UHGV virus genome: UHGV-0134783 | DNA: 29,685 nucleotides | Direction: 5' to 3' (one strand) | Origin: a virus | Shown: positions 1 to 29,685 of the stretch, in pieces | Layout of the letters: the number at the start of each line of letters is the position of its first letter | Numbering within the stretch: position 1 is the stretch's first letter | Made by a program: the position numbers and the translations under genes | Notes under the pieces: model-generated | What the model was told of the DNA's origin: nothing | What the model saw: only the letters and a program-made list of their open reading frames with translations | The model's database searches: none

Positions 1-386
1 GACTCTACCGTGCCAACCTCAGACTCGGCTGCACGCCTCGGCACATAGCCGGCAACATCCGCATCATCAATCGGCTCAATCATGCCAGGATCCGACACAT
101 CTACCGAGTGCGGCTCAATCATGCCCCCATCGTCGGGTGGAACAAGCCCAGCATCCACAACCGTGGTTTTAGATTTGCCGGCCACAAACGACGGGCTACC
201 AAACGAGGTAGCAACCGACAGTATTGCAGCAACCCCGGCCGTAATCAGGGCAGACTCCCACGGCAAACCGCGAAACGACTCCGCCGTATACGTGACACCC
301 GCCGTCACCCCAAGCACAGCAACAAACGTTTGAATAAAAGTTTTCAGGGCACGCTCAAACAAGCCCAACCAAAACTGTTTACCCAC
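1..386 (-). CDS. holin (truncated by window start; last 4 codons + TAA found at 29673-29685 on minus strand if the window is a circular permutation)
   Basis: Minus-strand ORF in the same frame immediately after the endolysin TGA. GTG start at 386 is preceded by a GGTGGTG Shine-Dalgarno-like sequence. Translation MGKQFWLGLFERALKTFIQTFVAVLGVTAGV...LPWESALITAGVAAILSVATSF has two hydrophobic helices followed by a charged acidic tail. Position directly downstream of the amidase completes a lysis cassette. Confidence 0.7.
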   Translation of the reverse strand, partial: MGKQFWLGLFERALKTFIQTFVAVLGVTAGVTYTAESFRGLPWESALITAGVAAILSVATSFGSPSFVAGKSKTTVVDAGLVPPDDGGMIEPHSVDVSDPGMIEPIDDADVAGYVPRRAAESEVGTVE

Positions 387-398
387 AACACACCACCA

Positions 399-1256
399 TC
401 ACTTTTTCAAACCGTTAACAGCAGACTCGAGCCTGTCAATACGGCTACGACACTCCAGCACGTAATACCAGACACTCCACAAAGCATCCTTGCTGCGCCA
501 CAGCTTCCCCGTCACCGGATTCTTCACCAACGACAGGGCATCAACACGTTTACCCAAATCACCATTCTGAACCTGAACCACACCAACATCGTGGTGCAGC
601 TTATTCACCGAACCAGTAAGCTGAGCAGACAATTGTTTAATCTGATCATGCAAGGCTTTCACATCAGCCACAGTTAACTCCTCACTACCACTACCGCCGT
701 TGACTACGGCCATAAACCTGTCCCACGGAAACCACGGCCCAGGATCATCGTGATCCGATTGATGCCACGCATCCGTCACATCCACGTGGCCGCAAACACC
801 CCGCCTGCCAGCCTTCAAATCGGCTGCACTAAGCTTCCTTTTCGGAACATTATATTTGTCACACAAACGTCTACACAGGATGGCGGCACGCTCAACCGCA
901 GGCCACACGCGAGGATCCAGCCACTGCTCACGAGTGTAAGCATGCCCTGGCACCCGGAACGAGGCGTGCGAACCCCCATCCGCGCAAATCTCTATACCCA
1001 AACTATGCGGATTCGGTGGGGCATGCCACCCAATCGTAGACTCACTCAAACATTGCACTGTCTCACTAATATCGCAAACATAATGCGCCGAACCACCAGA
1101 CGATGGGGAAGCAAAATAGTTTGCTGTAGACACCGCCCGCCCTTTACGCGAGGCGGACGGAAACCCCACATCCGGGCATGTCGCATGAATCACAACCCTA
1201 TTCACCGGACTATTCGAGCCGGCAGAATGATGCGCCGCAGGAATAAACCTCACCAC
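399..1256 (-). CDS. endolysin, N-acetylmuramoyl-L-alanine amidase (amidase_2/PGRP-like catalytic domain + C-terminal cell-wall-binding domain)
   Basis: 285 aa. Motifs VNRVVIHATCPDV, GGSAHYVCD, IGWHAPPNPHSLGIEICA and GVCGHVDVTDAW are typical of zinc amidases. Start is GTG (1256 or 1253) behind a GGGGGTGG SD. From memory, very similar to P. acnes phage endolysins. Confidence 0.9.
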   Translation of the reverse strand: MVRFIPAAHHSAGSNSPVNRVVIHATCPDVGFPSASRKGRAVSTANYFASPSSGGSAHYVCDISETVQCLSESTIGWHAPPNPHSLGIEICADGGSHASFRVPGHAYTREQWLDPRVWPAVERAAILCRRLCDKYNVPKRKLSAADLKAGRRGVCGHVDVTDAWHQSDHDDPGPWFPWDRFMAVVNGGSGSEELTVADVKALHDQIKQLSAQLTGSVNKLHHDVGVVQVQNGDLGKRVDALSLVKNPVTGKLWRSKDALWSVWYYVLECRSRIDRLESAVNGLKK

Positions 1257-1302
1257 ACACCACCCCCAAACACGACCAACATTAGTAACACACTTCTTTC
1301 TT

Positions 1303-2118
1303 CTATTTGTGGGATGATAAAGTCACTATAGGCGACGGTTTCACACTCTCACAAGCCGCAGAACCCGACACGGTAGAAGCCCCGCCGTCACTATATTTCA
1401 CAACCAGGCGACCATCCGAACAGTACACAGACACCACCGAGCGCCCATCACGGCCATCCTTACCGTCTTTACCATCGGATCCGTTCGCACCGGCGGGGCC
1501 GCGCTCACCGGCCGGACCCGGCACACCCTGTGCACCTTGCGGGCCGGCAGGACCTGAAGGGCCCACCTCGCCGCGCTCACCGGCCGAACCATCCCGACCA
1601 TCAGCGCCGTCAGCACCGTCAGCACCTGCACGGCCCGCAACACCATCATGGCCATCCGAACCGTTAGCGCCGGGCAGCCCGTCAGGACCTTTCACACCAT
1701 TCAAACCCGGGGAACCCTGTGGACCAACAGGGCCAACCAGCCCAGCCGAACCATTAACACCATCCCGGCCATCAACCCCGGCGGGCCCTTGCGGGCCGCG
1801 CTCACCGGCCGGACCCGGCACACCCTGCACACTCCGCTCAACACGCACAGCATCCACGCACAAGCCAGACTGGTGAAGCCGCGCAGACTCCACCCCACCC
1901 GAAGTACACGCCTGCTTCACACGGCTAGCTAAACCCCGAGCCGCCGTACCATTAGACTGGGCCCTCGCCTGCTCCGAATCCCTTTGCGAAGCCACAGACC
2001 CGTACCGTAAAGCACCCCCGGCAACCACCGCCAACAGCACAAGCGACAAAAACAGCAACACCAGGGAAGCTTTCTCAAAATTGCGGCGCTGCCGCTTCTC
2101 CTCCTCCAACTCCCTCAA
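1303..2118 (-). CDS. collagen-like (Gly-X-Y repeat) minor tail / fibre protein with N-terminal hydrophobic segment
   Basis: 271 aa. N-terminal segment ASLVLLFLSLVLLAVVAGGAL, then about 150 residues of uninterrupted G-X-Y triplets (GVPGPAGERGPQGPAGVDGRDG...), then a C-terminal globular part. TTG start at 2118 with a GGAGGTGAG SD. The shadow ORFs in other frames here are repeat artefacts. Confidence 0.8.
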   Translation of the reverse strand: MRELEEEKRQRRNFEKASLVLLFLSLVLLAVVAGGALRYGSVASQRDSEQARAQSNGTAARGLASRVKQACTSGGVESARLHQSGLCVDAVRVERSVQGVPGPAGERGPQGPAGVDGRDGVNGSAGLVGPVGPQGSPGLNGVKGPDGLPGANGSDGHDGVAGRAGADGADGADGRDGSAGERGEVGPSGPAGPQGAQGVPGPAGERGPAGANGSDGKDGKDGRDGRSVVSVYCSDGRLVVKYSDGGASTVSGSAACESVKPSPIVTLSSHK

Positions 2119-2120
2119 CC

Positions 2121-2387
2121 CTACTCACCTCCACCATCAACAGTATCTTTCAAAAACTCGGGCACATCAGGGAGATGCATAGGCTCCACATCATCAGGAA
2201 GCCCGGCGTTAAACCGGCGAACCTCACGCCGCACACTCCACGTATACTCTTCCATCGCATCCACCTGAGCCGACAGCCGCCGCAAACGCCGCCTAGAACG
2301 GGATGTGACCGCCTGAACAGAACCCAAAATCGTGGCCAACGCGGTACAAATAGAGGCCACCAGTGCAGGAGTAAACCACGACACCAC
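2121..2387 (-). CDS. small membrane protein of tail/lysis region (hypothetical)
   Basis: 88 aa. GTG start behind GTTGGGGGG. One transmembrane helix (FTPALVASICTALATILGSV) followed by a basic stretch SRSRRRLRRL. Sits between the tail protein genes and the collagen-like gene. Confidence 0.55.
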   Translation of the reverse strand: MVSWFTPALVASICTALATILGSVQAVTSRSRRRLRRLSAQVDAMEEYTWSVRREVRRFNAGLPDDVEPMHLPDVPEFLKDTVDGGGE

Positions 2388-2428
2388 AGCCCCCCAACAT
2401 CACACCATCCGCCACAACAACAGCCCGG

Positions 2429-3259
2429 TCACACGCCCACAGCTATCCAGTTAGCTATTGCGGGCACATTATTCGGCTTAGACCCGTCATTCGTAATAAA
2501 CGCTAAACTAAAATCCTTATTAGTAATATTGTAGGCTTTCACATCAATCTGTGCCGTGCCCCCAGCCGCCGTAGCCATAGACGCCACCACAACAGGCGCA
2601 CTACTAAACGGCCGCTCAAACGGGATCGTGTAAGCATACACAGCAGACCCGCCAAACTGGATCTGCTTAGTGCCCGTCTCAATCCTGGGAGACAGGAGCA
2701 TCCACTCGTTAGCATGGTTAGCCCACACAGCCCCCGAAGGCACCATCACACGGTCACCCTCCACAGGGGTAGGATCACAAGCCGCAGACTCGCCAAACGC
2801 AACCCTAGCCGCCACAGCACGCCTATCCAACTGCTGCTGCAACCCGTTAGACGACAACACCAAAGTAGCCAACAACTGCTGATGGAACACGCCAGGCTCG
2901 GCACGCAACACATCCCGGGCACGCTCCGCACGGCCACCGGGAACAATCTCCAACCTGGCTGTGTTCTGCTCCCAATCCCGCGACAACACCACATAGTCGT
3001 AGCGGGTCTCACCCGGGCCCGGCAGCTGCCCCGTCACCGTCTCAACACTATTCGACGTGCACATCACCCCGTGAGCCCAAGCCTGCCCCGGCAGGACCTC
3101 ACACAACACTGTGGCACCCTGAATCGTCGTGCCGACATGAAAATCGTCCGGCCCTTTCACAGACGGCATATTACCCATCAGACCAGACATTTGAGCCCAA
3201 TCATACTCGGTCAACACACCATCAAACCCTTTACACACAATACCCACAACAAACCCCAA
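2429..3259 (-). CDS. minor tail protein (candidate receptor-binding / tail tip component)
   Basis: 276 aa, between the tail-tip genes and the collagen-like protein. Rare start (TTG at 3259, or a downstream GTG). Beta-rich composition; no enzymatic motifs seen. Confidence 0.65.
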   Translation of the reverse strand: MGFVVGIVCKGFDGVLTEYDWAQMSGLMGNMPSVKGPDDFHVGTTIQGATVLCEVLPGQAWAHGVMCTSNSVETVTGQLPGPGETRYDYVVLSRDWEQNTARLEIVPGGRAERARDVLRAEPGVFHQQLLATLVLSSNGLQQQLDRRAVAARVAFGESAACDPTPVEGDRVMVPSGAVWANHANEWMLLSPRIETGTKQIQFGGSAVYAYTIPFERPFSSAPVVVASMATAAGGTAQIDVKAYNITNKDFSLAFITNDGSKPNNVPAIANWIAVGV

Positions 3260-3266
3260 TCACTTA

Positions 3267-4424
3267 CTAAAACTTTTGCAAATCCCGCACACCCGCAGCC
3301 AAACCAGCCACACGGTGAGCCAACAGGGCCGACGGATTATCCTCATAATCCCCCGCAACAGGAGTCACCTTCGTCCAACCATCACCAGGCGAATCACACT
3401 CCACATCAATCTGCCGAACAATCTCCGCAATAGGGCCAGAACCCACATCCACATAGATCAAATCACCCGGCATCAGATTGCCTGGCCCAAACCGCAACAC
3501 ATCCGACTCAGCCAACTCAATCTTAAACCCCGACGTAGCCCCTAACTCTGACAGCACCTGCTCAGCCTCATCAATGAGATGCACATGCTCAGAATCCGTG
3601 TTACGGGCATCCTTAAACACCTCGACACGATCAAACCAGTCATCCTCGGCCATCGAATCAACATCCTCACAAAACAGCCTGTCCCGGCCCTCGCCGCGGC
3701 CACCAACCACCACCGAAGTAGCCTTCGGGGCGTCACGCACATACTCCCACGACACAATCGAACCAGACTCGGCAGTCAACACATGCTCACGAGTCACAGC
3801 AGGCACACAATCAAACACTAAACCCCGCTGATCAAACTTCGCATTCTCAAACTGGTTCACCGTGACAGTCATCCGAGCCCACGACAACACCGGCAACAAC
3901 TTATCGGCAAACACGTGAAACCGCACCTGAAAATCCTTAATATAGCGGCCACGACTCTCATCATCGTTCATAAACAAACCAGGCGGAAAACGCCAAGCAT
4001 TATCCCCCAACACCTGCTTAGCCACCGACTCAGCCGCACCCGAATAGTGGGCATAATCCCTGTCGGCACGCCACTCCATACCAACCAAACCAGGACGATA
4101 ATTCACAGGCCACATCAACATACGCCACAACAGACGAATATCATCCTCACACGTGATAGTCACCCGCGAAGAACGCCACGGACCCACACCATGAACCTTA
4201 CGCACAGGCCCAGAAAAAATCTGGCCACCACCATAATCAACAACCAGCCGTGCACCCGGCCTAGTCAACCCGTCAAGCCTGGAATGATCCCCAGACACCA
4301 CCAACTCCAGCGTCGACAAACCATTCCACTTCAACGACAACTTCAACGACTCAAAAAAATTGATAGGCGCCACACGACGATAATCCGGCGTAAACAATGT
4401 TACATGCGGAACAAGACCAGCCAT
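3267..4424 (-). CDS. minor tail protein (Tal-like position; tail tip/hub protein)
   Basis: 385 aa. ATG at 4424. Immediately follows the Dit-like gene, as in siphovirus TMP-Dit-Tal order. Confidence 0.7.
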   Translation of the reverse strand: MAGLVPHVTLFTPDYRRVAPINFFESLKLSLKWNGLSTLELVVSGDHSRLDGLTRPGARLVVDYGGGQIFSGPVRKVHGVGPWRSSRVTITCEDDIRLLWRMLMWPVNYRPGLVGMEWRADRDYAHYSGAAESVAKQVLGDNAWRFPPGLFMNDDESRGRYIKDFQVRFHVFADKLLPVLSWARMTVTVNQFENAKFDQRGLVFDCVPAVTREHVLTAESGSIVSWEYVRDAPKATSVVVGGRGEGRDRLFCEDVDSMAEDDWFDRVEVFKDARNTDSEHVHLIDEAEQVLSELGATSGFKIELAESDVLRFGPGNLMPGDLIYVDVGSGPIAEIVRQIDVECDSPGDGWTKVTPVAGDYEDNPSALLAHRVAGLAAGVRDLQKF

Positions 4425-4430
4425 AACCGT

Positions 4431-5372
4431 TCACCAAGCCCTCAAAAACCTGTACTGCACCGACACAACAATGGCACCCAAACCAACCATCTCAATATTC
4501 ACACTCTTAGAACCGCCCGGAGGAATAGGCGCAAACTCCCACTCCGTCAAACGATCCATCACATCCTCAAACCCATTCAACAACGCAGACTGTTTACGAG
4601 GATCCGTATCAATAGTGATCCACTCACCCTCCTCGAGAGGATAATCCGAAGACACACGCAAACCATCAATCTGCACAGACCACGACTCCAACGGGCCCTC
4701 AACGCGAATCACAGGCCACGCAGGCACATCACCCTTATTGGACAGGTTATCCCAGCCCGAACCCACACCAGGCGTTAACACCACAGGAAAAGCGGTACCC
4801 TTCTTATTAACAGGGCCGCCACCCAACCAATCCTGCAACTTCGCGTTACTGAAACGAAACTTCTGCTCATCCCCATACCAAAACGGGTCATAGGCTGTCA
4901 AATGCAACAGATAACGCGCATAGCCCCTGTTCACCGGATCCACCGTAAACGTGTCATCAGCCGAATCAAACCGGCACTTCAGCACACGCTCTTTGCCGGC
5001 AGGAGTCTTCACCGACAGTTCACCCTCCTCGCCGGGAGGAAAAGCAGACCACAACGCGTAATAGGCTTTCATGAAACCGTCACGAAACCCGCCCACAGGA
5101 TCCACACCAACACCCGACACCAGGACAGGTAGCGTCACCTCGCGAGGCTTCACATTAAACCCGCGCCACTCCGAGCCATGCACCCCAACATGAGTTTGAG
5201 AAAAATGCTCCACCTCAGGAACACCCAAACCGCGCAACGAATCATTCAACAACATCACCGGAGACGACCCCGTATAATCCGTCAAATGAAGCACACGCTC
5301 ATCGCCAAACAGCGGATCCATAGACCAGGTAACAGTCAAACCAGAACGATCAGACGGGTCAGGAAGAAACAT
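4431..5372 (-). CDS. minor tail protein (distal tail protein, Dit-like position)
   Basis: Gene directly downstream of the tape measure. ATG at 5372 preceded by an AGGGGG SD. The GTG at 5381 is too close to the SD and is rejected. Confidence 0.7.
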   Translation of the reverse strand: MFLPDPSDRSGLTVTWSMDPLFGDERVLHLTDYTGSSPVMLLNDSLRGLGVPEVEHFSQTHVGVHGSEWRGFNVKPREVTLPVLVSGVGVDPVGGFRDGFMKAYYALWSAFPPGEEGELSVKTPAGKERVLKCRFDSADDTFTVDPVNRGYARYLLHLTAYDPFWYGDEQKFRFSNAKLQDWLGGGPVNKKGTAFPVVLTPGVGSGWDNLSNKGDVPAWPVIRVEGPLESWSVQIDGLRVSSDYPLEEGEWITIDTDPRKQSALLNGFEDVMDRLTEWEFAPIPPGGSKSVNIEMVGLGAIVVSVQYRFLRAW

Positions 5373-5387
5373 GAACCACACCCCCTA

Positions 5388-8153
5388 TCACACGTAAGCC
5401 AAAGCGTTCAAAGCGTCACGCTGCTGACGCTCAATCCGCTTCGCAAACTCGTTAGGATCACCATACGTGGGCCCGTTAACATTCACCACAACACTCTTCT
5501 CACTCGCACGCCGATACCGGTCGTACGGGGTAAACGAGCCCACAGACGATCGCACACCAAACCGGGCATCCACCACATCAGGCAGCCGACCAGCCACACC
5601 AGACATCGCATCCAACGCCAAACCAGCATTACCGGTGATCCCCTCAGCCAAACCGGCAACAACCTGACGGCCAACCTCGTCACGAAACACCCTCGACGGG
5701 GAATGAATACCCAACACCGACTTCGCAGCATTAGCAACCTGAGAACCCATATTACGCACCGTATCCAGCAGGCCACTCAAAGCATTCTTAATACCGTTAC
5801 CCAAACCAGACACCACATCACGGCCAGCAGACACCAACAGGGACCCCATATTACCGAGAGCATGCCGAATATTGCCAGGCAAATTCCGGAAAAAACCCAG
5901 CACACCATGCACACCACTAGACACAGCGGACCCCATAGCATGCATAGCAGAAGATGCCGCACTCCGGGCACCATTAAACCCGCGCACAGCACCACTACGA
6001 ACCCTAGACGCCATCGACCCGAAAAACCCGCCAACAGCAGACGCCACCGAAGACACAACACTCCGAATCCCGTTCATCGCAGCCGAAACAGCGCCACGAG
6101 CCGCGTTAAAACCAGACCTCACATGGGAGGCAACCGACAAACCAAGCCGCGTAAAAAACCCCACAACCGCGGCAACACCGCCAGAAATGATCGACTTAAA
6201 ACCGTTCATAAACGCAGACGTAAACGATTTGATATGATTCCAGCCATTCTGGATGGCCGTACCCATAGACCTCACGCCAGACACTGAATGATTCACAATC
6301 CACGTAATAGTACGAAGAATAGCGCCAATAACCTTAGCCTCAAAAACGATAACCGCAGCATAAATCTTGGCAATGAATCCAATCACCGAAACATAAATCG
6401 GCATAATAACCGGAATAATGCGGGCCACCACCTGTAGCACGGCGCCAACAACCTGCACCACCACACGCATAATCGACATGATCACCGGTATCAGCGACCG
6501 TATCAAACCAACAATCGGCGGCAAAACAGACATGACAGCACCCAAAATCTGCTGCACAACCGGCATCAAAACAGGTATCAACTGCATGACCACACCAATA
6601 ACCTGCCGTATCACAGCAACAACAGCCTGAATAACCGACATCAGCATAGGCAACAACATGGCAGCAACCTGGGTTACCATACCAATAATCTGGGTGATAA
6701 CAGGCACCAGCCGGGCAATAAGCATACCAATAACAGGCACCAGCCGGGCAGTCAAACCAGCAACCATACCGATAATCTGGCCGAACACTGGCGCCAACCT
6801 GGCAACCACGCCAGCAACAATACCGAACAGTGGCTGCAAGGCGACCATAATCTGCCCCAAAGCCCGGCCAACAACCCCCACAAGCTGCATCACAGCGGCA
6901 CGGAACTGGGCGTTCGTAGCAAACATGGCAGCAAACAAGCCGATCACAATACCGACAGGGCCACCCAGGGCGCGAAACACGCCGCCAAGCCCCCCAGCGG
7001 CACCCCTCAAAGCACCAAACGACGGCAACAGATTCTTCAACGACACAGCCAACGGGGCAAACCCCGCAACAAGCTTCCCAACACCCGCAGCAACAATACC
7101 GAACACTGCGGTGCCGCCAGCAAACATGGCACCCAAATTCACCTTAGGAACAGGCAAATGCAGCCTCGCAAAAATGCCCTTCAACTGCTCCGCCTTGGCG
7201 CGCATCTGTGCATTCATTCGAGTGATCATAGCCGGCATACGGTTAATCCACGCCAAAATAGACGGCATCATCCGCTGAATCCCCTGATCCACCGACGCAA
7301 ACAAAGGCTTCACAGACTCCGTGATAGACTTAATAACCGGATTCAACGCAACAAAAATCTGCCGCAGGCCGTTCAAAAACGGGGCCATAGCCGTAGCACC
7401 CAGATAGCCTAAAGCGCCCTTAACATTCTTCATAGCGCCCTCAAACGTCTTACCAGACGCCTGCGCAGCACCACCCATACCAAGCTTCATCGCAGCCGCA
7501 AACGTGTTAAAATCAATCTGCCCCTTCGACACCATCTGCGACACCTCAGCAGACGTTTTACCAGTCTGCCTAGCCAACAGAGACAGCACAGGAACACCCG
7601 CCATCGTAAGCTGCAACATGTCATCGCCCTGCAACTTACCGCGCGCCATAACCGACGTAAAAATAGCGCCCGTATCCTGAAACGACTTACCCGAAATATA
7701 AGACACATCGGCGACAGTCTTCAACACATCCGTCATCTGCCCGCCAGACTTCACACCCGAAGCAGACAACGCCGCAGCCGTAGACGCCGCATCACCCAAC
7801 GCATACGACGTACCAGTCACAGCCTCAATAGCCGAATTCATAATCGAAGACGTGTCAGACGACGTATGACCCAAACCAGTCAGTTTAGCCTGAGCCTCAT
7901 CAATAGCCATCGCCCTAGCTATACCGCCACCAATAGTCACATCATAGATAGACTTGAGGCCCTTCTTAGCAACATTGATGGCACCCATCATCGCCGCACC
8001 ACCAAGCGCCAACTTCATGCCGCCAGCAAACAAGCTACCCGAACGCTGACCCTCAGCAGGCATCACACCCGACAACTGTTTACCAACATCACTTTTAAGG
8101 CCAGGCATCTTCGTATACAACGACACATATGCGGAAGCAATCTCACCAGACAT
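5388..8153 (-). CDS. tape measure protein
   Basis: 921 aa. Gly/Ala-rich N-terminal part, a long central run of hydrophobic repeats (LIARLVPVIGMLIARLVPVITQIIGMV...), and a Gly/Ser/Ala-rich C-terminal part. Located after the G/GT chaperone pair. ATG at 8153 with a GGGGTGAA SD. Confidence 0.9.
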   Translation of the reverse strand: MSGEIASAYVSLYTKMPGLKSDVGKQLSGVMPAEGQRSGSLFAGGMKLALGGAAMMGAINVAKKGLKSIYDVTIGGGIARAMAIDEAQAKLTGLGHTSSDTSSIMNSAIEAVTGTSYALGDAASTAAALSASGVKSGGQMTDVLKTVADVSYISGKSFQDTGAIFTSVMARGKLQGDDMLQLTMAGVPVLSLLARQTGKTSAEVSQMVSKGQIDFNTFAAAMKLGMGGAAQASGKTFEGAMKNVKGALGYLGATAMAPFLNGLRQIFVALNPVIKSITESVKPLFASVDQGIQRMMPSILAWINRMPAMITRMNAQMRAKAEQLKGIFARLHLPVPKVNLGAMFAGGTAVFGIVAAGVGKLVAGFAPLAVSLKNLLPSFGALRGAAGGLGGVFRALGGPVGIVIGLFAAMFATNAQFRAAVMQLVGVVGRALGQIMVALQPLFGIVAGVVARLAPVFGQIIGMVAGLTARLVPVIGMLIARLVPVITQIIGMVTQVAAMLLPMLMSVIQAVVAVIRQVIGVVMQLIPVLMPVVQQILGAVMSVLPPIVGLIRSLIPVIMSIMRVVVQVVGAVLQVVARIIPVIMPIYVSVIGFIAKIYAAVIVFEAKVIGAILRTITWIVNHSVSGVRSMGTAIQNGWNHIKSFTSAFMNGFKSIISGGVAAVVGFFTRLGLSVASHVRSGFNAARGAVSAAMNGIRSVVSSVASAVGGFFGSMASRVRSGAVRGFNGARSAASSAMHAMGSAVSSGVHGVLGFFRNLPGNIRHALGNMGSLLVSAGRDVVSGLGNGIKNALSGLLDTVRNMGSQVANAAKSVLGIHSPSRVFRDEVGRQVVAGLAEGITGNAGLALDAMSGVAGRLPDVVDARFGVRSSVGSFTPYDRYRRASEKSVVVNVNGPTYGDPNEFAKRIERQQRDALNALAYV

Positions 8154-8160
8154 ACACTAT

Positions 8161-8568
8161 TCACCCCATAATATCAATCTCGCGAGACACCCCGCCACCG
8201 GCACGAACACGCGCCAAAATATCGTCCACCTGCCCAGAGGTAAACCGAGGCCTACGCTCATCCGTAGGCCTCGCCACAGGCTCCGGCTGCCCCTCACTAT
8301 TAGCAGACCTGTAATGATCCAACATGTCCAACACAGCCCACTCACACCACTCAAACGGGCGCTGCCAACCATTCAGGTGGGCCGCCAACTGGCTAGACGT
8401 ATCGGTACACAACACGCCAGCCAGCCGGACAGCCTCACCCCAACACATCTGCGGGCCACCAACACTATAAACAGAAACACCAAACTTGGTGCGGAAATCG
8501 TATTCGATGGCCCCACGATAATCATCAATCAGGCCGTGGAGCCAAACTATTCCCCCAGCGAGGCACCC
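8161..8568 (-). CDS. tail assembly chaperone, -1 frameshifted extension (T part of G/GT)
   Basis: The frame is open from 8568, overlapping the last ~7 codons of the upstream chaperone ORF. A -1 shift from that ORF's frame lands in this frame. A G-run (CTGGGGGAATAG) lies at the overlap. The arrangement is the typical one, between the major tail protein and the TMP. Confidence 0.6.
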   Translation of the reverse strand, partial: GCLAGGIVWLHGLIDDYRGAIEYDFRTKFGVSVYSVGGPQMCWGEAVRLAGVLCTDTSSQLAAHLNGWQRPFEWCEWAVLDMLDHYRSANSEGQPEPVARPTDERRPRFTSGQVDDILARVRAGGGVSREIDIMG

Positions 8569-8843
8569 TTACCGTCAGGCTTGTATTCCATCCACTCACG
8601 GAAAACCTCCGCCACACGAACCATAGGAAGCCCCTCCAGGGCCTCCACCGCGTCAGCCGGGGCGGCAGCCTCCAACATAGAAAACATCACCTCAACCTGG
8701 GCGAAATCCGCAGACTCCCCCGACTGGGCGATCCTGGCGGCACGACGGAAAACGCGGGCAGGAACAGCCTGCGCCGTCTCCTCCGCATCCGCCAACACCC
8801 AGCTACGGTCACCAATCTTCAACGTGTAACCAGTGTCACTCAT
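8547..8843 (-). CDS. tail assembly chaperone (G protein)
   Basis: 98 aa acidic protein. ATG at 8843 with a GAGGGA SD. Immediately after the major tail protein and before the TMP. Confidence 0.75.
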   Translation of the reverse strand: MSDTGYTLKIGDRSWVLADAEETAQAVPARVFRRAARIAQSGESADFAQVEVMFSMLEAAAPADAVEALEGLPMVRVAEVFREWMEYKPDGKGASLGE

Positions 8844-8871
8844 CTATCAACAATCCCTCAAACTATGTGTA

Positions 8872-9513
8872 TCAGTTATTAGACGGCGGATTAGGATCCG
8901 GCTCAGGCTTTGGAGGCTTCGGGGCCGGAGGAGGCGTCGGAGGAGTATCAGCTTTTAAAGCCGTCATCCACCCCCGACCAGACACCGCATCACCCTTATG
9001 GTTAATCTGGGCAGGATACGCCTTCAACGTCACACCATACCCATACACCTCGCCATTCTTACCCTTAATCTCGTCACGATCGACAAGCTCAACCTCAGGG
9101 AAATAGTAGCGAATAACCTGATCGCCATCCACAATATCCATCAACAGGGCGTGAACACCCGTCGTGGCACCCGGAGAAATATCGAACGAACCCGAATCGG
9201 ATCCGGCAGCAACCTTCGACTGCCAAAACAGCTCAATAACCTCCTTCTTAGACTCGATCAGCTGGAAAGAAATCTCGATAGAAGACTCGGTAGCAACCGT
9301 GCGAACAACATCCGCATTCTGCCAAGCCTTCAAATCATCCGTTTTACGCTCAGGCTTAATCTTAAACCCGTCATCAGACAGATACCCTAAAGCTGTAAGC
9401 CCGGAAGGAACCGTCTTCACACCATCAATAGTATCACCCGCGTGCGCGTCACCAATATAAACGTCGCCAGTAACCGCTGAACGAACATTAGACGCTTTAC
9501 GTGTTGCAGCCAT
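8872..9513 (-). CDS. major tail protein
   Basis: ATG at 9513 with a GGGGG SD preferred over the ATG at 9525, which has no SD. Pro-rich C-terminal tail (TPPTPPPAPKPPKPEPDPNPP). Preceded by an AT-rich leader. Position is conserved before the chaperones. Confidence 0.8.
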   Translation of the reverse strand: MAATRKASNVRSAVTGDVYIGDAHAGDTIDGVKTVPSGLTALGYLSDDGFKIKPERKTDDLKAWQNADVVRTVATESSIEISFQLIESKKEVIELFWQSKVAAGSDSGSFDISPGATTGVHALLMDIVDGDQVIRYYFPEVELVDRDEIKGKNGEVYGYGVTLKAYPAQINHKGDAVSGRGWMTALKADTPPTPPPAPKPPKPEPDPNPPSNN

Positions 9514-9565
9514 CACAACCCCCATTAAATATCAAACAATTACATTAAAACAAAAACAAATACGT

Positions 9566-9937
9566 TTACTCAGATTCGACAGGCCTACATATCAGCTCGA
9601 ACAGCGAATACACATCAAAACGTGCACCATCAACCAGCAAATCAGGACCAGTAGACCGTTTACAGTACACCACCGGATCACCATCAACCCCGTCAGCCAG
9701 AACAGCCTCAATACGACGCGCCAACGACATAGCACGATCCGGCGTATCAGAAAACACATTCACCCGCAAAAAAACACGCTCACGAACATGCAACTGCGGG
9801 CCACCATCCAACGCCAACCAAATCAGGTCACCGCCGAAATCGTCAGGCACCGTCCCTGTACACGGTATCCCAGACAGCCAGCCATCATCCTTGAGCACGC
9901 GTTTAGCCCACACACGCGGATCACCGTAAACAATCAC
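9566..9937 (-). CDS. head-tail joining protein (tail terminator-like position)
   Basis: 123 aa. GTG start overlapping the upstream stop (GTGA). Fourth of four small genes between the capsid and major tail genes. Confidence 0.6.
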   Translation of the reverse strand: MIVYGDPRVWAKRVLKDDGWLSGIPCTGTVPDDFGGDLIWLALDGGPQLHVRERVFLRVNVFSDTPDRAMSLARRIEAVLADGVDGDPVVYCKRSTGPDLLVDGARFDVYSLFELICRPVESE

Positions 9938-10224
9938 GAAGCCGCCCCAATCGACCGGGCCAGCGTGCCATGCTTCGCCTCAATACGCTTCCCGCCCTTA
10001 TAGGTGGTGCCAATCCTCGCCACAGCCTCGACACGGTGAACCTGCACCTCCGACGATAATCCGCCACGATACTGGGCCTTATCGAAAGAGTTACCGCCCA
10101 CATTCGCCGAGGCCGCACGCCTAACCCGCTCGCCACGCTCAGCCAACATAGCCTGAACCCCAGGGGACTTCAACACCTCACGAATACCCGGCAAGTTCAG
10201 CTTCACATTCACATCCTGAGCCAC
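9934..10224 (-). CDS. head-tail joining protein
   Basis: 96 aa, GTG start. Third small gene in the connector module. Confidence 0.6.
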   Translation of the reverse strand: MAQDVNVKLNLPGIREVLKSPGVQAMLAERGERVRRAASANVGGNSFDKAQYRGGLSSEVQVHRVEAVARIGTTYKGGKRIEAKHGTLARSIGAAS

Positions 10225-10230
10225 TACCCA

Positions 10231-10578
10231 TCAGCCCTTCTTACGCTTCACATTGATCTGCGTACCAGCATCCCAACCGGACATGGGGTGATGCCACACG
10301 ATAGGAGACCCGTCAGCCTCCCACACAACACCCCGGATACGCCACCTGCAACGATAATCAGCACCCACAACAGACTGCTTGAAAAGCATCGACCAATGCT
10401 CATAGTCAGAGTCACGCCCCGCGGCCTCATCCTCCTGCGAAACGGAAGCATAGATGGCCACGTTATGAAACACAGTCTCGACAGGCTTAGACCAGTCTTC
10501 CACCTTGTCGCCAAGATCATCGACACGAACAGTCGGTTGAAGCATCACAACCGTTTCACCATACGGAAAACTGGTCAT
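10231..10578 (-). CDS. head-tail adaptor / head closure protein
   Basis: ATG at 10578, one nt after the upstream TGA, with a GGGAG SD. The longer ORF reaching 10734 lies inside the upstream gene and is rejected. Confidence 0.6.
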   Translation of the reverse strand: MTSFPYGETVVMLQPTVRVDDLGDKVEDWSKPVETVFHNVAIYASVSQEDEAAGRDSDYEHWSMLFKQSVVGADYRCRWRIRGVVWEADGSPIVWHHPMSGWDAGTQINVKRKKG

Positions 10579-10579
10579 A

Positions 10580-11041
10580 TCATATCTCCCACAAAGGGCC
10601 AGCGTAGCCGTTAATATTCGACCCGCACGAGCAACCCTCACCCCACACCGTGGAACACACCTCAGAATGCACATATCGACCATTAATAGTTGGGGTAATA
10701 GTGAACGCTTTACCAGCCCCACCATCACCCTCACACAACTTCTTCAACGCAGCAATCTCAGAAGGCCACAACAAATTCGTGGGAGTATTCGACCGTGTAG
10801 TCTGAGCAAACGGGCCCGCAGACTCGTACTGCACCTGACCCGAAACCCCGGTATCATTCCAGCGCAACAGGGCCCTGCGCAGAATAGCCTTAGCGGCATC
10901 CTTATATTTGAAATCCGGTTTAGCGATACAGGGGGCGACACTGACAGCTACAGCCTCCACATCAGCGATCATCGCCTCAAGCTTCTCTCTAGGAATATCG
11001 GCGAAAGGCTCAATATCCTCAGGCTTCAAAATGATACCCAT
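10580..11041 (-). CDS. head-tail connector protein
   Basis: ATG at 11041 behind a GGGGGTGG SD. The ORF-track start at 11068 is a GTG with no SD. First gene after the major capsid gene. Confidence 0.65.
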   Translation of the reverse strand: MGIILKPEDIEPFADIPREKLEAMIADVEAVAVSVAPCIAKPDFKYKDAAKAILRRALLRWNDTGVSGQVQYESAGPFAQTTRSNTPTNLLWPSEIAALKKLCEGDGGAGKAFTITPTINGRYVHSEVCSTVWGEGCSCGSNINGYAGPLWEI

Positions 11042-11084
11042 CAACACCACCCCCTGCACACAGTACACATTCGCTTATCTTGTA

Positions 11085-12029
11085 TCAGTTACCAGCCGGA
11101 GGAGGAGTCGGTGCAGCCTTCTCCTTCACCACAGCAAACGAATCAAGCGACTCAATCGCAACATACAGCACAGCCTCGGCACGAACCATAACCTCATTAT
11201 GGCCCTTCAAGTCACGGCCAGTCTGATCCGGGTCACCATACTCGATCAGCTCGATCGGGAAGTTACGCTGGAACCCCCAATGAACACGAGAGAAATCACC
11301 AACAATAGCCTTAACACCAGAGGCAGGCGACATCTCCGGGGCACCCGAAACAGTCGAAGAAGCACCAACATTCAGCCCACGCCAATTATCCAAACCAGCA
11401 AACCCGGCGGCAGGATACATCGGCTGACCGGCAAGCGGAGACCCCTTCGGATACACCTCAGTAGACAGAGCAAACGAGAACGCCGGATCCAAAGCAACAC
11501 CGTTAGGAACCTGCAAACCAGCCCCAGCGATAAGGCCGACAGCCTTGACCAGATCAGCCGTAGCGGAATCGGTGGCATCAACCGTCTTCTTCGTCTTATC
11601 CAGCGACACCTTGACAGCCGCAGCAGGCTTCCCAGTGGCAGGATCAATACCGTGGAAAGCAATCAGATCCACGGCGCGACCAATCGAAGCACCCAAAGCG
11701 GGCGAAATCAGATCCTGCAAAACACCCAGACGGTAATCGGCGTCAGCCCACATAAACTCGTCGCTTACGCGCTGCTGAGTCACAACCTTGATAGGCTGCG
11801 CAGTAAACGCCGAAACATCAACCGAAGCGGAAGGCTTAACCTCACCCTCGCCAACAATCTTGGCGCGAGGAACACCAGAAAAAACGGCACCCTTAACAGG
11901 GCCGAAAATAGTCGGCTGCTCCGGCGAAAGCTTCGCCAAAACACCAGAATCGATAGCACGGTCACGAACCGCACCAATCATAGAACCAGGAAGCTCAAGC
12001 TTACCTGCAGAAAGAAAATCGTCAGCCAT
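11085..12029 (-). CDS. major capsid protein (HK97 fold)
   Basis: 314 aa. ATG with a strong TAGGAGA SD. Follows the scaffold gene. Sequence features typical of actinophage HK97-like capsid proteins. Confidence 0.85.
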   Translation of the reverse strand: MADDFLSAGKLELPGSMIGAVRDRAIDSGVLAKLSPEQPTIFGPVKGAVFSGVPRAKIVGEGEVKPSASVDVSAFTAQPIKVVTQQRVSDEFMWADADYRLGVLQDLISPALGASIGRAVDLIAFHGIDPATGKPAAAVKVSLDKTKKTVDATDSATADLVKAVGLIAGAGLQVPNGVALDPAFSFALSTEVYPKGSPLAGQPMYPAAGFAGLDNWRGLNVGASSTVSGAPEMSPASGVKAIVGDFSRVHWGFQRNFPIELIEYGDPDQTGRDLKGHNEVMVRAEAVLYVAIESLDSFAVVKEKAAPTPPPAGN

Positions 12030-12035
12030 CAGAAA

Positions 12036-12590
12036 TCATCTCCTAGAATTATTGACAAGAGCATCCACAAACGCGACACCCTCACGTCGTTTAACATCAT
12101 CAACGGGGGCACTCCCCGCAAGACGGCGCACACCCGCGCCACCACCACTATGGTCGATCAAACCCTTCAAAGCCTTAGCAGACTCCACCAATGCTTCACG
12201 ATCGCCACCGTGCAAGAAAGCGACCGCATCACCCGACAGGCCACACTCGGCAGCCACCTCACGCTTCACACCCTCAAGAACAAACCCATTAATCCGGTCT
12301 TCGAGTTCCTCATTCTTGCGGCGAAGATCATCAATCACAGACCCCGCATCACCATCCGAGGCGCGAAGCTTCTCCAACTCGGCGAAATTACTTTTAGCAC
12401 GAGACTCCCACTTACGGGCCTCAGCCTTCCAATCCGTGCCAGAAGAAGACTCCTCCTTCACGGAAACATCACCGGCATGATCATCGCCGGCAGCCTGCCC
12501 ATCCTTCACAACATCAACAACGTCTCCACCCTTTCCGGGCTCAACAGCATCATTGTCAACATTCTGTTCTTCAACTTTTTGATCGGCCAT
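12036..12590 (-). CDS. scaffolding protein
   Basis: 184 aa, highly acidic, predicted coiled coil (EELEDRINGFVLEGVKREVAAE). AAGGAG SD. Immediately upstream of the capsid gene. Confidence 0.75.
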   Translation of the reverse strand: MADQKVEEQNVDNDAVEPGKGGDVVDVVKDGQAAGDDHAGDVSVKEESSSGTDWKAEARKWESRAKSNFAELEKLRASDGDAGSVIDDLRRKNEELEDRINGFVLEGVKREVAAECGLSGDAVAFLHGGDREALVESAKALKGLIDHSGGGAGVRRLAGSAPVDDVKRREGVAFVDALVNNSRR

Positions 12591-12693
12591 AGCCTAACCC
12601 TATACTCCTTGCGGAAAACAACACAACATTGTTGACCCCCGTGCGGGAGACAACCCTGTGCACCGATAACCGGCGACACACAACCGGAAACCA

Positions 12694-13449
12694 TCATCTC
12701 ATGTCGCCAACAGTACGCATAGCCTTCAAAATATTGCCAGGCGACTGCTGCAACCCATGATCATCAACCCACTCACGAGCCTTCTCATACGTCCTCTGAT
12801 ACTCGGCATCAGCCCTATTCGGTTCCCAAGGGCCAACAACCTCAACCACCGTACACCCGCAATGATCATGATACTTCGAACCAAACGGACGCCTACCGGC
12901 ACGCTTATGACGCCGCGTATGACCAGTAGTAAGCGCCCGCTCCCTCGTCGTATAATCCGACCTCGTAGCCAACATGGCACAAAACGCGCACGGATCACCA
13001 TCAGTCACCCTGCGCCACGACCTACCCTGCGCACCCGCAGACCACTCAACCGTGTCACGGCCAGCATTCATCACAGCCCGATTAAAACCCGCCGCCATCG
13101 CACCAATCGTGTCATTCGCCCTATCCGGGTCACTCTTAAGAATCTTCATAGTCGAAAACGACCTAGCCAACGCGGCGGCAGCATCAAACTCGTCATACAC
13201 AATCAAACCAGGATCCACACCATTCAACCGGCGAAAATCCGACACAAACCTGGCAGCCAACGACGCCGAACCATCATGGCCGGCACGCTCCAACTCCCCA
13301 CACAAACGCACATACTGCGCATCTGTCATCTTCCCGGAATGCCACAAACGACCAAGCTCGGCATAATACCCAGCGTATTTCCCAGCAAACCTGACCGCCT
13401 CACGCTGATACTCAGTCGCAGCAAGCCTCGACGCAACACCCGAAGCCAT
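12694..13449 (-). CDS. head morphogenesis / minor capsid protein (MuF-like position)
   Basis: 251 aa, between the portal and scaffold genes. Cys cluster DPCAFCAML...HDHCGC. ATG at 13449. Confidence 0.55.
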   Translation of the reverse strand: MASGVASRLAATEYQREAVRFAGKYAGYYAELGRLWHSGKMTDAQYVRLCGELERAGHDGSASLAARFVSDFRRLNGVDPGLIVYDEFDAAAALARSFSTMKILKSDPDRANDTIGAMAAGFNRAVMNAGRDTVEWSAGAQGRSWRRVTDGDPCAFCAMLATRSDYTTRERALTTGHTRRHKRAGRRPFGSKYHDHCGCTVVEVVGPWEPNRADAEYQRTYEKAREWVDDHGLQQSPGNILKAMRTVGDMR

Positions 13450-13455
13450 CGCCTA

Positions 13456-14781
13456 TCAAACCTCGTTAGTTTGACGAGAAATAGCCCCAGCCAGCGCCGC
13501 CAACGGATCCGAAGACTCGGCACGATGACGCATCACAGCCTCAACCTGCACATCATCCAAACCCAACATCTCCAACACCGTCCGAGAATCCGCCGGCAAA
13601 ATACCGGCACCAACAAGCTTCGTCACAGCATCAGCCGTAGCCGCCCTGGTAGGCGTCGACGCATCACGCCAACGCAAACCAACATCACCAAAAAACGCGG
13701 CCTCATCAACACTCGAATCAAGCGCCCTGGCAGCCAAGAAACCAACCGACAGCCAGCCCTGACCAAACGACGTCTGCCTGCGTTCAGCACGCTTCACAAG
13801 CCGAGACTCCTCGGCAGCCAAAGCCTCCCCACTAGGCGGGTTAGACGTGATAAACCCGAAATAGCGTTCCGGAACAGCCGCCTCACCCGCAGTCAACTGC
13901 GCCAACAGCCTCATCTGATCCGAATACGGTGTAGGCGAATTGACAGGAAACGACCCCACATTCGGGGTATCACCGTCATCATCCTTATCCACAGCCCACA
14001 CAGAAGCCATCGACAGGACCCAGCCAGGCTGCGAAAACTCATCCGCGCTCACACCAGTCACCCAACGTTGAGGATACGCATAAAAATCACGATTCACAGA
14101 CTGCCCCAACAGTGTGCGAACAGCCTCATCAGTGTAAGCCCTAATAGACCTCGTAATCTCCGAACGCCCATCAATACGCGACGTCCTACGCCGATTCACA
14201 ATCGGCACCAACGGAACCGCCCCAAGCACATTCGGTATACGGCCCGTCTCAACCCACTCACGAGACCCACGCCGCTCCACCTGAACAATCACATCAGGCA
14301 ACAACAACTCAGCCTCAACAACCTCAGGATCACACGTCTGCTGCACCACCAAACCCGCATCCAAACGAGACCCATCAGCAGAAAACCGGCCAGTACAATT
14401 CTTCGGCGACTGCGGACGAACCAACACCGACCCATCATCCCGGGGAATAACAGCCACAAACGACAAACCAAAAATCAGTGCATCCAAATGCACATCACAC
14501 GACGCAGTAGCAAGCCGATTCGCAGCATACACACCATCCAGACCGTAGCCGTCACCATTAGTCCAGCCAAGCCAATCCAGACGCTCCTCCAAAGCATCCA
14601 CAGCAATACCAGGCCACGACACCACCGTCTGCACACGCTGCAACTCCGGCGGAATAGCCACCCCCAAATCACGCACCCGATTAGAGCCCTCATAGTAGCC
14701 CTCAATACGGCAATGCCACGAAGACAACCTTTGGATACGATCAAACATGCCCTCAATCAGAGCCAACTCATCCGAGTTCAT
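13456..14781 (-). CDS. portal protein
   Basis: 441 aa. ATGA overlap with the large terminase stop. Size and position are typical of SPP1-like portals. Confidence 0.85.
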   Translation of the reverse strand: MNSDELALIEGMFDRIQRLSSWHCRIEGYYEGSNRVRDLGVAIPPELQRVQTVVSWPGIAVDALEERLDWLGWTNGDGYGLDGVYAANRLATASCDVHLDALIFGLSFVAVIPRDDGSVLVRPQSPKNCTGRFSADGSRLDAGLVVQQTCDPEVVEAELLLPDVIVQVERRGSREWVETGRIPNVLGAVPLVPIVNRRRTSRIDGRSEITRSIRAYTDEAVRTLLGQSVNRDFYAYPQRWVTGVSADEFSQPGWVLSMASVWAVDKDDDGDTPNVGSFPVNSPTPYSDQMRLLAQLTAGEAAVPERYFGFITSNPPSGEALAAEESRLVKRAERRQTSFGQGWLSVGFLAARALDSSVDEAAFFGDVGLRWRDASTPTRAATADAVTKLVGAGILPADSRTVLEMLGLDDVQVEAVMRHRAESSDPLAALAGAISRQTNEV

Positions 14782-16289
14782 ACCACAGACACCCGCTTCC
14801 TACCAGACCGTTCACGCCGCCTAGCCTTCGCCATCTTCGCACCAAGATAAGCCAAAGACACAGCCTCCAAAGGAACCTCAGAACCATCCTTAAACGAGGA
14901 ACCCCAACCCCACGCAGAACCCTTCTTCTTCTGCACAGCCGACCTCACAGCAATATCCAACATGTCACGCCTCGAATCAGCCCTAGGGTGAGAAACCACA
15001 CCAGACCTTACACCCTCCAGGAACGCCTGACACGCCTCCACATACACCCCAGTATCAGCCACAATCACGCCACGACCCGGAACACCACGATCCGTCAACG
15101 CCTTCTGCAACAACACCGCACCAGACCCGGCAACCATGATCTTTTCAGTGTCACCCCAACGCAACGCCAACCAGTCAGCCAGCTGGCCCACACCATCAAC
15201 AATCGTGCCAGACAGGCCATCAATAACCTCAACATGAACCCCAGCATCAGTCTTGCCAGCACCAGCTAGCGCGACACGATCCCCCGAGCGAGAAAACGAG
15301 ACACCAAAAACCTTCCCGCCAACCAGAGCCGCCTCACCCACAGCCGACTGAACCCACTTATCGGCTGGTATCACCGACGAAGCAGACTGGCCACGATCCC
15401 ACCAGCCAAGCCGCTCCCGAGCAAACCCGGCCGCAGACATCGACTCATGCTCATCCGAGACTGTACCAAAATTCAGACGCCTACCCAGCGCAGGATTAGT
15501 ATCACCAGCCAACTTCCGCCACTGCCGCGACACATCATCCGGATCAGACTCGTCAGGAATCGAAAACTCCGTCCACGCAAACCTTTTACCACCCGACAAA
15601 GCCTGCCCACGCAAACGCAACACCACAGACCCGTCAGCCAACGGCCCAGGAGGAGTCCCCAAAAAAATCTGCTGAGGATCACCCGAAGGAGCCGCGCTCA
15701 CCGTAGGAAGCAAAGCCTCCAACTGCTCATCCGACAACTCCTGAGCCTCATCACACACCAAATCATCAACCGTAAACCCGCGAGCAGAACCCCGAGAACG
15801 GGCCACAAACTCAACCGAACCCCAACCCGGACAGCCACACTTACGCTCAAACGTGGCACAATCCGGATGATGCAACACAATAGCCTCCTGACCATTCGTC
15901 GCCCGAATCGACTTCACCATACGATACAAGTCAGGAAACTGCCGCTCATTCTCAAAAAACGACCTCAACCGCATAAACGCCTTACGAGCCGACTTCAACT
16001 CGTGAGCCGTATGCAAAATACGGCGACCCTGAATAGTCGCCTTAAACAACTCCACAACCTCCAAAATAGCATTCTTGCCATTCTGGCGAGGCACAAACAC
16101 CCCACACACACCCGAAGCAAGCCTGCCATTACCACCCACAGCAAGCCAATCATCCAACACCTGCTGCTGCCACGGATCAGGCGTCAACCCATAAGCCCTA
16201 CCAAGCTCACCCGCATCCCCGCCAGCAGACACCGAATACGCCGCAGCCACACGATGACGAGGCACCTGAGACCCAACAACACCAGACAC
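14778..16289 (-). CDS. terL: terminase large subunit
   Basis: 503 aa. Walker A VPRQNGKNAILEV and Walker B LVCDEAQEL in the N-terminal ATPase. C-terminal nuclease-like region. GTG start 4 nt after the small terminase TGA. Confidence 0.9.
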   Translation of the reverse strand: MSGVVGSQVPRHRVAAAYSVSAGGDAGELGRAYGLTPDPWQQQVLDDWLAVGGNGRLASGVCGVFVPRQNGKNAILEVVELFKATIQGRRILHTAHELKSARKAFMRLRSFFENERQFPDLYRMVKSIRATNGQEAIVLHHPDCATFERKCGCPGWGSVEFVARSRGSARGFTVDDLVCDEAQELSDEQLEALLPTVSAAPSGDPQQIFLGTPPGPLADGSVVLRLRGQALSGGKRFAWTEFSIPDESDPDDVSRQWRKLAGDTNPALGRRLNFGTVSDEHESMSAAGFARERLGWWDRGQSASSVIPADKWVQSAVGEAALVGGKVFGVSFSRSGDRVALAGAGKTDAGVHVEVIDGLSGTIVDGVGQLADWLALRWGDTEKIMVAGSGAVLLQKALTDRGVPGRGVIVADTGVYVEACQAFLEGVRSGVVSHPRADSRRDMLDIAVRSAVQKKKGSAWGWGSSFKDGSEVPLEAVSLAYLGAKMAKARRRERSGRKRVSVV

Positions 16290-16293
16290 CTAC

Positions 16294-16602
16294 TCAGGCC
16301 CCCCTACGCTTCCTATACCGGTCAATCATCGCCACCGCAGAACCCCCACCACGGCCACCAGACGCCACATCAACCGAATACCTATCCAACATGCCCATAA
16401 AAGCCTTCACATGAGCACGAAGCGAAGCCACCAAATCCGCGCGACCCTCACGCCACACCACATCATGAATCACCGCAGCATCCATAAGAAACAACCACTC
16501 CTCATCCGACACATACGGCGCGCGACTGTCCTCACCCCACACACGCCACCAACGACGCGTCTCCCCACACCAATCGTGTCCCTCAGGAAGCTCAGGCTGC
16601 AC
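16294..16602 (-). CDS. terS: terminase small subunit (start uncertain: longest ORF extends to GTG 16665, 2 nt from the cos site; GTG 16602 behind GGTGGTGAG preferred)
   Basis: First gene after the cos site and immediately before terL. The N-terminal extension KYLPFVVLSVCRLFVLVVSVV of the longest ORF is hydrophobic and lacks an SD. Confidence 0.55.
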   Translation of the reverse strand: MQPELPEGHDWCGETRRWWRVWGEDSRAPYVSDEEWLFLMDAAVIHDVVWREGRADLVASLRAHVKAFMGMLDRYSVDVASGGRGGGSAVAMIDRYRKRRGA

Positions 16603-16666
16603 AACACTCACCACCAACACAAAAAGTCGACAAACAGACAAAACCACAAAAGGGAGGTATTTCACT

Positions 16667-16677
16667 AAGCCGTACGA
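16667..16677. other. cos site: AAGCCGTACGA, the reverse complement of the 11-nt 3' cohesive-end sequence TCGTACGGCTT recalled for P. acnes phages; physical genome ends
   Basis: Exact 11-mer found precisely between the HNH endonuclease gene and the small terminase. Reverse complement of 16651-16666 gives AGTGAAATACCTCCC as the virion left-end sequence. Confidence 0.7.
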
Positions 16678-16728
16678 GGTCTTGCACGGGTGTGCAGGGG
16701 GTGGTCCCGGTGGGGGTTGGCGGGTTTT

Positions 16729-17031
16729 TCACCATGGAATCAATGTTTTTGTGGTTTGTTGTTGGAAACTAATGTTTGGTTCACTGCGATTGCCTTTGCT
16801 TCTGTTGCATGTTCTGCAGATGATTTGCCCGTTGTCGAGGGTGTTGAGTCCTCCGCGGCTGACGGGTGTGATGTGGTCGGCTTCGGGGCTGGTTGGCAGG
16901 TCGTGTGTGTCCCAGGCTATCTGGGCTCCGCAGAGTGGGCATTCGGTTTGGCCTTGCTTGCGTGCTTGGGTGATGAGTCTTGCCCGCCAGCGTCGGTGGG
17001 CTTGGCTGGCTGTGCGGTTGGTGCGTGCCAT
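16729..17031 (-). CDS. HNH endonuclease (packaging-associated, adjacent to cos)
   Basis: 100 aa. CPLCG...DHITPVSRGG...NGQIICRTCNRSKG is an HNH motif with a zinc-binding Cys pair. ATG at 17031. Ends 52 bp before cos. Confidence 0.85.
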   Translation of the reverse strand: MARTNRTASQAHRRWRARLITQARKQGQTECPLCGAQIAWDTHDLPTSPEADHITPVSRGGLNTLDNGQIICRTCNRSKGNRSEPNISFQQQTTKTLIPW

Positions 17032-17107
17032 GATGTGTCTGTTCCTCGCCTAGCCCTGTACTGGTCTTATTTGCCCCTCTAACGGCCTGGAATCGTCTGG
17101 GGGTATG

Positions 17108-17149
17108 AATACCCTACCGATGCCCTGCTGATCGATTCTGGGGGCTGTT
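17108..17149. promoter_or_regulatory. composite motif site A: TGGGGGTATGAATACC (17108-17123) + CTGATCGATTCT (17138-17149); 77-118 bp upstream of HNH on the minus strand
   Basis: The same two motifs recur at 18709-18743, with the ATCGAT-containing motif inverted, and in degenerate form at 19733-19754. Confidence 0.4.
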
Positions 17150-17559
17150 TTGTTCGTTTGAGGGGGTGTTCTGTTTGTGTCGGGGTGGTTGTTTTTTCCA
17201 CTACCCCCCGGCATGTGAGAAAGATCACATCGCCCCCCAGCTGTGTCAAAAGAGAAGGACACGGAAGAAAAATGGGGGTGGGTGTGTGTTCGCGTTTCAA
17301 GGCTTAGCGCCTAGCGCTGAAGTACACAGGCTAAGCGGGAACACCTTCAAAGTTTTTAAAGTCTTCTACATATAATATACACTTTAAGTCTTACCCGGTG
17401 TTAAGGGTGTTAGCGTGACACGCCGTACGCCTTCAGCCGAACACGCCAAGCATAAAAGGGACACGGGTGTAAGAGTGTGGGGAGTGTACAAACCGGGAGC
17501 GTGCGACCGGTGGTACACGAGACACACGGCGAAAGTCCATCGGCGCTGATGGTAAAAGG

Positions 17560-18050
17560 TTTCTCTTCTCCCCTGATGAAGAAAAGAAGAGAAGAGAGAA
17601 AGTACCAAAGAGAGTAGAGAAGTAAAGAAGTTAACCCTTTAACTCTTCTAAAACTTTTATAACTTATAAGCTTTAAGACTTATAGGTTATAATATTAAAG
17701 TTTAAGACTGATGGTTAATTTTAAGTACTTAAAGTCTTTAAAGTATCATAGTTACTTTAAGTGTTTAACTCTTTAAGTCTTAAACACTGATGTTAAGTTT
17801 ATATCCTTAAGCGCTAAGTCCTTAAGGTTTTATACTTAACTTAAGTGTTAAGGTTATATATTTACTTTAAGACTTTAAAGCTTTTATAGTAACTTAGATC
17901 CTTAAGGGCTAAGCCTTGAAGGTTTTAAAGTTACTATAAAGTACCTAAGACTGATGCCGAGCCCTTGAGGGGGCTCGGTGCTAAGCGTTAAGGTCTTAAG
18001 GGCTTAAGGGCTTAGCACTAAGCCTTGAGGCTTTTAAGTCTTTGGTAGAC
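17560..18050. repeat. AT-rich island densely packed with TTAAG / CTTAAG / TTTAAGACT / TTTAAGTCT short repeats (candidate replication origin / protein-binding array)
   Basis: Visibly far lower GC than the rest of the genome. TTAAG-type motifs occur every 10-20 bp. No credible ORFs. Confidence 0.6.
17961..17995. repeat. 35-bp direct repeat copy 1 with GC hairpin (CCGAGCCC-ttgagg-GGGCTCGG)
   Basis: CTGATGCCGAGCCCTTGAGGGGGCTCGGTGCTAAG. Near-identical copy at 18490-18523. Confidence 0.7.
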
Positions 18051-18489
18051 TGATGGATGTAAGGGTGAAAGCCGCGTCAGCGGATTTCGGCCTTGCGTCC
18101 AGCTGGCTACCTGTCCAGCCTATCATATGCCACCTGGGATGAGTCAAACTGGTGGATTTGGCTCTATAGGCGGGTTTGAGGGGTGTAAACGGGTGTTTTT
18201 GGTGGTAAAGGTCCAAAAATTAAACCTAAACTTTTCCTTAAATTTTCTTAGAGTCTTGTAACCTTTACAGGTGGTTAAGGCTGAAACCCCTAGCCAGAAC
18301 GGATTTCACCCCCGAACAGCTGTCACACTTTACTCCTGTGTCCTTTCCTAACACGCTAGGCCCATCAGTGCTGAGGGTGTTCCCTCAGGCTTTCGAGTAC
18401 TCGTCGCTGAGGCTCCTCGTACTCTCAAGCCTTCCCTGATGGCGTGTACCCCTTTCAGGGCTGTGCCTGATGAACTGAGCCTGCTCGGG

Positions 18490-18523
18490 CTGATGCCGAG
18501 CCCTTGAGGGGCTCGGTGCTAAG
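18490..18523. repeat. 34-bp direct repeat copy 2 with GC hairpin
   Basis: CTGATGCCGAGCCCTTGAGGGGCTCGGTGCTAAG, one G shorter in the loop than copy 1. Confidence 0.7.
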
Positions 18524-18708
18524 ACCTTAAGTACTTAAGTTAACCTTAAGGTGTGAAGGCTGATGTCCCCCCTTCTTTCTTTTACCGTGTCCTTCTTCCC
18601 CCCACGGTATCCAACACTGTCCACATAGTTGAGGCTTAGCTAACCAGGATAGGGGTTGATGATCTATGCCGAGATGGTTGATCGTGTATCGGGCTCTGGG
18701 ATGCGTCT

Positions 18709-18743
18709 AGAATCGATCAGAATTGCTTGGGGGTATGAATACC
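18709..18743. promoter_or_regulatory. composite motif site B: AGAATCGATCAG (18709-18720) + TGGGGGTATGAATACC (18728-18743), upstream of the early gene block
   Basis: Shares an identical 16-mer with site A plus the 12-mer in opposite orientation. Confidence 0.4.
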
Positions 18744-18865
18744 TAGCCCCCACCCTGTAAGGCGCTCCTAGGCGTACCCCTGAAGCTTTAAACGGCATTT
18801 CTGGGCTACACCCTTCATGCCAGATTGGAAGAGTGGCCTCGAGAGTGCACACTAAGCCAGGGGGA

Positions 18866-18881
18866 TGTGATACATCTCACA
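18866..18881. promoter_or_regulatory. TGTGA-N6-TCACA palindrome (CRP/GlxR-family binding-site consensus) ~180 bp upstream of the first early gene
   Basis: TGTGATACATCTCACA has perfect 5-bp arms. A TTGACA hexamer lies at 18987-18992. Confidence 0.3.
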
Positions 18882-19059
18882 CACCTAGATGATAGATCTT
18901 ATGTCTCAGCTCGGCGCCTTGACTCGCTAGATCATCTGTCACACCCGACACACCCCATGAAACGCTCAACCGGTTTGAGCGCAACCTTGACAGTGGGTCA
19001 CAGCCCACACACTCTAGAAACCACAACAACCCCCACAACCACCGAAAGGAACATCACTC

Positions 19060-19368
19060 ATGGATGGCACACTCATCACACCATCATTCACCAGCCTCTA
19101 TGGGCAGACAGAAATCGACCCGCTCAGCCTCCACAGCCTCACCGGAAACCATTCAGACGACATCGATCTCGATATGGTGCGCCGCATGTACCACGCTAAA
19201 GTACAAGAAGCCATACGACTCATCCGACCCCTGTGGACTGTCACCCGCGACAGCGCCGTATACGGAGACTGTGACTGGCGCCACCTATCCGAGAATGAGG
19301 CCGAGGAGCTCCACGATCTCATCGACATGATCGACGTAGACGCCATCCTCGCTGAAGCTATACGATAA
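19060..19368 (+). CDS. early protein, hypothetical (paralog of next gene)
   Basis: 102 aa, acidic. SD GAAAGGAAC 8 nt upstream of the ATG. Confidence 0.7.
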   Translation: MDGTLITPSFTSLYGQTEIDPLSLHSLTGNHSDDIDLDMVRRMYHAKVQEAIRLIRPLWTVTRDSAVYGDCDWRHLSENEAEELHDLIDMIDVDAILAEAIR

Positions 19369-19399
19369 AAACCATCCACACACCAGAAAGGAACCCGTC

Positions 19400-19711
19400 A
19401 TGCAAAAGATCGCCGACCACTTCACCCAGCTCTACAGCCCCGCCAGCTACGACTGCCCTGAGCCTTTCGACCTGACACGCCTCGAAAACCTCCCCTGCGA
19501 CCACATGGATTTTGAGGGCCTCGCCGAAACCTACCGGCAGCATGTGGAAGCCGAACTTCATAAGCTACGCCCCAACACGTTCATCGCCACCGATGGCACC
19601 GTGTTCAGCCATGACGAGTGGAAGCCACTCACCAGTGAGGAAGCCACGCAACTCTACTGGAACGTGACCCGCATCAATGTTGGCCAACTCCTCACCCTGT
19701 GTGCCCGATAA
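19400..19711 (+). CDS. early protein, hypothetical (paralog of previous gene)
   Basis: 103 aa. Same CCAGAAAGGAAC ribosome-binding context. Shares FTxLY, D..D......Y...V......LRP, T.D..V....W..L[ST]..EA..L and a C-terminal L....R with the 19060 gene. Confidence 0.7.
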   Translation: MQKIADHFTQLYSPASYDCPEPFDLTRLENLPCDHMDFEGLAETYRQHVEAELHKLRPNTFIATDGTVFSHDEWKPLTSEEATQLYWNVTRINVGQLLTLCAR

Positions 19712-19732
19712 GCCCCAGTCGCACACAATGAG

Positions 19733-19754
19733 CCTAGAATCGCCTAGAAATACC
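19733..19754. promoter_or_regulatory. degenerate third copy of composite motif (CCTAGAATCG + CCTAGAAATACC) in the intergenic region before the zinc-ribbon gene; TATAAT hexamer at 19816-19821
   Basis: Shares CTAGAATCG with site B and GAA(A)TACC with the 16-mer core. Confidence 0.3.
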
Positions 19755-19838
19755 TGACCTATATAGTTGTACCCCCAAGACTCGCAAGGCGCTAAAATGG
19801 CACTACAGGAAGTCTTATAATGGAAAATAGGAGCAATC

Positions 19839-20126
19839 ATGCAATGGACATGCCACAAGTGCGATAGCACAATCATCGGATACAAGCCAGAGCACTGCAC
19901 AATCTGCCACGAAACATTCACGAGTACCACCTCAGGCGACATGCACCGGGTAGGCGACCACGGGGTCAAGACAGGCCCCAATCGCCGCAGGTGCCTCACT
20001 ATCGACGAGATGGACGCCAAGGGCATGCAGCGCAACAAACTCGGATACTGGACCAGCGGTGGCACATCCTATTGGGCGAAAGAAGCCATCACCCCTAGCC
20101 ACACAAGAAACGCTCACAACATTTGA
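19839..20126 (+). CDS. zinc-ribbon protein (C-x2-C-x11-C-x2-C), hypothetical
   Basis: 95 aa. TAGGAG SD. CHKCDS...CTICHE. Confidence 0.65.
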   Translation: MQWTCHKCDSTIIGYKPEHCTICHETFTSTTSGDMHRVGDHGVKTGPNRRRCLTIDEMDAKGMQRNKLGYWTSGGTSYWAKEAITPSHTRNAHNI

Positions 20127-20209
20127 GCGACACCTTGACACAGGCCACCGCCCACACCATGATTAATCATGTCAGCAACGAACAACACCCCGGAAAGGGG
20201 ACAACAATC

Positions 20210-20743
20210 ATGAACAAGAAAACAGGCTACACCATCGCCGGCGCCACCATCGCCATCATCGCCGCAGCCTCCTTCCTCCCGGCACCCGACGATAATCCGC
20301 CACTCGCCTCACAGCCAGCACCACAGGCCACCACAGCCAACACTGAATGGACCCCCAAAACCGTCCAACAGCGCAAAGCCGAAAAGAAAGCCCGCCAGGC
20401 AGCCGCAGTCCGCTCCCTACAAGCCGAACAGGCCAAAACCCACAAGCAAGCCCAAACACGGGGTGAAGAAACCAGCAAGGGGCTGACCATGATCACCGCG
20501 GCACACGCCTGCAATGACAAGGCTGAGCAGATGGCTGCAGCACAGGGTGTCAAATGGAACGGCAACCCCGACATCGACCTCCAACTCCACAAAATTATTG
20601 GTAAAGACACCTTCTCCATCGTCTACGGCGCAACCGTCCGCCAGCCGGGAGCATCCAAACTCCCAGTCACCGTCCACTGCCTCGTCACCGGAACAGAAGA
20701 CCACCCGCACGTCACCGACCTCAACATCAACCCGCAACAGTAA
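20210..20743 (+). CDS. membrane-anchored protein (N-terminal signal-anchor, Gln/Lys/Ala-rich coiled segment, C-terminal domain), hypothetical
   Basis: ATG at 20210 behind a GGAAAGGGGA SD. The TTG 20123 start of the ORF track has no SD. Transmembrane segment YTIAGATIAIIAAASFLPA. Confidence 0.6.
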   Translation: MNKKTGYTIAGATIAIIAAASFLPAPDDNPPLASQPAPQATTANTEWTPKTVQQRKAEKKARQAAAVRSLQAEQAKTHKQAQTRGEETSKGLTMITAAHACNDKAEQMAAAQGVKWNGNPDIDLQLHKIIGKDTFSIVYGATVRQPGASKLPVTVHCLVTGTEDHPHVTDLNINPQQ

Positions 20744-20765
20744 CCCGCCAAGGAGCATCCCCGCT

Positions 20766-20993
20766 ATGCCTCTCCTCTCCCACTACGCTGTCACCACCGG
20801 ACTCGCCGACACGGCACACATTATTCACCACACCGGCGGCACACTACGCACAGCCACCGATATTGCCTCCCGCATCAACACCCTCAACCCAGACATTGAT
20901 CTCGACCACGAAATCCACCAACTGTTATCTATCGAAACCAACCTGTACAACATTTACAAAACCATCAACACCATTCTTCAGGAGCAAGCATGA
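20766..20993 (+). CDS. hypothetical protein
   Basis: 75 aa. ATG at 20766 with an AAGGAG SD. The upstream part of the ORF overlaps the previous gene out of frame. Confidence 0.55.
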   Translation: MPLLSHYAVTTGLADTAHIIHHTGGTLRTATDIASRINTLNPDIDLDHEIHQLLSIETNLYNIYKTINTILQEQA

Positions 20994-21190
20994 ACACACC
21001 CAACAACATTGAGCTACACAGCTACGAAACGTTCTTCACCACACTGGCATGGATACAGGGCGCCATCATCACATGGATGTACGCCACCGGCACCAGCCAC
21101 AAGGCAGCTCTCGCCATTATTGCCGCATGCGCCCTCACTATCCTCCTGGGTGCCTCAACCCTCACCTACCAGCCAAAAAACCACAAATGA
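20990..21190 (+). CDS. small two-helix membrane protein
   Basis: 66 aa. ATGA overlap with the previous stop. CAGGAGCAAGC SD. Hydrophobic helices WIQGAIITWMYA and AALAIIAACALTILLGA. Confidence 0.6.
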   Translation: MNTPNNIELHSYETFFTTLAWIQGAIITWMYATGTSHKAALAIIAACALTILLGASTLTYQPKNHK

Positions 21191-21270
21191 TCACAACACC
21201 CATCCTCATCGCGGAAACCCTCGCCATCATCATTCTCGCCGTAGCACTCGCCCACAACCCCAACCAGTAA
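21187..21270 (+). CDS. 27-aa single-helix membrane micro-protein (MITTPILIAETLAIIILAVALAHNPNQ)
   Basis: ATGA overlap with the preceding gene's stop, implying translational coupling. Entirely hydrophobic core. Small size gives lower confidence. Confidence 0.4.
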   Translation: MITTPILIAETLAIIILAVALAHNPNQ

Positions 21271-21295
21271 CCCCACACGTAAGGAGCACACACCC

Positions 21296-21655
21296 ATGGA
21301 TGAGCCCACCAGCATGTACACCGACCCTGACACTGGTGCCCGAAAAGAATTGAAACTTTGCAGGCTATCCCTCATCGACCCCGCAGCCTTGCACGATCTA
21401 GGCTCCGTGGCCGGATATGGTGCCACCAAATACGGCGACAACAACTGGACCGGCGGATACCCGTGGAGCTACAGTGTCGACGCCCTCTACCGGCACCTAC
21501 TATCATGGCAGCAAGGACGCAACCTCGATGATGAATCCGGGCTACCCCACCTGGCCCATGCTGCCTGGCACTGCCTAGCACTCCTCGCATACCAGCAACA
21601 CCACGCCGGCCAAGACACCCGCAACCCATGGAACACCCACAAAGGCGACAAGTAA
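21296..21655 (+). CDS. hypothetical protein (conserved phage domain, His/Trp-rich motifs)
   Basis: 119 aa. TAAGGAGCAC SD. GATKYGDNNWTGGYPWSY...LAHAAWHCLALLAY. Confidence 0.65.
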   Translation: MDEPTSMYTDPDTGARKELKLCRLSLIDPAALHDLGSVAGYGATKYGDNNWTGGYPWSYSVDALYRHLLSWQQGRNLDDESGLPHLAHAAWHCLALLAYQQHHAGQDTRNPWNTHKGDK

Positions 21656-22602
21656 TGCCTCTAGCACAATACCCGAAAACCATCGGCCATCCAGGCCACA
21701 TCTCCTACTCATCACTGTCACAGTGGGCCGAATGCGGAGAAAAATGGCGCCTTCAACACGGCTACCATGCCCAACGCCACACCTGGTACGCCACCATCGC
21801 CGGAAGCGCCATACACCACATCACCGAACAATACGACCTACACCTGTACAATCCCGCCGAATACCCTGCACTGCCAGACAAACTCGCATCCTTCAAAAAC
21901 ATTTTCGACACCCAAGTCGCCCTCGCCGAATCCGAAGGCACAGAAATCAAACCCTCCGGCAGAATATGCAAAAACATGTGCGAGTCGGGCGGGCCACACA
22001 AGAAAGACTACGACTGGTGGATGGTTTACGGCCCCACCTTTGTGGACCGGTGGAAAACATGGAGGCGCAACCACCCAGAATACATCACCGCTGTTATTGA
22101 CGGCCAGCCAGGCATCGAATACCCGGTAGAAACCACTCTCCAAGACGGCACCCAGATCGTTGGCTACATCGACCGCGTTTTCACCGACACCGACACCGGT
22201 GAAACCTTCATCCTCGACCTCAAAACCGGACGCCTACCCGCCGACAGCATGCAGCTGCACACCTATCGGTACATGCTCAACCAACACGGCAACGATGTGA
22301 CAAAAGGCATGTTTTGGACACCCGCCACCACCAAGGGAGACGAGCAATCAGTCGAGCAGGGCACAGCAACCGAACTCATTGATCTTGACAACAACACCTA
22401 CCGGCATGTATCATCCATGTACAGTCAAGCAATGAAAGGAATCAGTCAAGGCATCTTCGTACCCCACGTCACAGCACTCTGTAAAGGCTGCCCCGTCAAG
22501 GACGCCTGCTGGGCCGTCAACGGCAAAAACTCGTACAGATACCCGGTAGAAACCACCGTACAGCCACCCCAAACAGACAATAAAGAAAAGGAAAACAAGT
22601 GA
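21655..22602 (+). CDS. Cas4/RecB-like PD-(D/E)XK exonuclease with Fe-S cysteine cluster
   Basis: ATGA overlap at the start. N-terminal Cys (WAECGEKW), catalytic motif GYIDRV...ILDLKTG, a QLHTYRY motif, and a C-terminal C-x2-C-x5-C (CKGCPVKDAC). Confidence 0.8.
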   Translation: MPLAQYPKTIGHPGHISYSSLSQWAECGEKWRLQHGYHAQRHTWYATIAGSAIHHITEQYDLHLYNPAEYPALPDKLASFKNIFDTQVALAESEGTEIKPSGRICKNMCESGGPHKKDYDWWMVYGPTFVDRWKTWRRNHPEYITAVIDGQPGIEYPVETTLQDGTQIVGYIDRVFTDTDTGETFILDLKTGRLPADSMQLHTYRYMLNQHGNDVTKGMFWTPATTKGDEQSVEQGTATELIDLDNNTYRHVSSMYSQAMKGISQGIFVPHVTALCKGCPVKDACWAVNGKNSYRYPVETTVQPPQTDNKEKENK

Positions 22603-23009
22603 CAGAAGAGCACACCACAGACAATGATCGACTCACTATCACACTCAAATATGGTGGAGACTATGCTGCACCATGGACCGTCATTAGGGGAGACACAGCA
22701 GAGCAGACAAAACAGGCCATCATCGACCTGCTAGGAGGATTGAAAGACGAAACCGTATCGAAAGACTGGGATCTTGCAACACTCGTAGCGAGCGCATCCA
22801 TCATCCTCCAAGACCGATACAATCATGCCACCAAAGACTACGTAAACAAAATCGCCAATCAGGAAAACGACATCATCATTGACCGGATCAACAAAGCCAC
22901 CAGCAAAGCACAGCTAGCAGACCTTCTAAAACAGTACAAAAAGATCATCACCAGCAATAGCGACGTGTCAGAGGCTTTCCGCACTAAACGAAACAGCCTC
23001 ACCCGATAA
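22599..23009 (+). CDS. hypothetical protein
   Basis: 136 aa. GTGA overlap start with an AAGGAAAACAA SD. Confidence 0.55.
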   Translation: MTEEHTTDNDRLTITLKYGGDYAAPWTVIRGDTAEQTKQAIIDLLGGLKDETVSKDWDLATLVASASIILQDRYNHATKDYVNKIANQENDIIIDRINKATSKAQLADLLKQYKKIITSNSDVSEAFRTKRNSLTR

Positions 23010-23059
23010 ACCAATATAAGCCAACAATAACAGACACAACAGTAAAGGATAACACCATT

Positions 23060-23524
23060 ATGGGACTCGCCAACTACCGCAACAGCAATAACAGCACCTT
23101 CTTCAATCCGTCCAAAAACCAGGACGCCACCGCCATCGCCTTCAAAGTGCACGACGTGGAACACAACACTGAAGGCTACGGTGGACAGACCGCAGACCGC
23201 ATCTACGCTGATGTCACAATCTTCCACACCCTAGACGATCTCAACAACGGTACCCCAGAAACCATCCCCAACGCTATTATTGAGAAAGCCCGCGGCAACA
23301 ACGACCGCCCACACTCCATGATCCGCGAACTCGAAGCATACCTTGGCGAGGAGCAAGCATTCAAACTCGCCACAGTGCGCACCAAAAACGGGTTCAACGC
23401 CGTCATCCTCAAACCATTGGACGACGCCATCTACGATAAGGTTGCCGAATACGTAGACAAGCGCGATAACGGCCAGCTAGACGACACCACAGCCTCTACT
23501 GACATCGATATCGACTCCATCTGA
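23060..23524 (+). CDS. hypothetical acidic protein
   Basis: 154 aa. AAAGGATAACACC SD. Confidence 0.65.
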   Translation: MGLANYRNSNNSTFFNPSKNQDATAIAFKVHDVEHNTEGYGGQTADRIYADVTIFHTLDDLNNGTPETIPNAIIEKARGNNDRPHSMIRELEAYLGEEQAFKLATVRTKNGFNAVILKPLDDAIYDKVAEYVDKRDNGQLDDTTASTDIDIDSI

Positions 23525-23570
23525 CCACCAAAACATCATCCAACCGATAGACAGATAGATTAAGGCTCCG

Positions 23571-24434
23571 ATGCTCTCTCTACAACGATCCTTCGAGAGG
23601 GCCTCCCAAACAGCCGCCGAGCTGCCCCGCATACCCCAGCTAGAACCCCTCTACCGCAACCTGGACATGCACATCCACAAAGGGGATTTGGTGATGATTG
23701 CGGGGCGCTCCGGCAGCCAAAAATCCGGGCTAGCAATGTTCATCACAGCAATGCTCAACCAGCCCGCCCTCTACATATCAGGGGACATGACACCCTGGGA
23801 GGCCTCCACACGAATCATCTCCCTCAACACCCAACACACCACCCAGCAAATACAACAAAACATCGACGACTACGGGCCAGAATACTATCGAGACAGCATC
23901 CACCACGGCGGACACATCACATTCTCATTCCAGTCGCCCATCACATGGACAGACATCACCATGGAATTGCAAGCCTACATGGAAATGTGGAACACCTTCC
24001 CACCACTCATTGTTATCGACAACCTGATGGACATTCAAGACTGCGAATCAGACTACCAGGCCCAGCAAGAAGCCATGCAATGGATCACAGCATTGGGTAG
24101 GGATACTGGCTCCACTATTATTGTCACACACCACGCAACCGACAAAACCGGAACCGACATCGAACACCCGCCAGCACGCAGGGAAATCAAAAACGGGCTC
24201 TCCGAAAAACCACAACTCATCCTCGGAGTCTCATTGTATGGTGGCGAGGATAATGGCAACGGGCTCACTATAACGGCAGAGGCTCGCATCGCCGTGCTCA
24301 AACAGCGCACCGGCAAATCCAGCCCCGACGGCACCCGATACGAGCGGCTACGAGCCTACCCCGAATACACATTCTTCGGACCCCTCGTCGAAAAACAGCC
24401 ATGGAACATGACCACAACACACAAAGGACTATGA
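23571..24434 (+). CDS. DnaB-like replicative helicase (C-terminal RecA-fold ATPase domain only)
   Basis: Walker A GDLVMIAGRSGSQKSG. Walker B LIVIDNLMD. 287 aa. Confidence 0.8.
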   Translation: MLSLQRSFERASQTAAELPRIPQLEPLYRNLDMHIHKGDLVMIAGRSGSQKSGLAMFITAMLNQPALYISGDMTPWEASTRIISLNTQHTTQQIQQNIDDYGPEYYRDSIHHGGHITFSFQSPITWTDITMELQAYMEMWNTFPPLIVIDNLMDIQDCESDYQAQQEAMQWITALGRDTGSTIIVTHHATDKTGTDIEHPPARREIKNGLSEKPQLILGVSLYGGEDNGNGLTITAEARIAVLKQRTGKSSPDGTRYERLRAYPEYTFFGPLVEKQPWNMTTTHKGL

Positions 24435-24790
24435 TGGCTTCACAGCAGGCACGCAACCGGCGGGCCGGAGCCGAATGGGAAACAAGACTCCTCCACCAGC
24501 TACGCAACACCGGTTACGACATCGAACGCCTCCACCTCAACGGTCAAGAGGACGAGGGAGACCTGATCCTCAAAACCGGCAACAAAACCTATGTGATCGA
24601 AGCCAAAGCCGGACAGCCACACCTAGCCCAATTCGTGAAACAAGCCAGCCGGGAGGCACGCAACTACGAAACACACCGAAACAAACAAAACAATTCCACC
24701 ATCGGACTCGTAGTGATGAAACAGCGCAACAAGCCATGGAGCGAAGCCTATGTGGTATCAACCCTCAACGAGCTCCTCCCACACCTCTGA
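24431..24790 (+). CDS. Holliday-junction resolvase-like PD-(D/E)XK nuclease (Hjc-like)
   Basis: ATGA overlap. GAEWETRLL..L...GYDIERL....EDEGDLILK...KTYVIEAKAG matches the E-D-ExK pattern. Confidence 0.7.
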   Translation: MMASQQARNRRAGAEWETRLLHQLRNTGYDIERLHLNGQEDEGDLILKTGNKTYVIEAKAGQPHLAQFVKQASREARNYETHRNKQNNSTIGLVVMKQRNKPWSEAYVVSTLNELLPHL

Positions 24791-25151
24791 CACCTGCCGC
24801 CTCCTCGACACCTACCGGATACGGTACAATCCGTCCCGAAACGAGCAACACATCCTCTGCCCGTTCCACGACGACCACCAGCCCTCCATGAGCATCAACC
24901 TCGACAAGGGCGTCTGGTACTGCCACACATGCGGTGTCGGAGGCGGACTCGCCAAACTACAACAACGATTAGAAGAAGAAAACCCGAATGTACGACAGCA
25001 TACGCCCATACAACATTGCGGAACGCCGCCGAATCCAGAAAGCCTCGGCCCTCTACGAAACCCACCTCGAAAACATACTCGACCTCCTCTCAGCAAGAGG
25101 CATCAGCGAAGAAACAGCCCGCTACCACCACCTTGGATACATCGACAATGA
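24750..25151 (+). CDS. DNA primase N-terminal zinc-binding (CHC2) module; ORF continues out of frame over primase core
   Basis: CPFHDDHQPSMSINLDKGVWYCHTCGVGG. GGAGCGAAG SD. After about residue 80 the ORF becomes Pro/Arg-rich junk that overlaps the next gene. Confidence 0.6.
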   Translation: MWYQPSTSSSHTSDTCRLLDTYRIRYNPSRNEQHILCPFHDDHQPSMSINLDKGVWYCHTCGVGGGLAKLQQRLEEENPNVRQHTPIQHCGTPPNPESLGPLRNPPRKHTRPPLSKRHQRRNSPLPPPWIHRQ

Positions 25152-25659
25152 CCCCATACCCGGCCACGAAAACTACAACCAGTGCATCACCATCCCATAC
25201 ATGTACCCCGTTTGGGGTGGCCCAGCCGAAATACGAAAAATGCGTTTCCGCTGCTCACTCCCGCACGACTGCAAAACCCACAACCACCCCAAATACCTAA
25301 CCCCGGCAGGAGACACAGGCTCCATCTACAACATGGCCGCCATGGCCAACCCGCAAACAGACATGCATATTTGCGAAGGCGAATTCGACTCCATGATCCT
25401 CGAACAATGCGGATGGTCGGCCGTAGCACTACCCGGCGCAACCTCGTGGCAAACTTTTTGGACCAAATTCTTCGAAGGCTACGACCACATCTACATATGG
25501 TCCGACCCAGACAAGGCGGGCCACCAGATGGCCCAAACCCTCCAGGCAGCACTCCCCCAAGCCACCCACGTACCCCTCACTGTCGGTGACGTCACAGACA
25601 CCTACCTGCAGGCCGGAAAAACAGGGTTGACACAAGCACTAGACACTGTGCTACAGTAA
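24988..25659 (+). CDS. DNA primase catalytic core (TOPRIM, DnaG-like)
   Basis: ICEGEFDSM and DPDKAG TOPRIM motifs. The frame opens at 24973, one nt out of phase with the zinc-finger ORF. Confidence 0.75.
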   Translation: MYDSIRPYNIAERRRIQKASALYETHLENILDLLSARGISEETARYHHLGYIDNDPIPGHENYNQCITIPYMYPVWGGPAEIRKMRFRCSLPHDCKTHNHPKYLTPAGDTGSIYNMAAMANPQTDMHICEGEFDSMILEQCGWSAVALPGATSWQTFWTKFFEGYDHIYIWSDPDKAGHQMAQTLQAALPQATHVPLTVGDVTDTYLQAGKTGLTQALDTVLQ

Positions 25660-25702
25660 AACACGTCAACAACACGAAACCAGAAAGGTACACTAAAACA
25701 TC

Positions 25703-26266
25703 ATGGATCCCCTCGACACGTGCCCCATCCCCCACCGGCGCAACACCAGCCAGGCAGCCAGGAGGCGTATCCGCCTCGCCATCTGTGCAGAAAAATGGGC
25801 TGATGGTGAAGACCCCACCTACATCATGCACACCTGGGGCACCACCTACGACGGGATGCGATCCATGATCCGCGCCAACCCCGACATTAAACTACCCGAC
25901 GACATGGCCAAACGGTTACACAAAGTATGCCGGGAAGCCTACCCCAAAAACCAGCCCAACAGGCACCGAAGCGGATGGGACCAATACGAGAAAAACTACT
26001 ATACCCACGAAATCCTCTTCCTTGACCAATTCAACATCCCAGCCATAGAAATATTGGACCGGCTAGACGTGTCATGGACAATGTGGAAACAAATCATCAC
26101 CGAAAACCATCTCACACGGCTCCAAGACGAAACCTACAATGCGTGCCACTGGCACTATCTGAAACAGCAACACCCCGACTGGACTGACCAACAAATCACA
26201 CAAGCCCAACACGCCGGGAACAACACCTTCAACCAGTTCATACAAGACGACAGGCCAGCATTGTGA
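25703..26266 (+). CDS. hypothetical protein (basic N-terminus, possible DNA binding)
   Basis: 187 aa. CCAGAAAGGTAC SD context shared with the gene at 19400. Confidence 0.65.
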   Translation: MDPLDTCPIPHRRNTSQAARRRIRLAICAEKWADGEDPTYIMHTWGTTYDGMRSMIRANPDIKLPDDMAKRLHKVCREAYPKNQPNRHRSGWDQYEKNYYTHEILFLDQFNIPAIEILDRLDVSWTMWKQIITENHLTRLQDETYNACHWHYLKQQHPDWTDQQITQAQHAGNNTFNQFIQDDRPAL

Positions 26267-26826
26267 GCATCTCGTTCAAACCCACCATCAAAGACAAACG
26301 CGCCATACACGGCATCATCGAAGCCGAATGGCTCAACGAAAACCAAGCACAAGACATTCCCGATAGTGTACTACAGCACATCATCGAGTACTGCTGGCAG
26401 CGCTTCACAGACAACAACAGGTACGCTGTAGCCGCCCAATACTGGAAAGGGCCACACCAGCCAGACAACAACCACCAGCGGATCATTGTAGGCTATTTCA
26501 AAACCGCCAAACAAGCCGAAAACGCGGCCAAACAATTCCACTGGAACACCCGGATGCAACAACAATGGAAAACATGGATACTCCCAGTCCACAACGGCAC
26601 CGTATCCGAGTTTTTCACCCAACAAAAAACTTTGCTAGACGAGCAAGACGATAGCAACACCGACCAGCTGCCGGAGCATCTCCAAAACGTCATGTGCGGC
26701 AAAACACTCAACCACACAGACGGAACCGTATCGTGGTGCACACGCAAACCAGGACACGACGGCGACTGCCGCACAGGATGGCAACCCACCACACAACCGA
26801 TAGGACATCATGGCAACCAAAACTGA
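26263..26826 (+). CDS. hypothetical protein with C-terminal Cys cluster
   Basis: 187 aa, GTGA overlap start. C-terminal CGKTLNHTDGTVSWCTRKPGHDGDC. Confidence 0.6.
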   Translation: MSISFKPTIKDKRAIHGIIEAEWLNENQAQDIPDSVLQHIIEYCWQRFTDNNRYAVAAQYWKGPHQPDNNHQRIIVGYFKTAKQAENAAKQFHWNTRMQQQWKTWILPVHNGTVSEFFTQQKTLLDEQDDSNTDQLPEHLQNVMCGKTLNHTDGTVSWCTRKPGHDGDCRTGWQPTTQPIGHHGNQN

Positions 26827-27007
26827 AACCCTTATTCAACGCTACGGCAACAAGGCTGCCGACGTTCTCGCCGACAAAACCATCCCCGCCACACAGCTAG
26901 CCCTAATGCTCACCCAGGCAGGATACCCCATCTCCGCCACCGTTATAAAAGACTACCGCCGCAAACAAGCCAACACCACACCACAAAAGGAAGAGGATAC
27001 CCAGTGA
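26810..27007 (+). CDS. small helix-turn-helix-like protein
   Basis: 65 aa. TQLALMLTQAGYPISATVIKDY. Confidence 0.5.
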   Translation: MATKTETLIQRYGNKAADVLADKTIPATQLALMLTQAGYPISATVIKDYRRKQANTTPQKEEDTQ

Positions 27008-28050
27008 TAGACAATATAGACCGGCTACTCACACAGCTAGCCAACCACGACAACGCCATCGACACCATCGACGACAATATAGCAAACGGTACTGTACGCC
27101 GCACACGCATCTCCGAATGGACACTCCCCAACGGAGAAACAGGCCGATCCGTACAAAAAATCATCGACCACCAACCCGCAACCGACCCCTACCCTGTGGA
27201 CGAACTCGTCGATAAACTAGCCGAATGGACACCCCCAAAACCAGCCGACAACACCCACACCGACTATAGCAATGTTGCGTTCGTGGTAGGGGCGGGAGAC
27301 TTCCAAATCGGCAAAGGCATCCCCGGCGGAGAAACAGCACACTTCGCCGACGACTATTTGCACTCCCTCATAGTCGCAAAACACTACTGGCAACAAGCAG
27401 GCAAACCGCAACGAGTCCACATCGCATTCCTCGGCGACATGATCGAAGGATACGTGTCACAAGGCGGCAACAACGCCTGGCGAACACAAACACCCCTGAC
27501 GGAACAAATCAGGCTCACCCGCATGGCCATGATGCAACTCGTACACATGTTCGACCACTGCAAAAATGTGACCATCACATCCATCCCCGGCAACCACGGA
27601 GAAGCCGTGCGCTTCGGTAAAGGCGTCACCACCTACGATGACTCCTTCGATGTGGACTGCTGCCGCGCCATCGCAGAAGCCTACCAGCTCAACAACCAAT
27701 ACCCCAACCTTCACTTCCACTTCCCCAGCCGAGACGAAATGACCACCACCGTTGATGTGGCCGGCACACAAATCCTGCACGCCCACGGGCACCAATGGCG
27801 CACCGGCAAACAATACGAATGGTGGCGCGGCCAAGAATTCCACAACGGCACCACATCCCACATCCTCATGGCCGGGCACCGACACCACCTAGAAATCTCC
27901 GAGCAAGGACAACGCACCTTCATCCAATGCCCATCCATGGAAGGCGAATCCACATGGTTCCGGCACCGCACAGGCACCACCGGCCACCCCGGACTCGTGT
28001 GCTACACTATCAACAACAAAACACCAAACAACTACCAGATAGCCAGATGA
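27004..28050 (+). CDS. calcineurin-like metallophosphoesterase (Mre11/SbcD-like fold)
   Basis: Motifs VVGAGDF, FLGDMIEG, GNHGE, LHAHGH and GHRHH. GTGA overlap with an AAGGAAGAGGA SD. Confidence 0.75.
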   Translation: MIDNIDRLLTQLANHDNAIDTIDDNIANGTVRRTRISEWTLPNGETGRSVQKIIDHQPATDPYPVDELVDKLAEWTPPKPADNTHTDYSNVAFVVGAGDFQIGKGIPGGETAHFADDYLHSLIVAKHYWQQAGKPQRVHIAFLGDMIEGYVSQGGNNAWRTQTPLTEQIRLTRMAMMQLVHMFDHCKNVTITSIPGNHGEAVRFGKGVTTYDDSFDVDCCRAIAEAYQLNNQYPNLHFHFPSRDEMTTTVDVAGTQILHAHGHQWRTGKQYEWWRGQEFHNGTTSHILMAGHRHHLEISEQGQRTFIQCPSMEGESTWFRHRTGTTGHPGLVCYTINNKTPNNYQIAR

Positions 28051-28060
28051 AAGAGATGCC

Positions 28061-28381
28061 ATGAGCAGACGACCAACAAAAGCAGACCTAGCCACCACCG
28101 CATCGTGGGTGTGGGCCACAGACCATCATCTTCGCACACTCAACCGGGCATGCACCAAAACAGCCGGACACTACCCCGCAATCAGTGCAGACGACCTCTA
28201 CCAAGACTCCCTACTATATATTGCGGTGCGGGAACAATACCACAACCTAGACAACAAACACTACACCAAAATGTGCTACAGGGTCGCCAAACGGCTAGCC
28301 AACAAAACCATACAACACCTCGACCAACCTAAACCTTTATCCGATATCATTCATCTAGCCGACAACCAAACCAGCATTTAA
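28061..28381 (+). CDS. sigma-70/ECF region-2-like protein
   Basis: 106 aa. SADDLYQDSLLYIAVREQY...YRVAKRLANK fits the ECF region 2 pattern. N-terminal A.W[VI]W motif shared with the gene at 28681. Confidence 0.5.
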   Translation: MSRRPTKADLATTASWVWATDHHLRTLNRACTKTAGHYPAISADDLYQDSLLYIAVREQYHNLDNKHYTKMCYRVAKRLANKTIQHLDQPKPLSDIIHLADNQTSI

Positions 28382-28395
28382 AAGGAGAACCCCTC

Positions 28396-28677
28396 ATGGT
28401 TAAAACCACCATCGACGACGGAACCCAAACCACCGTGCTCCAAACAGTAGGCACCACCACCACAGCCATCATCACCAACACCGAAAACCCCGAAACCATC
28501 ACCGCCAAATACACCATCAGCAAAGACGGCACAGCCACCTACAGTATCAGCGGCAACACCTACCTCGGAGACCACCAACACATTATCAAACTCATGTACG
28601 ACTACTGCCACTGCGTCGGACGATTCGACACCACCACCAGCAACCCAGGCAACCTCGACAACCTATTCAGGGGATGA
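28396..28677 (+). CDS. Thr-rich hypothetical protein
   Basis: 93 aa. Strong AAAAGGAGAAC SD. Confidence 0.55.
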   Translation: MVKTTIDDGTQTTVLQTVGTTTTAIITNTENPETITAKYTISKDGTATYSISGNTYLGDHQHIIKLMYDYCHCVGRFDTTTSNPGNLDNLFRG

Positions 28678-28680
28678 CAC

Positions 28681-29079
28681 ATGAACCGGACCTACACCAC
28701 CGCAGAAATAATCCAAGCCGCGCAATGGATCTGGAACGGAGGCCCATGGAAACCGAGTGTCGAACCAGGAATGCCACCCCCACCAACCGCGCCACAACAC
28801 CACGGCAACAACATTGTTACCATGATCGATCTACAGCTAGCCATCGACGACTACACCCTCACCTGCCAGCCATCCAAACAGCGAAAACACTTCGCCCGAC
28901 TAGCCGCATTCCGGGAAGTCTATGGATATGACCAAACATATGCGTCGGCCGCCCAACGACTCGGAGTCACCCGGCAAACCGTGAAACAGTGGGCAGACCA
29001 AACACTCATCACCCTCACAGGCTACGCAAACAGTAGATACTATCCAGACGAAAACGACGACAGCACAGGGATGGGATAA
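28681..29079 (+). CDS. sigma-70/ECF region-4-like HTH protein
   Basis: 132 aa. QRKHFARLAAFREVYGYDQTYASAAQRLGVTRQTVKQWADQTL is a close fit to sigma region 4. Confidence 0.6.
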   Translation: MNRTYTTAEIIQAAQWIWNGGPWKPSVEPGMPPPPTAPQHHGNNIVTMIDLQLAIDDYTLTCQPSKQRKHFARLAAFREVYGYDQTYASAAQRLGVTRQTVKQWADQTLITLTGYANSRYYPDENDDSTGMG

Positions 29080-29083
29080 AACC

Positions 29084-29587
29084 ATGAACAACACACACAA
29101 TATCCCCTACACCACCCTCAACACAGCGATACACCGAATCATCCAACAACAGCCCACCAACATGCAACAGCTGGAAAACATTGTTGACAGTGTCGAAAAC
29201 CAGTACGGTGTACCCATCTCCCTCGACAACGTGAACCTTACCGTCAAAGAAGTCAGCCTCGACGATCTCGCTATCGACCAGGACACGCTAGACGAGTGCA
29301 GCGAAATCCTGTGGTTATGCGACAGTGCAGGACACCCCACAAACAACAGCGAGGACCAGAGCCCCTATGCAAGCCAGGAAGCACTAGACTGGCTCGCCGG
29401 AATCACATACCAGGCAAAACTACTGCAATCGGCGGCCGACGAGATCATGCGGTCTATCATCCGCCACCGCGACAACCACAAAAACGTTATCGGCCGGAAC
29501 GTTCTAGACCAGGCCAGCGATACTATCTCTACCTGCCTCCACCTGTATCAGATGCTCGAAGACACCATCGACCGCAACGAATCATAG
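29084..29587 (+). CDS. hypothetical acidic protein (last gene of plus-strand block)
   Basis: 167 aa. GGGATGGGA SD. Confidence 0.65.
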   Translation: MNNTHNIPYTTLNTAIHRIIQQQPTNMQQLENIVDSVENQYGVPISLDNVNLTVKEVSLDDLAIDQDTLDECSEILWLCDSAGHPTNNSEDQSPYASQEALDWLAGITYQAKLLQSAADEIMRSIIRHRDNHKNVIGRNVLDQASDTISTCLHLYQMLEDTIDRNES

Positions 29588-29609
29588 CCACACCGCATAA
29601 ACAGAAATA

Positions 29610-29658
29610 GTGCCCCAGCGGCAACCACCACACGATCGTGGCAGCACCGCTGGGGCAC
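29610..29658. terminator. bidirectional intrinsic terminator: 12-bp perfect GC-rich stem GTGCCCCAGCGG/CCGCTGGGGCAC enclosing a nested CACGATCGTG palindrome
   Basis: 23 nt after the plus-strand stop at 29587 and 15 nt after the inferred holin stop (29673-29675, minus). A U-rich tract follows on the minus-strand transcript. Sits between convergent transcription units. Confidence 0.7.
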
Positions 29659-29685
29659 ACACATATATTCAATTATGCAACAGTA

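Follow-up and report, generated by a model that had tools for sequence, protein, structure and literature searches.

Strand-specific mutational bias independent of gene orientation in a Cutibacterium acnes phage genome, mirrored in a small HNH domain beside cos

One strand of the DNA of a Cutibacterium acnes phage is G/T-rich over about 27 kb whichever strand carries the genes, and at the cos site this composition flips abruptly into a small domain, comprising an HNH endonuclease gene with its tail and leader, in which the opposite strand is biased. Substitutions among related genomes show C>T and A>G to be favoured on the minus strand in both arms, supporting the deamination-type strand-specific mutational bias which the initial annotation of this DNA had put forward, and they show the mirror image of that bias in the HNH unit. 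The core observation and its replication reading have been known since 2012, and our finding is mainly a rediscovery: Marinelli et al. (2012, mBio, PMC3448167), working on the same phage group, made the same core observation of a GC skew in Propionibacterium acnes phages that is independent of the coding strand and switches in the right-end noncoding region, ascribed it to replication and called the switch the origin. Their account covers GC skew only; AT skew, codon endings and the HNH gene are not discussed in it, nor are substitution spectra, the polarity of the switch or the presence of another one at cos. It also differs from the genome studied here, where the HNH unit is strongly reversed and the noncoding region near neutral. 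Added here are the substitution asymmetry, the equilibrium of the late genes, the mirrored regime of the HNH unit, the start of the skewed domain in a sister phage and the polarity of the switches. A literature search for transcriptomes or origin mapping of C. acnes phages returned nothing beyond Marinelli et al.

The window (the whole stretch of DNA that was analysed, 29,685 nt) is a complete genome of a C. acnes phage of the genus Pahexavirus, circularly permuted and reverse-complemented. A 6-kb query matched 232 phage records, every one of them a Propionibacterium/Cutibacterium phage, the closest being up to 90.5% identical over 99% of the query. Members of Pahexavirus were taken to have a ~29-30 kb genome, identity to other members, two convergent arms and the 11-nt 3' cos TCGTACGGCTT; the window has nucleotide identity to known members, carries TCGTACGGCTT and is a permutation of the full genome. 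The late arm (ORFs at 399..16665, minus strand, assigned with the annotated relative CAP_10-3) holds terminase, portal, capsid, tail and lysis genes, with the large terminase at 14778-16289 and the small terminase (Pfam Terminase_7) at 16294-16665, both on the minus strand, and has a G/T-rich coding strand. The early arm (18951..29587, plus strand, assigned from PHROGs and the names of homolog sources) has a C/A-rich coding strand and encodes dNTP pyrophosphohydrolase-like, RecB-like exonuclease, DnaB-like helicase, primase, Mre11-like exonuclease and other products; a scan of 10 of its proteins turned up no rolling-circle (HUH) initiator. The first early ORFs have no HNH domain, though a relative's record annotates one as HNH.

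Plus-strand GC skew lay between -0.18 and -0.40, and AT skew between +0.18 and +0.47, in all 1-kb windows inside either arm, so that the excess of C over G and of A over T claimed for the plus strand of both arms was found in every one. Totals were -0.310 (GC) and +0.310 (AT) for the late arm (399-16665, genes on minus) and -0.262 and +0.367 for the early arm (19000-29587, genes on plus), and intergenic DNA gave -0.34 and +0.32 in the late arm and -0.31 and +0.38 in the early arm. The sign of the skew was independent of gene orientation both per gene and in the arm totals. It was strongest at third codon positions (magnitude 0.5-0.9), where the coding strand of late genes had GC skews of +0.27 to +0.74 and AT skews of -0.58 to -0.95, and that of early genes -0.42 to -0.89 and 0 to +0.75 (ranges that leave out two doubtful early ORFs, 18825-19199 and 24475-24891). 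As the late-sense strand is the G/T-rich one, late genes end their codons in G or T and early genes in C or A, and the counts agree with what had been claimed for both classes: late genes had C:T = 206:692 at NNY and A:G = 71:548 at NNR codons (GGT 291, GCT 256, GTG 324, TCT 150), and early genes C:T = 651:117 and A:G = 345:136 (ACC 178, CAC 130, GCC 139, ACA 109). The bias is thus strong enough to set codon choice, A-ending codons being nearly absent from late genes, and it yields long spurious antisense ORFs, a hazard for annotation. The farther from the left cos end, the lower was the third-position keto skew (rho -0.60, p = 8.5e-5), a gradient which is confounded with arm identity and is not significant within the late arm.

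The cos overhang lies at 16667..16677 on the minus strand and is an exact match to TCGTACGGCTT, the 11-nt 3' overhang determined by PhageTerm for Pahexavirus KIT08 (PMC12426086). Here the composition flips within about 25 nt, the keto-minus-amino count per 100 nt going from -30 to +44, just as abruptly as the initial annotation had it. Between the end of the HNH gene (16729..17031, minus strand; Pfam PF01844, E = 2e-11) and cos there are 51 nt, and the small terminase ORF starts about 60 nt away from that end; encoded beside cos and the terminase genes, the HNH-domain product is classed as a terminase-associated HNH endonuclease of putative activity. Although oriented like the late genes it has the C/A-rich codons reported for it, with endings of C:T = 17:1 and A:G = 13:2 (4-fold sites T0 C16 A16 G1) which differ from those of late genes (p = 3e-10 and 1e-10) and show no difference from those of early genes (p = 0.50 and 0.25). 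Its coding third positions have a GC skew of -0.67 and an AT skew of +0.75, and this reversal was present in 78 of 78 related genomes (GC -0.56 to -0.82, AT +0.57 to +1.0). The noncoding tail from the HNH stop codon to cos (16678..16728, minus strand) is G/T-rich on the plus strand (GC +0.46 and AT -0.45 over 16666-16728), and the leader or promoter-proximal region upstream of the gene (17032..17200, minus strand), which forms the inner end of the mirrored domain, has keto-minus-amino values of +26 and +48 per 100 nt. An antisense ORF at 16690-17082 on the plus strand was examined as a gene homologous to an opposite-strand gene of the sister phage described below, and was rejected as it gave no Pfam match and no similarity.

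Strong reversal is confined to 16678-17200, a stretch made up of the HNH gene with its tail and leader (plus-strand GC +0.261, AT -0.553). In the large noncoding region that follows (17201..18950) the skew is close to neutral (GC +0.048, AT -0.035); G is in weak excess as far as about 18250, and strong C/A richness is back at about 18950. The far boundary is therefore not a single switch at 18.3 kb but a neutral zone of 1.7 kb. The reversed segment proposed at 16678-18300 must therefore be shortened to its first part, 17201-18950 being near neutral, and of the two switch points proposed, cos and ~18.3-18.7 kb, the second becomes a broad neutral zone at 17.2-18.95 kb; correspondingly, of the sliding-window discontinuities expected at ~16.7 and 18.5 kb the one at cos is present and there is no sharp far switch. 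The switch points lie only 0.5-2.3 kb apart and one strand is biased over about 92% of the circle. The noncoding region, the published 'putative origin', is crowded with palindromes and with repeats, both inverted and direct, and has an AT-rich core at 17600-18000 (GC 25%). A 16-nt near-palindromic motif, TGGGGGTATGAATACC, has two exact copies, one in the HNH leader at 17098-17113 and the other, together with AGAATCGATCAG, at 18709..18743 (plus strand) upstream of the first early genes, mirroring the first; on either side the motif precedes the first ORF by about 70-115 nt, and neighbouring motifs are mirror-arranged. With up to 3 mismatches there were 3 matches to the motif, a count reached in 0 of 100 shuffles. 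At its inner edge, about 17200, the mirrored domain ends where the HNH promoter is likely to lie, which counts against the replication reading favoured below. Promoter and terminator scans of cos, the noncoding region and the arm junctions gave counts at shuffle expectation, and an Rfam scan of 16400-19400 gave sub-threshold chance matches only.

Substitution counts were drawn from 60-80 related genomes, by terminal-branch triples and by frequency-weighted non-consensus alleles; polarising polymorphisms by taking alleles at <=10% as derived had made every class seem to be decaying, an artefact of saturation and mis-polarisation, and that method was replaced. At late third positions, read on the minus strand, terminal branches gave C>T 0.0248 versus G>A 0.0033 and A>G 0.0234 versus T>C 0.0064, and mean non-consensus allele frequencies in the late arm were 0.132 for C>T, 0.024 for G>A, 0.131 for A>G and 0.049 for T>C. 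Fluxes between C and T were balanced there (135:132) and T/(T+C) was predicted at 0.79 and observed at 0.78; late-gene third positions are at mutational equilibrium. The early arm, read on the same strand, had frequencies of 0.095 (C>T), 0.049 (G>A), 0.210 (A>G) and 0.055 (T>C) and an asymmetry index of +1.17 (CI 0.86 to 1.49), with C>T and G>A about equal on terminal branches (0.0084 vs 0.0075). On terminal branches the C>T excess was 7.5-fold in the late arm against 1.1-fold in the early arm, while A>G was about 3-fold above T>C on the same physical strand in both. Synonymous and intergenic skew is thus accompanied by a complementary substitution asymmetry, more weakly for C>T in the early arm. 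Mutation alone does not suffice to explain the early genes, in which G/(G+A) was observed at 0.90 and predicted at 0.66. Strand mutation bias together with an orientation-independent codon preference proved self-consistent in a four-equation check, and two independent estimates of the codon-preference difference from codon-ending counts were 0.29 and 0.32.

In the HNH unit the asymmetry index was -2.61 (CI -3.76 to -1.31), with -3.5 in the tail, compared to -0.26 (CI -0.82 to 0.36) in the noncoding region. At the rate of the late genes 11.7 terminal C>T changes would be expected in the unit, and 3 were seen (p = 0.003); in its leader (17032-17200, minus strand) G>A (0.135) exceeded C>T (0.041), and T>C (0.166) exceeded A>G (0.072). 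C>T frequency in HNH was 0.026 compared to 0.132 in late genes, and sites with a frequency above 0.1 made up 4/54 of the HNH sites and 179/459 of those in late genes (p = 7e-7). HNH sites with C and A were 4-5 times more stable than in neighbouring late genes, and sites with G and T were unstable. The substitution regime is mirrored and hence the mirrored bias is being maintained and is not the relic of an inversion; the HNH unit is a separate, actively maintained small domain in which the opposite strand is biased. It is highly improbable that the segment was inverted, as had also been suggested, or acquired from an other-strand context and has re-equilibrated incompletely. Rare HNH third-position variants do leave C and A (C>T 27 vs T>C 0; A>G 15 vs G>A 2), with terminal-branch counts in the same directions (6 vs 0), but the rare-variant method gave the same apparent decay in every gene class, where it is the saturation and polarisation artefact described above, whereas the frequency-weighted stability of C and A sites, an index whose CI excludes 0 and the extreme reversal in every related genome all argue the other way. 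So does the finding of HNH orthologs (51-59% identical) upstream of terminase genes in the same orientation in four related phage/prophage contigs. The unit was also compared with the start of the early arm as a possible inverted duplication of it, and this was rejected, as only short motifs are common to the two (69% column identity, few blocks) and the first early ORFs lack an HNH domain.

In a sister phage (ENA ERZ27231526; TerL 71% identical) a G/T-rich domain starts at a cos-like site and spans two opposite-strand genes (top-strand third-position GC +0.40 to +0.51, AT -0.62 to -0.70); the early arm is skewed weakly, the domain ends about 1 kb past the convergent junction and the HNH ortholog is compositionally neutral. 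A 320-nt gap at the domain end was rejected as a clean boundary because it appears to hold an uncalled ORF. In both phage lineages the skewed domain thus starts at cos or, in the sister phage, at its predicted counterpart. GC skew does not exceed 0.02 over the main gene blocks of phages L5 and G4, so the bias is lineage-specific; G4 was set aside as a two-armed comparator, being mostly unidirectional and unskewed.

The explanation we favour, with about even confidence, is that the late-sense strand becomes single-stranded in a unidirectional process from cos, most probably replication; that single-strand exposure is the cause, that it comes from replication and not from transcription, and which way the fork moves are inferred. 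The minus strand (late-sense, and the top strand of the packaged genome) gains C>T and A>G changes faster than its complement and is in consequence G/T-rich over about 27 kb, on whichever strand the genes lie, with a weaker orientation-independent preference for C- and G-ending codons superimposed. Its repeated exposure would occur during a process that begins at cos and moves the same way as late transcription and packaging, most probably unidirectional replication of the rolling-circle or sigma type, or nick-primed strand displacement, in which the host polymerase would work together with the DnaB-like helicase and the primase of the phage. The usual sign rule is that G and T are enriched on the strand that runs 5'->3' with the fork; by this rule cos would be the origin-type switch and the noncoding zone the terminus-type, although sequence alone cannot settle which is which; synthesis would then diverge at cos and end at the repeat-rich noncoding region. 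That Marinelli et al. (PMC3448167) reached the replication reading independently supports this explanation. Several observations count against it. A fork travelling round the circle should cross the HNH unit and bias it likewise, so the mirrored 0.5 kb requires an extra assumption; the 1.7-kb noncoding region is neutral without a sharp switch; the early-arm proteins scanned include no HUH initiator; early-arm composition goes beyond the mutational prediction; and the domain end in the sister phage resembles a transcript boundary more than a replication domain.

That last resemblance is among the reasons for considering transcription, a possible though on balance unlikely cause, in which long, abundant late transcripts from near cos would run on antisense through the early arm to about 18950, so that throughout the 27 kb the minus strand would be the non-template strand and stay exposed, while dominant inward transcription from the right genome end, antisense to HNH, would mirror the HNH unit. 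The sister-phage domain, running from the cos-like site over two opposite-strand genes and ~1 kb past the late/early junction, ends as a leaky transcript would; the noncoding region, which is untranscribed, is neutral, the skew is weaker toward the promoter-proximal end of the early arm, and the far larger C>T excess in the late than in the early arm means that a transcription-oriented component exists. Yet A>G exceeds T>C about equally on the same physical strand in both arms, the coding strand is G/T-enriched in late genes only, with early genes and HNH reversed, and a strong unannotated transcript antisense to HNH must be postulated; our literature search found no transcript data for C. acnes phages and the promoter and terminator scans stayed at chance level. 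Phages whose genes all lie on a single, heavily transcribed strand are not known to show skews as high as 0.3. Selection by expression class, with early-type messages including HNH kept C/A-rich and late ones G/U-rich for reasons of translation, RNA structure or termination properties and the strand pattern as a by-product, seems distinctly improbable to us. HNH does match early genes in coding-strand composition and substitution dynamics, the near-palindromic motif and its mirror-arranged neighbours lie upstream of both HNH and the early operon, and C-ending codons in the early arm are more frequent than mutation rates predict. Against this, the classes are exact complements (keto versus amino), which strand-specific deamination-type bias predicts and no translational preference known to us does; late third positions sit at neutral mutational equilibrium, intergenic DNA is biased too, the sister phage with its neutral HNH ortholog would demand at least three ad hoc classes, and the switch at cos falls mid-way in what would be a single HNH-terminase message of the circular form.

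Bacterial chromosomes are reported, by Lobry in 1996, to have a replication-associated asymmetry with G>C and T>A on the leading strand, and like this phage they show orientation-independent skew, strongest at synonymous sites, with a C>T deamination signature; the magnitude in the phage is several-fold larger (0.3 overall, 0.5-0.9 at third positions), and where chromosomes have two equal replichores the phage has one strand biased over most of its circle. Vertebrate mitochondrial DNA replicates by strand displacement with C>T and A>G changes on the displaced strand, and shares with the phage a strong keto/amino asymmetry of a whole strand regardless of gene orientation and the same two transition types, together with a hint in the phage of a gradient from the start point; the phage differs in being a double-stranded tailed phage with cos ends, in which a strand-displacement mode is putative and the gradient is weak and arm-confounded. 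Transcription-associated asymmetry raises C>T on the non-template strand, and late genes have the expected polarity, with a larger C>T excess where the exposed strand is the coding strand, whereas early genes and HNH have a polarity opposite to their own transcription. The HNH-terminase cos packaging module of HK97-like phages, which Kala et al. are said to have described in 2014, has as here a small HNH gene at the right end beside cos, upstream of the terminase genes and in the same orientation, but its literature predicts no compositional reversal of the HNH gene, whose function here is putative. Phage HNH proteins have a role in packaging (PMC5304195).

We suggest, very tentatively and as an unlikely rather than a leading possibility, that the strand-exposing process starts at cos and not in the AT-rich noncoding region, cos doubling as a functional replication start. 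Staggered nicks, or annealed but unsealed cohesive ends, might prime synthesis outward both ways, the long-range direction being into the terminase side and on round the genome and the other reaching about 0.5 kb into the HNH unit. If this were true, synthesis would end at the published 'origin', and a tailed phage with double-stranded DNA would pass through a long-lived single-strand phase like that of mitochondria. Should the polarity argument hold, the origin assignment in the literature would have to be reinterpreted as a switch of terminus type, with cos taking its place as the starting point. For C. acnes phages, candidates for the phage therapy of acne, no clue to the replication origin other than the skew has been published, and the HNH unit and the sister phage are natural experiments for separating replication-driven from transcription-driven mutation.

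A 6-kb query around the finding matched 232 phage records, all of them Propionibacterium or Cutibacterium acnes phages (the best at 90.5% identity across 99% of the query), and the 11-nt 3' cohesive end of C. acnes phages, TCGTACGGCTT (PMC12426086), has a single exact match in the window, at 16667-16677 on the minus strand. As the window ends (last 400 plus first 400 bases) also align without a break within the holin gene of a related genome, the window is a complete genome of a Pahexavirus in reverse complement and circular permutation, cos falling in its middle. The holin gene is split by the window ends (1-241 and 29672-29685), as in a circular permutation and not an end-to-end linear genome. 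Such genomes are usually drawn with what is here the minus strand as the "top" strand, along which lie cos, the small terminase gene (16294-16665, minus), the large terminase gene, the genes for structure and lysis (as far as 399, minus), the early genes convergent to them (about 18950-29587, plus), a large noncoding region (17201-18950), the HNH gene (16729-17031, minus; Pfam, E = 2e-11) and cos again. A plus-strand ORF overlapping the HNH gene had no Pfam match. The gene content includes a DnaB-like helicase, a primase and RecB-like and Mre11-like nucleases, and no polymerase or rolling-circle initiator was found among the 10 early-arm proteins scanned.

The plus strand is richer in C than G and in A than T in both arms, as the initial annotation had proposed; every 1-kb window within either arm had a GC skew of -0.18 to -0.40 and an AT skew of +0.18 to +0.47 (totals -0.310 and +0.310 for the late arm, -0.262 and +0.367 for the early arm), and the observation is correct far beyond chance. 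Bias was strongest at third codon positions, with coding-strand GC3 of +0.27 to +0.74 and AT3 of -0.58 to -0.95 in late genes, and -0.42 to -0.89 and 0 to +0.75 respectively in early genes. Codon-ending counts bear out the description of late genes as G/T-ending (NNY C:T 206:692, NNR A:G 71:548) and of early genes as C/A-ending (651:117 and 345:136), and the intergenic DNA of both arms has the same plus-strand bias as the genes. The main gene blocks of the actinophages L5 (also two-armed) and G4 have GC skews of <=0.02, and so strong skew is not a general property. The core of this finding is already known, as Marinelli et al. (PMC3448167) reported the skew in 2012, tied it to replication and suggested the right-end noncoding region as the origin; no later literature on C. 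acnes phage skew was found.

Long plus-strand ORFs at 12757-14850 (697 aa), 10908-12635 (575 aa) and 5178-6287 (369 aa) oppose the portal, capsid and tape-measure genes; they likely result from the scarcity of stop codons on a strand that is just 16% T, and are a pitfall for gene callers. Two plus-strand ORFs, 18825-19199 and 24475-24891, lack the third-position signal of other early genes (GC3 skew about -0.2, gc3 0.40-0.46) and may be wrong frames or non-genes; the annotation of relatives differs around both. The related record L001 (OR039357.1) carries implausible product names, for example succinate dehydrogenase subunit and histidine kinase, and a second "HNH endonuclease" whose corresponding window ORFs have no HNH domain.

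The HNH gene, although oriented like the late genes, does have early-type codon endings (C:T 17:1, A:G 13:2; the 33 four-fold sites include a single G and no T), differing from late genes (p about 1e-10) and being indistinguishable from early genes, and this was so in 78/78 related genomes examined. The switch at cos is as abrupt as had been claimed, the composition flipping within about 25 nt. The proposed reversed segment of about 16678-18300 held in part: strong reversal is confined to 16678-17200 (GC +0.261, AT -0.553), which takes in the HNH gene with its tail and some 170 nt of leader, and 17201-18950 is near neutral (GC +0.048, AT -0.035), with strong plus-strand C/A richness returning near 18950.

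A near-palindromic 16-mer, TGGGGGTATGAATACC, occurs exactly twice in the genome (17098-17113 and 18728-18743), and its neighbours AGAATCGATCAG and CCGTGTCCTTCT form a mirror-image pair with it in a single register (17117-17139 / 18709-18731; 17253-17282 / 18567-18596), some 70-115 nt upstream of both HNH and the first early ORF. This pair resembles an operator/promoter common to two divergently oriented units. The noncoding region also holds near-identical copies of a ~34-nt element 539 nt apart (17951-17985 and 18490-18523), containing the GC hairpin CTGATGCCGAGCCCTTGAGGGGCTCGGTGCTAAG with an extra G in one copy. Its AT-rich core at 17600-18050 (GC down to 25%) is made up of numerous degenerate repeats, both direct and inverted, of the CTTAAG / TTTAAGACTTA type, which resemble iterons or an array of protein-binding sites.

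A sister phage (TerL 71% and HNH 58% identical; 52% GC), on a 34.6-kb contig (ENA ERZ27231526 k141_76143; loci L163, contig 1-15814, and L167, contig 12593-33612, reversed), shares the two-armed layout and carries, about 55-65 nt past the HNH stop, a cos-like site that aligns with the cos of Pahexavirus. Between this site and the small terminase gene lie two genes on the opposite strand, one of them weakly PAPS-reductase-like. The top-strand G/T-rich domain begins at the cos-like site, takes in both of them (top-strand third positions GC +0.40 to +0.51, AT -0.62 to -0.70), extends over the late arm and dies away about 1 kb past the point where the arms converge; skew is weak in the early arm, and the HNH gene is neutral. 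More distant relatives of 64-66% GC have no strong skew. Thus the bias belongs to a physical domain anchored at cos, not to coding orientation, and arose in the low-GC Cutibacterium phage lineage. The metagenome-assembled contig of another relative (L170) opens at position 1 with AGTGAAAT, which in the window directly follows the cos overhang, as would be expected if the physical genome end were conserved. The sister lineage, also represented by loci L164, L165 and L168, encodes pentapeptide-repeat proteins in its early arm and did not feature among the best phage-collection matches listed. In a distant, unskewed relative of 66% GC (L169), the HNH ortholog (5132-5425) and the preceding gene (3657-4427) have extreme C/A-ending third positions unlike their neighbours (GC3 -0.69 / AT3 +0.77 and -0.53 / +0.88).

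For substitution analysis, IMG/VR loci (80 around HNH and 80 around the large terminase) were aligned to the window. Taking rare alleles as derived gave "decay" in every class, which was misleading because the data are saturated. Terminal-branch changes were those where a genome differed from its nearest neighbour (<=3% divergence) and that neighbour agreed with the next three nearest. On the minus strand, late third positions showed C>T at 0.0248 versus G>A at 0.0033, and A>G at 0.0234 versus T>C at 0.0064; as C<>T fluxes were balanced (135:132) and predicted and observed T/(T+C) agreed (0.79 and 0.78), the late arm has reached equilibrium under a deamination-type process with strong strand asymmetry. 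The strand-specific mutational bias proposed initially is supported in both arms, but explains the early arm only partly. There, frequency-weighted rates had the same physical-strand bias (C>T 0.095 versus G>A 0.049; A>G 0.210 versus T>C 0.055), with an asymmetry index of +1.17 (CI 0.86 to 1.49), but on terminal branches C>T was about equal to G>A, and minus-strand G/(G+A) was 0.90 against a predicted 0.66; mutation does not fully account for this arm. The four observed ratios can be fitted by a simple model in which strand-specific mutation bias is joined by a preference, whatever the gene orientation, for codons ending in C or G (internal consistency check from late/early codon-ending counts, 0.29 versus 0.32).

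In the HNH unit the substitution regime is mirrored. HNH third positions had C>T of 0.026 and A>G of 0.035, versus 0.132 and 0.131 for the late genes of that strand; C>T (0.041) and A>G (0.072) in the leader were lower than G>A (0.135) and T>C (0.166); and the index for 16678-17200 was -2.61 (CI -3.76 to -1.31), compared with -0.26 (CI spanning 0) for the noncoding region. Three terminal-branch C>T changes were seen in HNH where 11.7 were expected at the late-gene rate (p = 0.003), and so the reversed composition is being maintained and is not fading. Four contigs of related phages or prophages also have HNH orthologs (51-59% identical) upstream of the terminase genes and oriented as here, and so the suggestion of a historical inversion of this segment is not supported.

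Excess C>T and A>G on one strand (keto/amino asymmetry) is the established signature of single-strand exposure in bacterial lagging-strand templates and in the displaced strand of mitochondrial DNA. By that rule cos would be origin-type and the noncoding region terminus-type, reversing the published reading. A fork, or other exposing process, would set out from cos across the terminase genes and late arm and continue antisense to the early genes, and within the 0.5-kb HNH unit would leave cos in the opposite direction. Of the origin/terminus pair suggested initially at cos and at 18.3-18.7 kb, the sharp switch agrees with the former; in place of the latter there is a broad near-neutral zone, 17201-18950, and not a single switch point. 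The further a gene lies from the left cos end, the lower its third-position keto skew (rho -0.60, p = 8.5e-5); the early arm taken alone shows this too (rho -0.51, p = 0.036), and in the late arm alone the trend is not significant.

Unidirectional replication anchored at cos is the reading we favour, at a confidence that is evenly balanced. Very long late transcripts could generate the same skewed domain, and would fit its boundaries in the sister phage, the neutral skew of the region that is not transcribed and the way in which the mirrored domain coincides with the HNH transcription unit; we nevertheless regard them as a rather unlikely cause. That selection by expression class shapes composition seems more doubtful still: TGGGGGTATGAATACC and its mirror-arranged neighbour motifs are indeed common to the HNH and early operon upstream regions, but such selection leaves unexplained both the exact complementarity of the two classes and the neutral equilibrium of the late genes.

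Beyond the published skew, this analysis details AT skew and codon endings, places the switch exactly at cos, confines the strong reversal to the HNH unit, supplies direct evidence from substitutions and rejects the inversion idea. It also offers a polarity argument, resting on the single-strand rule, that calls the published origin assignment into question.

Follow-up and report, generated by a model that had tools for sequence, protein, structure and literature searches.

The 2-kb region between positions 17032 and 19059 of the window, i.e. the whole 29,685-nucleotide stretch of viral DNA analysed here, is a conserved non-coding region that we read, with moderate confidence, as a composite control region. 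Promoters and operators at its edges, a transcription-coupled replication origin at an invariant tract and AT-rich island, and an accessory plus-strand RNA module would be combined in it (Table 1). The anatomy, the conservation, the lack of coding sequence, the strand specificity of one hairpin and the dispensability of the module are shown, while promoters, origin function, transcripts and binding proteins are inferred. The genome is that of a C. acnes phage (Pahexavirus), rotated and reverse-complemented relative to the phage records, and the region matches 232 of these records with 83-87% identity, at ~26.9-29.1 kb of their ~29.5-kb genomes. Conservation was assessed in 78 relatives and in one C. 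avidum phage (L083).

The ORF-free AT-rich region itself is not new and was already described between 2007 and 2012, since Marinelli et al. 2012 (mBio, PMC3448167) reported the same stretch as a ">1 kb non-coding region near the right end" and proposed it as the origin; Bruggemann & Lood 2013 (PMC3652107) cover the same locus. In the published Pahexavirus region, the GC content drops to ~25%, low-complexity runs are conserved and the GC skew switches; an origin or regulatory function is proposed for it. The region of the present genome occupies the same place, with the HNH gene on one side and the first leftward (early) gene on the other, extends over more than 1 kb without conserved coding, presents 25% GC at 17607-17906 and a skew switch at 18211, and does not differ in kind from the published one. 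The CTGATG boxes, the covarying hairpin, the CRP-type sites and the PAS50 junction at 35-nt repeats found no mention in the accessible portions of the literature on this region; they add detail to a known feature and are not a new kind of element. No experiments or expression data on the region were found in the literature consulted.

The preliminary description had seen an ORF-poor stretch between divergent late and early units, and both observations hold. The HNH gene (counterpart of PA6 gp48, annotated as a putative endonuclease), terS and terL are all encoded on the minus strand and the first early gene on the plus strand. ORFs of at least 25 aa within 17032-19059 are intact in at most 52 of the 78 related regions, and none of them shows an excess of third-codon-position variation; as controls, HNH, terS and the first early gene were found uninterrupted in every relative, and their diversity at position 3 is 2-3 times that at position 2. 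About 115 bp are conserved at 96% or more in the 78 phages, whose non-coding regions differ by ~17% on average. Judging by this alignment, the long non-coding blocks are under purifying selection. The C. avidum phage, with a helicase identity of only 69%, has a counterpart of the non-coding region in the same location, where purine/pyrimidine tracts flank an AT island, and shares with the C. acnes phages a 15-mer without mismatch and a 70-bp block at 80% identity. A sub-segment of ~165 bp, present in 71 of the 78 relatives, is absent here. No tRNA or tmRNA was found in the region, and Rfam gave no match to it at gathering thresholds, with only chance-level hits in permissive mode (E of at least 0.076). 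A hammerhead, suggested by CUGAUGA, had no Rfam covariance-model match.

Table 1 Features of the non-coding region and its flanks (window coordinates).
Feature	Position	Strand	Remarks
terL	14778-16289	-	late unit
terS	16294-16665	-	late unit
cos, 11-nt 3' overhang TCGTACGGCTT	16667-16677	-	outside the region; GenBank record ends map here
HNH endonuclease gene	16729-17031	-	left flank; PHROG 338, E = 3e-30
Non-coding region	17032-19059		published right-end non-coding region of P. acnes phages
42-nt direct repeat, copy 1	17072-17113	+	ends in near-palindrome GGGGGTATGAATACC; candidate operator or alternative-sigma -10 (GGGTAT)
Perfect CRP/GlxR-type palindrome TGTGA-N6-TCACA, site 1	17214-17229		half-sites conserved, spacer varies
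AAGGACACGG box	17255-17264	+	further copies 17458-17466 (+), 18335-18344 (-, one mismatch), 18585-18594 (-)
Invariant block, candidate bidirectional promoter region	17354-17395		TATAAT (17371-17376), overlapping TAnnnT on both strands
CCATCAG-NN-CTGATGG palindrome, degenerate	17537-17552		partner 18363-18377, also degenerate here
Pyrimidine tract, CTGATG, then long purine tract	17560-17670	+	near-invariant; candidate origin core or R-loop-forming tract
CTGATG array, one orientation	17573-18565	+	eight positionally conserved copies
AT-rich island, candidate DNA-unwinding element	17607-18040		genome GC minimum; right part indel-rich
35-nt repeat, copy 1 (CTGATG, GC hairpin, TGCTAAG)	17951-17985	+	left PAS50 deletion end-point
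Accessory module	17986-18524		539 bp between the 35-nt repeats, absent from viable PAS50
Promoter-like site GCCTTG/TTGAGG, then TAGACT (18046-18051)	18022-18051	+	predicted start ~18058
Hairpin, 17 bp, GUCA loop	18059-18096	+	38 nt; plus-strand-specific; two allelic forms
Module conserved with C. avidum phage	18097-18180		invariant GTCCAGCTGGCTACCTGTCCAGCCTATCATA, variable segment 18127-18156, then TTTGGCTCTATAGGCGGGTTTGA
TTTCCTTAAATTTTCTTAG block	18233-18251		17/19 positions identical in C. avidum phage; at least 96% conserved
Long imperfect hairpin AGGCTT..GAGTAC...GTACTC..AAGCCT	18387-18432		includes CGAGTACTCG dyad
35-nt repeat, copy 2	18490-18523	+	right PAS50 deletion end-point
Invariant block	18610-18645		single DnaA-box-like CTGTCCACA (18617-18625)
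42-nt direct repeat, copy 2	18702-18743	+	candidate early promoter plus operator
Perfect CRP/GlxR-type palindrome TGTGA-N6-TCACA, site 2	18866-18881		half-sites conserved
Approach to first early gene	18962-19059	+	hairpin 18962-18981, conserved TTGACA 18987-18992, RBS GAAAGGA 19044-19050
First early gene	ATG at 19060	+	right flank

At its edges, the region would carry the promoters and operators of the two divergent operons, late (HNH, cos, terminase) and early, made up of the two TGTGA-N6-TCACA palindromes, the two 42-nt repeats ending in GGGGGTATGAATACC and host-type TAnnnT boxes. Perfect TGTGA-N6-TCACA occurs twice in the genome for 0.01 expected, both times within the region, and the non-coding region of the C. 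avidum phage contains the similar TGTGACATATGTTACA. This palindrome is the CRP/GlxR-family consensus of Actinobacteria and does not come from a study of C. acnes; the two putative sites resemble the operators of that family by their perfect 16-bp match and free spacers. The 42-nt copies are identical at 29 of 42 positions without gaps, and the GGGGGTATGAATACC 14-mer, whose core is conserved in the relatives, is found only in copy 1 and at 18730. Copy 2 also contains a host-type -10 box, TAGAAT (18708-18713), kept in 99% of the 78 relatives, with GGGGGTATGAATACC just downstream. The host promoter consensus is TAnnnT (PMC3848588). In the block at 17354-17395, where column conservation is at least 96%, TAnnnT boxes are kept in 86-100% of the relatives on both strands, and this block is a candidate for the promoters of rightward non-coding/early and leftward late transcripts. 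Boxes of the TAnnnT type abound in AT-rich DNA (the 2 kb contain 89), and in a scan with the sigma-70 consensus promoter-like sites were no commoner than chance, the site at 18022-18051 not being flagged. The genome also encodes a 132-aa HTH/sigma-region-4-like early protein, a candidate regulator.

The likeliest site for the start of replication would be the pyrimidine/purine tract at 17560-17670 with the adjoining AT island. The identity along this tract is 0.93-0.99, most columns being conserved at 96% or more, and AGAAAGTACCAAAGA (17597-17611), contained in it, matches the C. avidum phage (L083) at 15 of 15 positions. The purine/pyrimidine tracts of the preliminary description were found at 17560-17631 and 18566-18600, and its AT-rich island was confirmed: the lowest-GC 300-bp window of the genome starts at 17607 with 25% GC, compared to 43% for the lowest window elsewhere and 54% for the genome. 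The island, the only strongly meltable DNA of the genome, ranges from 231 to 561 bp among the relatives, and the C. avidum phage has its island at the equivalent place, with repeats of the TAGTA type instead. Helicase, primase and exonuclease genes were identified by Pfam and PHROG searches of the genome, and no initiator (Rep/O-like) gene was recognised, many early proteins being of unknown function. With helicase and primase but neither polymerase nor recognisable initiator, the phage must depend on host functions that are recruited to a site in cis.

Initiation would be helped by transcription across the tract in the early-gene (+) direction, by analogy with the lactococcal c2-type phages (Ceduovirus). 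Their ori, of ~0.5 kb, supports the replication of plasmids in experiments and gives the non-coding PE1-T transcript; two early-direction promoters flank it, the untranslated structured transcript is thought to trigger replication, and the ori varies between phage subgroups. They are likewise small cos-type siphoviruses with a non-coding region between divergent early and late blocks, but there is no sequence similarity and the origin in the present phage is a prediction from sequence. Counterparts of the flanking c2 promoters could be the two 42-nt direct repeats and the plus-strand TAnnnT boxes, as candidates only. The transcript required in cis could correspond to the one covarying plus-strand hairpin, which nevertheless lies inside a segment dispensable in PAS50. 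The origin proposal of the preliminary description was right in its anatomy (ORF-free stretch, AT island, repeats, divergent units), while the case for function is circumstantial.

A 539-bp segment (about 17986-18524) is absent from the viable phage PAS50 (FJ706172), and therefore is accessory and not an essential origin core. This deletion was reported by Lood & Collin 2011, and PAS50 is the sole record among 203 matching ones with a contiguous deletion junction. The segment would encode a plus-strand structured RNA, consisting of the hairpin at 18059-18096 and then sequence conserved to the C. avidum phage. A structured ncRNA had been listed as an alternative in the preliminary description, and it is directly supported by this plus-strand-specific hairpin with compensatory substitutions. 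Across the relatives, 93.4% of the cells are paired, compared to 34-50% in slid controls, and six pairs are changed on both sides. The observed cells paired, both-side-changed cells and covariation score were reached in 0 of 500 shuffles, and the number of pairs changed on both sides in 49 of 500. The predicted folding energy is -26.6/-30.6 kcal/mol on the plus strand (z = -6.3/-7.8) and about -13 on the minus strand (z about -2). The TAGACT -10 box, kept in 99% of the relatives, lies 7 nt upstream and agrees with the consensus of host promoters; the predicted start coincides with the hairpin. Solid covariation was found in this hairpin only; the other predicted structures of the region are invariant or unsupported.

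On the 3' side of the hairpin follows an invariant stretch of 31 nt, and 18097-18180 is 80% identical over 70 bp to the C. avidum phage (L083), the same pattern being found in 92 IMG/VR contigs; the 80 of them that were listed are all as long as a Pahexavirus genome or shorter. The segment 18127-18156, variable in sequence and constant in length, can be read as a terminator-like hairpin of the plus strand or as the spacer of a minus-strand promoter. This variable 3' hairpin has a tail of 3-4 U in the C. acnes phages and U6 in the C. avidum phage, and was not flagged in a terminator scan; the promoter-like boxes of the minus strand, GTTTGA (18144-18149) and TAGGCT (18117-18122), separated by N21, are kept in 99% of the relatives. 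Such a convergent promoter may oppose the plus-strand RNA and give a sense/antisense pair. We propose, tentatively, that the ~540-bp module is a dedicated ncRNA locus, from which a plus-strand RNA of ~100-140 nt would start at ~18058 and contain the covarying hairpin and the 31-nt stretch. This RNA would be retained by over 99% of natural isolates, although in the laboratory a phage can do without it (PAS50), and would therefore act on the host, on pseudolysogeny/superinfection or on replication control.

The module RNA would resemble the early-promoter ncRNAs at the right end of cluster A mycobacteriophages. In L5, D29 and StarStuff, abundant stable small ncRNAs are produced from Pleft at this end (Dedrick et al. 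2017, PMC5712189), where a ~500-bp ORF-free stretch extends from the early promoter to the first early gene; it is diverged, with many indels, and partly dispensable for lytic growth (PMC5712189). The late genes run rightward and the early genes leftward from the right end in these phages too, and the helicases are distantly related. However, there is no sequence homology, the present region is four times longer and its transcription is predicted.

It is possible, with a lower probability than the composite reading, that the region is purely a transcription-control or ncRNA locus (long early leader, small RNAs, operators) and that replication starts at the cos/terS-HNH junction or in the helicase-primase block. 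The covariation of the plus-strand hairpin and the conserved promoter-like boxes are consistent with it, as are the right-end non-coding region of L5/D29, an RNA locus and not a demonstrated origin, and the fact that iterons, DnaA boxes and an initiator gene were all not found. The cumulative GC skew points the same way, with an origin-like minimum at 16647, beside cos, and its maximum at 18211, i.e. a terminus-like polarity in the region. However, as the reversed skew also spans the HNH gene, its cause may be an inversion or acquisition of the segment and not the fork direction, and the skew polarity is ambiguous as evidence on the origin. What argues against it is that the sole strongly meltable DNA adjoins the 115-bp invariant tract, whose conservation extends to the C. 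avidum phage, a constraint beyond that of a usual leader.

The region's commonest hexamer is CTGATG, with 10 copies on the plus strand and 1 on the minus strand (4-13 and 0-3 in the relatives, the minimum of 4 being the PAS50 deletion variant). The conserved copies start at 17573, 17708, 17787, 17951, 18050, 18436, 18490 and 18560, and two less conserved ones at 17546 and 18467, with a per-site conservation of 54-78 of 78. The palindromic form is perfect in 25 of the 78 relatives (CATCAG-N2-CTGATG), with a constant spacer of 2 nt, and no everted pair was seen. In the predicted plus-strand RNA the boxes are not preferentially unpaired. They are probably binding sites for a phage or host protein; the stoperators of L5, in comparison, are 13-bp repressor sites, against 6 bp here. 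TTAAG is also concentrated, since 35 of the 54 genome sites, and 9 of the 10 CTTAAG sites, fall within 17384-18550; the island contains 25 TTAAG sites, compared to 6.3 ± 2.4 expected from first-order Markov resamplings of the island, and in 73 relatives the mean is 15 on the plus and 6.5 on the minus strand. The enrichment announced in the preliminary description is real; the spacing, given there as 10-20 bp, is irregular (7-36 bp). Across the related phages, a comparison that it had called for, CTGATG positions are kept and individual TTAAG copies are not.

These repeats bear on a classical iteron origin, in which TTAAG/TTTAAGWCT or CTGATG would be the iterons and a phage initiator would melt the adjacent AT-rich DNA, and which we consider unlikely. 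The strong, strand-biased enrichment, the conserved CTGATG positions and palindromic pairs, and an adjoining AT-rich unwinding element would suit it, and the C. avidum phage has other motifs, of the CTGTTA and TAGTA types, as expected with a co-evolving cognate protein. However, the repeats are of 5-12 bp with irregular spacing (7-36 bp for TAAG, 23-386 bp for CTGATG), a Rep/O-like initiator was not recognised, and 4 of the 10 CTGATG boxes, 3 of them among the eight conserved, are in the segment missing from PAS50. Three or more regular iterons of ~17-22 bp were not found, and the TTAAG repeats, neither regular nor conserved in position, are not the iterons seen in the preliminary description. 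Lambda ori, iteron plasmids and P4 ori/crr octamers also have short repeats beside an easily melted AT-rich segment, but here the repeats are short and irregular, and an adjacent initiator gene and DnaA boxes were not found. A DnaA-dependent origin is likewise not supported: CTGTCCACA differs from TTGTCCACA by one mismatch and is the only such box, with no cluster and no enrichment of TTGTCCACA-like boxes.

Less probable still is a centromere-like maintenance site of the pseudolysogenic episome, with a partition protein on the dispersed CTGATG boxes. C. acnes phages are maintained as circular episomes that do not integrate, and plasmid centromeres are typically arrays of short oriented repeats. 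However, the CTGATG spacing is irregular and PAS50, without 4 of the 10 boxes, is still pseudolysogenic. Partition genes are not known in C. acnes phages (Marinelli et al. 2012, PMC3448167).

The packaging alternative of the preliminary description is not supported, since cos, whose 11 bases are also the cos end of phage KIT08 (PMC12426086), lies outside the region, on the opposite side of the HNH gene, which excludes cosB there. An accessory cosB-like site is accordingly very improbable: the terminase genes are near on the circular map and an invariant block contains a further copy of the cos-core 8-mer GCCGTACG (17422-17429), but cos is 355 bp left of the region with the HNH gene between, and the core features are 0.9-1.9 kb away. 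Decaying or neutral DNA, i.e. small-gene remnants and slippage-generated low-complexity sequence, could account for the three small ORFs annotated in PA6 (gp45-47) and for the indel-rich or deletable parts (right half of the AT island, the PAS50 deletion, the ~165-bp segment), but these ORFs are not conserved, long blocks are invariant in 78 phages and several are kept in the C. avidum phage, a compensatory hairpin is present and the motif statistics are far beyond chance, so that the conservation data largely refute this reading, which retains hardly any probability.

C. acnes phages are leading candidates for acne phage therapy and skin-microbiome engineering, and the constraint map distinguishes the invariant parts, the deletable parts and the structured strand of their sole large non-coding region. 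It can guide the choice of fragments for origin or phagemid cloning, the search for early ncRNAs and the sites to mutate. If true, the ncRNA module and the orientation-locked CTGATG array, with a protein bound to it, would be a new regulatory system in this therapeutically relevant phage group.

The smaller repeats and dyads were also compared. The GC-rich hairpin repeats of the preliminary description are two copies of 34/35 nt with the structure CTGATG-CCGAGCCC-TTGA-GGGG(G)CTCGG-TGCTAAG, and its CGAGTACTCG dyad was found at 18394-18403 as described; the long hairpin that includes it (18387-18432) is nearly invariant and so gives little evidence of covariation. The CTGAGGG-tgtt-CCCTCAG dyad is present too, at 18371-18388 and not at 18376-18396, and is not conserved as a hairpin, being altered to read CTGATG in 25 of the 78 relatives. 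The four AAGGACACGG boxes are symmetric about roughly 17900-17925, and all three exact RGGACACGG matches of the genome fall within the region. Across the 78 relatives their outer inverted repeat of 12 bp hardly varies, and it lacks a strand-specific wobble pattern.

The window holds the complete-length genome of a Cutibacterium (Propionibacterium) acnes siphovirus of the genus Pahexavirus, rotated and reverse-complemented with respect to the GenBank convention. The region at 17032-19059 showed 83-87% identity to 232 phage records, every one of them from a C. acnes phage, and the matches fall at about 26.9-29.1 kb in genomes about 29.5 kb long. The flanking genes were located and form, as stated in the preliminary description, a minus-strand HNH-terminase late unit on one side and a plus-strand early unit on the other. 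Marinelli et al. 2012 (PMC3448167) already described this region and proposed it as an origin or regulatory region; the origin interpretation was published before and is not new. No transcription, origin, phagemid or functional tests of these phages were found in the literature searched.

Features of the non-coding region and of the genes beside it
Feature	Position	Strand	Remarks
Large terminase	14778-16289	-	
Small terminase	16294-16665	-	
Cohesive-end sequence TCGTACGGCTT	16667-16677	-	between HNH and small terminase
HNH endonuclease	16729-17031	-	left flank of the region
42-nt direct repeat	17072-17113 and 18702-18743		29/42 identical; ends in the near-palindrome GGGGGTATGAATACC
Conserved block	17354-17431		with TATAAT at 17371
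Conserved block	17556-17670		pyrimidine tract, CTGATG, long purine tract
Conserved blocks	18033-18056, 18091-18125, 18157-18180		
Conserved blocks	18380-18440, 18490-18515, 18610-18645, 18706-18745		
Variable, indel-rich stretches	17730-17950, 17992-18020, 18472-18560		the first is the right half of the AT island
First early gene	starts 19060	+	

The region was, as first described, poor in ORFs. Each ORF of at least 25 codons is intact in at most 52 of the 78 related regions and none of them exhibits a third-position excess, while three flanking genes used as controls behaved as genes. The small ORFs, including gp45-47 annotated in phage PA6, were rejected as genes, being neither conserved nor periodic in codons. 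A series of coupled mini-ORFs at TGATG was also rejected, since on manual reading the ORFs from those ATGs stop arbitrarily after 4-29 codons. Rfam gave no credible match, for the whole window at gathering thresholds or for the region in permissive E-value mode, and a tRNA/tmRNA scan found none; a CUGAUGA/hammerhead element was no longer considered.

The homologous region was taken from 77 IMG/VR or GenBank relatives and aligned; the mean pairwise distance is 17% in a diverse subset, and blocks were called conserved at 96% or more per column. The AT-rich island previously noticed turned out to be the genome-wide GC minimum, with 25% GC over 300 bp starting at 17607 compared to 43% for the lowest value elsewhere; its length ranges from 231 to 561 bp among relatives. 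TTAAG saturates the area (35 of the 54 genome sites, and 9 of 10 for CTTAAG, lie within 17384-18550), but the spacing is irregular, and upon comparison with relatives the copies are not positionally conserved. The CTGAGGG-tgtt-CCCTCAG dyad exists, at 18371-18388 and not at 18376-18396, and its hairpin is not conserved in relatives. The main elements of the earlier observation are present, well beyond chance: its anatomy stands, and its interpretation is partly supported and already published.

A structured RNA, put forward in the preliminary description as an alternative to an origin, found support in a 38-nt hairpin at 18059-18096 with compensatory changes. Its two alleles are different at many positions and yet both keep 17 base pairs; 93.4% of the cells are paired and six pairs are changed on both sides. 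None of 500 shuffles matched the cells paired, the both-side-changed cells or the covariation score, the number of both-side-changed pairs being matched by 49 of 500, and slid-register controls pair only 34-50% of cells. G-U cells number 62 and A-C cells only 2. Folded as RNA, the plus strand gives −26.6 and −30.6 kcal/mol (z = −6.3 and −7.8) and the minus strand about −13 kcal/mol (z about −2), an asymmetry that is the same with DNA parameters. Therefore, pairing, covariation, the excess of G-U over A-C and the strand energies together indicate that the hairpin is selected in a single-stranded plus-strand molecule, and the plus strand is the sense strand for the early genes. No convincing covariation was found in the other predicted structures of the region. 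The hairpins predicted at 17476-17532, 18640-18710 and 18555-18625 have no consensus structure and were rejected, and plus/minus folding-energy differences elsewhere in the region largely track G+T composition.

Vegetative promoters of P. acnes have as their consensus TAnnnT, centred at −9, and a weak GnTTnG near −36 (PMC3848588). A TAGACT box at 18046-18051, with GCCTTG/TTGAGG upstream, is present in 99% of relatives and has a predicted start at about 18058, the first base of the hairpin. On the 3′ side follow an invariant stretch of 31 nt, a segment whose length is constant but whose sequence is replaceable (at least three alleles, each hairpin-capable), and TTTGG then another invariant block. 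One reading of this module is a small RNA that has a hairpin at its 5′ end, then a conserved unpaired region, then a weak terminator. In the other, the variable segment would serve as spacer in a conserved promoter on the minus strand, GTTTGA-N21-TAGGCT, and both readings may be true, as a convergent pair. No target of the invariant 31-mer was found on a transcribed strand within the phage genome. Generic sigma-70 and terminator scans remained at chance level. Near the right edge, a conserved hairpin at 18962-18981 (CGCTCA-ACCGGTT-TGAGCG) reads on the minus strand as hairpin then TTTCAT, about 25-40 nt downstream of a 99% conserved minus-strand TAGAGT box (19011-19016), whose predicted start is at about 19004; it could represent a very short transcript running leftward, or an attenuator, in antisense to the early leader.

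The C. avidum phage CA1NRNZ, whose helicase is 69% identical, carries in the corresponding place a non-coding region of 1.5 kb. Like the window, it presents an AT island (28% GC there) between purine and pyrimidine tracts, the identical 15-mer AGAAAGTACCAAAGA, a 70-bp block with 80% identity to 18111-18180 and the block TTTCCTnAnATTTTCTTAG; a CRP-like TGTGACATATGTTACA is also present. Its non-coding region has a GC-rich hairpin in two copies, and its conserved block has its own hairpin upstream and a hairpin with a U6 tail downstream. In contrast to the window, CTGTTA and TAGTA oriented repeats replace CTGATG and TTAAG, and the module order differs. A DNA methyltransferase gene is inserted between the non-coding region and HNH of this phage (L083, its record, 8371-9324), and its early block holds anti-restriction genes absent from the C. 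acnes phage. No relatives beyond CA1NRNZ were found in the species genomes or IMG/VR. Its HNH, used as a lead, gave only unrelated high-GC prophage-like contigs lacking such a region. The conserved-module pattern had a single match, by chance, among 185,579 species genomes; it falls in coding sequence on an unrelated 'Methanospirillum' MAG contig with no similarity to the window (L097, 4193-4255). In IMG/VR, none of the matches listed was on a contig larger than Pahexavirus size.

Phage PAS50 (FJ706172) lacks exactly 539 bp between 35-nt repeats at 17951-17985 and 18490-18523, and is the sole record with the contiguous junction among 203 matching; Lood & Collin 2011 describe a deletion of "almost 500 bp in a non-coding region". 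PAS50 plates and shows pseudolysogeny (Lood & Collin 2011). Considering that this deletion is viable, three things are dispensable in the laboratory: the hairpin, the block in common with the C. avidum phage, and 4 of the 10 CTGATG boxes of the window; all are kept in essentially all isolates except PAS50. A second indel, near 18935, is bounded by short direct repeats: about 165 bp are absent from the window and present in 71 of 78 relatives. It lies at about 18925-18945 in the area of PA6 gp45, with CATCTGYCACACCC as the bounding repeats and the extra DNA found, e.g., in relatives L081, L035 and L080; the missing piece has another CTAGAATCGATCAG...(T/C)ATAATCCTACCCC element.

CTGATG is the commonest hexamer of the region, occurring 10 times on the plus strand and once on the minus strand; the counts in relatives are 4-13 versus 0-3, the minimum of 4 being the PAS50 deletion variant. 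Eight sites are positionally conserved, each in 54-78 of 78 phages. A perfect CATCAG-NN-CTGATG palindrome occurs at 17537-17552 and 18363-18377 in 25 of the 78; across the 78 phages the spacer is invariably 2 nt and the everted arrangement is never seen. The arrangement resembles a dimeric DNA-binding site more than an RNA motif, which agrees with the hexamers not being preferentially unpaired in the predicted plus-strand RNA: an exposed, protein-sponge motif was rejected at an unpaired probability of 0.042 compared to 0.040 for permuted hexamers and 0.109 for background. A host restriction or methylation motif was likewise rejected, the only active C. acnes system recognising AGCAGY. In the minus-strand late genes (1-15250), CTGATG has 20 coding-strand sites versus 1 opposite, by estimate roughly a 4-fold excess over mononucleotide composition, which may reflect codon usage (codons of the GCT GAT GGT type) or a signal.

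Two perfect TGTGA-N6-TCACA palindromes, at 17214 and 18866, compare to 0.01 expected; among relatives the half-sites are conserved and the spacers free. Four AAGGACACGG boxes are symmetrical about the AT island. Long-range RNA pairing of 17253-17282 with 18567-18596 was rejected, with mismatches on both strands and almost no compensation, and this conserved inverted repeat fits better with duplex-DNA sites.

We lean, by a modest degree, towards a composite control region. The data themselves show its anatomy, its constraint, the lack of coding, one plus-strand structure and the dispensable central module; the functions that follow are inferred. Promoters and operators would occupy the two edges. 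The invariant purine tract and the AT island would form the initiation zone, probably aided by transcription, as proposed from the c2-type phages, where the non-coding transcript PE1-T is thought to trigger replication at the origin; an origin within 17250-17990 is put forward tentatively. The deletable module would make a plus-strand non-coding RNA, proposed on the precedent of phages L5 and D29, which have the same genome layout and produce abundant, partly dispensable RNAs from Pleft, at the right genome end (PMC5712189). A functional plus-strand RNA is somewhat more likely than not. The sub-elements newly defined here allow direct tests of the origin, of the early non-coding RNA and of regulation.

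The main rival, a locus for RNA and regulation whose origin lies elsewhere, is less likely; on its side stand the selected hairpin and the polarity of the skew, and against it the AT island beside an invariant purine tract. DnaA boxes are not enriched in the region, and a DnaA-box cluster was rejected. The genome has a strong, uniform strand bias, the plus strand having C over G by 0.2-0.38 and A over T (GC skew −0.2 to −0.38, AT skew +0.2 to +0.47), equally over minus-strand late and plus-strand early genes. The only reversal runs from 16647 to 18211, over HNH and the left half of the non-coding region. Read by the usual skew convention, the 16647 switch, next to cos, resembles an origin and the one inside the region a terminus. 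As the reversed segment covers HNH and may be inverted or acquired, skew alone does not place the origin in the region. HNH is the only late-strand gene with a C/A-rich coding strand, as in early genes, which points to an inverted or acquired segment or to one replicated in the opposite direction. The packaging (cosB) alternative fell, the cos site lying outside the region.

The early block carries genes for a DnaB-like helicase, for a primase and for two exonucleases, and no polymerase or recognisable initiator was found among its proteins. The search there for an initiator or repressor yielded solely a 132-aa protein (28681-29079, plus strand, far end of the block) with sub-threshold helix-turn-helix matches (Sigma70_r4 at 22.8 bits, cut-off 24.1; PHROG 'sigma factor' at 1e-5). 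Its counterpart is probably the repressor-like ORF23 that has been discussed in phage KIT08, and this sigma-region-4-like protein is a candidate regulator that may bind the palindromes of the non-coding region. Early genes 1 and 2 (19060-19368 and 19400-19711, plus strand) are paralogues, both matching PHROG 919, of unknown function. The KIT08 cos end has been reported as the same 11 bases as TCGTACGGCTT (PMC12426086). The 8-mer GCCGTACG of the cos overhang core recurs at 17422-17429, some 750 bp away from cos and within an invariant block, with about 0.06 occurrences expected in 2 kb; this second copy could be due to chance or be a second terminase/HNH recognition site.

Follow-up and report, generated by a model that had tools for sequence, protein, structure and literature searches.

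Repeated motifs in a Cutibacterium acnes phage genome as parts of candidate promoter modules upstream of transcription units

Short motifs that recur in the non-coding DNA ahead of separate gene blocks raise the question of whether they are regulatory signals and, if so, of what kind. A preliminary description of the viral genome UHGV-0134783 (29,685 nt, hereafter the window) had reported such motifs, a 16-mer with an internal dyad and an ATCGAT-centred 12-mer, and had proposed that they are operator or promoter elements through which a single regulator coordinates the early-late switch. We asked whether the motifs are real, what larger structure they belong to, and which function they are likely to have.

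The window is the complete genome of a Cutibacterium acnes phage of the genus Pahexavirus, in reverse-complemented orientation and permuted. The genome end (cos) lies at about 16667, and a published left-end primer sequence matches 16642-16667. Rfam covariance models run over 16500-20000 gave only four sub-threshold matches at chance level, none of them at the motifs, and no tRNA genes were found. In the searchable literature we found no transcription start map and no RNA or binding data for any Pahexavirus, and the module family described here appears to be undescribed so far.

The repeated motifs and the module they form

The motifs are non-random, real and far beyond chance expectation. The 16-mer TGGGGGTATGAATACC occurs twice exactly on the plus strand (17098-17113 and 18728-18743); with up to 3 mismatches there are 3 matches, against 0.22 expected, and 0 of 100 shuffles reached 3. 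The 12-mer AGAATCGATCAG likewise has two exact occurrences, at 17128-17139 on the minus strand and 18709-18720 on the plus strand. For a composite defined as CTAGAATCG with at most one mismatch plus a run of at least 5 C at an offset of 34-48, the window holds 3 examples versus a mean of 0.08 in first-order Markov simulations (0/300 reached 3). The preliminary description was right that the two 16-mers are identical and that the 12-mers are inverted and direct, and its right-hand positions (18728 and 18709) stand; on the left, the 16-mer begins at 17098 rather than 17108 (10 nt too high) and the 12-mer at 17128 rather than 17138. Degenerate forms had also been placed at 19733-19754, and CCTAGAATCG (19733-19742) and CCTAGAAATACC (19743-19754) are indeed found there. 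CCTAGAAATACC, however, makes better sense as a second CTAGAA repeat, which follows the first by 10 bp, than as a decayed 16-mer. What corresponds to the 16-mer here is CTATATAGTTGTACCCCCAAG (19759-19779), which a repeat search pairs with 18726-18746 in inverted orientation and which aligns there in a four-way alignment.

All of these motifs are parts of one oriented module, which consists of CTAGAATCGATCAG, 12-16 nt, an AT-rich box and (TA)CCCCCA. Three copies, which we call L, R1 and R3, are present in the window (Table 1), every one of them in non-coding DNA and strictly directed at the genes downstream. Together with a fourth copy that is found in relatives (R2, see below), they can be aligned over about 90 nt with a mean column identity of 67%. 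The AT-rich, -10-type box is at offset 25-33 from the start of the 14-mer, and the C-run is at offset 38 in L, R2 and R3 and 40 in R1. The module core is about 45 bp, similarity being detectable over about 80-90 bp.

Table 1. Module copies and associated features of the window.
Feature	Position	Strand	Composition or basis
HNH endonuclease gene	16729-17031	-	Annotation of relatives; first gene downstream of copy L; start codon 17031
Copy L	17098-17141	-	CCAGAATCGATCAG (17141-17128), spacer, TAGGGT (17116-17111), GGTATTCATACC dyad, CCCCCA (down to 17098)
Near-invariant ACAAAACAG (plus strand CTGTTTTGT)	17145-17153	-	Directly upstream of copy L
Copy R1	18707-18752	+	CTAGAATCGATCAG (18707-18720), variable 4-nt spacer, TGGGGGTATGAATACC (18728-18743), TAG, CCCCCA (18747-18752)
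R2 deletion scar	18933-18947	+	Comparison with relatives
First gene of right-arm (replication/early) block	19060-19368	+	phrog_919; downstream of R1 (in relatives, R2 too)
Copy R3	19733-19779	+	CCTAGAATCG, CCTAGAAATACC, TATAGT (19762-19767), TACCCCCA (19770-19777)
Zinc-binding accessory gene (zinc-ribbon)	19839-20126	+	Pfam PF24071, E = 6e-11; putatively served by R3
Sigma-70 region 4/KorA-like C-terminal helix-turn-helix protein, 132 aa	28681-29079	+	Pfam, PHROG, Foldseek

The copies differ in their central part. L and R1 have a near-palindrome, GGTAT-NN-ATACC (5-2-5), at the predicted -10/start region instead of a canonical -10 box, and R2 and R3 are without it; in R1, TGGGGGTATGAATACC holds both a TATGAA box (18734-18739) and the dyad, as GGTAT-GA-ATACC. 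R3 breaks the ATCGAT core (GAATCGCC). An AGAA(T) direct repeat with a period of 10-11 bp is present in R1, R2 and R3; in R1, for example, AGAAT is repeated 10 bp further on, within TCAGAAT.

The placement upstream of the HNH, first right-arm and zinc-ribbon genes that had been described before matches the gene coordinates. Each copy stands upstream of its gene, at a distance of 67-110 nt for L (to the HNH start codon), about 310-350 nt for R1 (to the first right-arm gene) and 60-105 nt for R3 (to the zinc-binding gene). L points at the HNH gene, cos, the terminase genes and the structural genes; because the genome end lies past the HNH gene, transcripts begun at L would reach the terminase and structural genes only if the genome is circular or concatemeric.

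Copies in related phages

The preliminary description had made its proposal depend on conservation in related phages, and 80 relatives, together with a distant C. avidum phage, do keep the module. Because the whole phage group is 80-90% identical throughout, conservation as such is only weak evidence. Eight relatives carry a divergent allele around R1, in which the surrounding DNA is 0.2-0.7 identical, the flanks 0.4-0.6, and the stretch 18706-18746 is at 0.9-0.99; this conserved island corresponds to -40 to +1 of the predicted start. R1 is present in 80/80 relatives, and its 14-mer plus AAT, 17 nt, is invariant in 67 relatives. Across 67 relatives, conservation within L is at least 90-100% for the ATCGA core, for A26 and T30 of YARRGT, and for GTATTCATACCCC. 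The near-invariant ACAAAACAG directly upstream of L may be an A-tract or UP-like element, and the same flank, AAAACAGCCCC, precedes R1 in the eight relatives with the divergent allele.

The C. avidum phage CA1NRNZ can be aligned with this region over 70 bp only. It has two module copies of unchanged geometry that overlap head-to-head, about 48 nt ahead of its first right-arm gene and both on one side of the AT-rich region; over 82 nt, one copy shares about 65% identity with L.

The relatives have 3-4 module copies per genome, all at unit heads, and the earlier account of three main regulatory regions is incomplete in this respect. Most relatives (73/80) have a segment of about 140-230 bp, deleted in the window, that contains the fourth copy, R2. 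This segment carries CCCTAGAAGGGCCCTAGAATCGATCAG-N14-(T/C)ATAAT-CCTACCCCCAG, of which ATAAT is nearly invariant, and is flanked by an imperfect direct repeat, ATCTGYCACACCC; one copy of the repeat is left in the window. R3, conversely, is the signal of an accessory cassette. It is confined to the 15/80 relatives that have the zinc-ribbon cassette and is gained and lost together with the gene; compared with most relatives, the two make up about 390 bp of inserted DNA. Its box is TATAGT, TATAAT or TACAAT among relatives, TAnnnT being kept in all.

Comparison with the host promoter model

The vegetative (sigma-A type) promoter consensus of C. acnes is GnTTnG near -36 and TAnnnT near -9 (Lin et al. 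2013, PMC3848588). We scored the module copies against a host PWM built from 71 mapped C. acnes promoters (median 13.6 bits, 10th percentile 7.0), all 71 of which, as aligned, have A2 and T6 of the -10 hexamer. R3 scores 13.3 bits and is the top plus-strand match across the 29.7 kb window, and R2 in the relatives has a median score of 7.0 bits and reaches 13.8 bits at most. In the same register L reaches 3.7 and R1 1.4 bits, low scores that arise because the box is without T at position 6: TAnnnT stands at the homologous position in R3 (TATAGT) and in R2 of the relatives (TATAAT/CATAAT), whereas R1 has TATGAA (TATAAA in relatives) and L has TATTCA, neither of which is TAnnnT. The -35 part of the score is 4.1 bits for R3, 5.0 for L and 2.3 for R1. 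In R2 and R3, GAATCG is 19 nt upstream of the -10 box and matches 3/4 of the specified -35 positions (GnTTnG), and mapped host promoters that use GAATCG or GATTCG as -35 have near-equal spacing (20 nt in tRNA-Leu CAA). Conservation of the 14-mer as a whole goes far beyond what a -35 box requires.

On the G/T-rich minus strand the PWM is noisy, with 17 sites of at least 13 bits, those listed all being inside genes; within about 290 nt upstream of the HNH gene on this strand there is no other host-type promoter of at least 5 bits, the nearest match being at 17326. L has TAGGGT 5 nt before TATTCA, and all copies have TAGAAT or CAGAAT within the 14-mer. Across relatives, YAGRAT and YARRGT of L both keep A2 and T6, with variation at positions 1, 3 and 4. 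The promoter register is ambiguous because the TAGAAT of the 14-mer is itself a perfect TAnnnT and both hexamers of L keep A2/T6.

Canonical promoters of the TTGACA type are also present at about 18990, just upstream of the first right-arm gene, and at about 20135, so that R1 is dispensable as an explanation of right-arm expression. A second, unrelated motif family (dyad plus TTGACA) likewise lies upstream of right-arm genes.

Possible functions and known systems

We lean towards the view that the motifs are pieces of paralogous promoter modules, duplicated to the head of each Cutibacterium phage transcription unit, and consider this probable. GAATCG of the 14-mer would stand at the place of the host -35 box, the -10-type box would follow 25-33 nt past the 14-mer start, and (TA)CCCCCA would lie over the start site, with a predicted +1 near 17104 (-), 18746 (+) and 19774 (+). 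Host sigma-A RNA polymerase would directly recognise R3 and, in relatives, R2, with their canonical TAnnnT boxes, and R3 would serve the accessory gene cassette as a promoter of its own. L, towards the HNH and late genes, and R1, towards the right arm, would form a pair flanking the ori-like non-coding region. These two look factor-dependent, because the upstream block is kept but a dyad without T at -7 replaces the canonical -10 box; they would be weak alone and controlled by a protein on the 14-mer, the dyad, or both. We infer that L acts as a late promoter and that a regulator binds the module. Of the original proposal, then, one cis-regulatory family that heads transcription units and is oriented towards genes holds, and its promoter part fits R3 and, in relatives, R2; judged from sequence, a single putative regulator controlling the early-late switch is plausible.

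As to which protein might read the module, three helix-turn-helix candidates had been named earlier, the products of 26810, 28061 and 28681. We detected a DNA-binding signature in the last of these and none in the other two, and the 28681 product is the sole detectable DNA-binding protein of the right arm. It matches Pfam Sigma70_r4 at E = 6.6e-5, which is below the curated cut-off, and the PHROG 'sigma factor' at E = 1e-5; NCBIfam matches are weak. Its AlphaFold model (pLDDT 77.6) retrieves SigL/SigA region 4 and KorA in Foldseek with a TM of about 0.6 to target and E-values of 0.3-1, and its family is an orphan. The same assignment was made for PA6 gp24 by Lood and Collin 2011 (PMC3094311). 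The 28681 product is the obvious candidate for a factor that would read the module. A bolder version, which we regard as improbable, is that L and R1 are the two arms of a phage-specific switch, with the 14-mer (tandem CTAGAA half-sites) read by the 28681 product in a MotA-like sigma appropriation. This protein would replace or redirect region 4 of host sigma-A, and through the dyad that covers the start sites a single factor could close the right arm while opening the HNH/structural operon; the arms overlap in the C. avidum phage and would be mutually exclusive there. If true, such a switch could also govern the choice of lytic growth or the episomal 'pseudolysogenic' carriage that has been reported for these phages.

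Other readings of the same motifs have to be weighed against paralogous promoter modules. In a different register, TAGAAT in the 14-mer would be the -10 box, transcription would start about 7 nt later (~17128 -, 18720 +, 19747 +), and the remainder, with its AT-rich box, dyad and C-run, would be a conserved 5' leader that might act as an RNA hairpin or regulatory leader. TAGAAT is a perfect TAnnnT with 7.2 bits at R1 and 6.5 at R3, near the host 10th percentile, and the relatives' variants TAGGAT, CAGAAT, TATAAT, CATAAT and CAGTAT all retain A2 and T6. Similarity between copies also begins abruptly at CCTAGAAT and then extends about 80 nt downstream, and in a distant relative, to which the sigma-like protein led, a terminator is followed by TTGACA-N18-TAGATTCGG, an arrangement that clearly makes the motif a -10 box. 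We nevertheless think this register unlikely: upstream of TAGAAT the flanks vary between copies and alleles and hold no -35 box that is shared or conserved; the L copy of the window is CAGAAT, at -3.3 bits; the R1 island would cover -14 to +26, an odd promoter footprint; a much better promoter lies 22 nt downstream in R2 and R3; and the putative leader hairpins are unlike between copies, with no covariation seen. The motifs might instead be operators only, the 14-mer, the dyad or both binding a phage or host protein that represses or activates neighbouring promoters, which is the reading closest to the single-regulator switch of the preliminary description. The 17-nt invariance at R1, tighter than in host -35 boxes, the AGAA(T) repeats, the position of the L/R1 palindrome over the predicted -10/start, a classic one for a repressor, the phage-encoded protein resembling sigma region 4/KorA, and the head-to-head overlap in the C. 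avidum phage, which would make occupancy mutually exclusive, are all in keeping with it. We give it a low probability, since R2 and R3 are without the dyad, and R3 has a broken core, yet both fit a complete host promoter; dyad-arm changes in relatives (GGTAC, ACACC) are uncompensated, and the candidate protein's DNA-binding assignment is under curated thresholds. Operators overlap with the promoter modules that we prefer instead of excluding them.

Two further readings are not about transcription control. L and R1, as an inverted repeat bracketing the 1.6-kb AT-rich, skew-inverted non-coding region, could mark the boundary of a replication origin, with a role in initiation, looping or recombination. 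They are inverted and 1.57 kb apart around the origin region proposed by Marinelli et al.; GC skew is inverted across 16800-18400 only; the inverted repeat reaches about 25 nt in the eight divergent-allele relatives (AAAACAGCCCCTAGAATCGATCAG); and R1 marks an allele boundary. R2 and R3, however, are direct, gene-attached copies outside the region, R3 in an accessory cassette 1 kb away, both copies in the C. avidum phage are on the same side of its AT-rich region, the copies are dispersed and gene-oriented rather than tandem iterons, and the AT-rich region itself had no match in the plasmids searched; we consider a boundary function highly unlikely. Least credible, to the point of being nearly negligible, is a neutral relic of segmental duplication whose repeats have no present function. 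High identity throughout the phage group makes conservation alone weak, and the short direct repeats that bound the R2 and R3 modules show that recombination shuffles segments, but the R1 core is kept within divergent flanks, the module is kept in an otherwise non-alignable C. avidum phage, orientation is strictly towards genes, and the variation respects TAnnnT.

Paralogous promoter modules would be an expected kind of phage gene-control element, useful but ordinary. C. acnes phages are under development as acne therapeutics and as an engineering chassis. A 45-bp module at unit heads offers concrete start-site predictions and a guide to safe and unsafe genome edits, and may provide portable parts: promoters putatively read by the host in R3 and R2, and candidates for regulated promoters in L and R1. 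If L and R1 are factor-dependent, they would open a first route to the study of early-late timing, and perhaps of pseudolysogeny, in an unusually uniform phage genus.

The closest earlier work is that of Lood and Collin 2011 (PMC3094311), who predicted promoters with BPROM in the P. acnes phages PA6, PAD20 and PAS50. Their question was the same, promoters heading gp45/gp46 and the late genes in the same phages, but the predictions upstream of gp45/gp46 are in AT-rich repeats (PA6 28708-28763), not at the module, and the composite motif is unmentioned. Marinelli et al. found no stable lysogens, and no repressor or integrase is known in Pahexavirus. Host sigma-A promoters resemble R3 and R2 in the spacing of GAATCG and TATAGT/TATAAT/CATAAT, and R3 is at the host median score. 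In the host, however, the -35 box is weakly conserved, whereas the phage block at -35 is 14-17 nt and almost invariant; T6, present in 71/71 host promoters, is absent from L and R1, and the C-run at the start site is a feature of the phage, not of the host.

Among phage systems, the temperate Streptomyces phage phiC31, which has a known repressor, possesses a family of early promoters and conserved inverted repeat (CIR) operators. As here, near-identical promoter-region repeats head the early units of an actinobacterial phage, some of them with a palindromic operator; the sequences are unrelated, Pahexavirus is without a known repressor or integrase, and in our case one copy also points towards late genes. 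At the middle promoters of T4 a MotA box at -30 takes the place of the -35 box next to a sigma-70 -10 box, through MotA/AsiA sigma appropriation. The architecture, a tightly conserved phage motif at -35 joined to a host-type -10 box, is alike, and here too the phage encodes a small protein that resembles the part of sigma by which the -35 box is read, but GAATCG is possibly read by host sigma-A directly, and no MotA or AsiA family was found among the right-arm proteins scanned (Pfam, 20; PHROGs, 10; NCBIfam, 5). Mycobacteriophage L5 has asymmetric 13-bp repressor operators or 'stoperators', some 20-30 sites inside transcription units. The module shares with these an asymmetric actinophage motif of 13-14 bp that overlaps the promoter -35 and is always oriented with transcription; L5 sites are many and lie within units, whereas the phage module has 3-4 sites per genome, all at unit heads, and no repressor gene was identified. 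We rejected an L5-like stoperator family, since the 3 copies of the window and the 3-4 found per relative, although oriented with transcription, all lie in non-coding DNA at unit heads and are not dispersed within transcription units, and also replication-origin iterons, the copies being dispersed (17.1, 18.7 and 19.7 kb), with L inverted and one copy in an accessory gene cassette. Finally, moron or accessory-gene cassettes of tailed phages carry their own promoter. R3 and the zinc-binding gene, inserted between conserved genes with their own upstream signal, are similar; R3 differs in that it is paralogous to the main regulatory module of the phage and so not foreign DNA, and no terminator is seen at the 3' end of the cassette.

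The module copies and their genome setting

Megablast with 16900-19100 found 80-90% identity to 232 genomes of Propionibacterium/Cutibacterium acnes phages (Pahexavirus), near whose right ends the matches lie on the opposite strand, and we therefore take the window to be a whole genome of ~29.7 kb that is reverse-complemented and permuted. The sites considered here lie within or next to a region already known as the "large non-coding region near the right end", for which Marinelli et al. (2012) described low GC content, conserved low-complexity runs and a change of skew; they suggested an origin of replication there and discussed this idea only. Comparison of the region with plasmids gave no match.

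Features of the window, with coordinates in nt
Feature	Position	Strand	Remark
Structural/lysis arm and HNH endonuclease	1-17031	-	
HNH endonuclease	16729-17031	-	
Genome end (cos)	near 16667		
Module copy L	anchor 17141	-	67-110 nt upstream of HNH
Module copy R1	anchor 18707		
Module copy R3	anchor 19734		
CTGATG	17546, 17573, 17708, 17787, 17951, 18050, 18436, 18467, 18490, 18560	+	
"Right arm" genes	19060-29587	+	
Bidirectional terminator	29610-29658		point of convergence of both arms

The preliminary description had reported a 16-mer and an ATCGAT-centred 12-mer, each occurring twice, together with a degenerate third site. Both repeats are present. The right-hand copies lie where they had been placed (16-mer at 18728, 12-mer at 18709 on the plus strand), whereas the left-hand 16-mer, at 17098, and the inverted 12-mer, at 17128 (minus), had each been put 10 nt too high. 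The third site has the reported sequence at 19733-19754, but CCTAGAAATACC was wrongly equated with the 16-mer: it is the second of two CTAGAA repeats spaced 10 bp apart, and a repeat search (I15) places the counterpart of the 16-mer at 19759-19779. The motifs thus exist as observed, apart from slight errors in coordinates and one homology that was assigned wrongly. A chance origin is excluded: only 0.22 matches to the 16-mer are expected by chance at up to 3 mismatches, and a composite of CTAGAATCG (at most 1 mismatch) with a C-run at offset 34-48 is found 3 times where 0.08 would be expected, and 0 of 300 simulations gave as many as 3.

Each of the three sites is a copy of a single oriented module, read toward the neighbouring genes in the order CTAGAATCGATCAG (the 14-mer, offset 0-13), spacer, AT-rich box (25-35) and (TA)CCCCCA (36-45). 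On the minus strand L reads GGTATTCATACCCCCA, and R1 reads TGGGGG-TATGAATACC-TAG-CCCCCA; the identity of the 16-mer at these two copies is due to the near-palindrome GGTAT-NN-ATACC that both contain. Direct repeats of AGAA(T), spaced 10-11 bp, are also found in R1 (CTAGAAT/TCAGAAT) and in R2 (CTAGAAG/CTAGAAT), a fourth copy present in relatives, and the four copies can be aligned over ~90 nt with a mean column identity of 67%. An RNA hairpin pairing GGGGG with CCCCC at R1 was ruled out, as eight relatives have GGGTTGAGGG in place of the C-run without a compensating change. Nothing relevant was returned by an Rfam scan of 16500-20000 with E-values up to 5, and no tRNAs were found. A generic scan for sigma-70 promoters and terminators did not pick out the motifs, and its number of sites did not exceed that in shuffles.

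Copies among relatives and evidence of selection

We retrieved 80 Pahexavirus loci by way of the first right-arm protein, a route that is unbiased with respect to the motif. R1 is present in 80/80 loci and R2, which precedes the first right-arm gene by ~215 nt, in 73/80; the exceptions for R2 are seven relatives, to which the window is to be added. The R2 of relatives lies between imperfect direct repeats, ATCTGYCACACCC, one copy of which is still in the window (18933-18947). R3 is found in 15/80 loci only, every time with a zinc-binding gene (Pfam PF24071), and loci without it carry a different signal directly after the preceding gene. R3 and this gene thus form an accessory cassette of ~390 bp with its own upstream element. 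In the window the cassette (R3 and the gene at 19839-20126) is bounded by an imperfect direct repeat of ~15 bp (GCCCCAGTCGCACAC at ~19712-19730 and ACCCCTAGCCACAC at ~20093-20108), which points to its having been gained or lost through recombination between short repeats. It is carried by five of the seven relatives without R2.

Conservation is 80-100% throughout the 2-kb non-coding region, with blocks that surpass the motifs; we therefore set plain conservation aside and judged selection instead by the footprint in divergent alleles and by a phage of Cutibacterium avidum. Eight relatives have a divergent allele around R1, with 0.2-0.7 identity to the majority, within which 18706-18746 is 0.9-0.99 identical, an island of ~41 bp. 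The C. avidum phage CA1NRNZ (33.7 kb; L208, PV441878.1), of which only 70 bases can be aligned with the region of the window, has two module copies of the same geometry that overlap head to head at 30867 (+) and 30921 (-), ~48 nt ahead of its first right-arm gene. With L the plus copy shares ~65% identity over 82 nt, and it faces the HNH gene of that phage. An exact scan of IMG/VR with the 14-mer returned Pahexavirus contigs and, elsewhere, single matches that are apparently due to chance.

The -10-like boxes of the two CA1NRNZ copies, TATATT (+) and CAGTCT (-), are adjacent on opposite strands, so that RNA polymerase could occupy only one copy at once. Transcription from the L-like copy would pass through a 1.5-kb AT-rich region before the methyltransferase and HNH genes. 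The non-coding region that holds the module also contains ~10 more (C/T)TAGAA(T) motifs.

Other signals in and near the non-coding region

All ten CTGATG copies between 17546 and 18565 are on one strand, against an estimated ~0.3 expected per strand, and they are frequently embedded in (T)A(A)GACTGATG. They may serve the putative origin as an iteron-like or strand-specific signal; neither a hammerhead nor any other Rfam family matched. Conservation within the non-coding region peaks in a block of ~100 nt at 17563-17662, at least 95% conserved in 67 relatives save for a few single-base breaks, with a plus-strand polypurine run (CTCTTCTCCCCTGATGAAGAAAAGAAGAGAAGAGAGAAAG...); the C. avidum phage has a similar purine run (L207, 3600-3670). 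Inside the block is a 22-codon ORF (17549-17617, MVKGFSSPLMKKRREERKYQRE), around which the tiny ORFs annotated differ between GenBank records. Conservation extends to synonymous positions, which argues for constraint at the DNA or RNA level rather than for coding.

Two further blocks are strongly conserved. That at 18614-18629 (ACACTGTCCACATAGT) contains CTGTCCACA, which matches at 8/9 positions the actinobacterial DnaA-box consensus, TTGTCCACA. The other, at 18096-18122 (CGTCCAGCTGGCTACCTGTCCAGCCTA), overlaps a strong host-type promoter match on the minus strand (TAGGCT at 18122, -35 box GTTTGACT, 12.0 bits) and is also present in the C. avidum phage, as its only piece alignable by BLAST. A GC-rich hairpin unit, CTGATGCCGAGCCCTTGAGGGGCTCGGTGCTAAG, occurs at 17951-17985 and 18490-18523, 539 bp apart. 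Plus-strand GC skew is positive only at 16800-18400, a local patch and not a single switch point; elsewhere it is -0.1 to -0.46, whichever strand is coding.

A second regulatory motif family, unrelated to the module, lies at 18957-19020, shortly before the first right-arm gene, and at 20108-20165, shortly before the gene that follows the zinc-ribbon cassette. It consists of a dyad, ACGCTCA-N6-7-TGAGCG, whose stem is conserved and whose loop varies among relatives, followed directly by CCTTGACA and, 17 nt further, by a CAnnnT box (CACTCT or CATGAT). Its CCTTGAC is invariant in a 67-sequence alignment, and the C. avidum phage has a related dyad at 30128.

Probable promoter assignment, alternatives and known systems

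In vegetative promoters of C. acnes the mapped consensus has GnTTnG with its centre at -36 and TAnnnT with its centre at -9 (Lin et al. 2013, PMC3848588), and the supplement of that paper, with 71 mapped host promoters, was our source for matrices of the -10 box, the -35 box and their spacing. All 71 of these promoters have A2 and T6 in the -10 box, the -35 box begins 26 nt upstream of the -10 box, and GAATCG and GATTCG are among the -35 boxes used. R3 (GAATCG, 19 nt, TATAGT) scores 13.3 bits, the host median being 13.6, and ranks first among all plus-strand sites of the genome; conclusions from rank are limited to that strand because the matrices are unreliable on the G/T-rich minus strand, where many high-scoring sites fall inside genes. 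R2 in relatives has (T/C)ATAAT at the matching offset and scores up to 13.8, and all R3 variants in relatives (TATAGT, TATAAT, TACAAT) keep TAnnnT. In the same register the R1 island of divergent alleles spans -40 to +1 relative to the predicted start. Given these scores, the retained TAnnnT, the R1 footprint, the strict orientation toward genes and the linkage to the cassette, the best-supported reading is that the modules are a family of paralogous promoters, which we consider probable. The family most likely works as host-type promoters with an added phage-specific upstream block.

L and R1 keep the upstream block but depart from the host pattern at the -10 position (TATTCA and TATGAA, the latter TATAAA in most relatives), where both are without T at position 6, and they score 3.7 and 1.4 bits, respectively. 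Their GGTAT-NN-ATACC dyad is centred 3-9 nt upstream of the predicted start, and in 67 relatives the 17 nt of the 14-mer and AAT at R1 do not vary, which is much stricter conservation than in a host -35 box. The missing T6 and low scores, the dyad and the over-tight 14-mer point to L and R1 being factor-dependent or repressible. Since the nearest other host-type site scoring 5 bits or more upstream of HNH on the minus strand is at 17326, L is the natural candidate for a late promoter. An inward-facing promoter within the 16-mer was rejected at both copies: TACCCT on the L plus strand conforms to TAnnnT, but it has its nearest GAATCG only 14 nt upstream (6.1 bits), and the minus strand at R1 lacks TAnnnT.

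A shifted register, in which TAGAAT inside the 14-mer is the -10 box, has in its favour that this is a perfect TAnnnT (7.2 bits at R1) and that among L variants YAGRAT (offset 1-6) and YARRGT (25-30) both retain A2 and T6, with variation at positions 1, 3 and 4. In a distant relative, an ENA metagenome contig (L202), the motif CTAGAWTCG itself serves as a -10 box, to judge by its position: at 500-660, ahead of a gene block, TTGACA-N18-TAGATTCGG comes after a terminator. The shifted register nevertheless has no conserved -35 box, fails at the L copy of the window (CAGAAT, -3.3 bits) and fits the R1 footprint poorly, and we think it unlikely. Just as unlikely, in our estimation, is that the copies are purely operator elements, an interpretation that overlaps with that of a promoter family. 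If the inverted repeat of L and R1 marked the boundary of an origin, R2 and R3 would not be expected outside the region and attached to genes, nor both copies of the C. avidum phage on one side of its AT-rich region; this we regard as improbable. The R1 footprint and the C. avidum copies contradict a neutral relic, to which we give hardly any weight.

Of the right-arm proteins scanned, only one, the 132-aa product of 28681-29079, has a detectable DNA-binding signature. Its C-terminal helix-turn-helix (HTH) resembles sigma-70 region 4 or KorA, with all matches weak or below threshold, and a fold search returned at most a generic HTH like sigma region 4/KorA at weak E-values. Homologues are limited to Pahexavirus copies and two or three relatives at ~30% identity, so the family is an orphan; gp24, the homologue in PA6, was annotated as sigma-like (Lood and Collin 2011, PMC3094311). 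We name this protein as a candidate, and a candidate only, for binding the module. The L202 contig, found by way of this protein, encodes helicase, primase and exonuclease in the same order as the phage, and a sigma-like protein at 33% identity.

The preliminary description had read its sites as operators or promoters in front of gene blocks. This is upheld in part: the sites are regulatory elements that head the transcription units and are most likely promoters, and a single regulator coordinating an early-late switch, which it also proposed, is a plausible hypothesis. The sigma-70 promoters predicted with BPROM by Lood and Collin (2011, PMC3094311) lie in AT-rich repeats and elsewhere, not at the module, and the searchable part of the literature, itself incomplete, yielded no paper on this motif and no transcription start map for these phages. 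The practical value of the module lies in engineering of C. acnes phages and in a first transcription map of the genus. Membership in the iteron, stoperator and MotA families was ruled out, as defining features of each were tested and not found, for MotA among the right-arm proteins scanned. Its likeness to the phiC31 early promoters with their CIR operators, to the T4 MotA-box promoters, to the L5 operator sites and to moron promoters is one of architecture only.

Follow-up and report, generated by a model that had tools for sequence, protein, structure and literature searches.

Genomic context of the noncoding region

The window, a stretch of 29,685 nucleotides that covers the virus genome UHGV-0134783, corresponds to a rotated and reverse-complemented genome of a Cutibacterium acnes phage (Pahexavirus), as determined by megablast against 231 Propionibacterium/Cutibacterium phage records. 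Its large noncoding region aligned to the minus strand of these records, at approximately 27.0-29.4 kb. The features that frame the locus are the following (window coordinates are used throughout):

16667-16677, no strand: right genome end (cos); the deposited genomes terminate in the 11 bases TCGTACGGCTT, present here as their reverse complement
16729-17031, minus: HNH endonuclease gene, separating cos from the noncoding region (Pfam HNH, E = 2e-11)
17032-19059, no strand: large noncoding region, bounded by the HNH gene/right cos end and the first early gene (megablast, annotations of relatives and GC content)
19060-19368, plus: first early (right-arm) gene, on the strand of the motif described below (ORF list; phrog_919)

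The right terminus of phage pa28 coincided exactly with position 16667. Within the noncoding region, the GC content dropped to 0.30 and the GC skew was inverted, the skew switching near 16.6 and 18.4 kb. A noncoding region longer than 1 kb, with a putative origin deduced from the GC-skew reversal and the AT-rich drop, had already been published for these phages (PMC3448167). According to the annotations of the deposited relatives, the region is noncoding except for a few short and inconsistent gene calls, and a tRNA search of the DNA found no tRNA genes. Homologues of the first early gene were found in C. acnes phages only, and the first two early proteins were strongly acidic. The early operon has the plus strand of the window as its sense strand, and this strand is locally G-rich. 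Upstream of the operon, and in its sense orientation, the hexamer CTGATG formed a cluster at a distance of 0.88-1.9 kb from the right cos end.

CTGATG is an exact and strand-specific word of the noncoding region

An exact search located 10 copies of CTGATG on the plus strand and one on the minus strand between 17546 and 18565. The first-pass annotation had reported this count, this strand bias and three AGACTGATG contexts (17705, 17948 and 18047), all of which proved right; regarding its coordinates, four were 9-11 nt too high (17583, 17717, 17796 and 17962), three were 2 nt too high and the others stood. The copies are listed with the percentage of 75 relatives that carry the hexamer, each line starting at its first base:

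17546-17551, plus: CTGATG, variable (23%; most relatives read TTGACG or CTGACG)
17573-17578, plus: CTGATG, conserved (96%)
17708-17713, plus: CTGATG, conserved, TAAGACTGATG (93%)
17787-17792, plus: CTGATG, conserved (89%)
17951-17984, plus: first direct-repeat copy of a 34-nt module, from the alignment of relatives (hexamer in 95%)
18050-18055, plus: CTGATG, conserved, GTAGACTGATG (99%)
18363-18368, minus: lone reverse copy, CATCAG on the plus strand (84%)
18436-18441, plus: CTGATG, conserved (95%)
18467-18472, plus: CTGATG, variable, in an indel-rich stretch (17%)
18490-18523, plus: second 34-nt module of CTGATG and hairpin (hexamer in 100%)
18560-18565, plus: CTGATG, partly conserved (68%; main variant CTGATA)

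The plus-strand copies followed each other at 27, 135, 79, 164, 99, 386, 31, 23 and 70 bp. When the segment 17546-18567 was shuffled 5000 times preserving its dinucleotides, 0.11 copies of CTGATG were expected and the maximum was 3, while any hexamer reached 10 copies in 0.3% of the shuffles. A first-order Markov model gave a similar expectation (0.12 for 17400-18600). CTGATG was the commonest and most strand-asymmetric hexamer of the region. None of its 18 one-mismatch variants was enriched, all being at background levels, and every flanking position contained less than 0.55 bit except position -6 (0.95 bit), so that only the six core positions were informative. A degenerate or extended motif was rejected on these grounds.

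CTGATG reached a density of 9.8 per kb in the noncoding region, whereas the sense strand of coding DNA contained 0.82 per kb. Codon usage accounts for the coding-region copies (21 observed on the coding strand versus 19.3 expected from synonymous-codon shuffles), and selection on the hexamer throughout the genome was rejected for the same reason. Outside the noncoding region, 24 out of 26 copies fell within modelled ORFs, and 20 left-arm copies were oriented opposite to the array. Other G/T-rich words likewise switched strand in the noncoding region.

Conserved sites coexist with copy turnover

Conservation was analysed in 75 relatives selected via the HNH gene and, therefore, independently of CTGATG. 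This set replaced a collection of IMG/VR genomes picked by a motif-containing 20-mer, which was biased for the sites at 17951 and 18490. Searches for more distant relatives with the HNH, primase and gp45-like proteins retrieved from the collections only relatives with at least 77% identity or homologues below 60%, and scanning bacterial genomes for terL yielded three loci of no relevance. Seven CTGATG sites were kept in 89-100% of the 75 relatives, compared to a median of 56-68% for background hexamers. The sites were more conserved than their own flanks, and point changes created new copies. Additional copies appeared at non-homologous places, near 18656 (39 out of 76 genomes), 18371 (24 genomes) and 17845 (18 genomes), with a total of 7-11 copies in 71 out of the 76 genomes. 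In seven relatives, the lone CATCAG at 18363 was flipped to CTGATG, the majority orientation. Phage PAS50 is viable with four copies and has lost about 500 bp of the region, as the DNA between the 34-nt modules at 17951 and 18490 is deleted, including the structured element described below. The 34-nt module mediates natural deletions.

The high conservation of seven sites, the turnover of copies and the steady totals of 7-11 argue for selection. In our best explanation, the array is an exact, orientation-specific cis element kept by selection in the control region at the right end of C. acnes phage genomes. The view of the first-pass annotation that CTGATG represents a directional signal rather than compositional noise was borne out, since the motif is exact, strand-specific, restricted to the noncoding region and conserved in relatives. 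Neither of the two refuting outcomes named by the first-pass annotation was observed: genome-wide, the hexamer was enriched in the noncoding region and at expectation in coding DNA, and among relatives its copies were kept. Their retention across the phage family indicates that the signal is real.

An array with no function, consisting of leftovers of segmental duplication or of local G/T-rich strand composition, is hardly credible in our opinion. Several copies do lie within paralogous repeat families (D6, D12 and D15), and the strand switch of other G/T-rich words would also fit this explanation. However, the hexamer stayed exact while the paralogous flanks diverged to approximately 70-76%, and composition-matched shuffles yielded the 0.11 copies mentioned above. 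The conservation of the sites above their flanks and the creation of new copies by point changes largely refute the lack of function.

CTGATG is associated with hairpins and with a strand-specific structured element

Each genome carried two to four copies of CTGATG directly 5′ of a conserved, covarying GC hairpin. The module at 17951-17984, which belongs to the direct repeat families D12 and D19, is composed of CTGATG, the GC hairpin CCGAGCCC-TTGAG-GGGCTCGG and TGCTAAG. Paralogous modules of the relatives presented a CTGAGCC...GGCTCAG stem, which constitutes a compensatory change (C:G to T:A). The folding energy of the 36 nt downstream of CTGATG was -8.9 kcal/mol versus -6.0 kcal/mol for the background. 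The copy at 17573 was located in a hairpin (17561-17599), inside the loop that separates CTCTTCTC from the GAGAAGAG portion of a polypurine tract. The CCATCAG of the lone reverse copy (18363) was the exact reverse complement of the CTGATGG at 18436, across two hairpins, and a Watson-Crick-only fold revealed this inverted pairing.

Covariation analysis of 60 sequences revealed one further feature:

18044-18182, plus: conserved strand-specific structured element (RNA or single-stranded DNA)

This element comprised 39 pairs, with 99.8% of the cells paired and seven pairs changed on both sides. Its covariation score was reached in none of 500 shuffles, and slid controls paired in 29-50%. Many of its pairs were G:U, which correspond to A:C on the opposite strand, and the CTGATG at 18050 lay within its invariant basal helix. 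The element matched no Rfam family, and it could work as single-stranded DNA rather than RNA. When all Watson-Crick helices of the region were considered, G:T-type and A:C-type deviations were balanced (601 versus 524), indicating that the strand-specific structure is local and not region-wide. A plus-strand RNA structure covering the whole region was unsupported by this balance and by alifold z-scores, which were mixed between strands. A candidate helix that would close the array over a long range (17253-17282 with 18567-18596) contained many A:C cells and no convincing covariation, and was discarded.

Several known signals were also dismissed. The hammerhead ribozyme has a CUGAUGA ... GAAA core with three helices; only 2 out of the 10 copies read CTGATGA, and no Rfam hammerhead was found at E <= 1 over 16500-19500. 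Regarding other known RNA families, including the C/D-box k-turn, the best Rfam 15 matches reached 10-28 bits versus thresholds of 38-97 bits and were generic hairpins. CTGATG did not behave as a -35 or -10 hexamer, since the partner hexamers, as judged by eye, were at inconsistent distances and the promoter scan was at chance.

Possible readings of the array

The reading that we tentatively prefer, with a probability of roughly 0.3, is that CTGATG is read single-stranded on the early-sense strand, most likely as CUGAUG, in an RNA that would be a structured early leader or a noncoding transcript. In such a long structured RNA, running toward the early genes, the repeated CUGAUG would be a linear element recognised by a factor that binds or processes RNA, and some copies would be built into modules of linear motif plus hairpin in the manner of boxA-boxB. 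We infer plus-strand transcription across the cluster and recognition of the hexamer by a protein or RNase. Among the candidates of the first-pass annotation, a protein-binding or processing site reiterated on one strand is a possible function, compatible with the plus strand-specific structure. The lack of enriched one-mismatch variants and of a flank consensus fits single-strand, exact-word recognition better than a degenerate duplex site. The same reading is favoured by the 10:1 strand bias against 0.11 expected copies in noncoding DNA only, by the retention of seven sites among relatives, by the orientation shared with the downstream early operon, by the copies abutting hairpins with compensatory stem changes and by the element at 18044-18182, structured on the same strand and with CTGATG in its basal helix. 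The processed noncoding RNAs from the right end of Cluster A mycobacteriophages represent a precedent. On the other side, the chance-level promoter scan of the region and the viability of PAS50 with only four copies and no structured element count against an RNA. Our literature search retrieved no RNA-seq or transcriptome of C. acnes phages. The predicted accessibility of the hexamer in plus-strand RNA was not above background (P(unpaired) 0.040 versus 0.081), although thermodynamic prediction carries little weight in AU-rich sequence. Pfam and PHROGs recognised no RNA-binding protein among the early genes, most of which have no assigned function.

Two readings on DNA have a smaller but appreciable chance of being correct. 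One of them is that a phage or host protein binds CTGATG half-sites in duplex DNA around the AT-rich segment proposed as origin, the sites working as iterons, as polar barriers to forks or transcription, or in a stoperator-like manner. This would suit the published candidate origin, again based on the GC-skew reversal and AT-rich drop (PMC3448167), and other repeats of DNA type in the region: nine CTTAAG, two GGGGGTATGAATACC boxes, three AAGGACACRG in both orientations and, at two places, an operator-like inverted pair, CCATCAG-NN-CTGA(T/G)GG. The equivalent region of Cluster A phages harbours seven co-oriented stoperators, between which recombination deletes DNA (PMC5712189), comparable to the deletion in PAS50. 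In contrast, only 6 bp are conserved, with neither degeneracy nor flanks, the spacing is irregular (23-386 bp), the intergenic gaps of the arms contain no copies and ordinary duplex binding needs no strict single orientation. The early genes encode no repressor, initiator or helix-turn-helix protein recognisable with Pfam or PHROGs, and the acidity of the first two early proteins also argues against duplex binding. Classical iterons, one of the candidates of the first-pass annotation, are direct repeats of about 17-22 bp with regular spacing and an AT-rich element; the array shares with them the AT-rich segment (GC 0.30), and its 6-bp motif, absent flank consensus and spacing led us to abandon this candidate. 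The other possibility, a Chi-like polar signal, supposes that a host helicase-nuclease of the RecBCD or AdnAB type enters at the exposed right cos end and reads the array on DNA. Co-oriented copies near the end would ensure recognition before the early genes are reached and would turn degradation into recombination-dependent replication. A short, exact, asymmetric word with irregular spacing and no flank consensus is the pattern read by a translocase, and the 10:1 orientation and the distance of 0.88-1.9 kb from the right end are as expected of Chi-like sites. The redundancy evidenced by PAS50, the turnover of positions while the copy number holds and the group of relatives that turned the reverse copy into the majority orientation point in the same direction. 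Nevertheless, the strand with its 3′ end at the right terminus reads 5′-CATCAG-3′, which is not G-rich, as is every Chi known to us; we are not aware of a Chi described for AdnAB of actinobacteria, and our literature search found none. In addition, the HNH gene intervenes between the right end and the first CTGATG, the right-arm coding DNA is not enriched in the hexamer, and seven positionally conserved sites, several of them tied to hairpins, exceed the needs of a purely number-dependent signal. That the array marks the long-sought Chi-like word of Cutibacterium AdnAB or RecBCD, with CATCAG as an unusual non-G-rich Chi, seems rather improbable. As a precedent, the cos phages LLS and MD8 carry 20-32 co-oriented Chi sites, concentrated near their right end (PMC12315714).

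Very little weight is given to translation signals or to a restriction or defence enzyme. For translation, the ATGs would start micro-ORFs, as also suggested by the first-pass annotation, or TGATG would couple stop and start. TGA overlaps ATG in every copy, and TGATG occurs 11 times in 17400-18700 against 0.57 expected. Among relatives, however, the downstream ORFs at a same site vary from 1 to 79 codons and, at most sites, the majority of relatives have no start-codon ORF ending at the TGA; the exceptions are short ORFs (3-33 codons) ending at the TGA of 17845, 18050, 18436 and 18467. Translation also leaves the obligatory C at position 1 unexplained, no Shine-Dalgarno sequence is present, and the 29-codon ORF at 18050 runs through a helix whose pairs change in a compensatory manner. 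Both micro-ORFs and stop-start coupling were rejected on the ORF lengths and ends. A role in defence, equally far-fetched, would rely on CTGATG being the site of the Type III enzyme PstII and CATCAG a BREX-like form, the array reflecting either an orientation that avoids head-to-head cleavage or a decoy. The sites of Type III enzymes, being exact, asymmetric and no longer than 6 bp, match the sharpness of the motif, and PstII does recognise CTGATG (PMC8259958, PMC2790903). Against this, the hexamer is enriched and not avoided, and the one C. acnes system known to be active has AGCAGY as its recognition sequence (PMC8989293). The 20 left-arm copies in the opposite orientation create head-to-head pairs; site avoidance of the T7/EcoP15I type was rejected because the sites of the genome are not all in one orientation and the C. 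acnes system recognises another sequence.

Significance and comparison with known systems

C. acnes phages, an unusually uniform group, are leading candidates for phage therapy of acne. The origin and the signals for early and late control are assumed to reside in the single large noncoding region of their genomes. To our knowledge, no element had so far been defined in it, nor had the conserved CTGATG array been described. Together with the 34-nt motif-plus-hairpin module and the strand-specific structured element, this hexamer array under purifying selection provides the first concrete parts for the region. If CUGAUG acts as an RNA signal, it would point to a phage noncoding RNA akin to those that mycobacteriophages make from their right end, which are abundant and toxic. 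If the array is Chi-like, it would reveal for the first time a regulatory word of an actinobacterial enzyme that processes breaks. Either reading matters for engineering C. acnes phages, and the absence of about 500 bp of the region in PAS50 indicates sites for cargo insertion.

Arrays of short repeats near phage ends include the T7 SRL/SRR heptamers and the seven TGATCA/G hexamers of the P1 pac site. Like these, CTGATG forms short direct repeats clustered by the packaging end. The T7 and P1 arrays, however, occupy a compact stretch of tens to about 160 bp next to the cut site, whereas the CTGATG array extends over 1 kb and starts on the far side of the HNH gene, 0.9 kb from cos. Regarding RNA elements, lambda nut consists of the linear boxA and the boxB hairpin, and the sponge RNA CsrB of about 18-22 CAGGAUG-like motifs. 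The modules at 17951 and 18490 resemble nut in form, having a short linear word beside a hairpin, upstream of a long operon, and so do the extra modules of relatives, which show compensatory stem changes. The array resembles CsrB in the many copies of a short word in a structured noncoding stretch, the transcript being a predicted one here. Unlike nut, most CTGATG copies do not adjoin a hairpin and, unlike CsrB, the copy density is lower and the predicted accessibility is not elevated. Neither an N-like nor a CsrA-like protein is known in the C. acnes phage system.

The PstII site, 5′-CTGATG-3′, is the identical hexamer, exact, asymmetric and recognised in an orientation-dependent manner (PMC8259958, PMC2790903), but the enzyme comes from Providencia and the C. 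acnes phage enriches the word instead of avoiding it. The terminal Chi clusters of LLS and MD8 share with the array the irregular spacing and the many redundant copies. In those phages, Chi is the known G-rich octamer of the host, with 20-32 copies over many kb that include genes (PMC12315714), whereas the C. acnes phage array reads CATCAG on the 3′-ended strand, is confined to noncoding DNA and belongs to a phage whose host has no known Chi.

The genome plan is shared with the Cluster A mycobacteriophages (L5, D29 and StarStuff), with structural genes running rightward and early genes leftward from a noncoding region near the right cos end (PMC5712189). The C. acnes phage primase is homologous to that of Cluster A. 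In the latter, the right-end region contains Pleft and stoperators and gives rise to abundant noncoding RNAs that are stable and processed; the RNA transcribed from it in the early direction is structured and lacks ORFs of more than about 30 codons (PMC5712189). Stoperators are 13 bp long, degenerate, bound by a known repressor and present in intergenic gaps genome-wide (PMC5712189), whereas the CTGATG array is 6 bp, exact, restricted to the noncoding region and has no recognisable repressor. CTGATG shows no 13-bp consensus and its copies are not scattered through the intergenic gaps of the genome. Among the early genes, which mostly have no assigned function, neither Pfam nor PHROGs identified an HTH or repressor family. 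What Cluster A and C. acnes phages have in common are co-oriented asymmetric sites in the right-end region and deletions that arise by recombination between repeats.

Genomic setting of the noncoding region

Segment 17000-19100 matched 231 Propionibacterium/Cutibacterium acnes phage genomes (Pahexavirus) with 80-95% identity. Since these matches lay on the minus strand of the relatives, at ~27.0-29.4 kb of roughly 29.5-kb records, the window represents one Pahexavirus genome that is reverse-complemented and rotated. Phage pa28 ends on the right exactly at window position 16667, and the terminal 11 bases (TCGTACGGCTT) were present as the reverse complement at 16667-16677. The layout around this end was as follows:

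From 16665 downward, minus strand: structural and lysis genes
16729-17031, minus strand: HNH endonuclease gene
17032-19059: gene-free stretch
From 19060, plus strand: early (right-arm) genes, including a Cas4-like nuclease, a DnaB-like helicase and a Toprim primase

GC content fell to 0.30 at 17600-17999. The plus-strand GC skew was positive only within ~16.6-18.4 kb (1.8 kb, HNH gene included) and negative over both arms, irrespective of gene orientation; the G/T-rich words that also changed strand within ~16600-18400 included GGGTGT and TGATGG. The first two early genes (19060-19368 and 19400-19711, plus strand) were paralogues with 27% identity (phrog_919), a pair found in C. acnes phages only. 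Their products are small and strongly acidic (20 and 16 D+E versus 8 K+R), and have the profile of the DNA-mimic or anti-defence proteins that other phages encode at their leading end. A 409-bp low-coverage contig of an Ensifer sp. assembly (SRXN01000178.1) encoded a terminase fragment with 92% identity to the one of this phage, and is most likely skin-derived contamination.

The noncoding region itself is already known and has been loosely named a putative origin, and its 2012 description does not mention CTGATG (PMC3448167). A full-text literature search for CTGATG together with 'phage' returned nothing relevant, and we came across no account of any of the three features presented below, namely the array, the module joining motif and hairpin, and the structured element, in the searchable literature.

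CTGATG is a sharply defined, strand-specific word

An exact search located the following copies:

17546, 17573, 17708, 17787, 17951, 18050, 18436, 18467, 18490 and 18560, plus strand: CTGATG
18363, minus strand: single reverse copy

This confirmed the ten-to-one strand bias reported by the first-pass annotation, which had the right number of copies and the correct AGACTGATG contexts but placed some copies 2-11 nt off. In 5000 dinucleotide-preserving shuffles of 17546-18567, CTGATG occurred 0.11 times on average and at most three times, and only 0.3% of the shuffles contained any hexamer at 10 or more copies. CTGATG was the top hexamer of the region by both count and strand asymmetry. The word is sharply defined: each of its 18 one-mismatch variants occurred 0-2 times, and the counts of CTGAT and TGATG were each close to that of CTGATG. 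When 18 site classes were aligned, information was confined to the six core positions, except for a T preference at -6 due to the TTAAG-rich context, and the search for an extended motif found no further flank information.

Of the 26 copies outside the region, most were in the sense orientation of a gene, and 17 of the 21 within modelled ORFs were in the frame xCT-GAT-Gxx. These 21 sense-strand copies matched the expectation from synonymous-codon shuffles (19.3 +/- 3.5), and coding sense strands had 0.82 copies per kb, compared with 9.8 per kb in the array. CTGATG is not equally frequent elsewhere in the genome, and its enrichment is special to the noncoding region.

The array is conserved among relatives

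Relatives were first collected with a 20-mer containing the motif. Because this set was biased for two sites, a second one was anchored on the HNH protein, in which 80 IMG/VR loci provided 75 distinct full-length regions (median identity to the window, 83%). Each of the 76 genomes carried 4-13 copies of CTGATG (mode 10; 7-11 in 71 genomes) versus 0-3 of CATCAG. Seven sites were intact in 89-100% of the 75 relatives (17573, 96%; 17708, 93%; 17787, 89%; 17951, 95%; 18050, 99%; 18436, 95%; 18490, 100%), compared with a median of 56-68% over the region's hexamer positions. The 18560 copy was intact in 68%, and those at 17546 and 18467 were specific to minorities of 23% and 17%, respectively. Additional copies appeared near 18656 in 39 of 76 genomes and at 18371 in 24 of 76, where the window reads TTGATG and CTGAGG, respectively, as well as at 17845 (18 genomes), 17395 (6) and 17907 (5). 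In seven relatives, a forward copy replaced the reverse copy at 18363.

The CTGATG array is therefore real and conserved, and the earlier proposal of a directional signal holds. In these alignments, conserved core sites combined with peripheral turnover at an approximately constant total bear the mark of selection acting on the hexamer as such.

Structured element, modules and other repeats

Several copies were associated with the following elements:

18044-18182, plus strand: structured element, identified by covariation in an alignment of 60 sequences
17951-17984 and 18490-18523, plus strand: 34-nt module in identical direct repeats, each opened by a CTGATG copy

The copy at 18050 lies within the invariant basal helix of the structured element (GGUAGACUGAUG with CAGCUGGCUACC). 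The 39 predicted pairs were standard in 99.8% of cells; seven changed on both sides (e.g., A-U/G-C, C-G/G-C and C-G/U-A, each in 24-25 sequences) and six more alternated with G:U. The covariation score was reached in none of 500 shuffles, and pairing fell to 29-50% once the partners were shifted by 1-3 columns. The apical stem occurred in two main haplotypes, and no Rfam family matched the element. Its many G:U pairs, which would be A:C on the opposite strand, indicate that it works as a single strand of plus polarity; judged by covariation, the plus strand here is demonstrably functional in single-stranded form. Extending this to the whole region failed, as the consensus yielded 47 predicted Watson-Crick helices whose deviations were balanced (601 G:T-type versus 524 A:C-type), and the predicted accessibility of the CTGATG copies was unremarkable.

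Each module consists of CTGATG, a hairpin (CCGAGCCC-TTGAG-GGGCTCGG) and TGCTAAG. Some relatives contained one or two further modules within the variable AT-rich part that read CTGATG-CTGAGCC-TTGAA-GGGCTCAG, their hairpin stem thus being altered in a compensatory way. The 36 nt downstream of the copies folded at -8.9 versus a background of -6.0 kcal/mol, in non-independent samples and driven by the modules. Phage PAS50 is known to lack almost 500 bp of the noncoding region (PMC3094311), which we found to be exactly the DNA between the two modules, a 505-bp segment in the window. This viable phage lacks the structured element and retains one fused module and four CTGATG copies, so about half of the array is dispensable for plaque formation. 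The modules act as recombination substrates, the 505 bp having been lost by recombination between them.

The copy at 17573 lies in a loop flanked by CTCTTCTC on one side and, on the other, by the GAGAAGAG portion of a pure 24-nt polypurine tract (AAGAAAAGAAGAGAAGAGAGAAAG, 17579-17603, opposite a polypyrimidine run). The tract belongs to a 160-nt block (17560-17720) that was almost invariant in the 75 relatives, well above the noncoding average (mean hexamer conservation 0.52). CCATCAG (18361-18367), which holds the conserved reverse copy, and CTGATGG (18436-18442) are exactly complementary across two hairpins; given the forward flip in seven relatives, this pairing is non-obligatory.

Other repeats were also present. 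A 24-nt box (GAAT..TGGGGGTATGAATACC) containing the small palindrome GGTAT-GA-ATACC occurs in two direct copies with 88% identity (17090-17113 and 18720-18743), which bracket the noncoding region near its HNH/late and early sides and may be operators of two divergent transcription units. AAGGACACRG is found three times in highly conserved blocks (17255-17264, forward; 18336-18345 and 18585-18594, inverted), the outer pair belonging to a 30-nt inverted repeat on either side of the array, in which no covariation was seen. A TATAAT at 17371-17376 (each position 80-100% conserved, five of six at least 90%, in 75 relatives), inside an AT-rich block of >93% conservation (17350-17450) ~170 nt upstream of the array, is a candidate -10 element of an early (plus) promoter or, on the other strand, of a late promoter. 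The palindrome CTTAAG (nine copies versus 1.2 expected within 17600-18560), together with TTAAGG and TTAAGT (8-9 times), forms the variable, indel-rich AT core.

Possible functions of the array

Several readings were discarded. The micro-ORF starts suggested by the first-pass annotation did not hold, since the frames comprised 2-29 codons in the window and, at equivalent sites, 1-79 in relatives; that of 29 codons, at 18050, overlaps with the covarying helix, and stop-start coupling was dismissed because mostly no ORF ends at the TGA of the motif. Its iteron proposal failed in the classical sense, and stoperators were rejected likewise: CTGATG is overly short and exact for either, irregularly spaced and missing from intergenic gaps elsewhere. 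Hammerhead or other known RNAs gave no Rfam match, and promoter hexamers lacked a consistent partner element, with the promoter scan at chance level. CTGATG is the recognition site of the Type III enzyme PstII; restriction avoidance was rejected because the phage enriches the word, left-arm copies are in the opposite orientation and the only active C. acnes system known has AGCAGY as its site.

An exact short word with strict polarity, immaterial spacing, redundant copies and positional turnover has the properties of a signal that is recognised on a single strand, or by a machine moving along nucleic acid. Three readings are compatible with these properties. Our favoured though tentative reading (probability about 0.3) is that a structured early leader or noncoding RNA carries CUGAUG as a repeated element for recognition or processing. 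The early operon, which starts 500 nt downstream of the array, has the plus strand as its sense strand; such an RNA would be transcribed across the array and a factor would read CUGAUG in it. A moving machine could also be a helicase-nuclease entering the right end and reading a Chi-like word, which we consider unlikely: the array is uniformly oriented, with its first copy 0.88 kb from that end, but the word on the 3'-ended strand, CATCAG, is unlike any known G-rich Chi, and the HNH gene lies outside the array. We know of no Chi for actinobacterial AdnAB, and such a word, if true, would be of wide interest. A precedent exists in the cos phages LLS and MD8, whose 20-32 co-oriented Chi sites near the right end are read by RecBCD entering at the end left free by terminase (2025 study, PMC12315714). 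Duplex-binding sites of an origin or control region seem equally doubtful; the published skew argument, the AT-rich core, the other DNA-type repeats and two operator-like inverted pairs agree with them, whereas the exactness and polarity of CTGATG do not. Micro-ORF starts, defence-related readings, chance and other mechanisms share what probability remains.

The array is best filed with the reiterated polar cis-elements of phage control regions. For an oddly uniform phage family of therapeutic relevance, the finding supplies the first elements to be defined in its control region. The RNA reading is favoured because of the early-sense strand, the single-stranded function at 18044-18182, the modules that join a linear word to a hairpin and the precedent of the Cluster A mycobacteriophages. 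These phages share the genome plan described here and a homologous primase (29-40% identity), and their equivalent right-end region produces abundant, stable, processed noncoding RNAs from Pleft (PMC5712189).

Follow-up and report, generated by a model that had tools for sequence, protein, structure and literature searches.

A DnaG-type primase appears to be encoded by two overlapping genes in the window (the whole stretch of 29,685 nucleotides analysed here, UHGV virus genome UHGV-0134783), and each of the two genes is most likely translated on its own, to give two polypeptides. The first gene corresponds to the zinc-binding domain (ZBD) of DnaG and the second to its catalytic RNA-polymerase domain (RPD) with the TOPRIM fold. 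Two polypeptides are favoured because no conserved slip site is observed at the junction, because the relatives have start codons and Shine-Dalgarno sequences of their own for the catalytic gene, because two conserved segments are encoded by the same nucleotides in different frames in many relatives, and because one prophage lineage carries the two genes one after the other without overlap.

The window comes from a Cutibacterium acnes phage (Pahexavirus). Its region from 24400 to 25700 is 80-99% identical to sequences in 232 GenBank records, which are all of Propionibacterium/Cutibacterium phages. The two-gene primase feature itself is already known and annotated. Most of the 232 records list two "DNA primase" genes, and "P100D genes 30/31 ... 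DNA primases" were already listed by Marinelli et al. 2012 (PMC3448167). The zinc-finger ORF is unannotated in some GenBank records, such as those of Enochoraptor, vB_CacS_YGG, and PAVL21. The features of the locus are as follows.

24434-24790, plus strand: upstream Holliday-junction resolvase gene (ORF; homologue annotated in the phages Pirate and Enochoraptor).
24738-24741, plus strand: GGAG Shine-Dalgarno sequence, 8 nt 5' of the zinc-finger ATG (read from the sequence; duplex with the 16S 3' end, -5.6 kcal/mol).
24750-25151, plus strand: zinc-finger (ZBD) primase gene, 133 aa (ORF; Pfam; PDB 1D0Q; codon-phase variation; 60 of 60 relatives).
24858-24932, plus strand: core of the CHC2 zinc ribbon, with the ligands C37, H40, C58, and C61 (translation; CPFH...CHTC aligned to the 1D0Q zinc ribbon).
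24969-24990, plus strand: junction TTAGAAGAAGAAAACCCGAATG, with the frame-0 TTA (Leu), TAG at 24970-24972, the A4 run at 24979-24982, and the catalytic ATG at 24988-24990.
24988-25659, plus strand: catalytic primase gene, 223 aa, with the N-terminal subdomain of the DnaG RNA-polymerase domain and TOPRIM (+1 frame; Pfam Toprim_2; profile against structures).
24988-25151, plus strand: overlap of the two genes, 164 nt (polymorphism and codon-phase profile).
25363-25620, plus strand: TOPRIM domain, with the acidic residues E130, E132, and D134 (CEGEFD) and D173 and D175 (SDPDKAG) (Pfam Toprim_3).

The 3' end of the resolvase gene overlaps the zinc-finger gene by 41 nt and has its own frame signature over 24702-24790. 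The DnaB-like helicase of the phage is a separate gene at 23571-24434. Relative to the zinc-finger frame (frame 0), the catalytic ORF is shifted by +1; TAG at 24970-24972 closes the +1 frame, which is open from 24973. The A4 run at 24979-24982 lies inside GAAGAAGAAAACCCGAATG, and the removal of one A from it in silico produces a fused ORF of 302 aa (...LEEETRMYDS...). The earlier note, made from the sequence alone, had described zinc-finger and TOPRIM ORFs one nucleotide out of phase, had stated that the removal of one A would fuse them into a primase of ~300 aa, and had mentioned two adjacent primase genes in the annotation of related phages. The ORFs, Pfam matches, and coordinates agree with the first statement, the fused ORF with the second, and the GenBank records with the third.

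The zinc-finger ORF matches Zn_ribbon_DnaG (Pfam PF01807, 2.3e-10) over residues 19-73, and its closest relative with a solved structure is the zinc-binding domain of Bacillus DnaG (PDB 1D0Q, 4e-6). Residues 1-77 correspond to the DnaG-type zinc-binding domain and residues 78-133 to a frame-0 tail over the start of the next gene. The ORF is thus predicted to supply the CHC2 zinc-ribbon template-recognition domain of a DnaG-type primase. In the catalytic ORF, Toprim_2 is matched over residues 128-193 (Pfam, 1.4e-6), and Toprim_3 spans residues 126-211. A profile of the catalytic family matched structures of the DnaG RPD over both subdomains, including 5VAZ (1.8e-14), 1EQN, 1DD9, 3B39, and T7 gp4 (1NUI). 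E130, E132, D134, D173, and D175 are invariant in an alignment of 10 lineages. These residues are the probable acidic metal ligands (E...DxD) of an RNA-polymerase domain with the TOPRIM fold. The search for a C-terminal helicase-binding domain gave no match to DnaB_bind or any other Pfam family, and the catalytic ORF stops 12 residues past TOPRIM.

The position of the split is exactly the ZBD/RPD boundary of DnaG. The two domains are not on one polypeptide as read from the ORFs; they are in two ORFs one base out of phase, both in 60 of 60 close relatives and in 38 of 39 distant loci. Isolated ZBDs of DnaG and of T7 gp4 act in trans, and the ZBD functions in template recognition in the DnaG and T7 primases. 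It is likely that the product started at ATG 24750 would be a small ZBD protein and that the product started at ATG 24988 would be a catalytic RNA-polymerase/TOPRIM protein, with initiation independent of the first gene. The two proteins would assemble non-covalently, with the ZBD acting in trans, alongside the separate DnaB-like helicase.

The split is uniform among the C. acnes phages. The alignment included the window and 59 relatives from IMG/VR and GenBank (60 sequences, 56 of them distinct). All 60 sequences have an ATG-started ORF of 133 codons and, with the +1 offset, an ATG-started ORF of 223 codons (222 in one sequence). There are no indels at the junction in the 60 aligned sequences; the first gap is at column 798, far downstream. 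In a scan of IMG/VR with exact patterns, 104 contigs had A4 at the junction, and no contig had A3 or A5. Positions 24980-24996, which include the catalytic ATG and its flanks, are invariant in all but one of the 56 distinct sequences. TTA at 24969 and TAG at 24970 vary among C. acnes phages, many of which have CTA, CTC, or CTG in place of TTA.

The variation in the same alignment follows the two reading frames. Third codon positions of frame 0 carry most of the variation over 24822-24911, and those of the +1 frame carry most of it from ~24972 on. Judged from this selection on frame 0 over the zinc ribbon and on the +1 frame downstream, both ORFs are maintained. In the overlap (24988-25151), most polymorphisms are synonymous in the +1 frame and radical in frame 0. 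The selected frame in these 164 nt is, by this pattern of substitution, the +1 frame, and the amino acids of the frame-0 tail are not conserved.

The same organization extends far beyond the C. acnes phages. At 35-41% identity, the nearest distant homologues of the in silico fusion are without exception catalytic-only, with a length of 225-232 aa. In the contigs that encode distant catalytic homologues, there is each time an uncalled zinc-finger ORF upstream, with the catalytic ORF in the +1 frame and an overlap of 143-191 nt. A tblastn search revealed 1,265 further phage genomes below 60% identity (31-39%), including 978 from Mycobacterium, 206 from Streptomyces, 45 from Rhodococcus, and 28 from Gordonia. 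In nearly all of them, the annotation includes two primase genes. Of 39 loci in prophages and in phages of Mycobacterium, Gordonia, Rhodococcus, and Streptomyces (31-41% identity), 38 have the catalytic ORF in the +1 frame relative to the zinc-finger ORF. The loci examined include six representatives, Bxb1, and 28 actinobacterial prophage loci from GTDB genomes, of which 27 show the +1 relation. The arrangement of the Bxb1 gp50/51-type split primase, a homologous ZBD ORF followed by an overlapping +1 catalytic ORF, is therefore also that of the window. No fused close relative was found, and every protein of 35% identity or more has a length of 223-232 aa. Proteins with the ZBD and TOPRIM in a single ORF appear only at 31% identity or less; two of them, P0006 and P0007, carry the helix, the linker, and the N-terminal motif in series. 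Taken by homology across these genomes, the split is ancient and common to about 1,500 related phage genomes.

The single exception to the +1 relation is a Pseudonocardia prophage (L114). Its zinc-finger ORF (1060-1467) ends with TGA at 1465-1467, and the catalytic ORF begins with GTG at 1483 in the same frame, after a spacer of 15 nt. The spacer includes GGGAG 7 nt before the GTG. Between the zinc ribbon and the catalytic motif, L114 has ~35-40 codons more than the overlapping lineages. On this layout, L114 plainly has two distinct genes, between which no +1 shift can operate.

Start signals for the catalytic gene are found in most lineages. In nearly every relative, a start-type codon in the +1 frame is located 14-33 codons before an invariant Tyr, behind strong Shine-Dalgarno pairing of -9.6 to -16.9 kcal/mol. 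GGAGGTGAnnnTTG is an example of such a Shine-Dalgarno sequence and start. The typical form is GGAGGTGA-nnn-TTG, in which TGA closes the +1 frame immediately upstream. One alignment column has Leu in 12 loci, and the codon is TTG in all 12, versus 7.5% of the Leu codons elsewhere in the same ORFs; among the other loci, this column has ATC in three and ATG in one. The neighbouring column has GTG in seven loci, ATG in one, and TTG in three, and two loci without GTG have ATT at the next codon. These start-type codons demand rare T-ending codons in frame 0, where TTT accounts for 7.8% of Phe codons. Conserved frame-0 residues (E-E-V, Phe) dictate the TTG and Shine-Dalgarno signals in part, so that these signals are not fully independent evidence. 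Only AUC, AUA, or AUU is present at the start column in Bxb1, prophiBWHA-1, and a few prophages of Segniliparus and Streptomyces.

The window shows a weaker signal. The Shine-Dalgarno pairing of ATG 24988 is -2.8 kcal/mol, close to the background median of -3.0, and it ranks 41st of 43 genes in phage Pirate, which is 95% identical to the window and was used for the ranking. There is no termination-reinitiation coupling at ATG 24988. Initiation at this codon would have to use an A-rich, unstructured leader.

In many relatives, one stretch of DNA encodes conserved parts of both proteins. The Pfam model of the ZBD aligns there as far as profile positions 81-92 of 98 and thus covers a terminal helix (sFAEAxRIAEEL), which sits downstream of the catalytic start. 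In lineages with short spacing, the helix in frame 0 and the catalytic N-terminus LQRLSESQRxYLxEAT in the +1 frame share the same nucleotides. In the Cluster-A-like clade, the wobble identity over these 12 codons is 0.63, versus 0.47 in the rest of the gene, and the extra wobble constraint is limited to these first 12 codons of the overlap. Since a single shift cannot join both segments in the same polypeptide, the dual-coded stretch must be covered by two translation products in these relatives.

Programmed recoding offers another explanation of the locus, which we consider unlikely. Some ribosomes would shift by +1 (or by -2, or hop) near 24973-24990 and produce a fusion of ~300 aa, while those that do not shift would produce the zinc-finger protein only. 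Such a fusion has been proposed before: the Hatfull laboratory regarded fusion by frameshift or bypass as likely for Bxb1 gp50/51 (PMC12646305), and in 2025 the matter was still described as unresolved. The maintenance of the +1 relation in 38 of 39 loci is consistent with recoding. So are the catalytic start of the window without a Shine-Dalgarno sequence, the lack of a canonical start before the conserved N-terminal motif in Bxb1 and some relatives, and a frame 0 that stays open beyond the junction. In most lineages, a purine-rich, Shine-Dalgarno-like sequence just 5' of the junction recalls the stimulator of prfB. The layout of L114, with both genes in the same frame and a stop between them, argues against recoding, as does the dual coding, by which a fusion loses one conserved segment. 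The in silico fusion neither lengthens nor improves the Pfam match of the ZBD.

The junction itself also lacks the signals of recoding. No +1 re-pairing slip site is present at GAA GAA GAA AAC CCG AAT, within GAAGAAGAAAACCCGAAT, and bases that vary among C. acnes phages (AG to GA at 24974/75 and GA to AG at 24978/79) fall inside any candidate slip site and destroy it. No slippery motif is shared across lineages, where the equivalent sequences are ACAUUUG, AACUAUC, ACCCAUC, and others. A conserved shift site beside a slow A-site codon, as in programmed +1 frameshifting, was not found. Transcriptional slippage would need a longer run than A4. As for stimulatory elements in the window, Shine-Dalgarno pairing is at background level and there is no downstream RNA structure (z = -0.56 for the fold versus shuffled sequences). 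For bypass of the T4 gene 60 type, there is neither a matched codon pair that gives +1 at the junction nor a structure.

Two specific forms of recoding were considered and rejected. Bypass induced by the rare UUA codon does not suit the window, since many relatives have CTA, CTC, or CTG instead of TTA at 24969; in Bxb1, the rare UUA that was invoked belongs to the IPY region. A prfB-like shift at the frame-0 stop does not fit stops that fall at four different alignment columns, with that of Bxb1 ~35-40 codons further downstream. Any shift at the frame-0 stop would yield a fusion that omits the conserved first ~50 residues of the catalytic domain. There remains recoding without a known slippery sequence (+1 or a short hop) at a purine-rich junction, which would operate in more than 1,500 actinobacteriophage genomes and make the ZBD-only protein and the fusion at a set ratio. 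This form is quite improbable.

The result with the PaqCI site of Bxb1 was set aside as evidence. The lethal change, CAG to CCG, replaces Gln with Pro in the catalytic frame (RWQVV) and is silent in the zinc-finger frame, as we read NC_002656. Therefore, it only shows that the catalytic frame is functional in Bxb1, and both a fusion and two separate proteins fit it. Literature searches for a trans-frame fusion protein gave no proteomic data on the locus, and the Kampy proteomics paper does not report a fusion.

The frame-0 tail of the zinc-finger ORF has two aspects, one in the window and one across lineages. The continuation that the earlier note had described as Pro/Arg-rich nonsense is present, is ~56 codons long, and is not conserved in sequence, but its length is not surprising. 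The plus strand has only 14-16% T, and the probability that frame 0 is open over the 20 codons tested in the window is 0.97 by codon resampling. The openness of frame 0 in the window is thus expected by chance because the strand is T-poor. With two independently translated genes, this tail would be a mere frame-0 read-through of the 5' end of the catalytic gene. Across lineages, frame 0 is free of stops for 20 codons past the ZBD helix in 21 of 22 lineages (joint P ~7e-7, synonymous-codon resampling), and the shortest tails are 19-27 aa. This pattern of open frames suggests that some length of C-terminal extension is required in the zinc-finger protein. Independent translation of two genes does not predict such openness unless a C-terminal tail is needed.

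A frame-0 tail functional and conserved in sequence over the whole 164 nt was rejected, as the frame-0 polymorphisms are radical and the three codon phases are reduced about equally. The apparent tail motifs LPSWGG and GRRVFG are off-frame readings of the conserved FRLGVV and AEEYLxSRG. The terminal ZBD helix is absent from frame 0 of the C. acnes phages; ...LEEE continues with NPNVRQHTPIQH, and the Pfam alignment ends at profile position 72 of 98. The catalytic N-terminus MYDSIRPY was considered as the source of the missing helix and rejected: the Pfam alignments of the in silico fusions end at the same place (73-74 of 98) with no better score.

It is very improbable that the zinc-finger ORF is a decaying remnant and that the TOPRIM protein alone is functional. 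The omission of this ORF from some GenBank records and the loss of the terminal helix seen in relatives would fit decay. However, frame 0 has a clear signature of purifying selection, all 60 sequences retain the CHC2 ligands, the start codon, and the length, the ORF is kept across 39 diverged loci, and it has its own GGAG ribosome-binding site.

A homopolymer error in sequencing or assembly, in which a true A3 run would give one in-frame primase, is practically untenable: a single-base deletion in A4 does restore one ORF of 302 aa, but all 60 independently assembled relatives have the same length at the junction, 104 IMG/VR contigs have A4 and none has A3 or A5, and the same +1 split is present in phages of only 31-41% identity. 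The earlier note had listed such an error among its options, and neither an A3 run nor a single in-frame primase was observed in relatives. The alignment across related phages that it had proposed shows the split to be conserved and real far beyond the C. acnes phages. Its remaining choice was between conserved recoding and a genuinely two-piece primase; the comparative evidence favours the two-piece primase, and recoding less so.

Among known systems, the closest is gp50/gp51 of Bxb1 and the Cluster A-type phages. Both halves are homologous to those of the window, with 31-39% identity in the catalytic ORF, the same boundary, and the +1 overlap. The annotated start of Bxb1 gp50 is ~60 codons too far downstream. 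The window differs from the Cluster A-type phages in several points. Its catalytic ATG has almost no Shine-Dalgarno sequence, whereas the Cluster A-type has GGAGGTGA plus TTG or ATC. Its ZBD lacks the terminal helix, so that no two conserved segments are dual-coded in it, and its catalytic protein has four extra N-terminal residues.

The T7 gene 4 primase-helicase (63-kDa and 56-kDa forms) shares the DnaG-type zinc ribbon and the TOPRIM RNA-polymerase domain (1NUI was matched). T7 produces a ZBD-less catalytic form from an internal start in the longer ORF, and the T7 ZBD can work in trans for adjacent subunits. Both T7 forms are read in a single frame, the ZBD is covalently linked in the long form, and the primase is fused to the helicase; in the window, in contrast, the helicase has a gene of its own, and the ZBD and the catalytic domain never share a reading frame. 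The N-terminal part of bacterial DnaG consists of these two modules, arranged in this order, and the phage genes are split at the flexible ZBD-RPD linker. DnaG differs in being a single polypeptide with a C-terminal DnaB-binding domain, whereas the phage catalytic ORF ends just past TOPRIM.

The +1 frameshift of prfB (RF2) resembles the phage loci in the +1 position of the downstream ORF and, for many relatives, in a Shine-Dalgarno-like sequence shortly 5' of the junction. The phage loci differ from it in the lack of a CUU-UGA-type slip or stall site, and their frame-0 stops are 37-113 codons downstream at different alignment columns. The spacing of the prfB Shine-Dalgarno sequence is 3 nt, whereas that of the relatives is ~6 nt to the start codon, which fits initiation; the window has no Shine-Dalgarno sequence there.

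For annotation, the two genes should be kept without frameshift repair, and several GenBank records omit the zinc-finger gene. The non-overlapping lineage, the conservation of starts and Shine-Dalgarno sequences, and the dual coding bear on the question of frameshift or bypass in Bxb1 gp50/51. To our knowledge, trans-acting template recognition has so far been studied only with artificially separated domains. If the two genes are translated into separate polypeptides, these phages would have a natural DnaG-type primase that is a ready-made system for trans-acting template recognition.

In 21 of 22 diverged lineages, the zinc-finger frame (frame 0) shows avoidance of stop codons over at least about 20 codons past the helix of the zinc-binding domain (ZBD); the joint P is ~7e-7 under codon resampling. 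The amino-acid sequence of this stop-free tail is not conserved across relatives. A tail of 20 aa is likewise retained in the Pseudonocardia prophage L114, in which the zinc-finger and catalytic genes do not overlap. In the window, these codons correspond to:
roughly 25020-25080, 20 frame-0 codons past the ZBD helix

In several relatives, AUC, AUA or AUU is the sole start-type codon of the catalytic primase gene downstream of its strong Shine-Dalgarno sequence, which reads GGAGGTGA or similar and pairs at -10 to -16 kcal/mol. It occupies the same alignment column as TTG, GTG or ATG in sister lineages. This arrangement suggests near-cognate initiation of the catalytic gene in those relatives. 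The near-cognate start regions are:
~38170-38240 of the record NC_002656, reverse strand, mycobacteriophage Bxb1 (L155)
1108-1125, relative L091
~1490-1515, relative L099
~1465-1480, relatives L107 and L110

The start of Bxb1 gp50 in GenBank (at MYKG) is ~60 codons too far downstream. The numbering of Bxb1 50/51 in PMC12646305, which proposed recoding for these genes, is apparently the reverse of that in GenBank. RefSeq names Bxb1 gp49 (36960-37514 of the record) "phosphofructokinase" and adds a note of DNA primase similarity. Neither a phosphofructokinase nor a DNA primase feature was apparent when its sequence was examined by reading alone, and on that basis the annotation looks unreliable.

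The loci L097, L113 and L124 are split primase loci of the actinophage type, on contigs labelled as Paraburkholderia bengalensis, a Thermoplasmatales archaeon MAG and a Chitinophagaceae MAG. The Paraburkholderia-labelled locus shows 83% identity to a mycobacteriophage protein. These labels probably reflect contamination or mis-binning.

Directly before the junction in the window, the Leu codon at 24969-24971 is TTA, one of only two TTA among the 99 Leu codons tallied in right-arm genes, and it overlaps the TAG of the +1 frame. This TTA is not conserved; many relatives have CTA, CTC or CTG. The first 41 nt of the zinc-finger gene (24750-24790) are shared with the 3' end of the Holliday-junction resolvase gene upstream, which is read in a different frame, and variability over these positions tracks the resolvase frame. 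Directly downstream of the primase lies:
25703-26266, gene matching Pfam DUF7188 end to end (6e-121)

The + strand of the window (1-29685) is A/C-rich and T-poor along its full length (T 16%, G 20%, C 34%), which leaves the right-arm genes with alternative reading frames that stay open over long stretches in each of the three phases. Two such spurious ORFs, resulting from the skewed composition, are:
24929-25300, long alternative-frame ORF
25182-25589, long alternative-frame ORF

Little weight should be placed on these spurious alternative-frame ORFs of the right arm.
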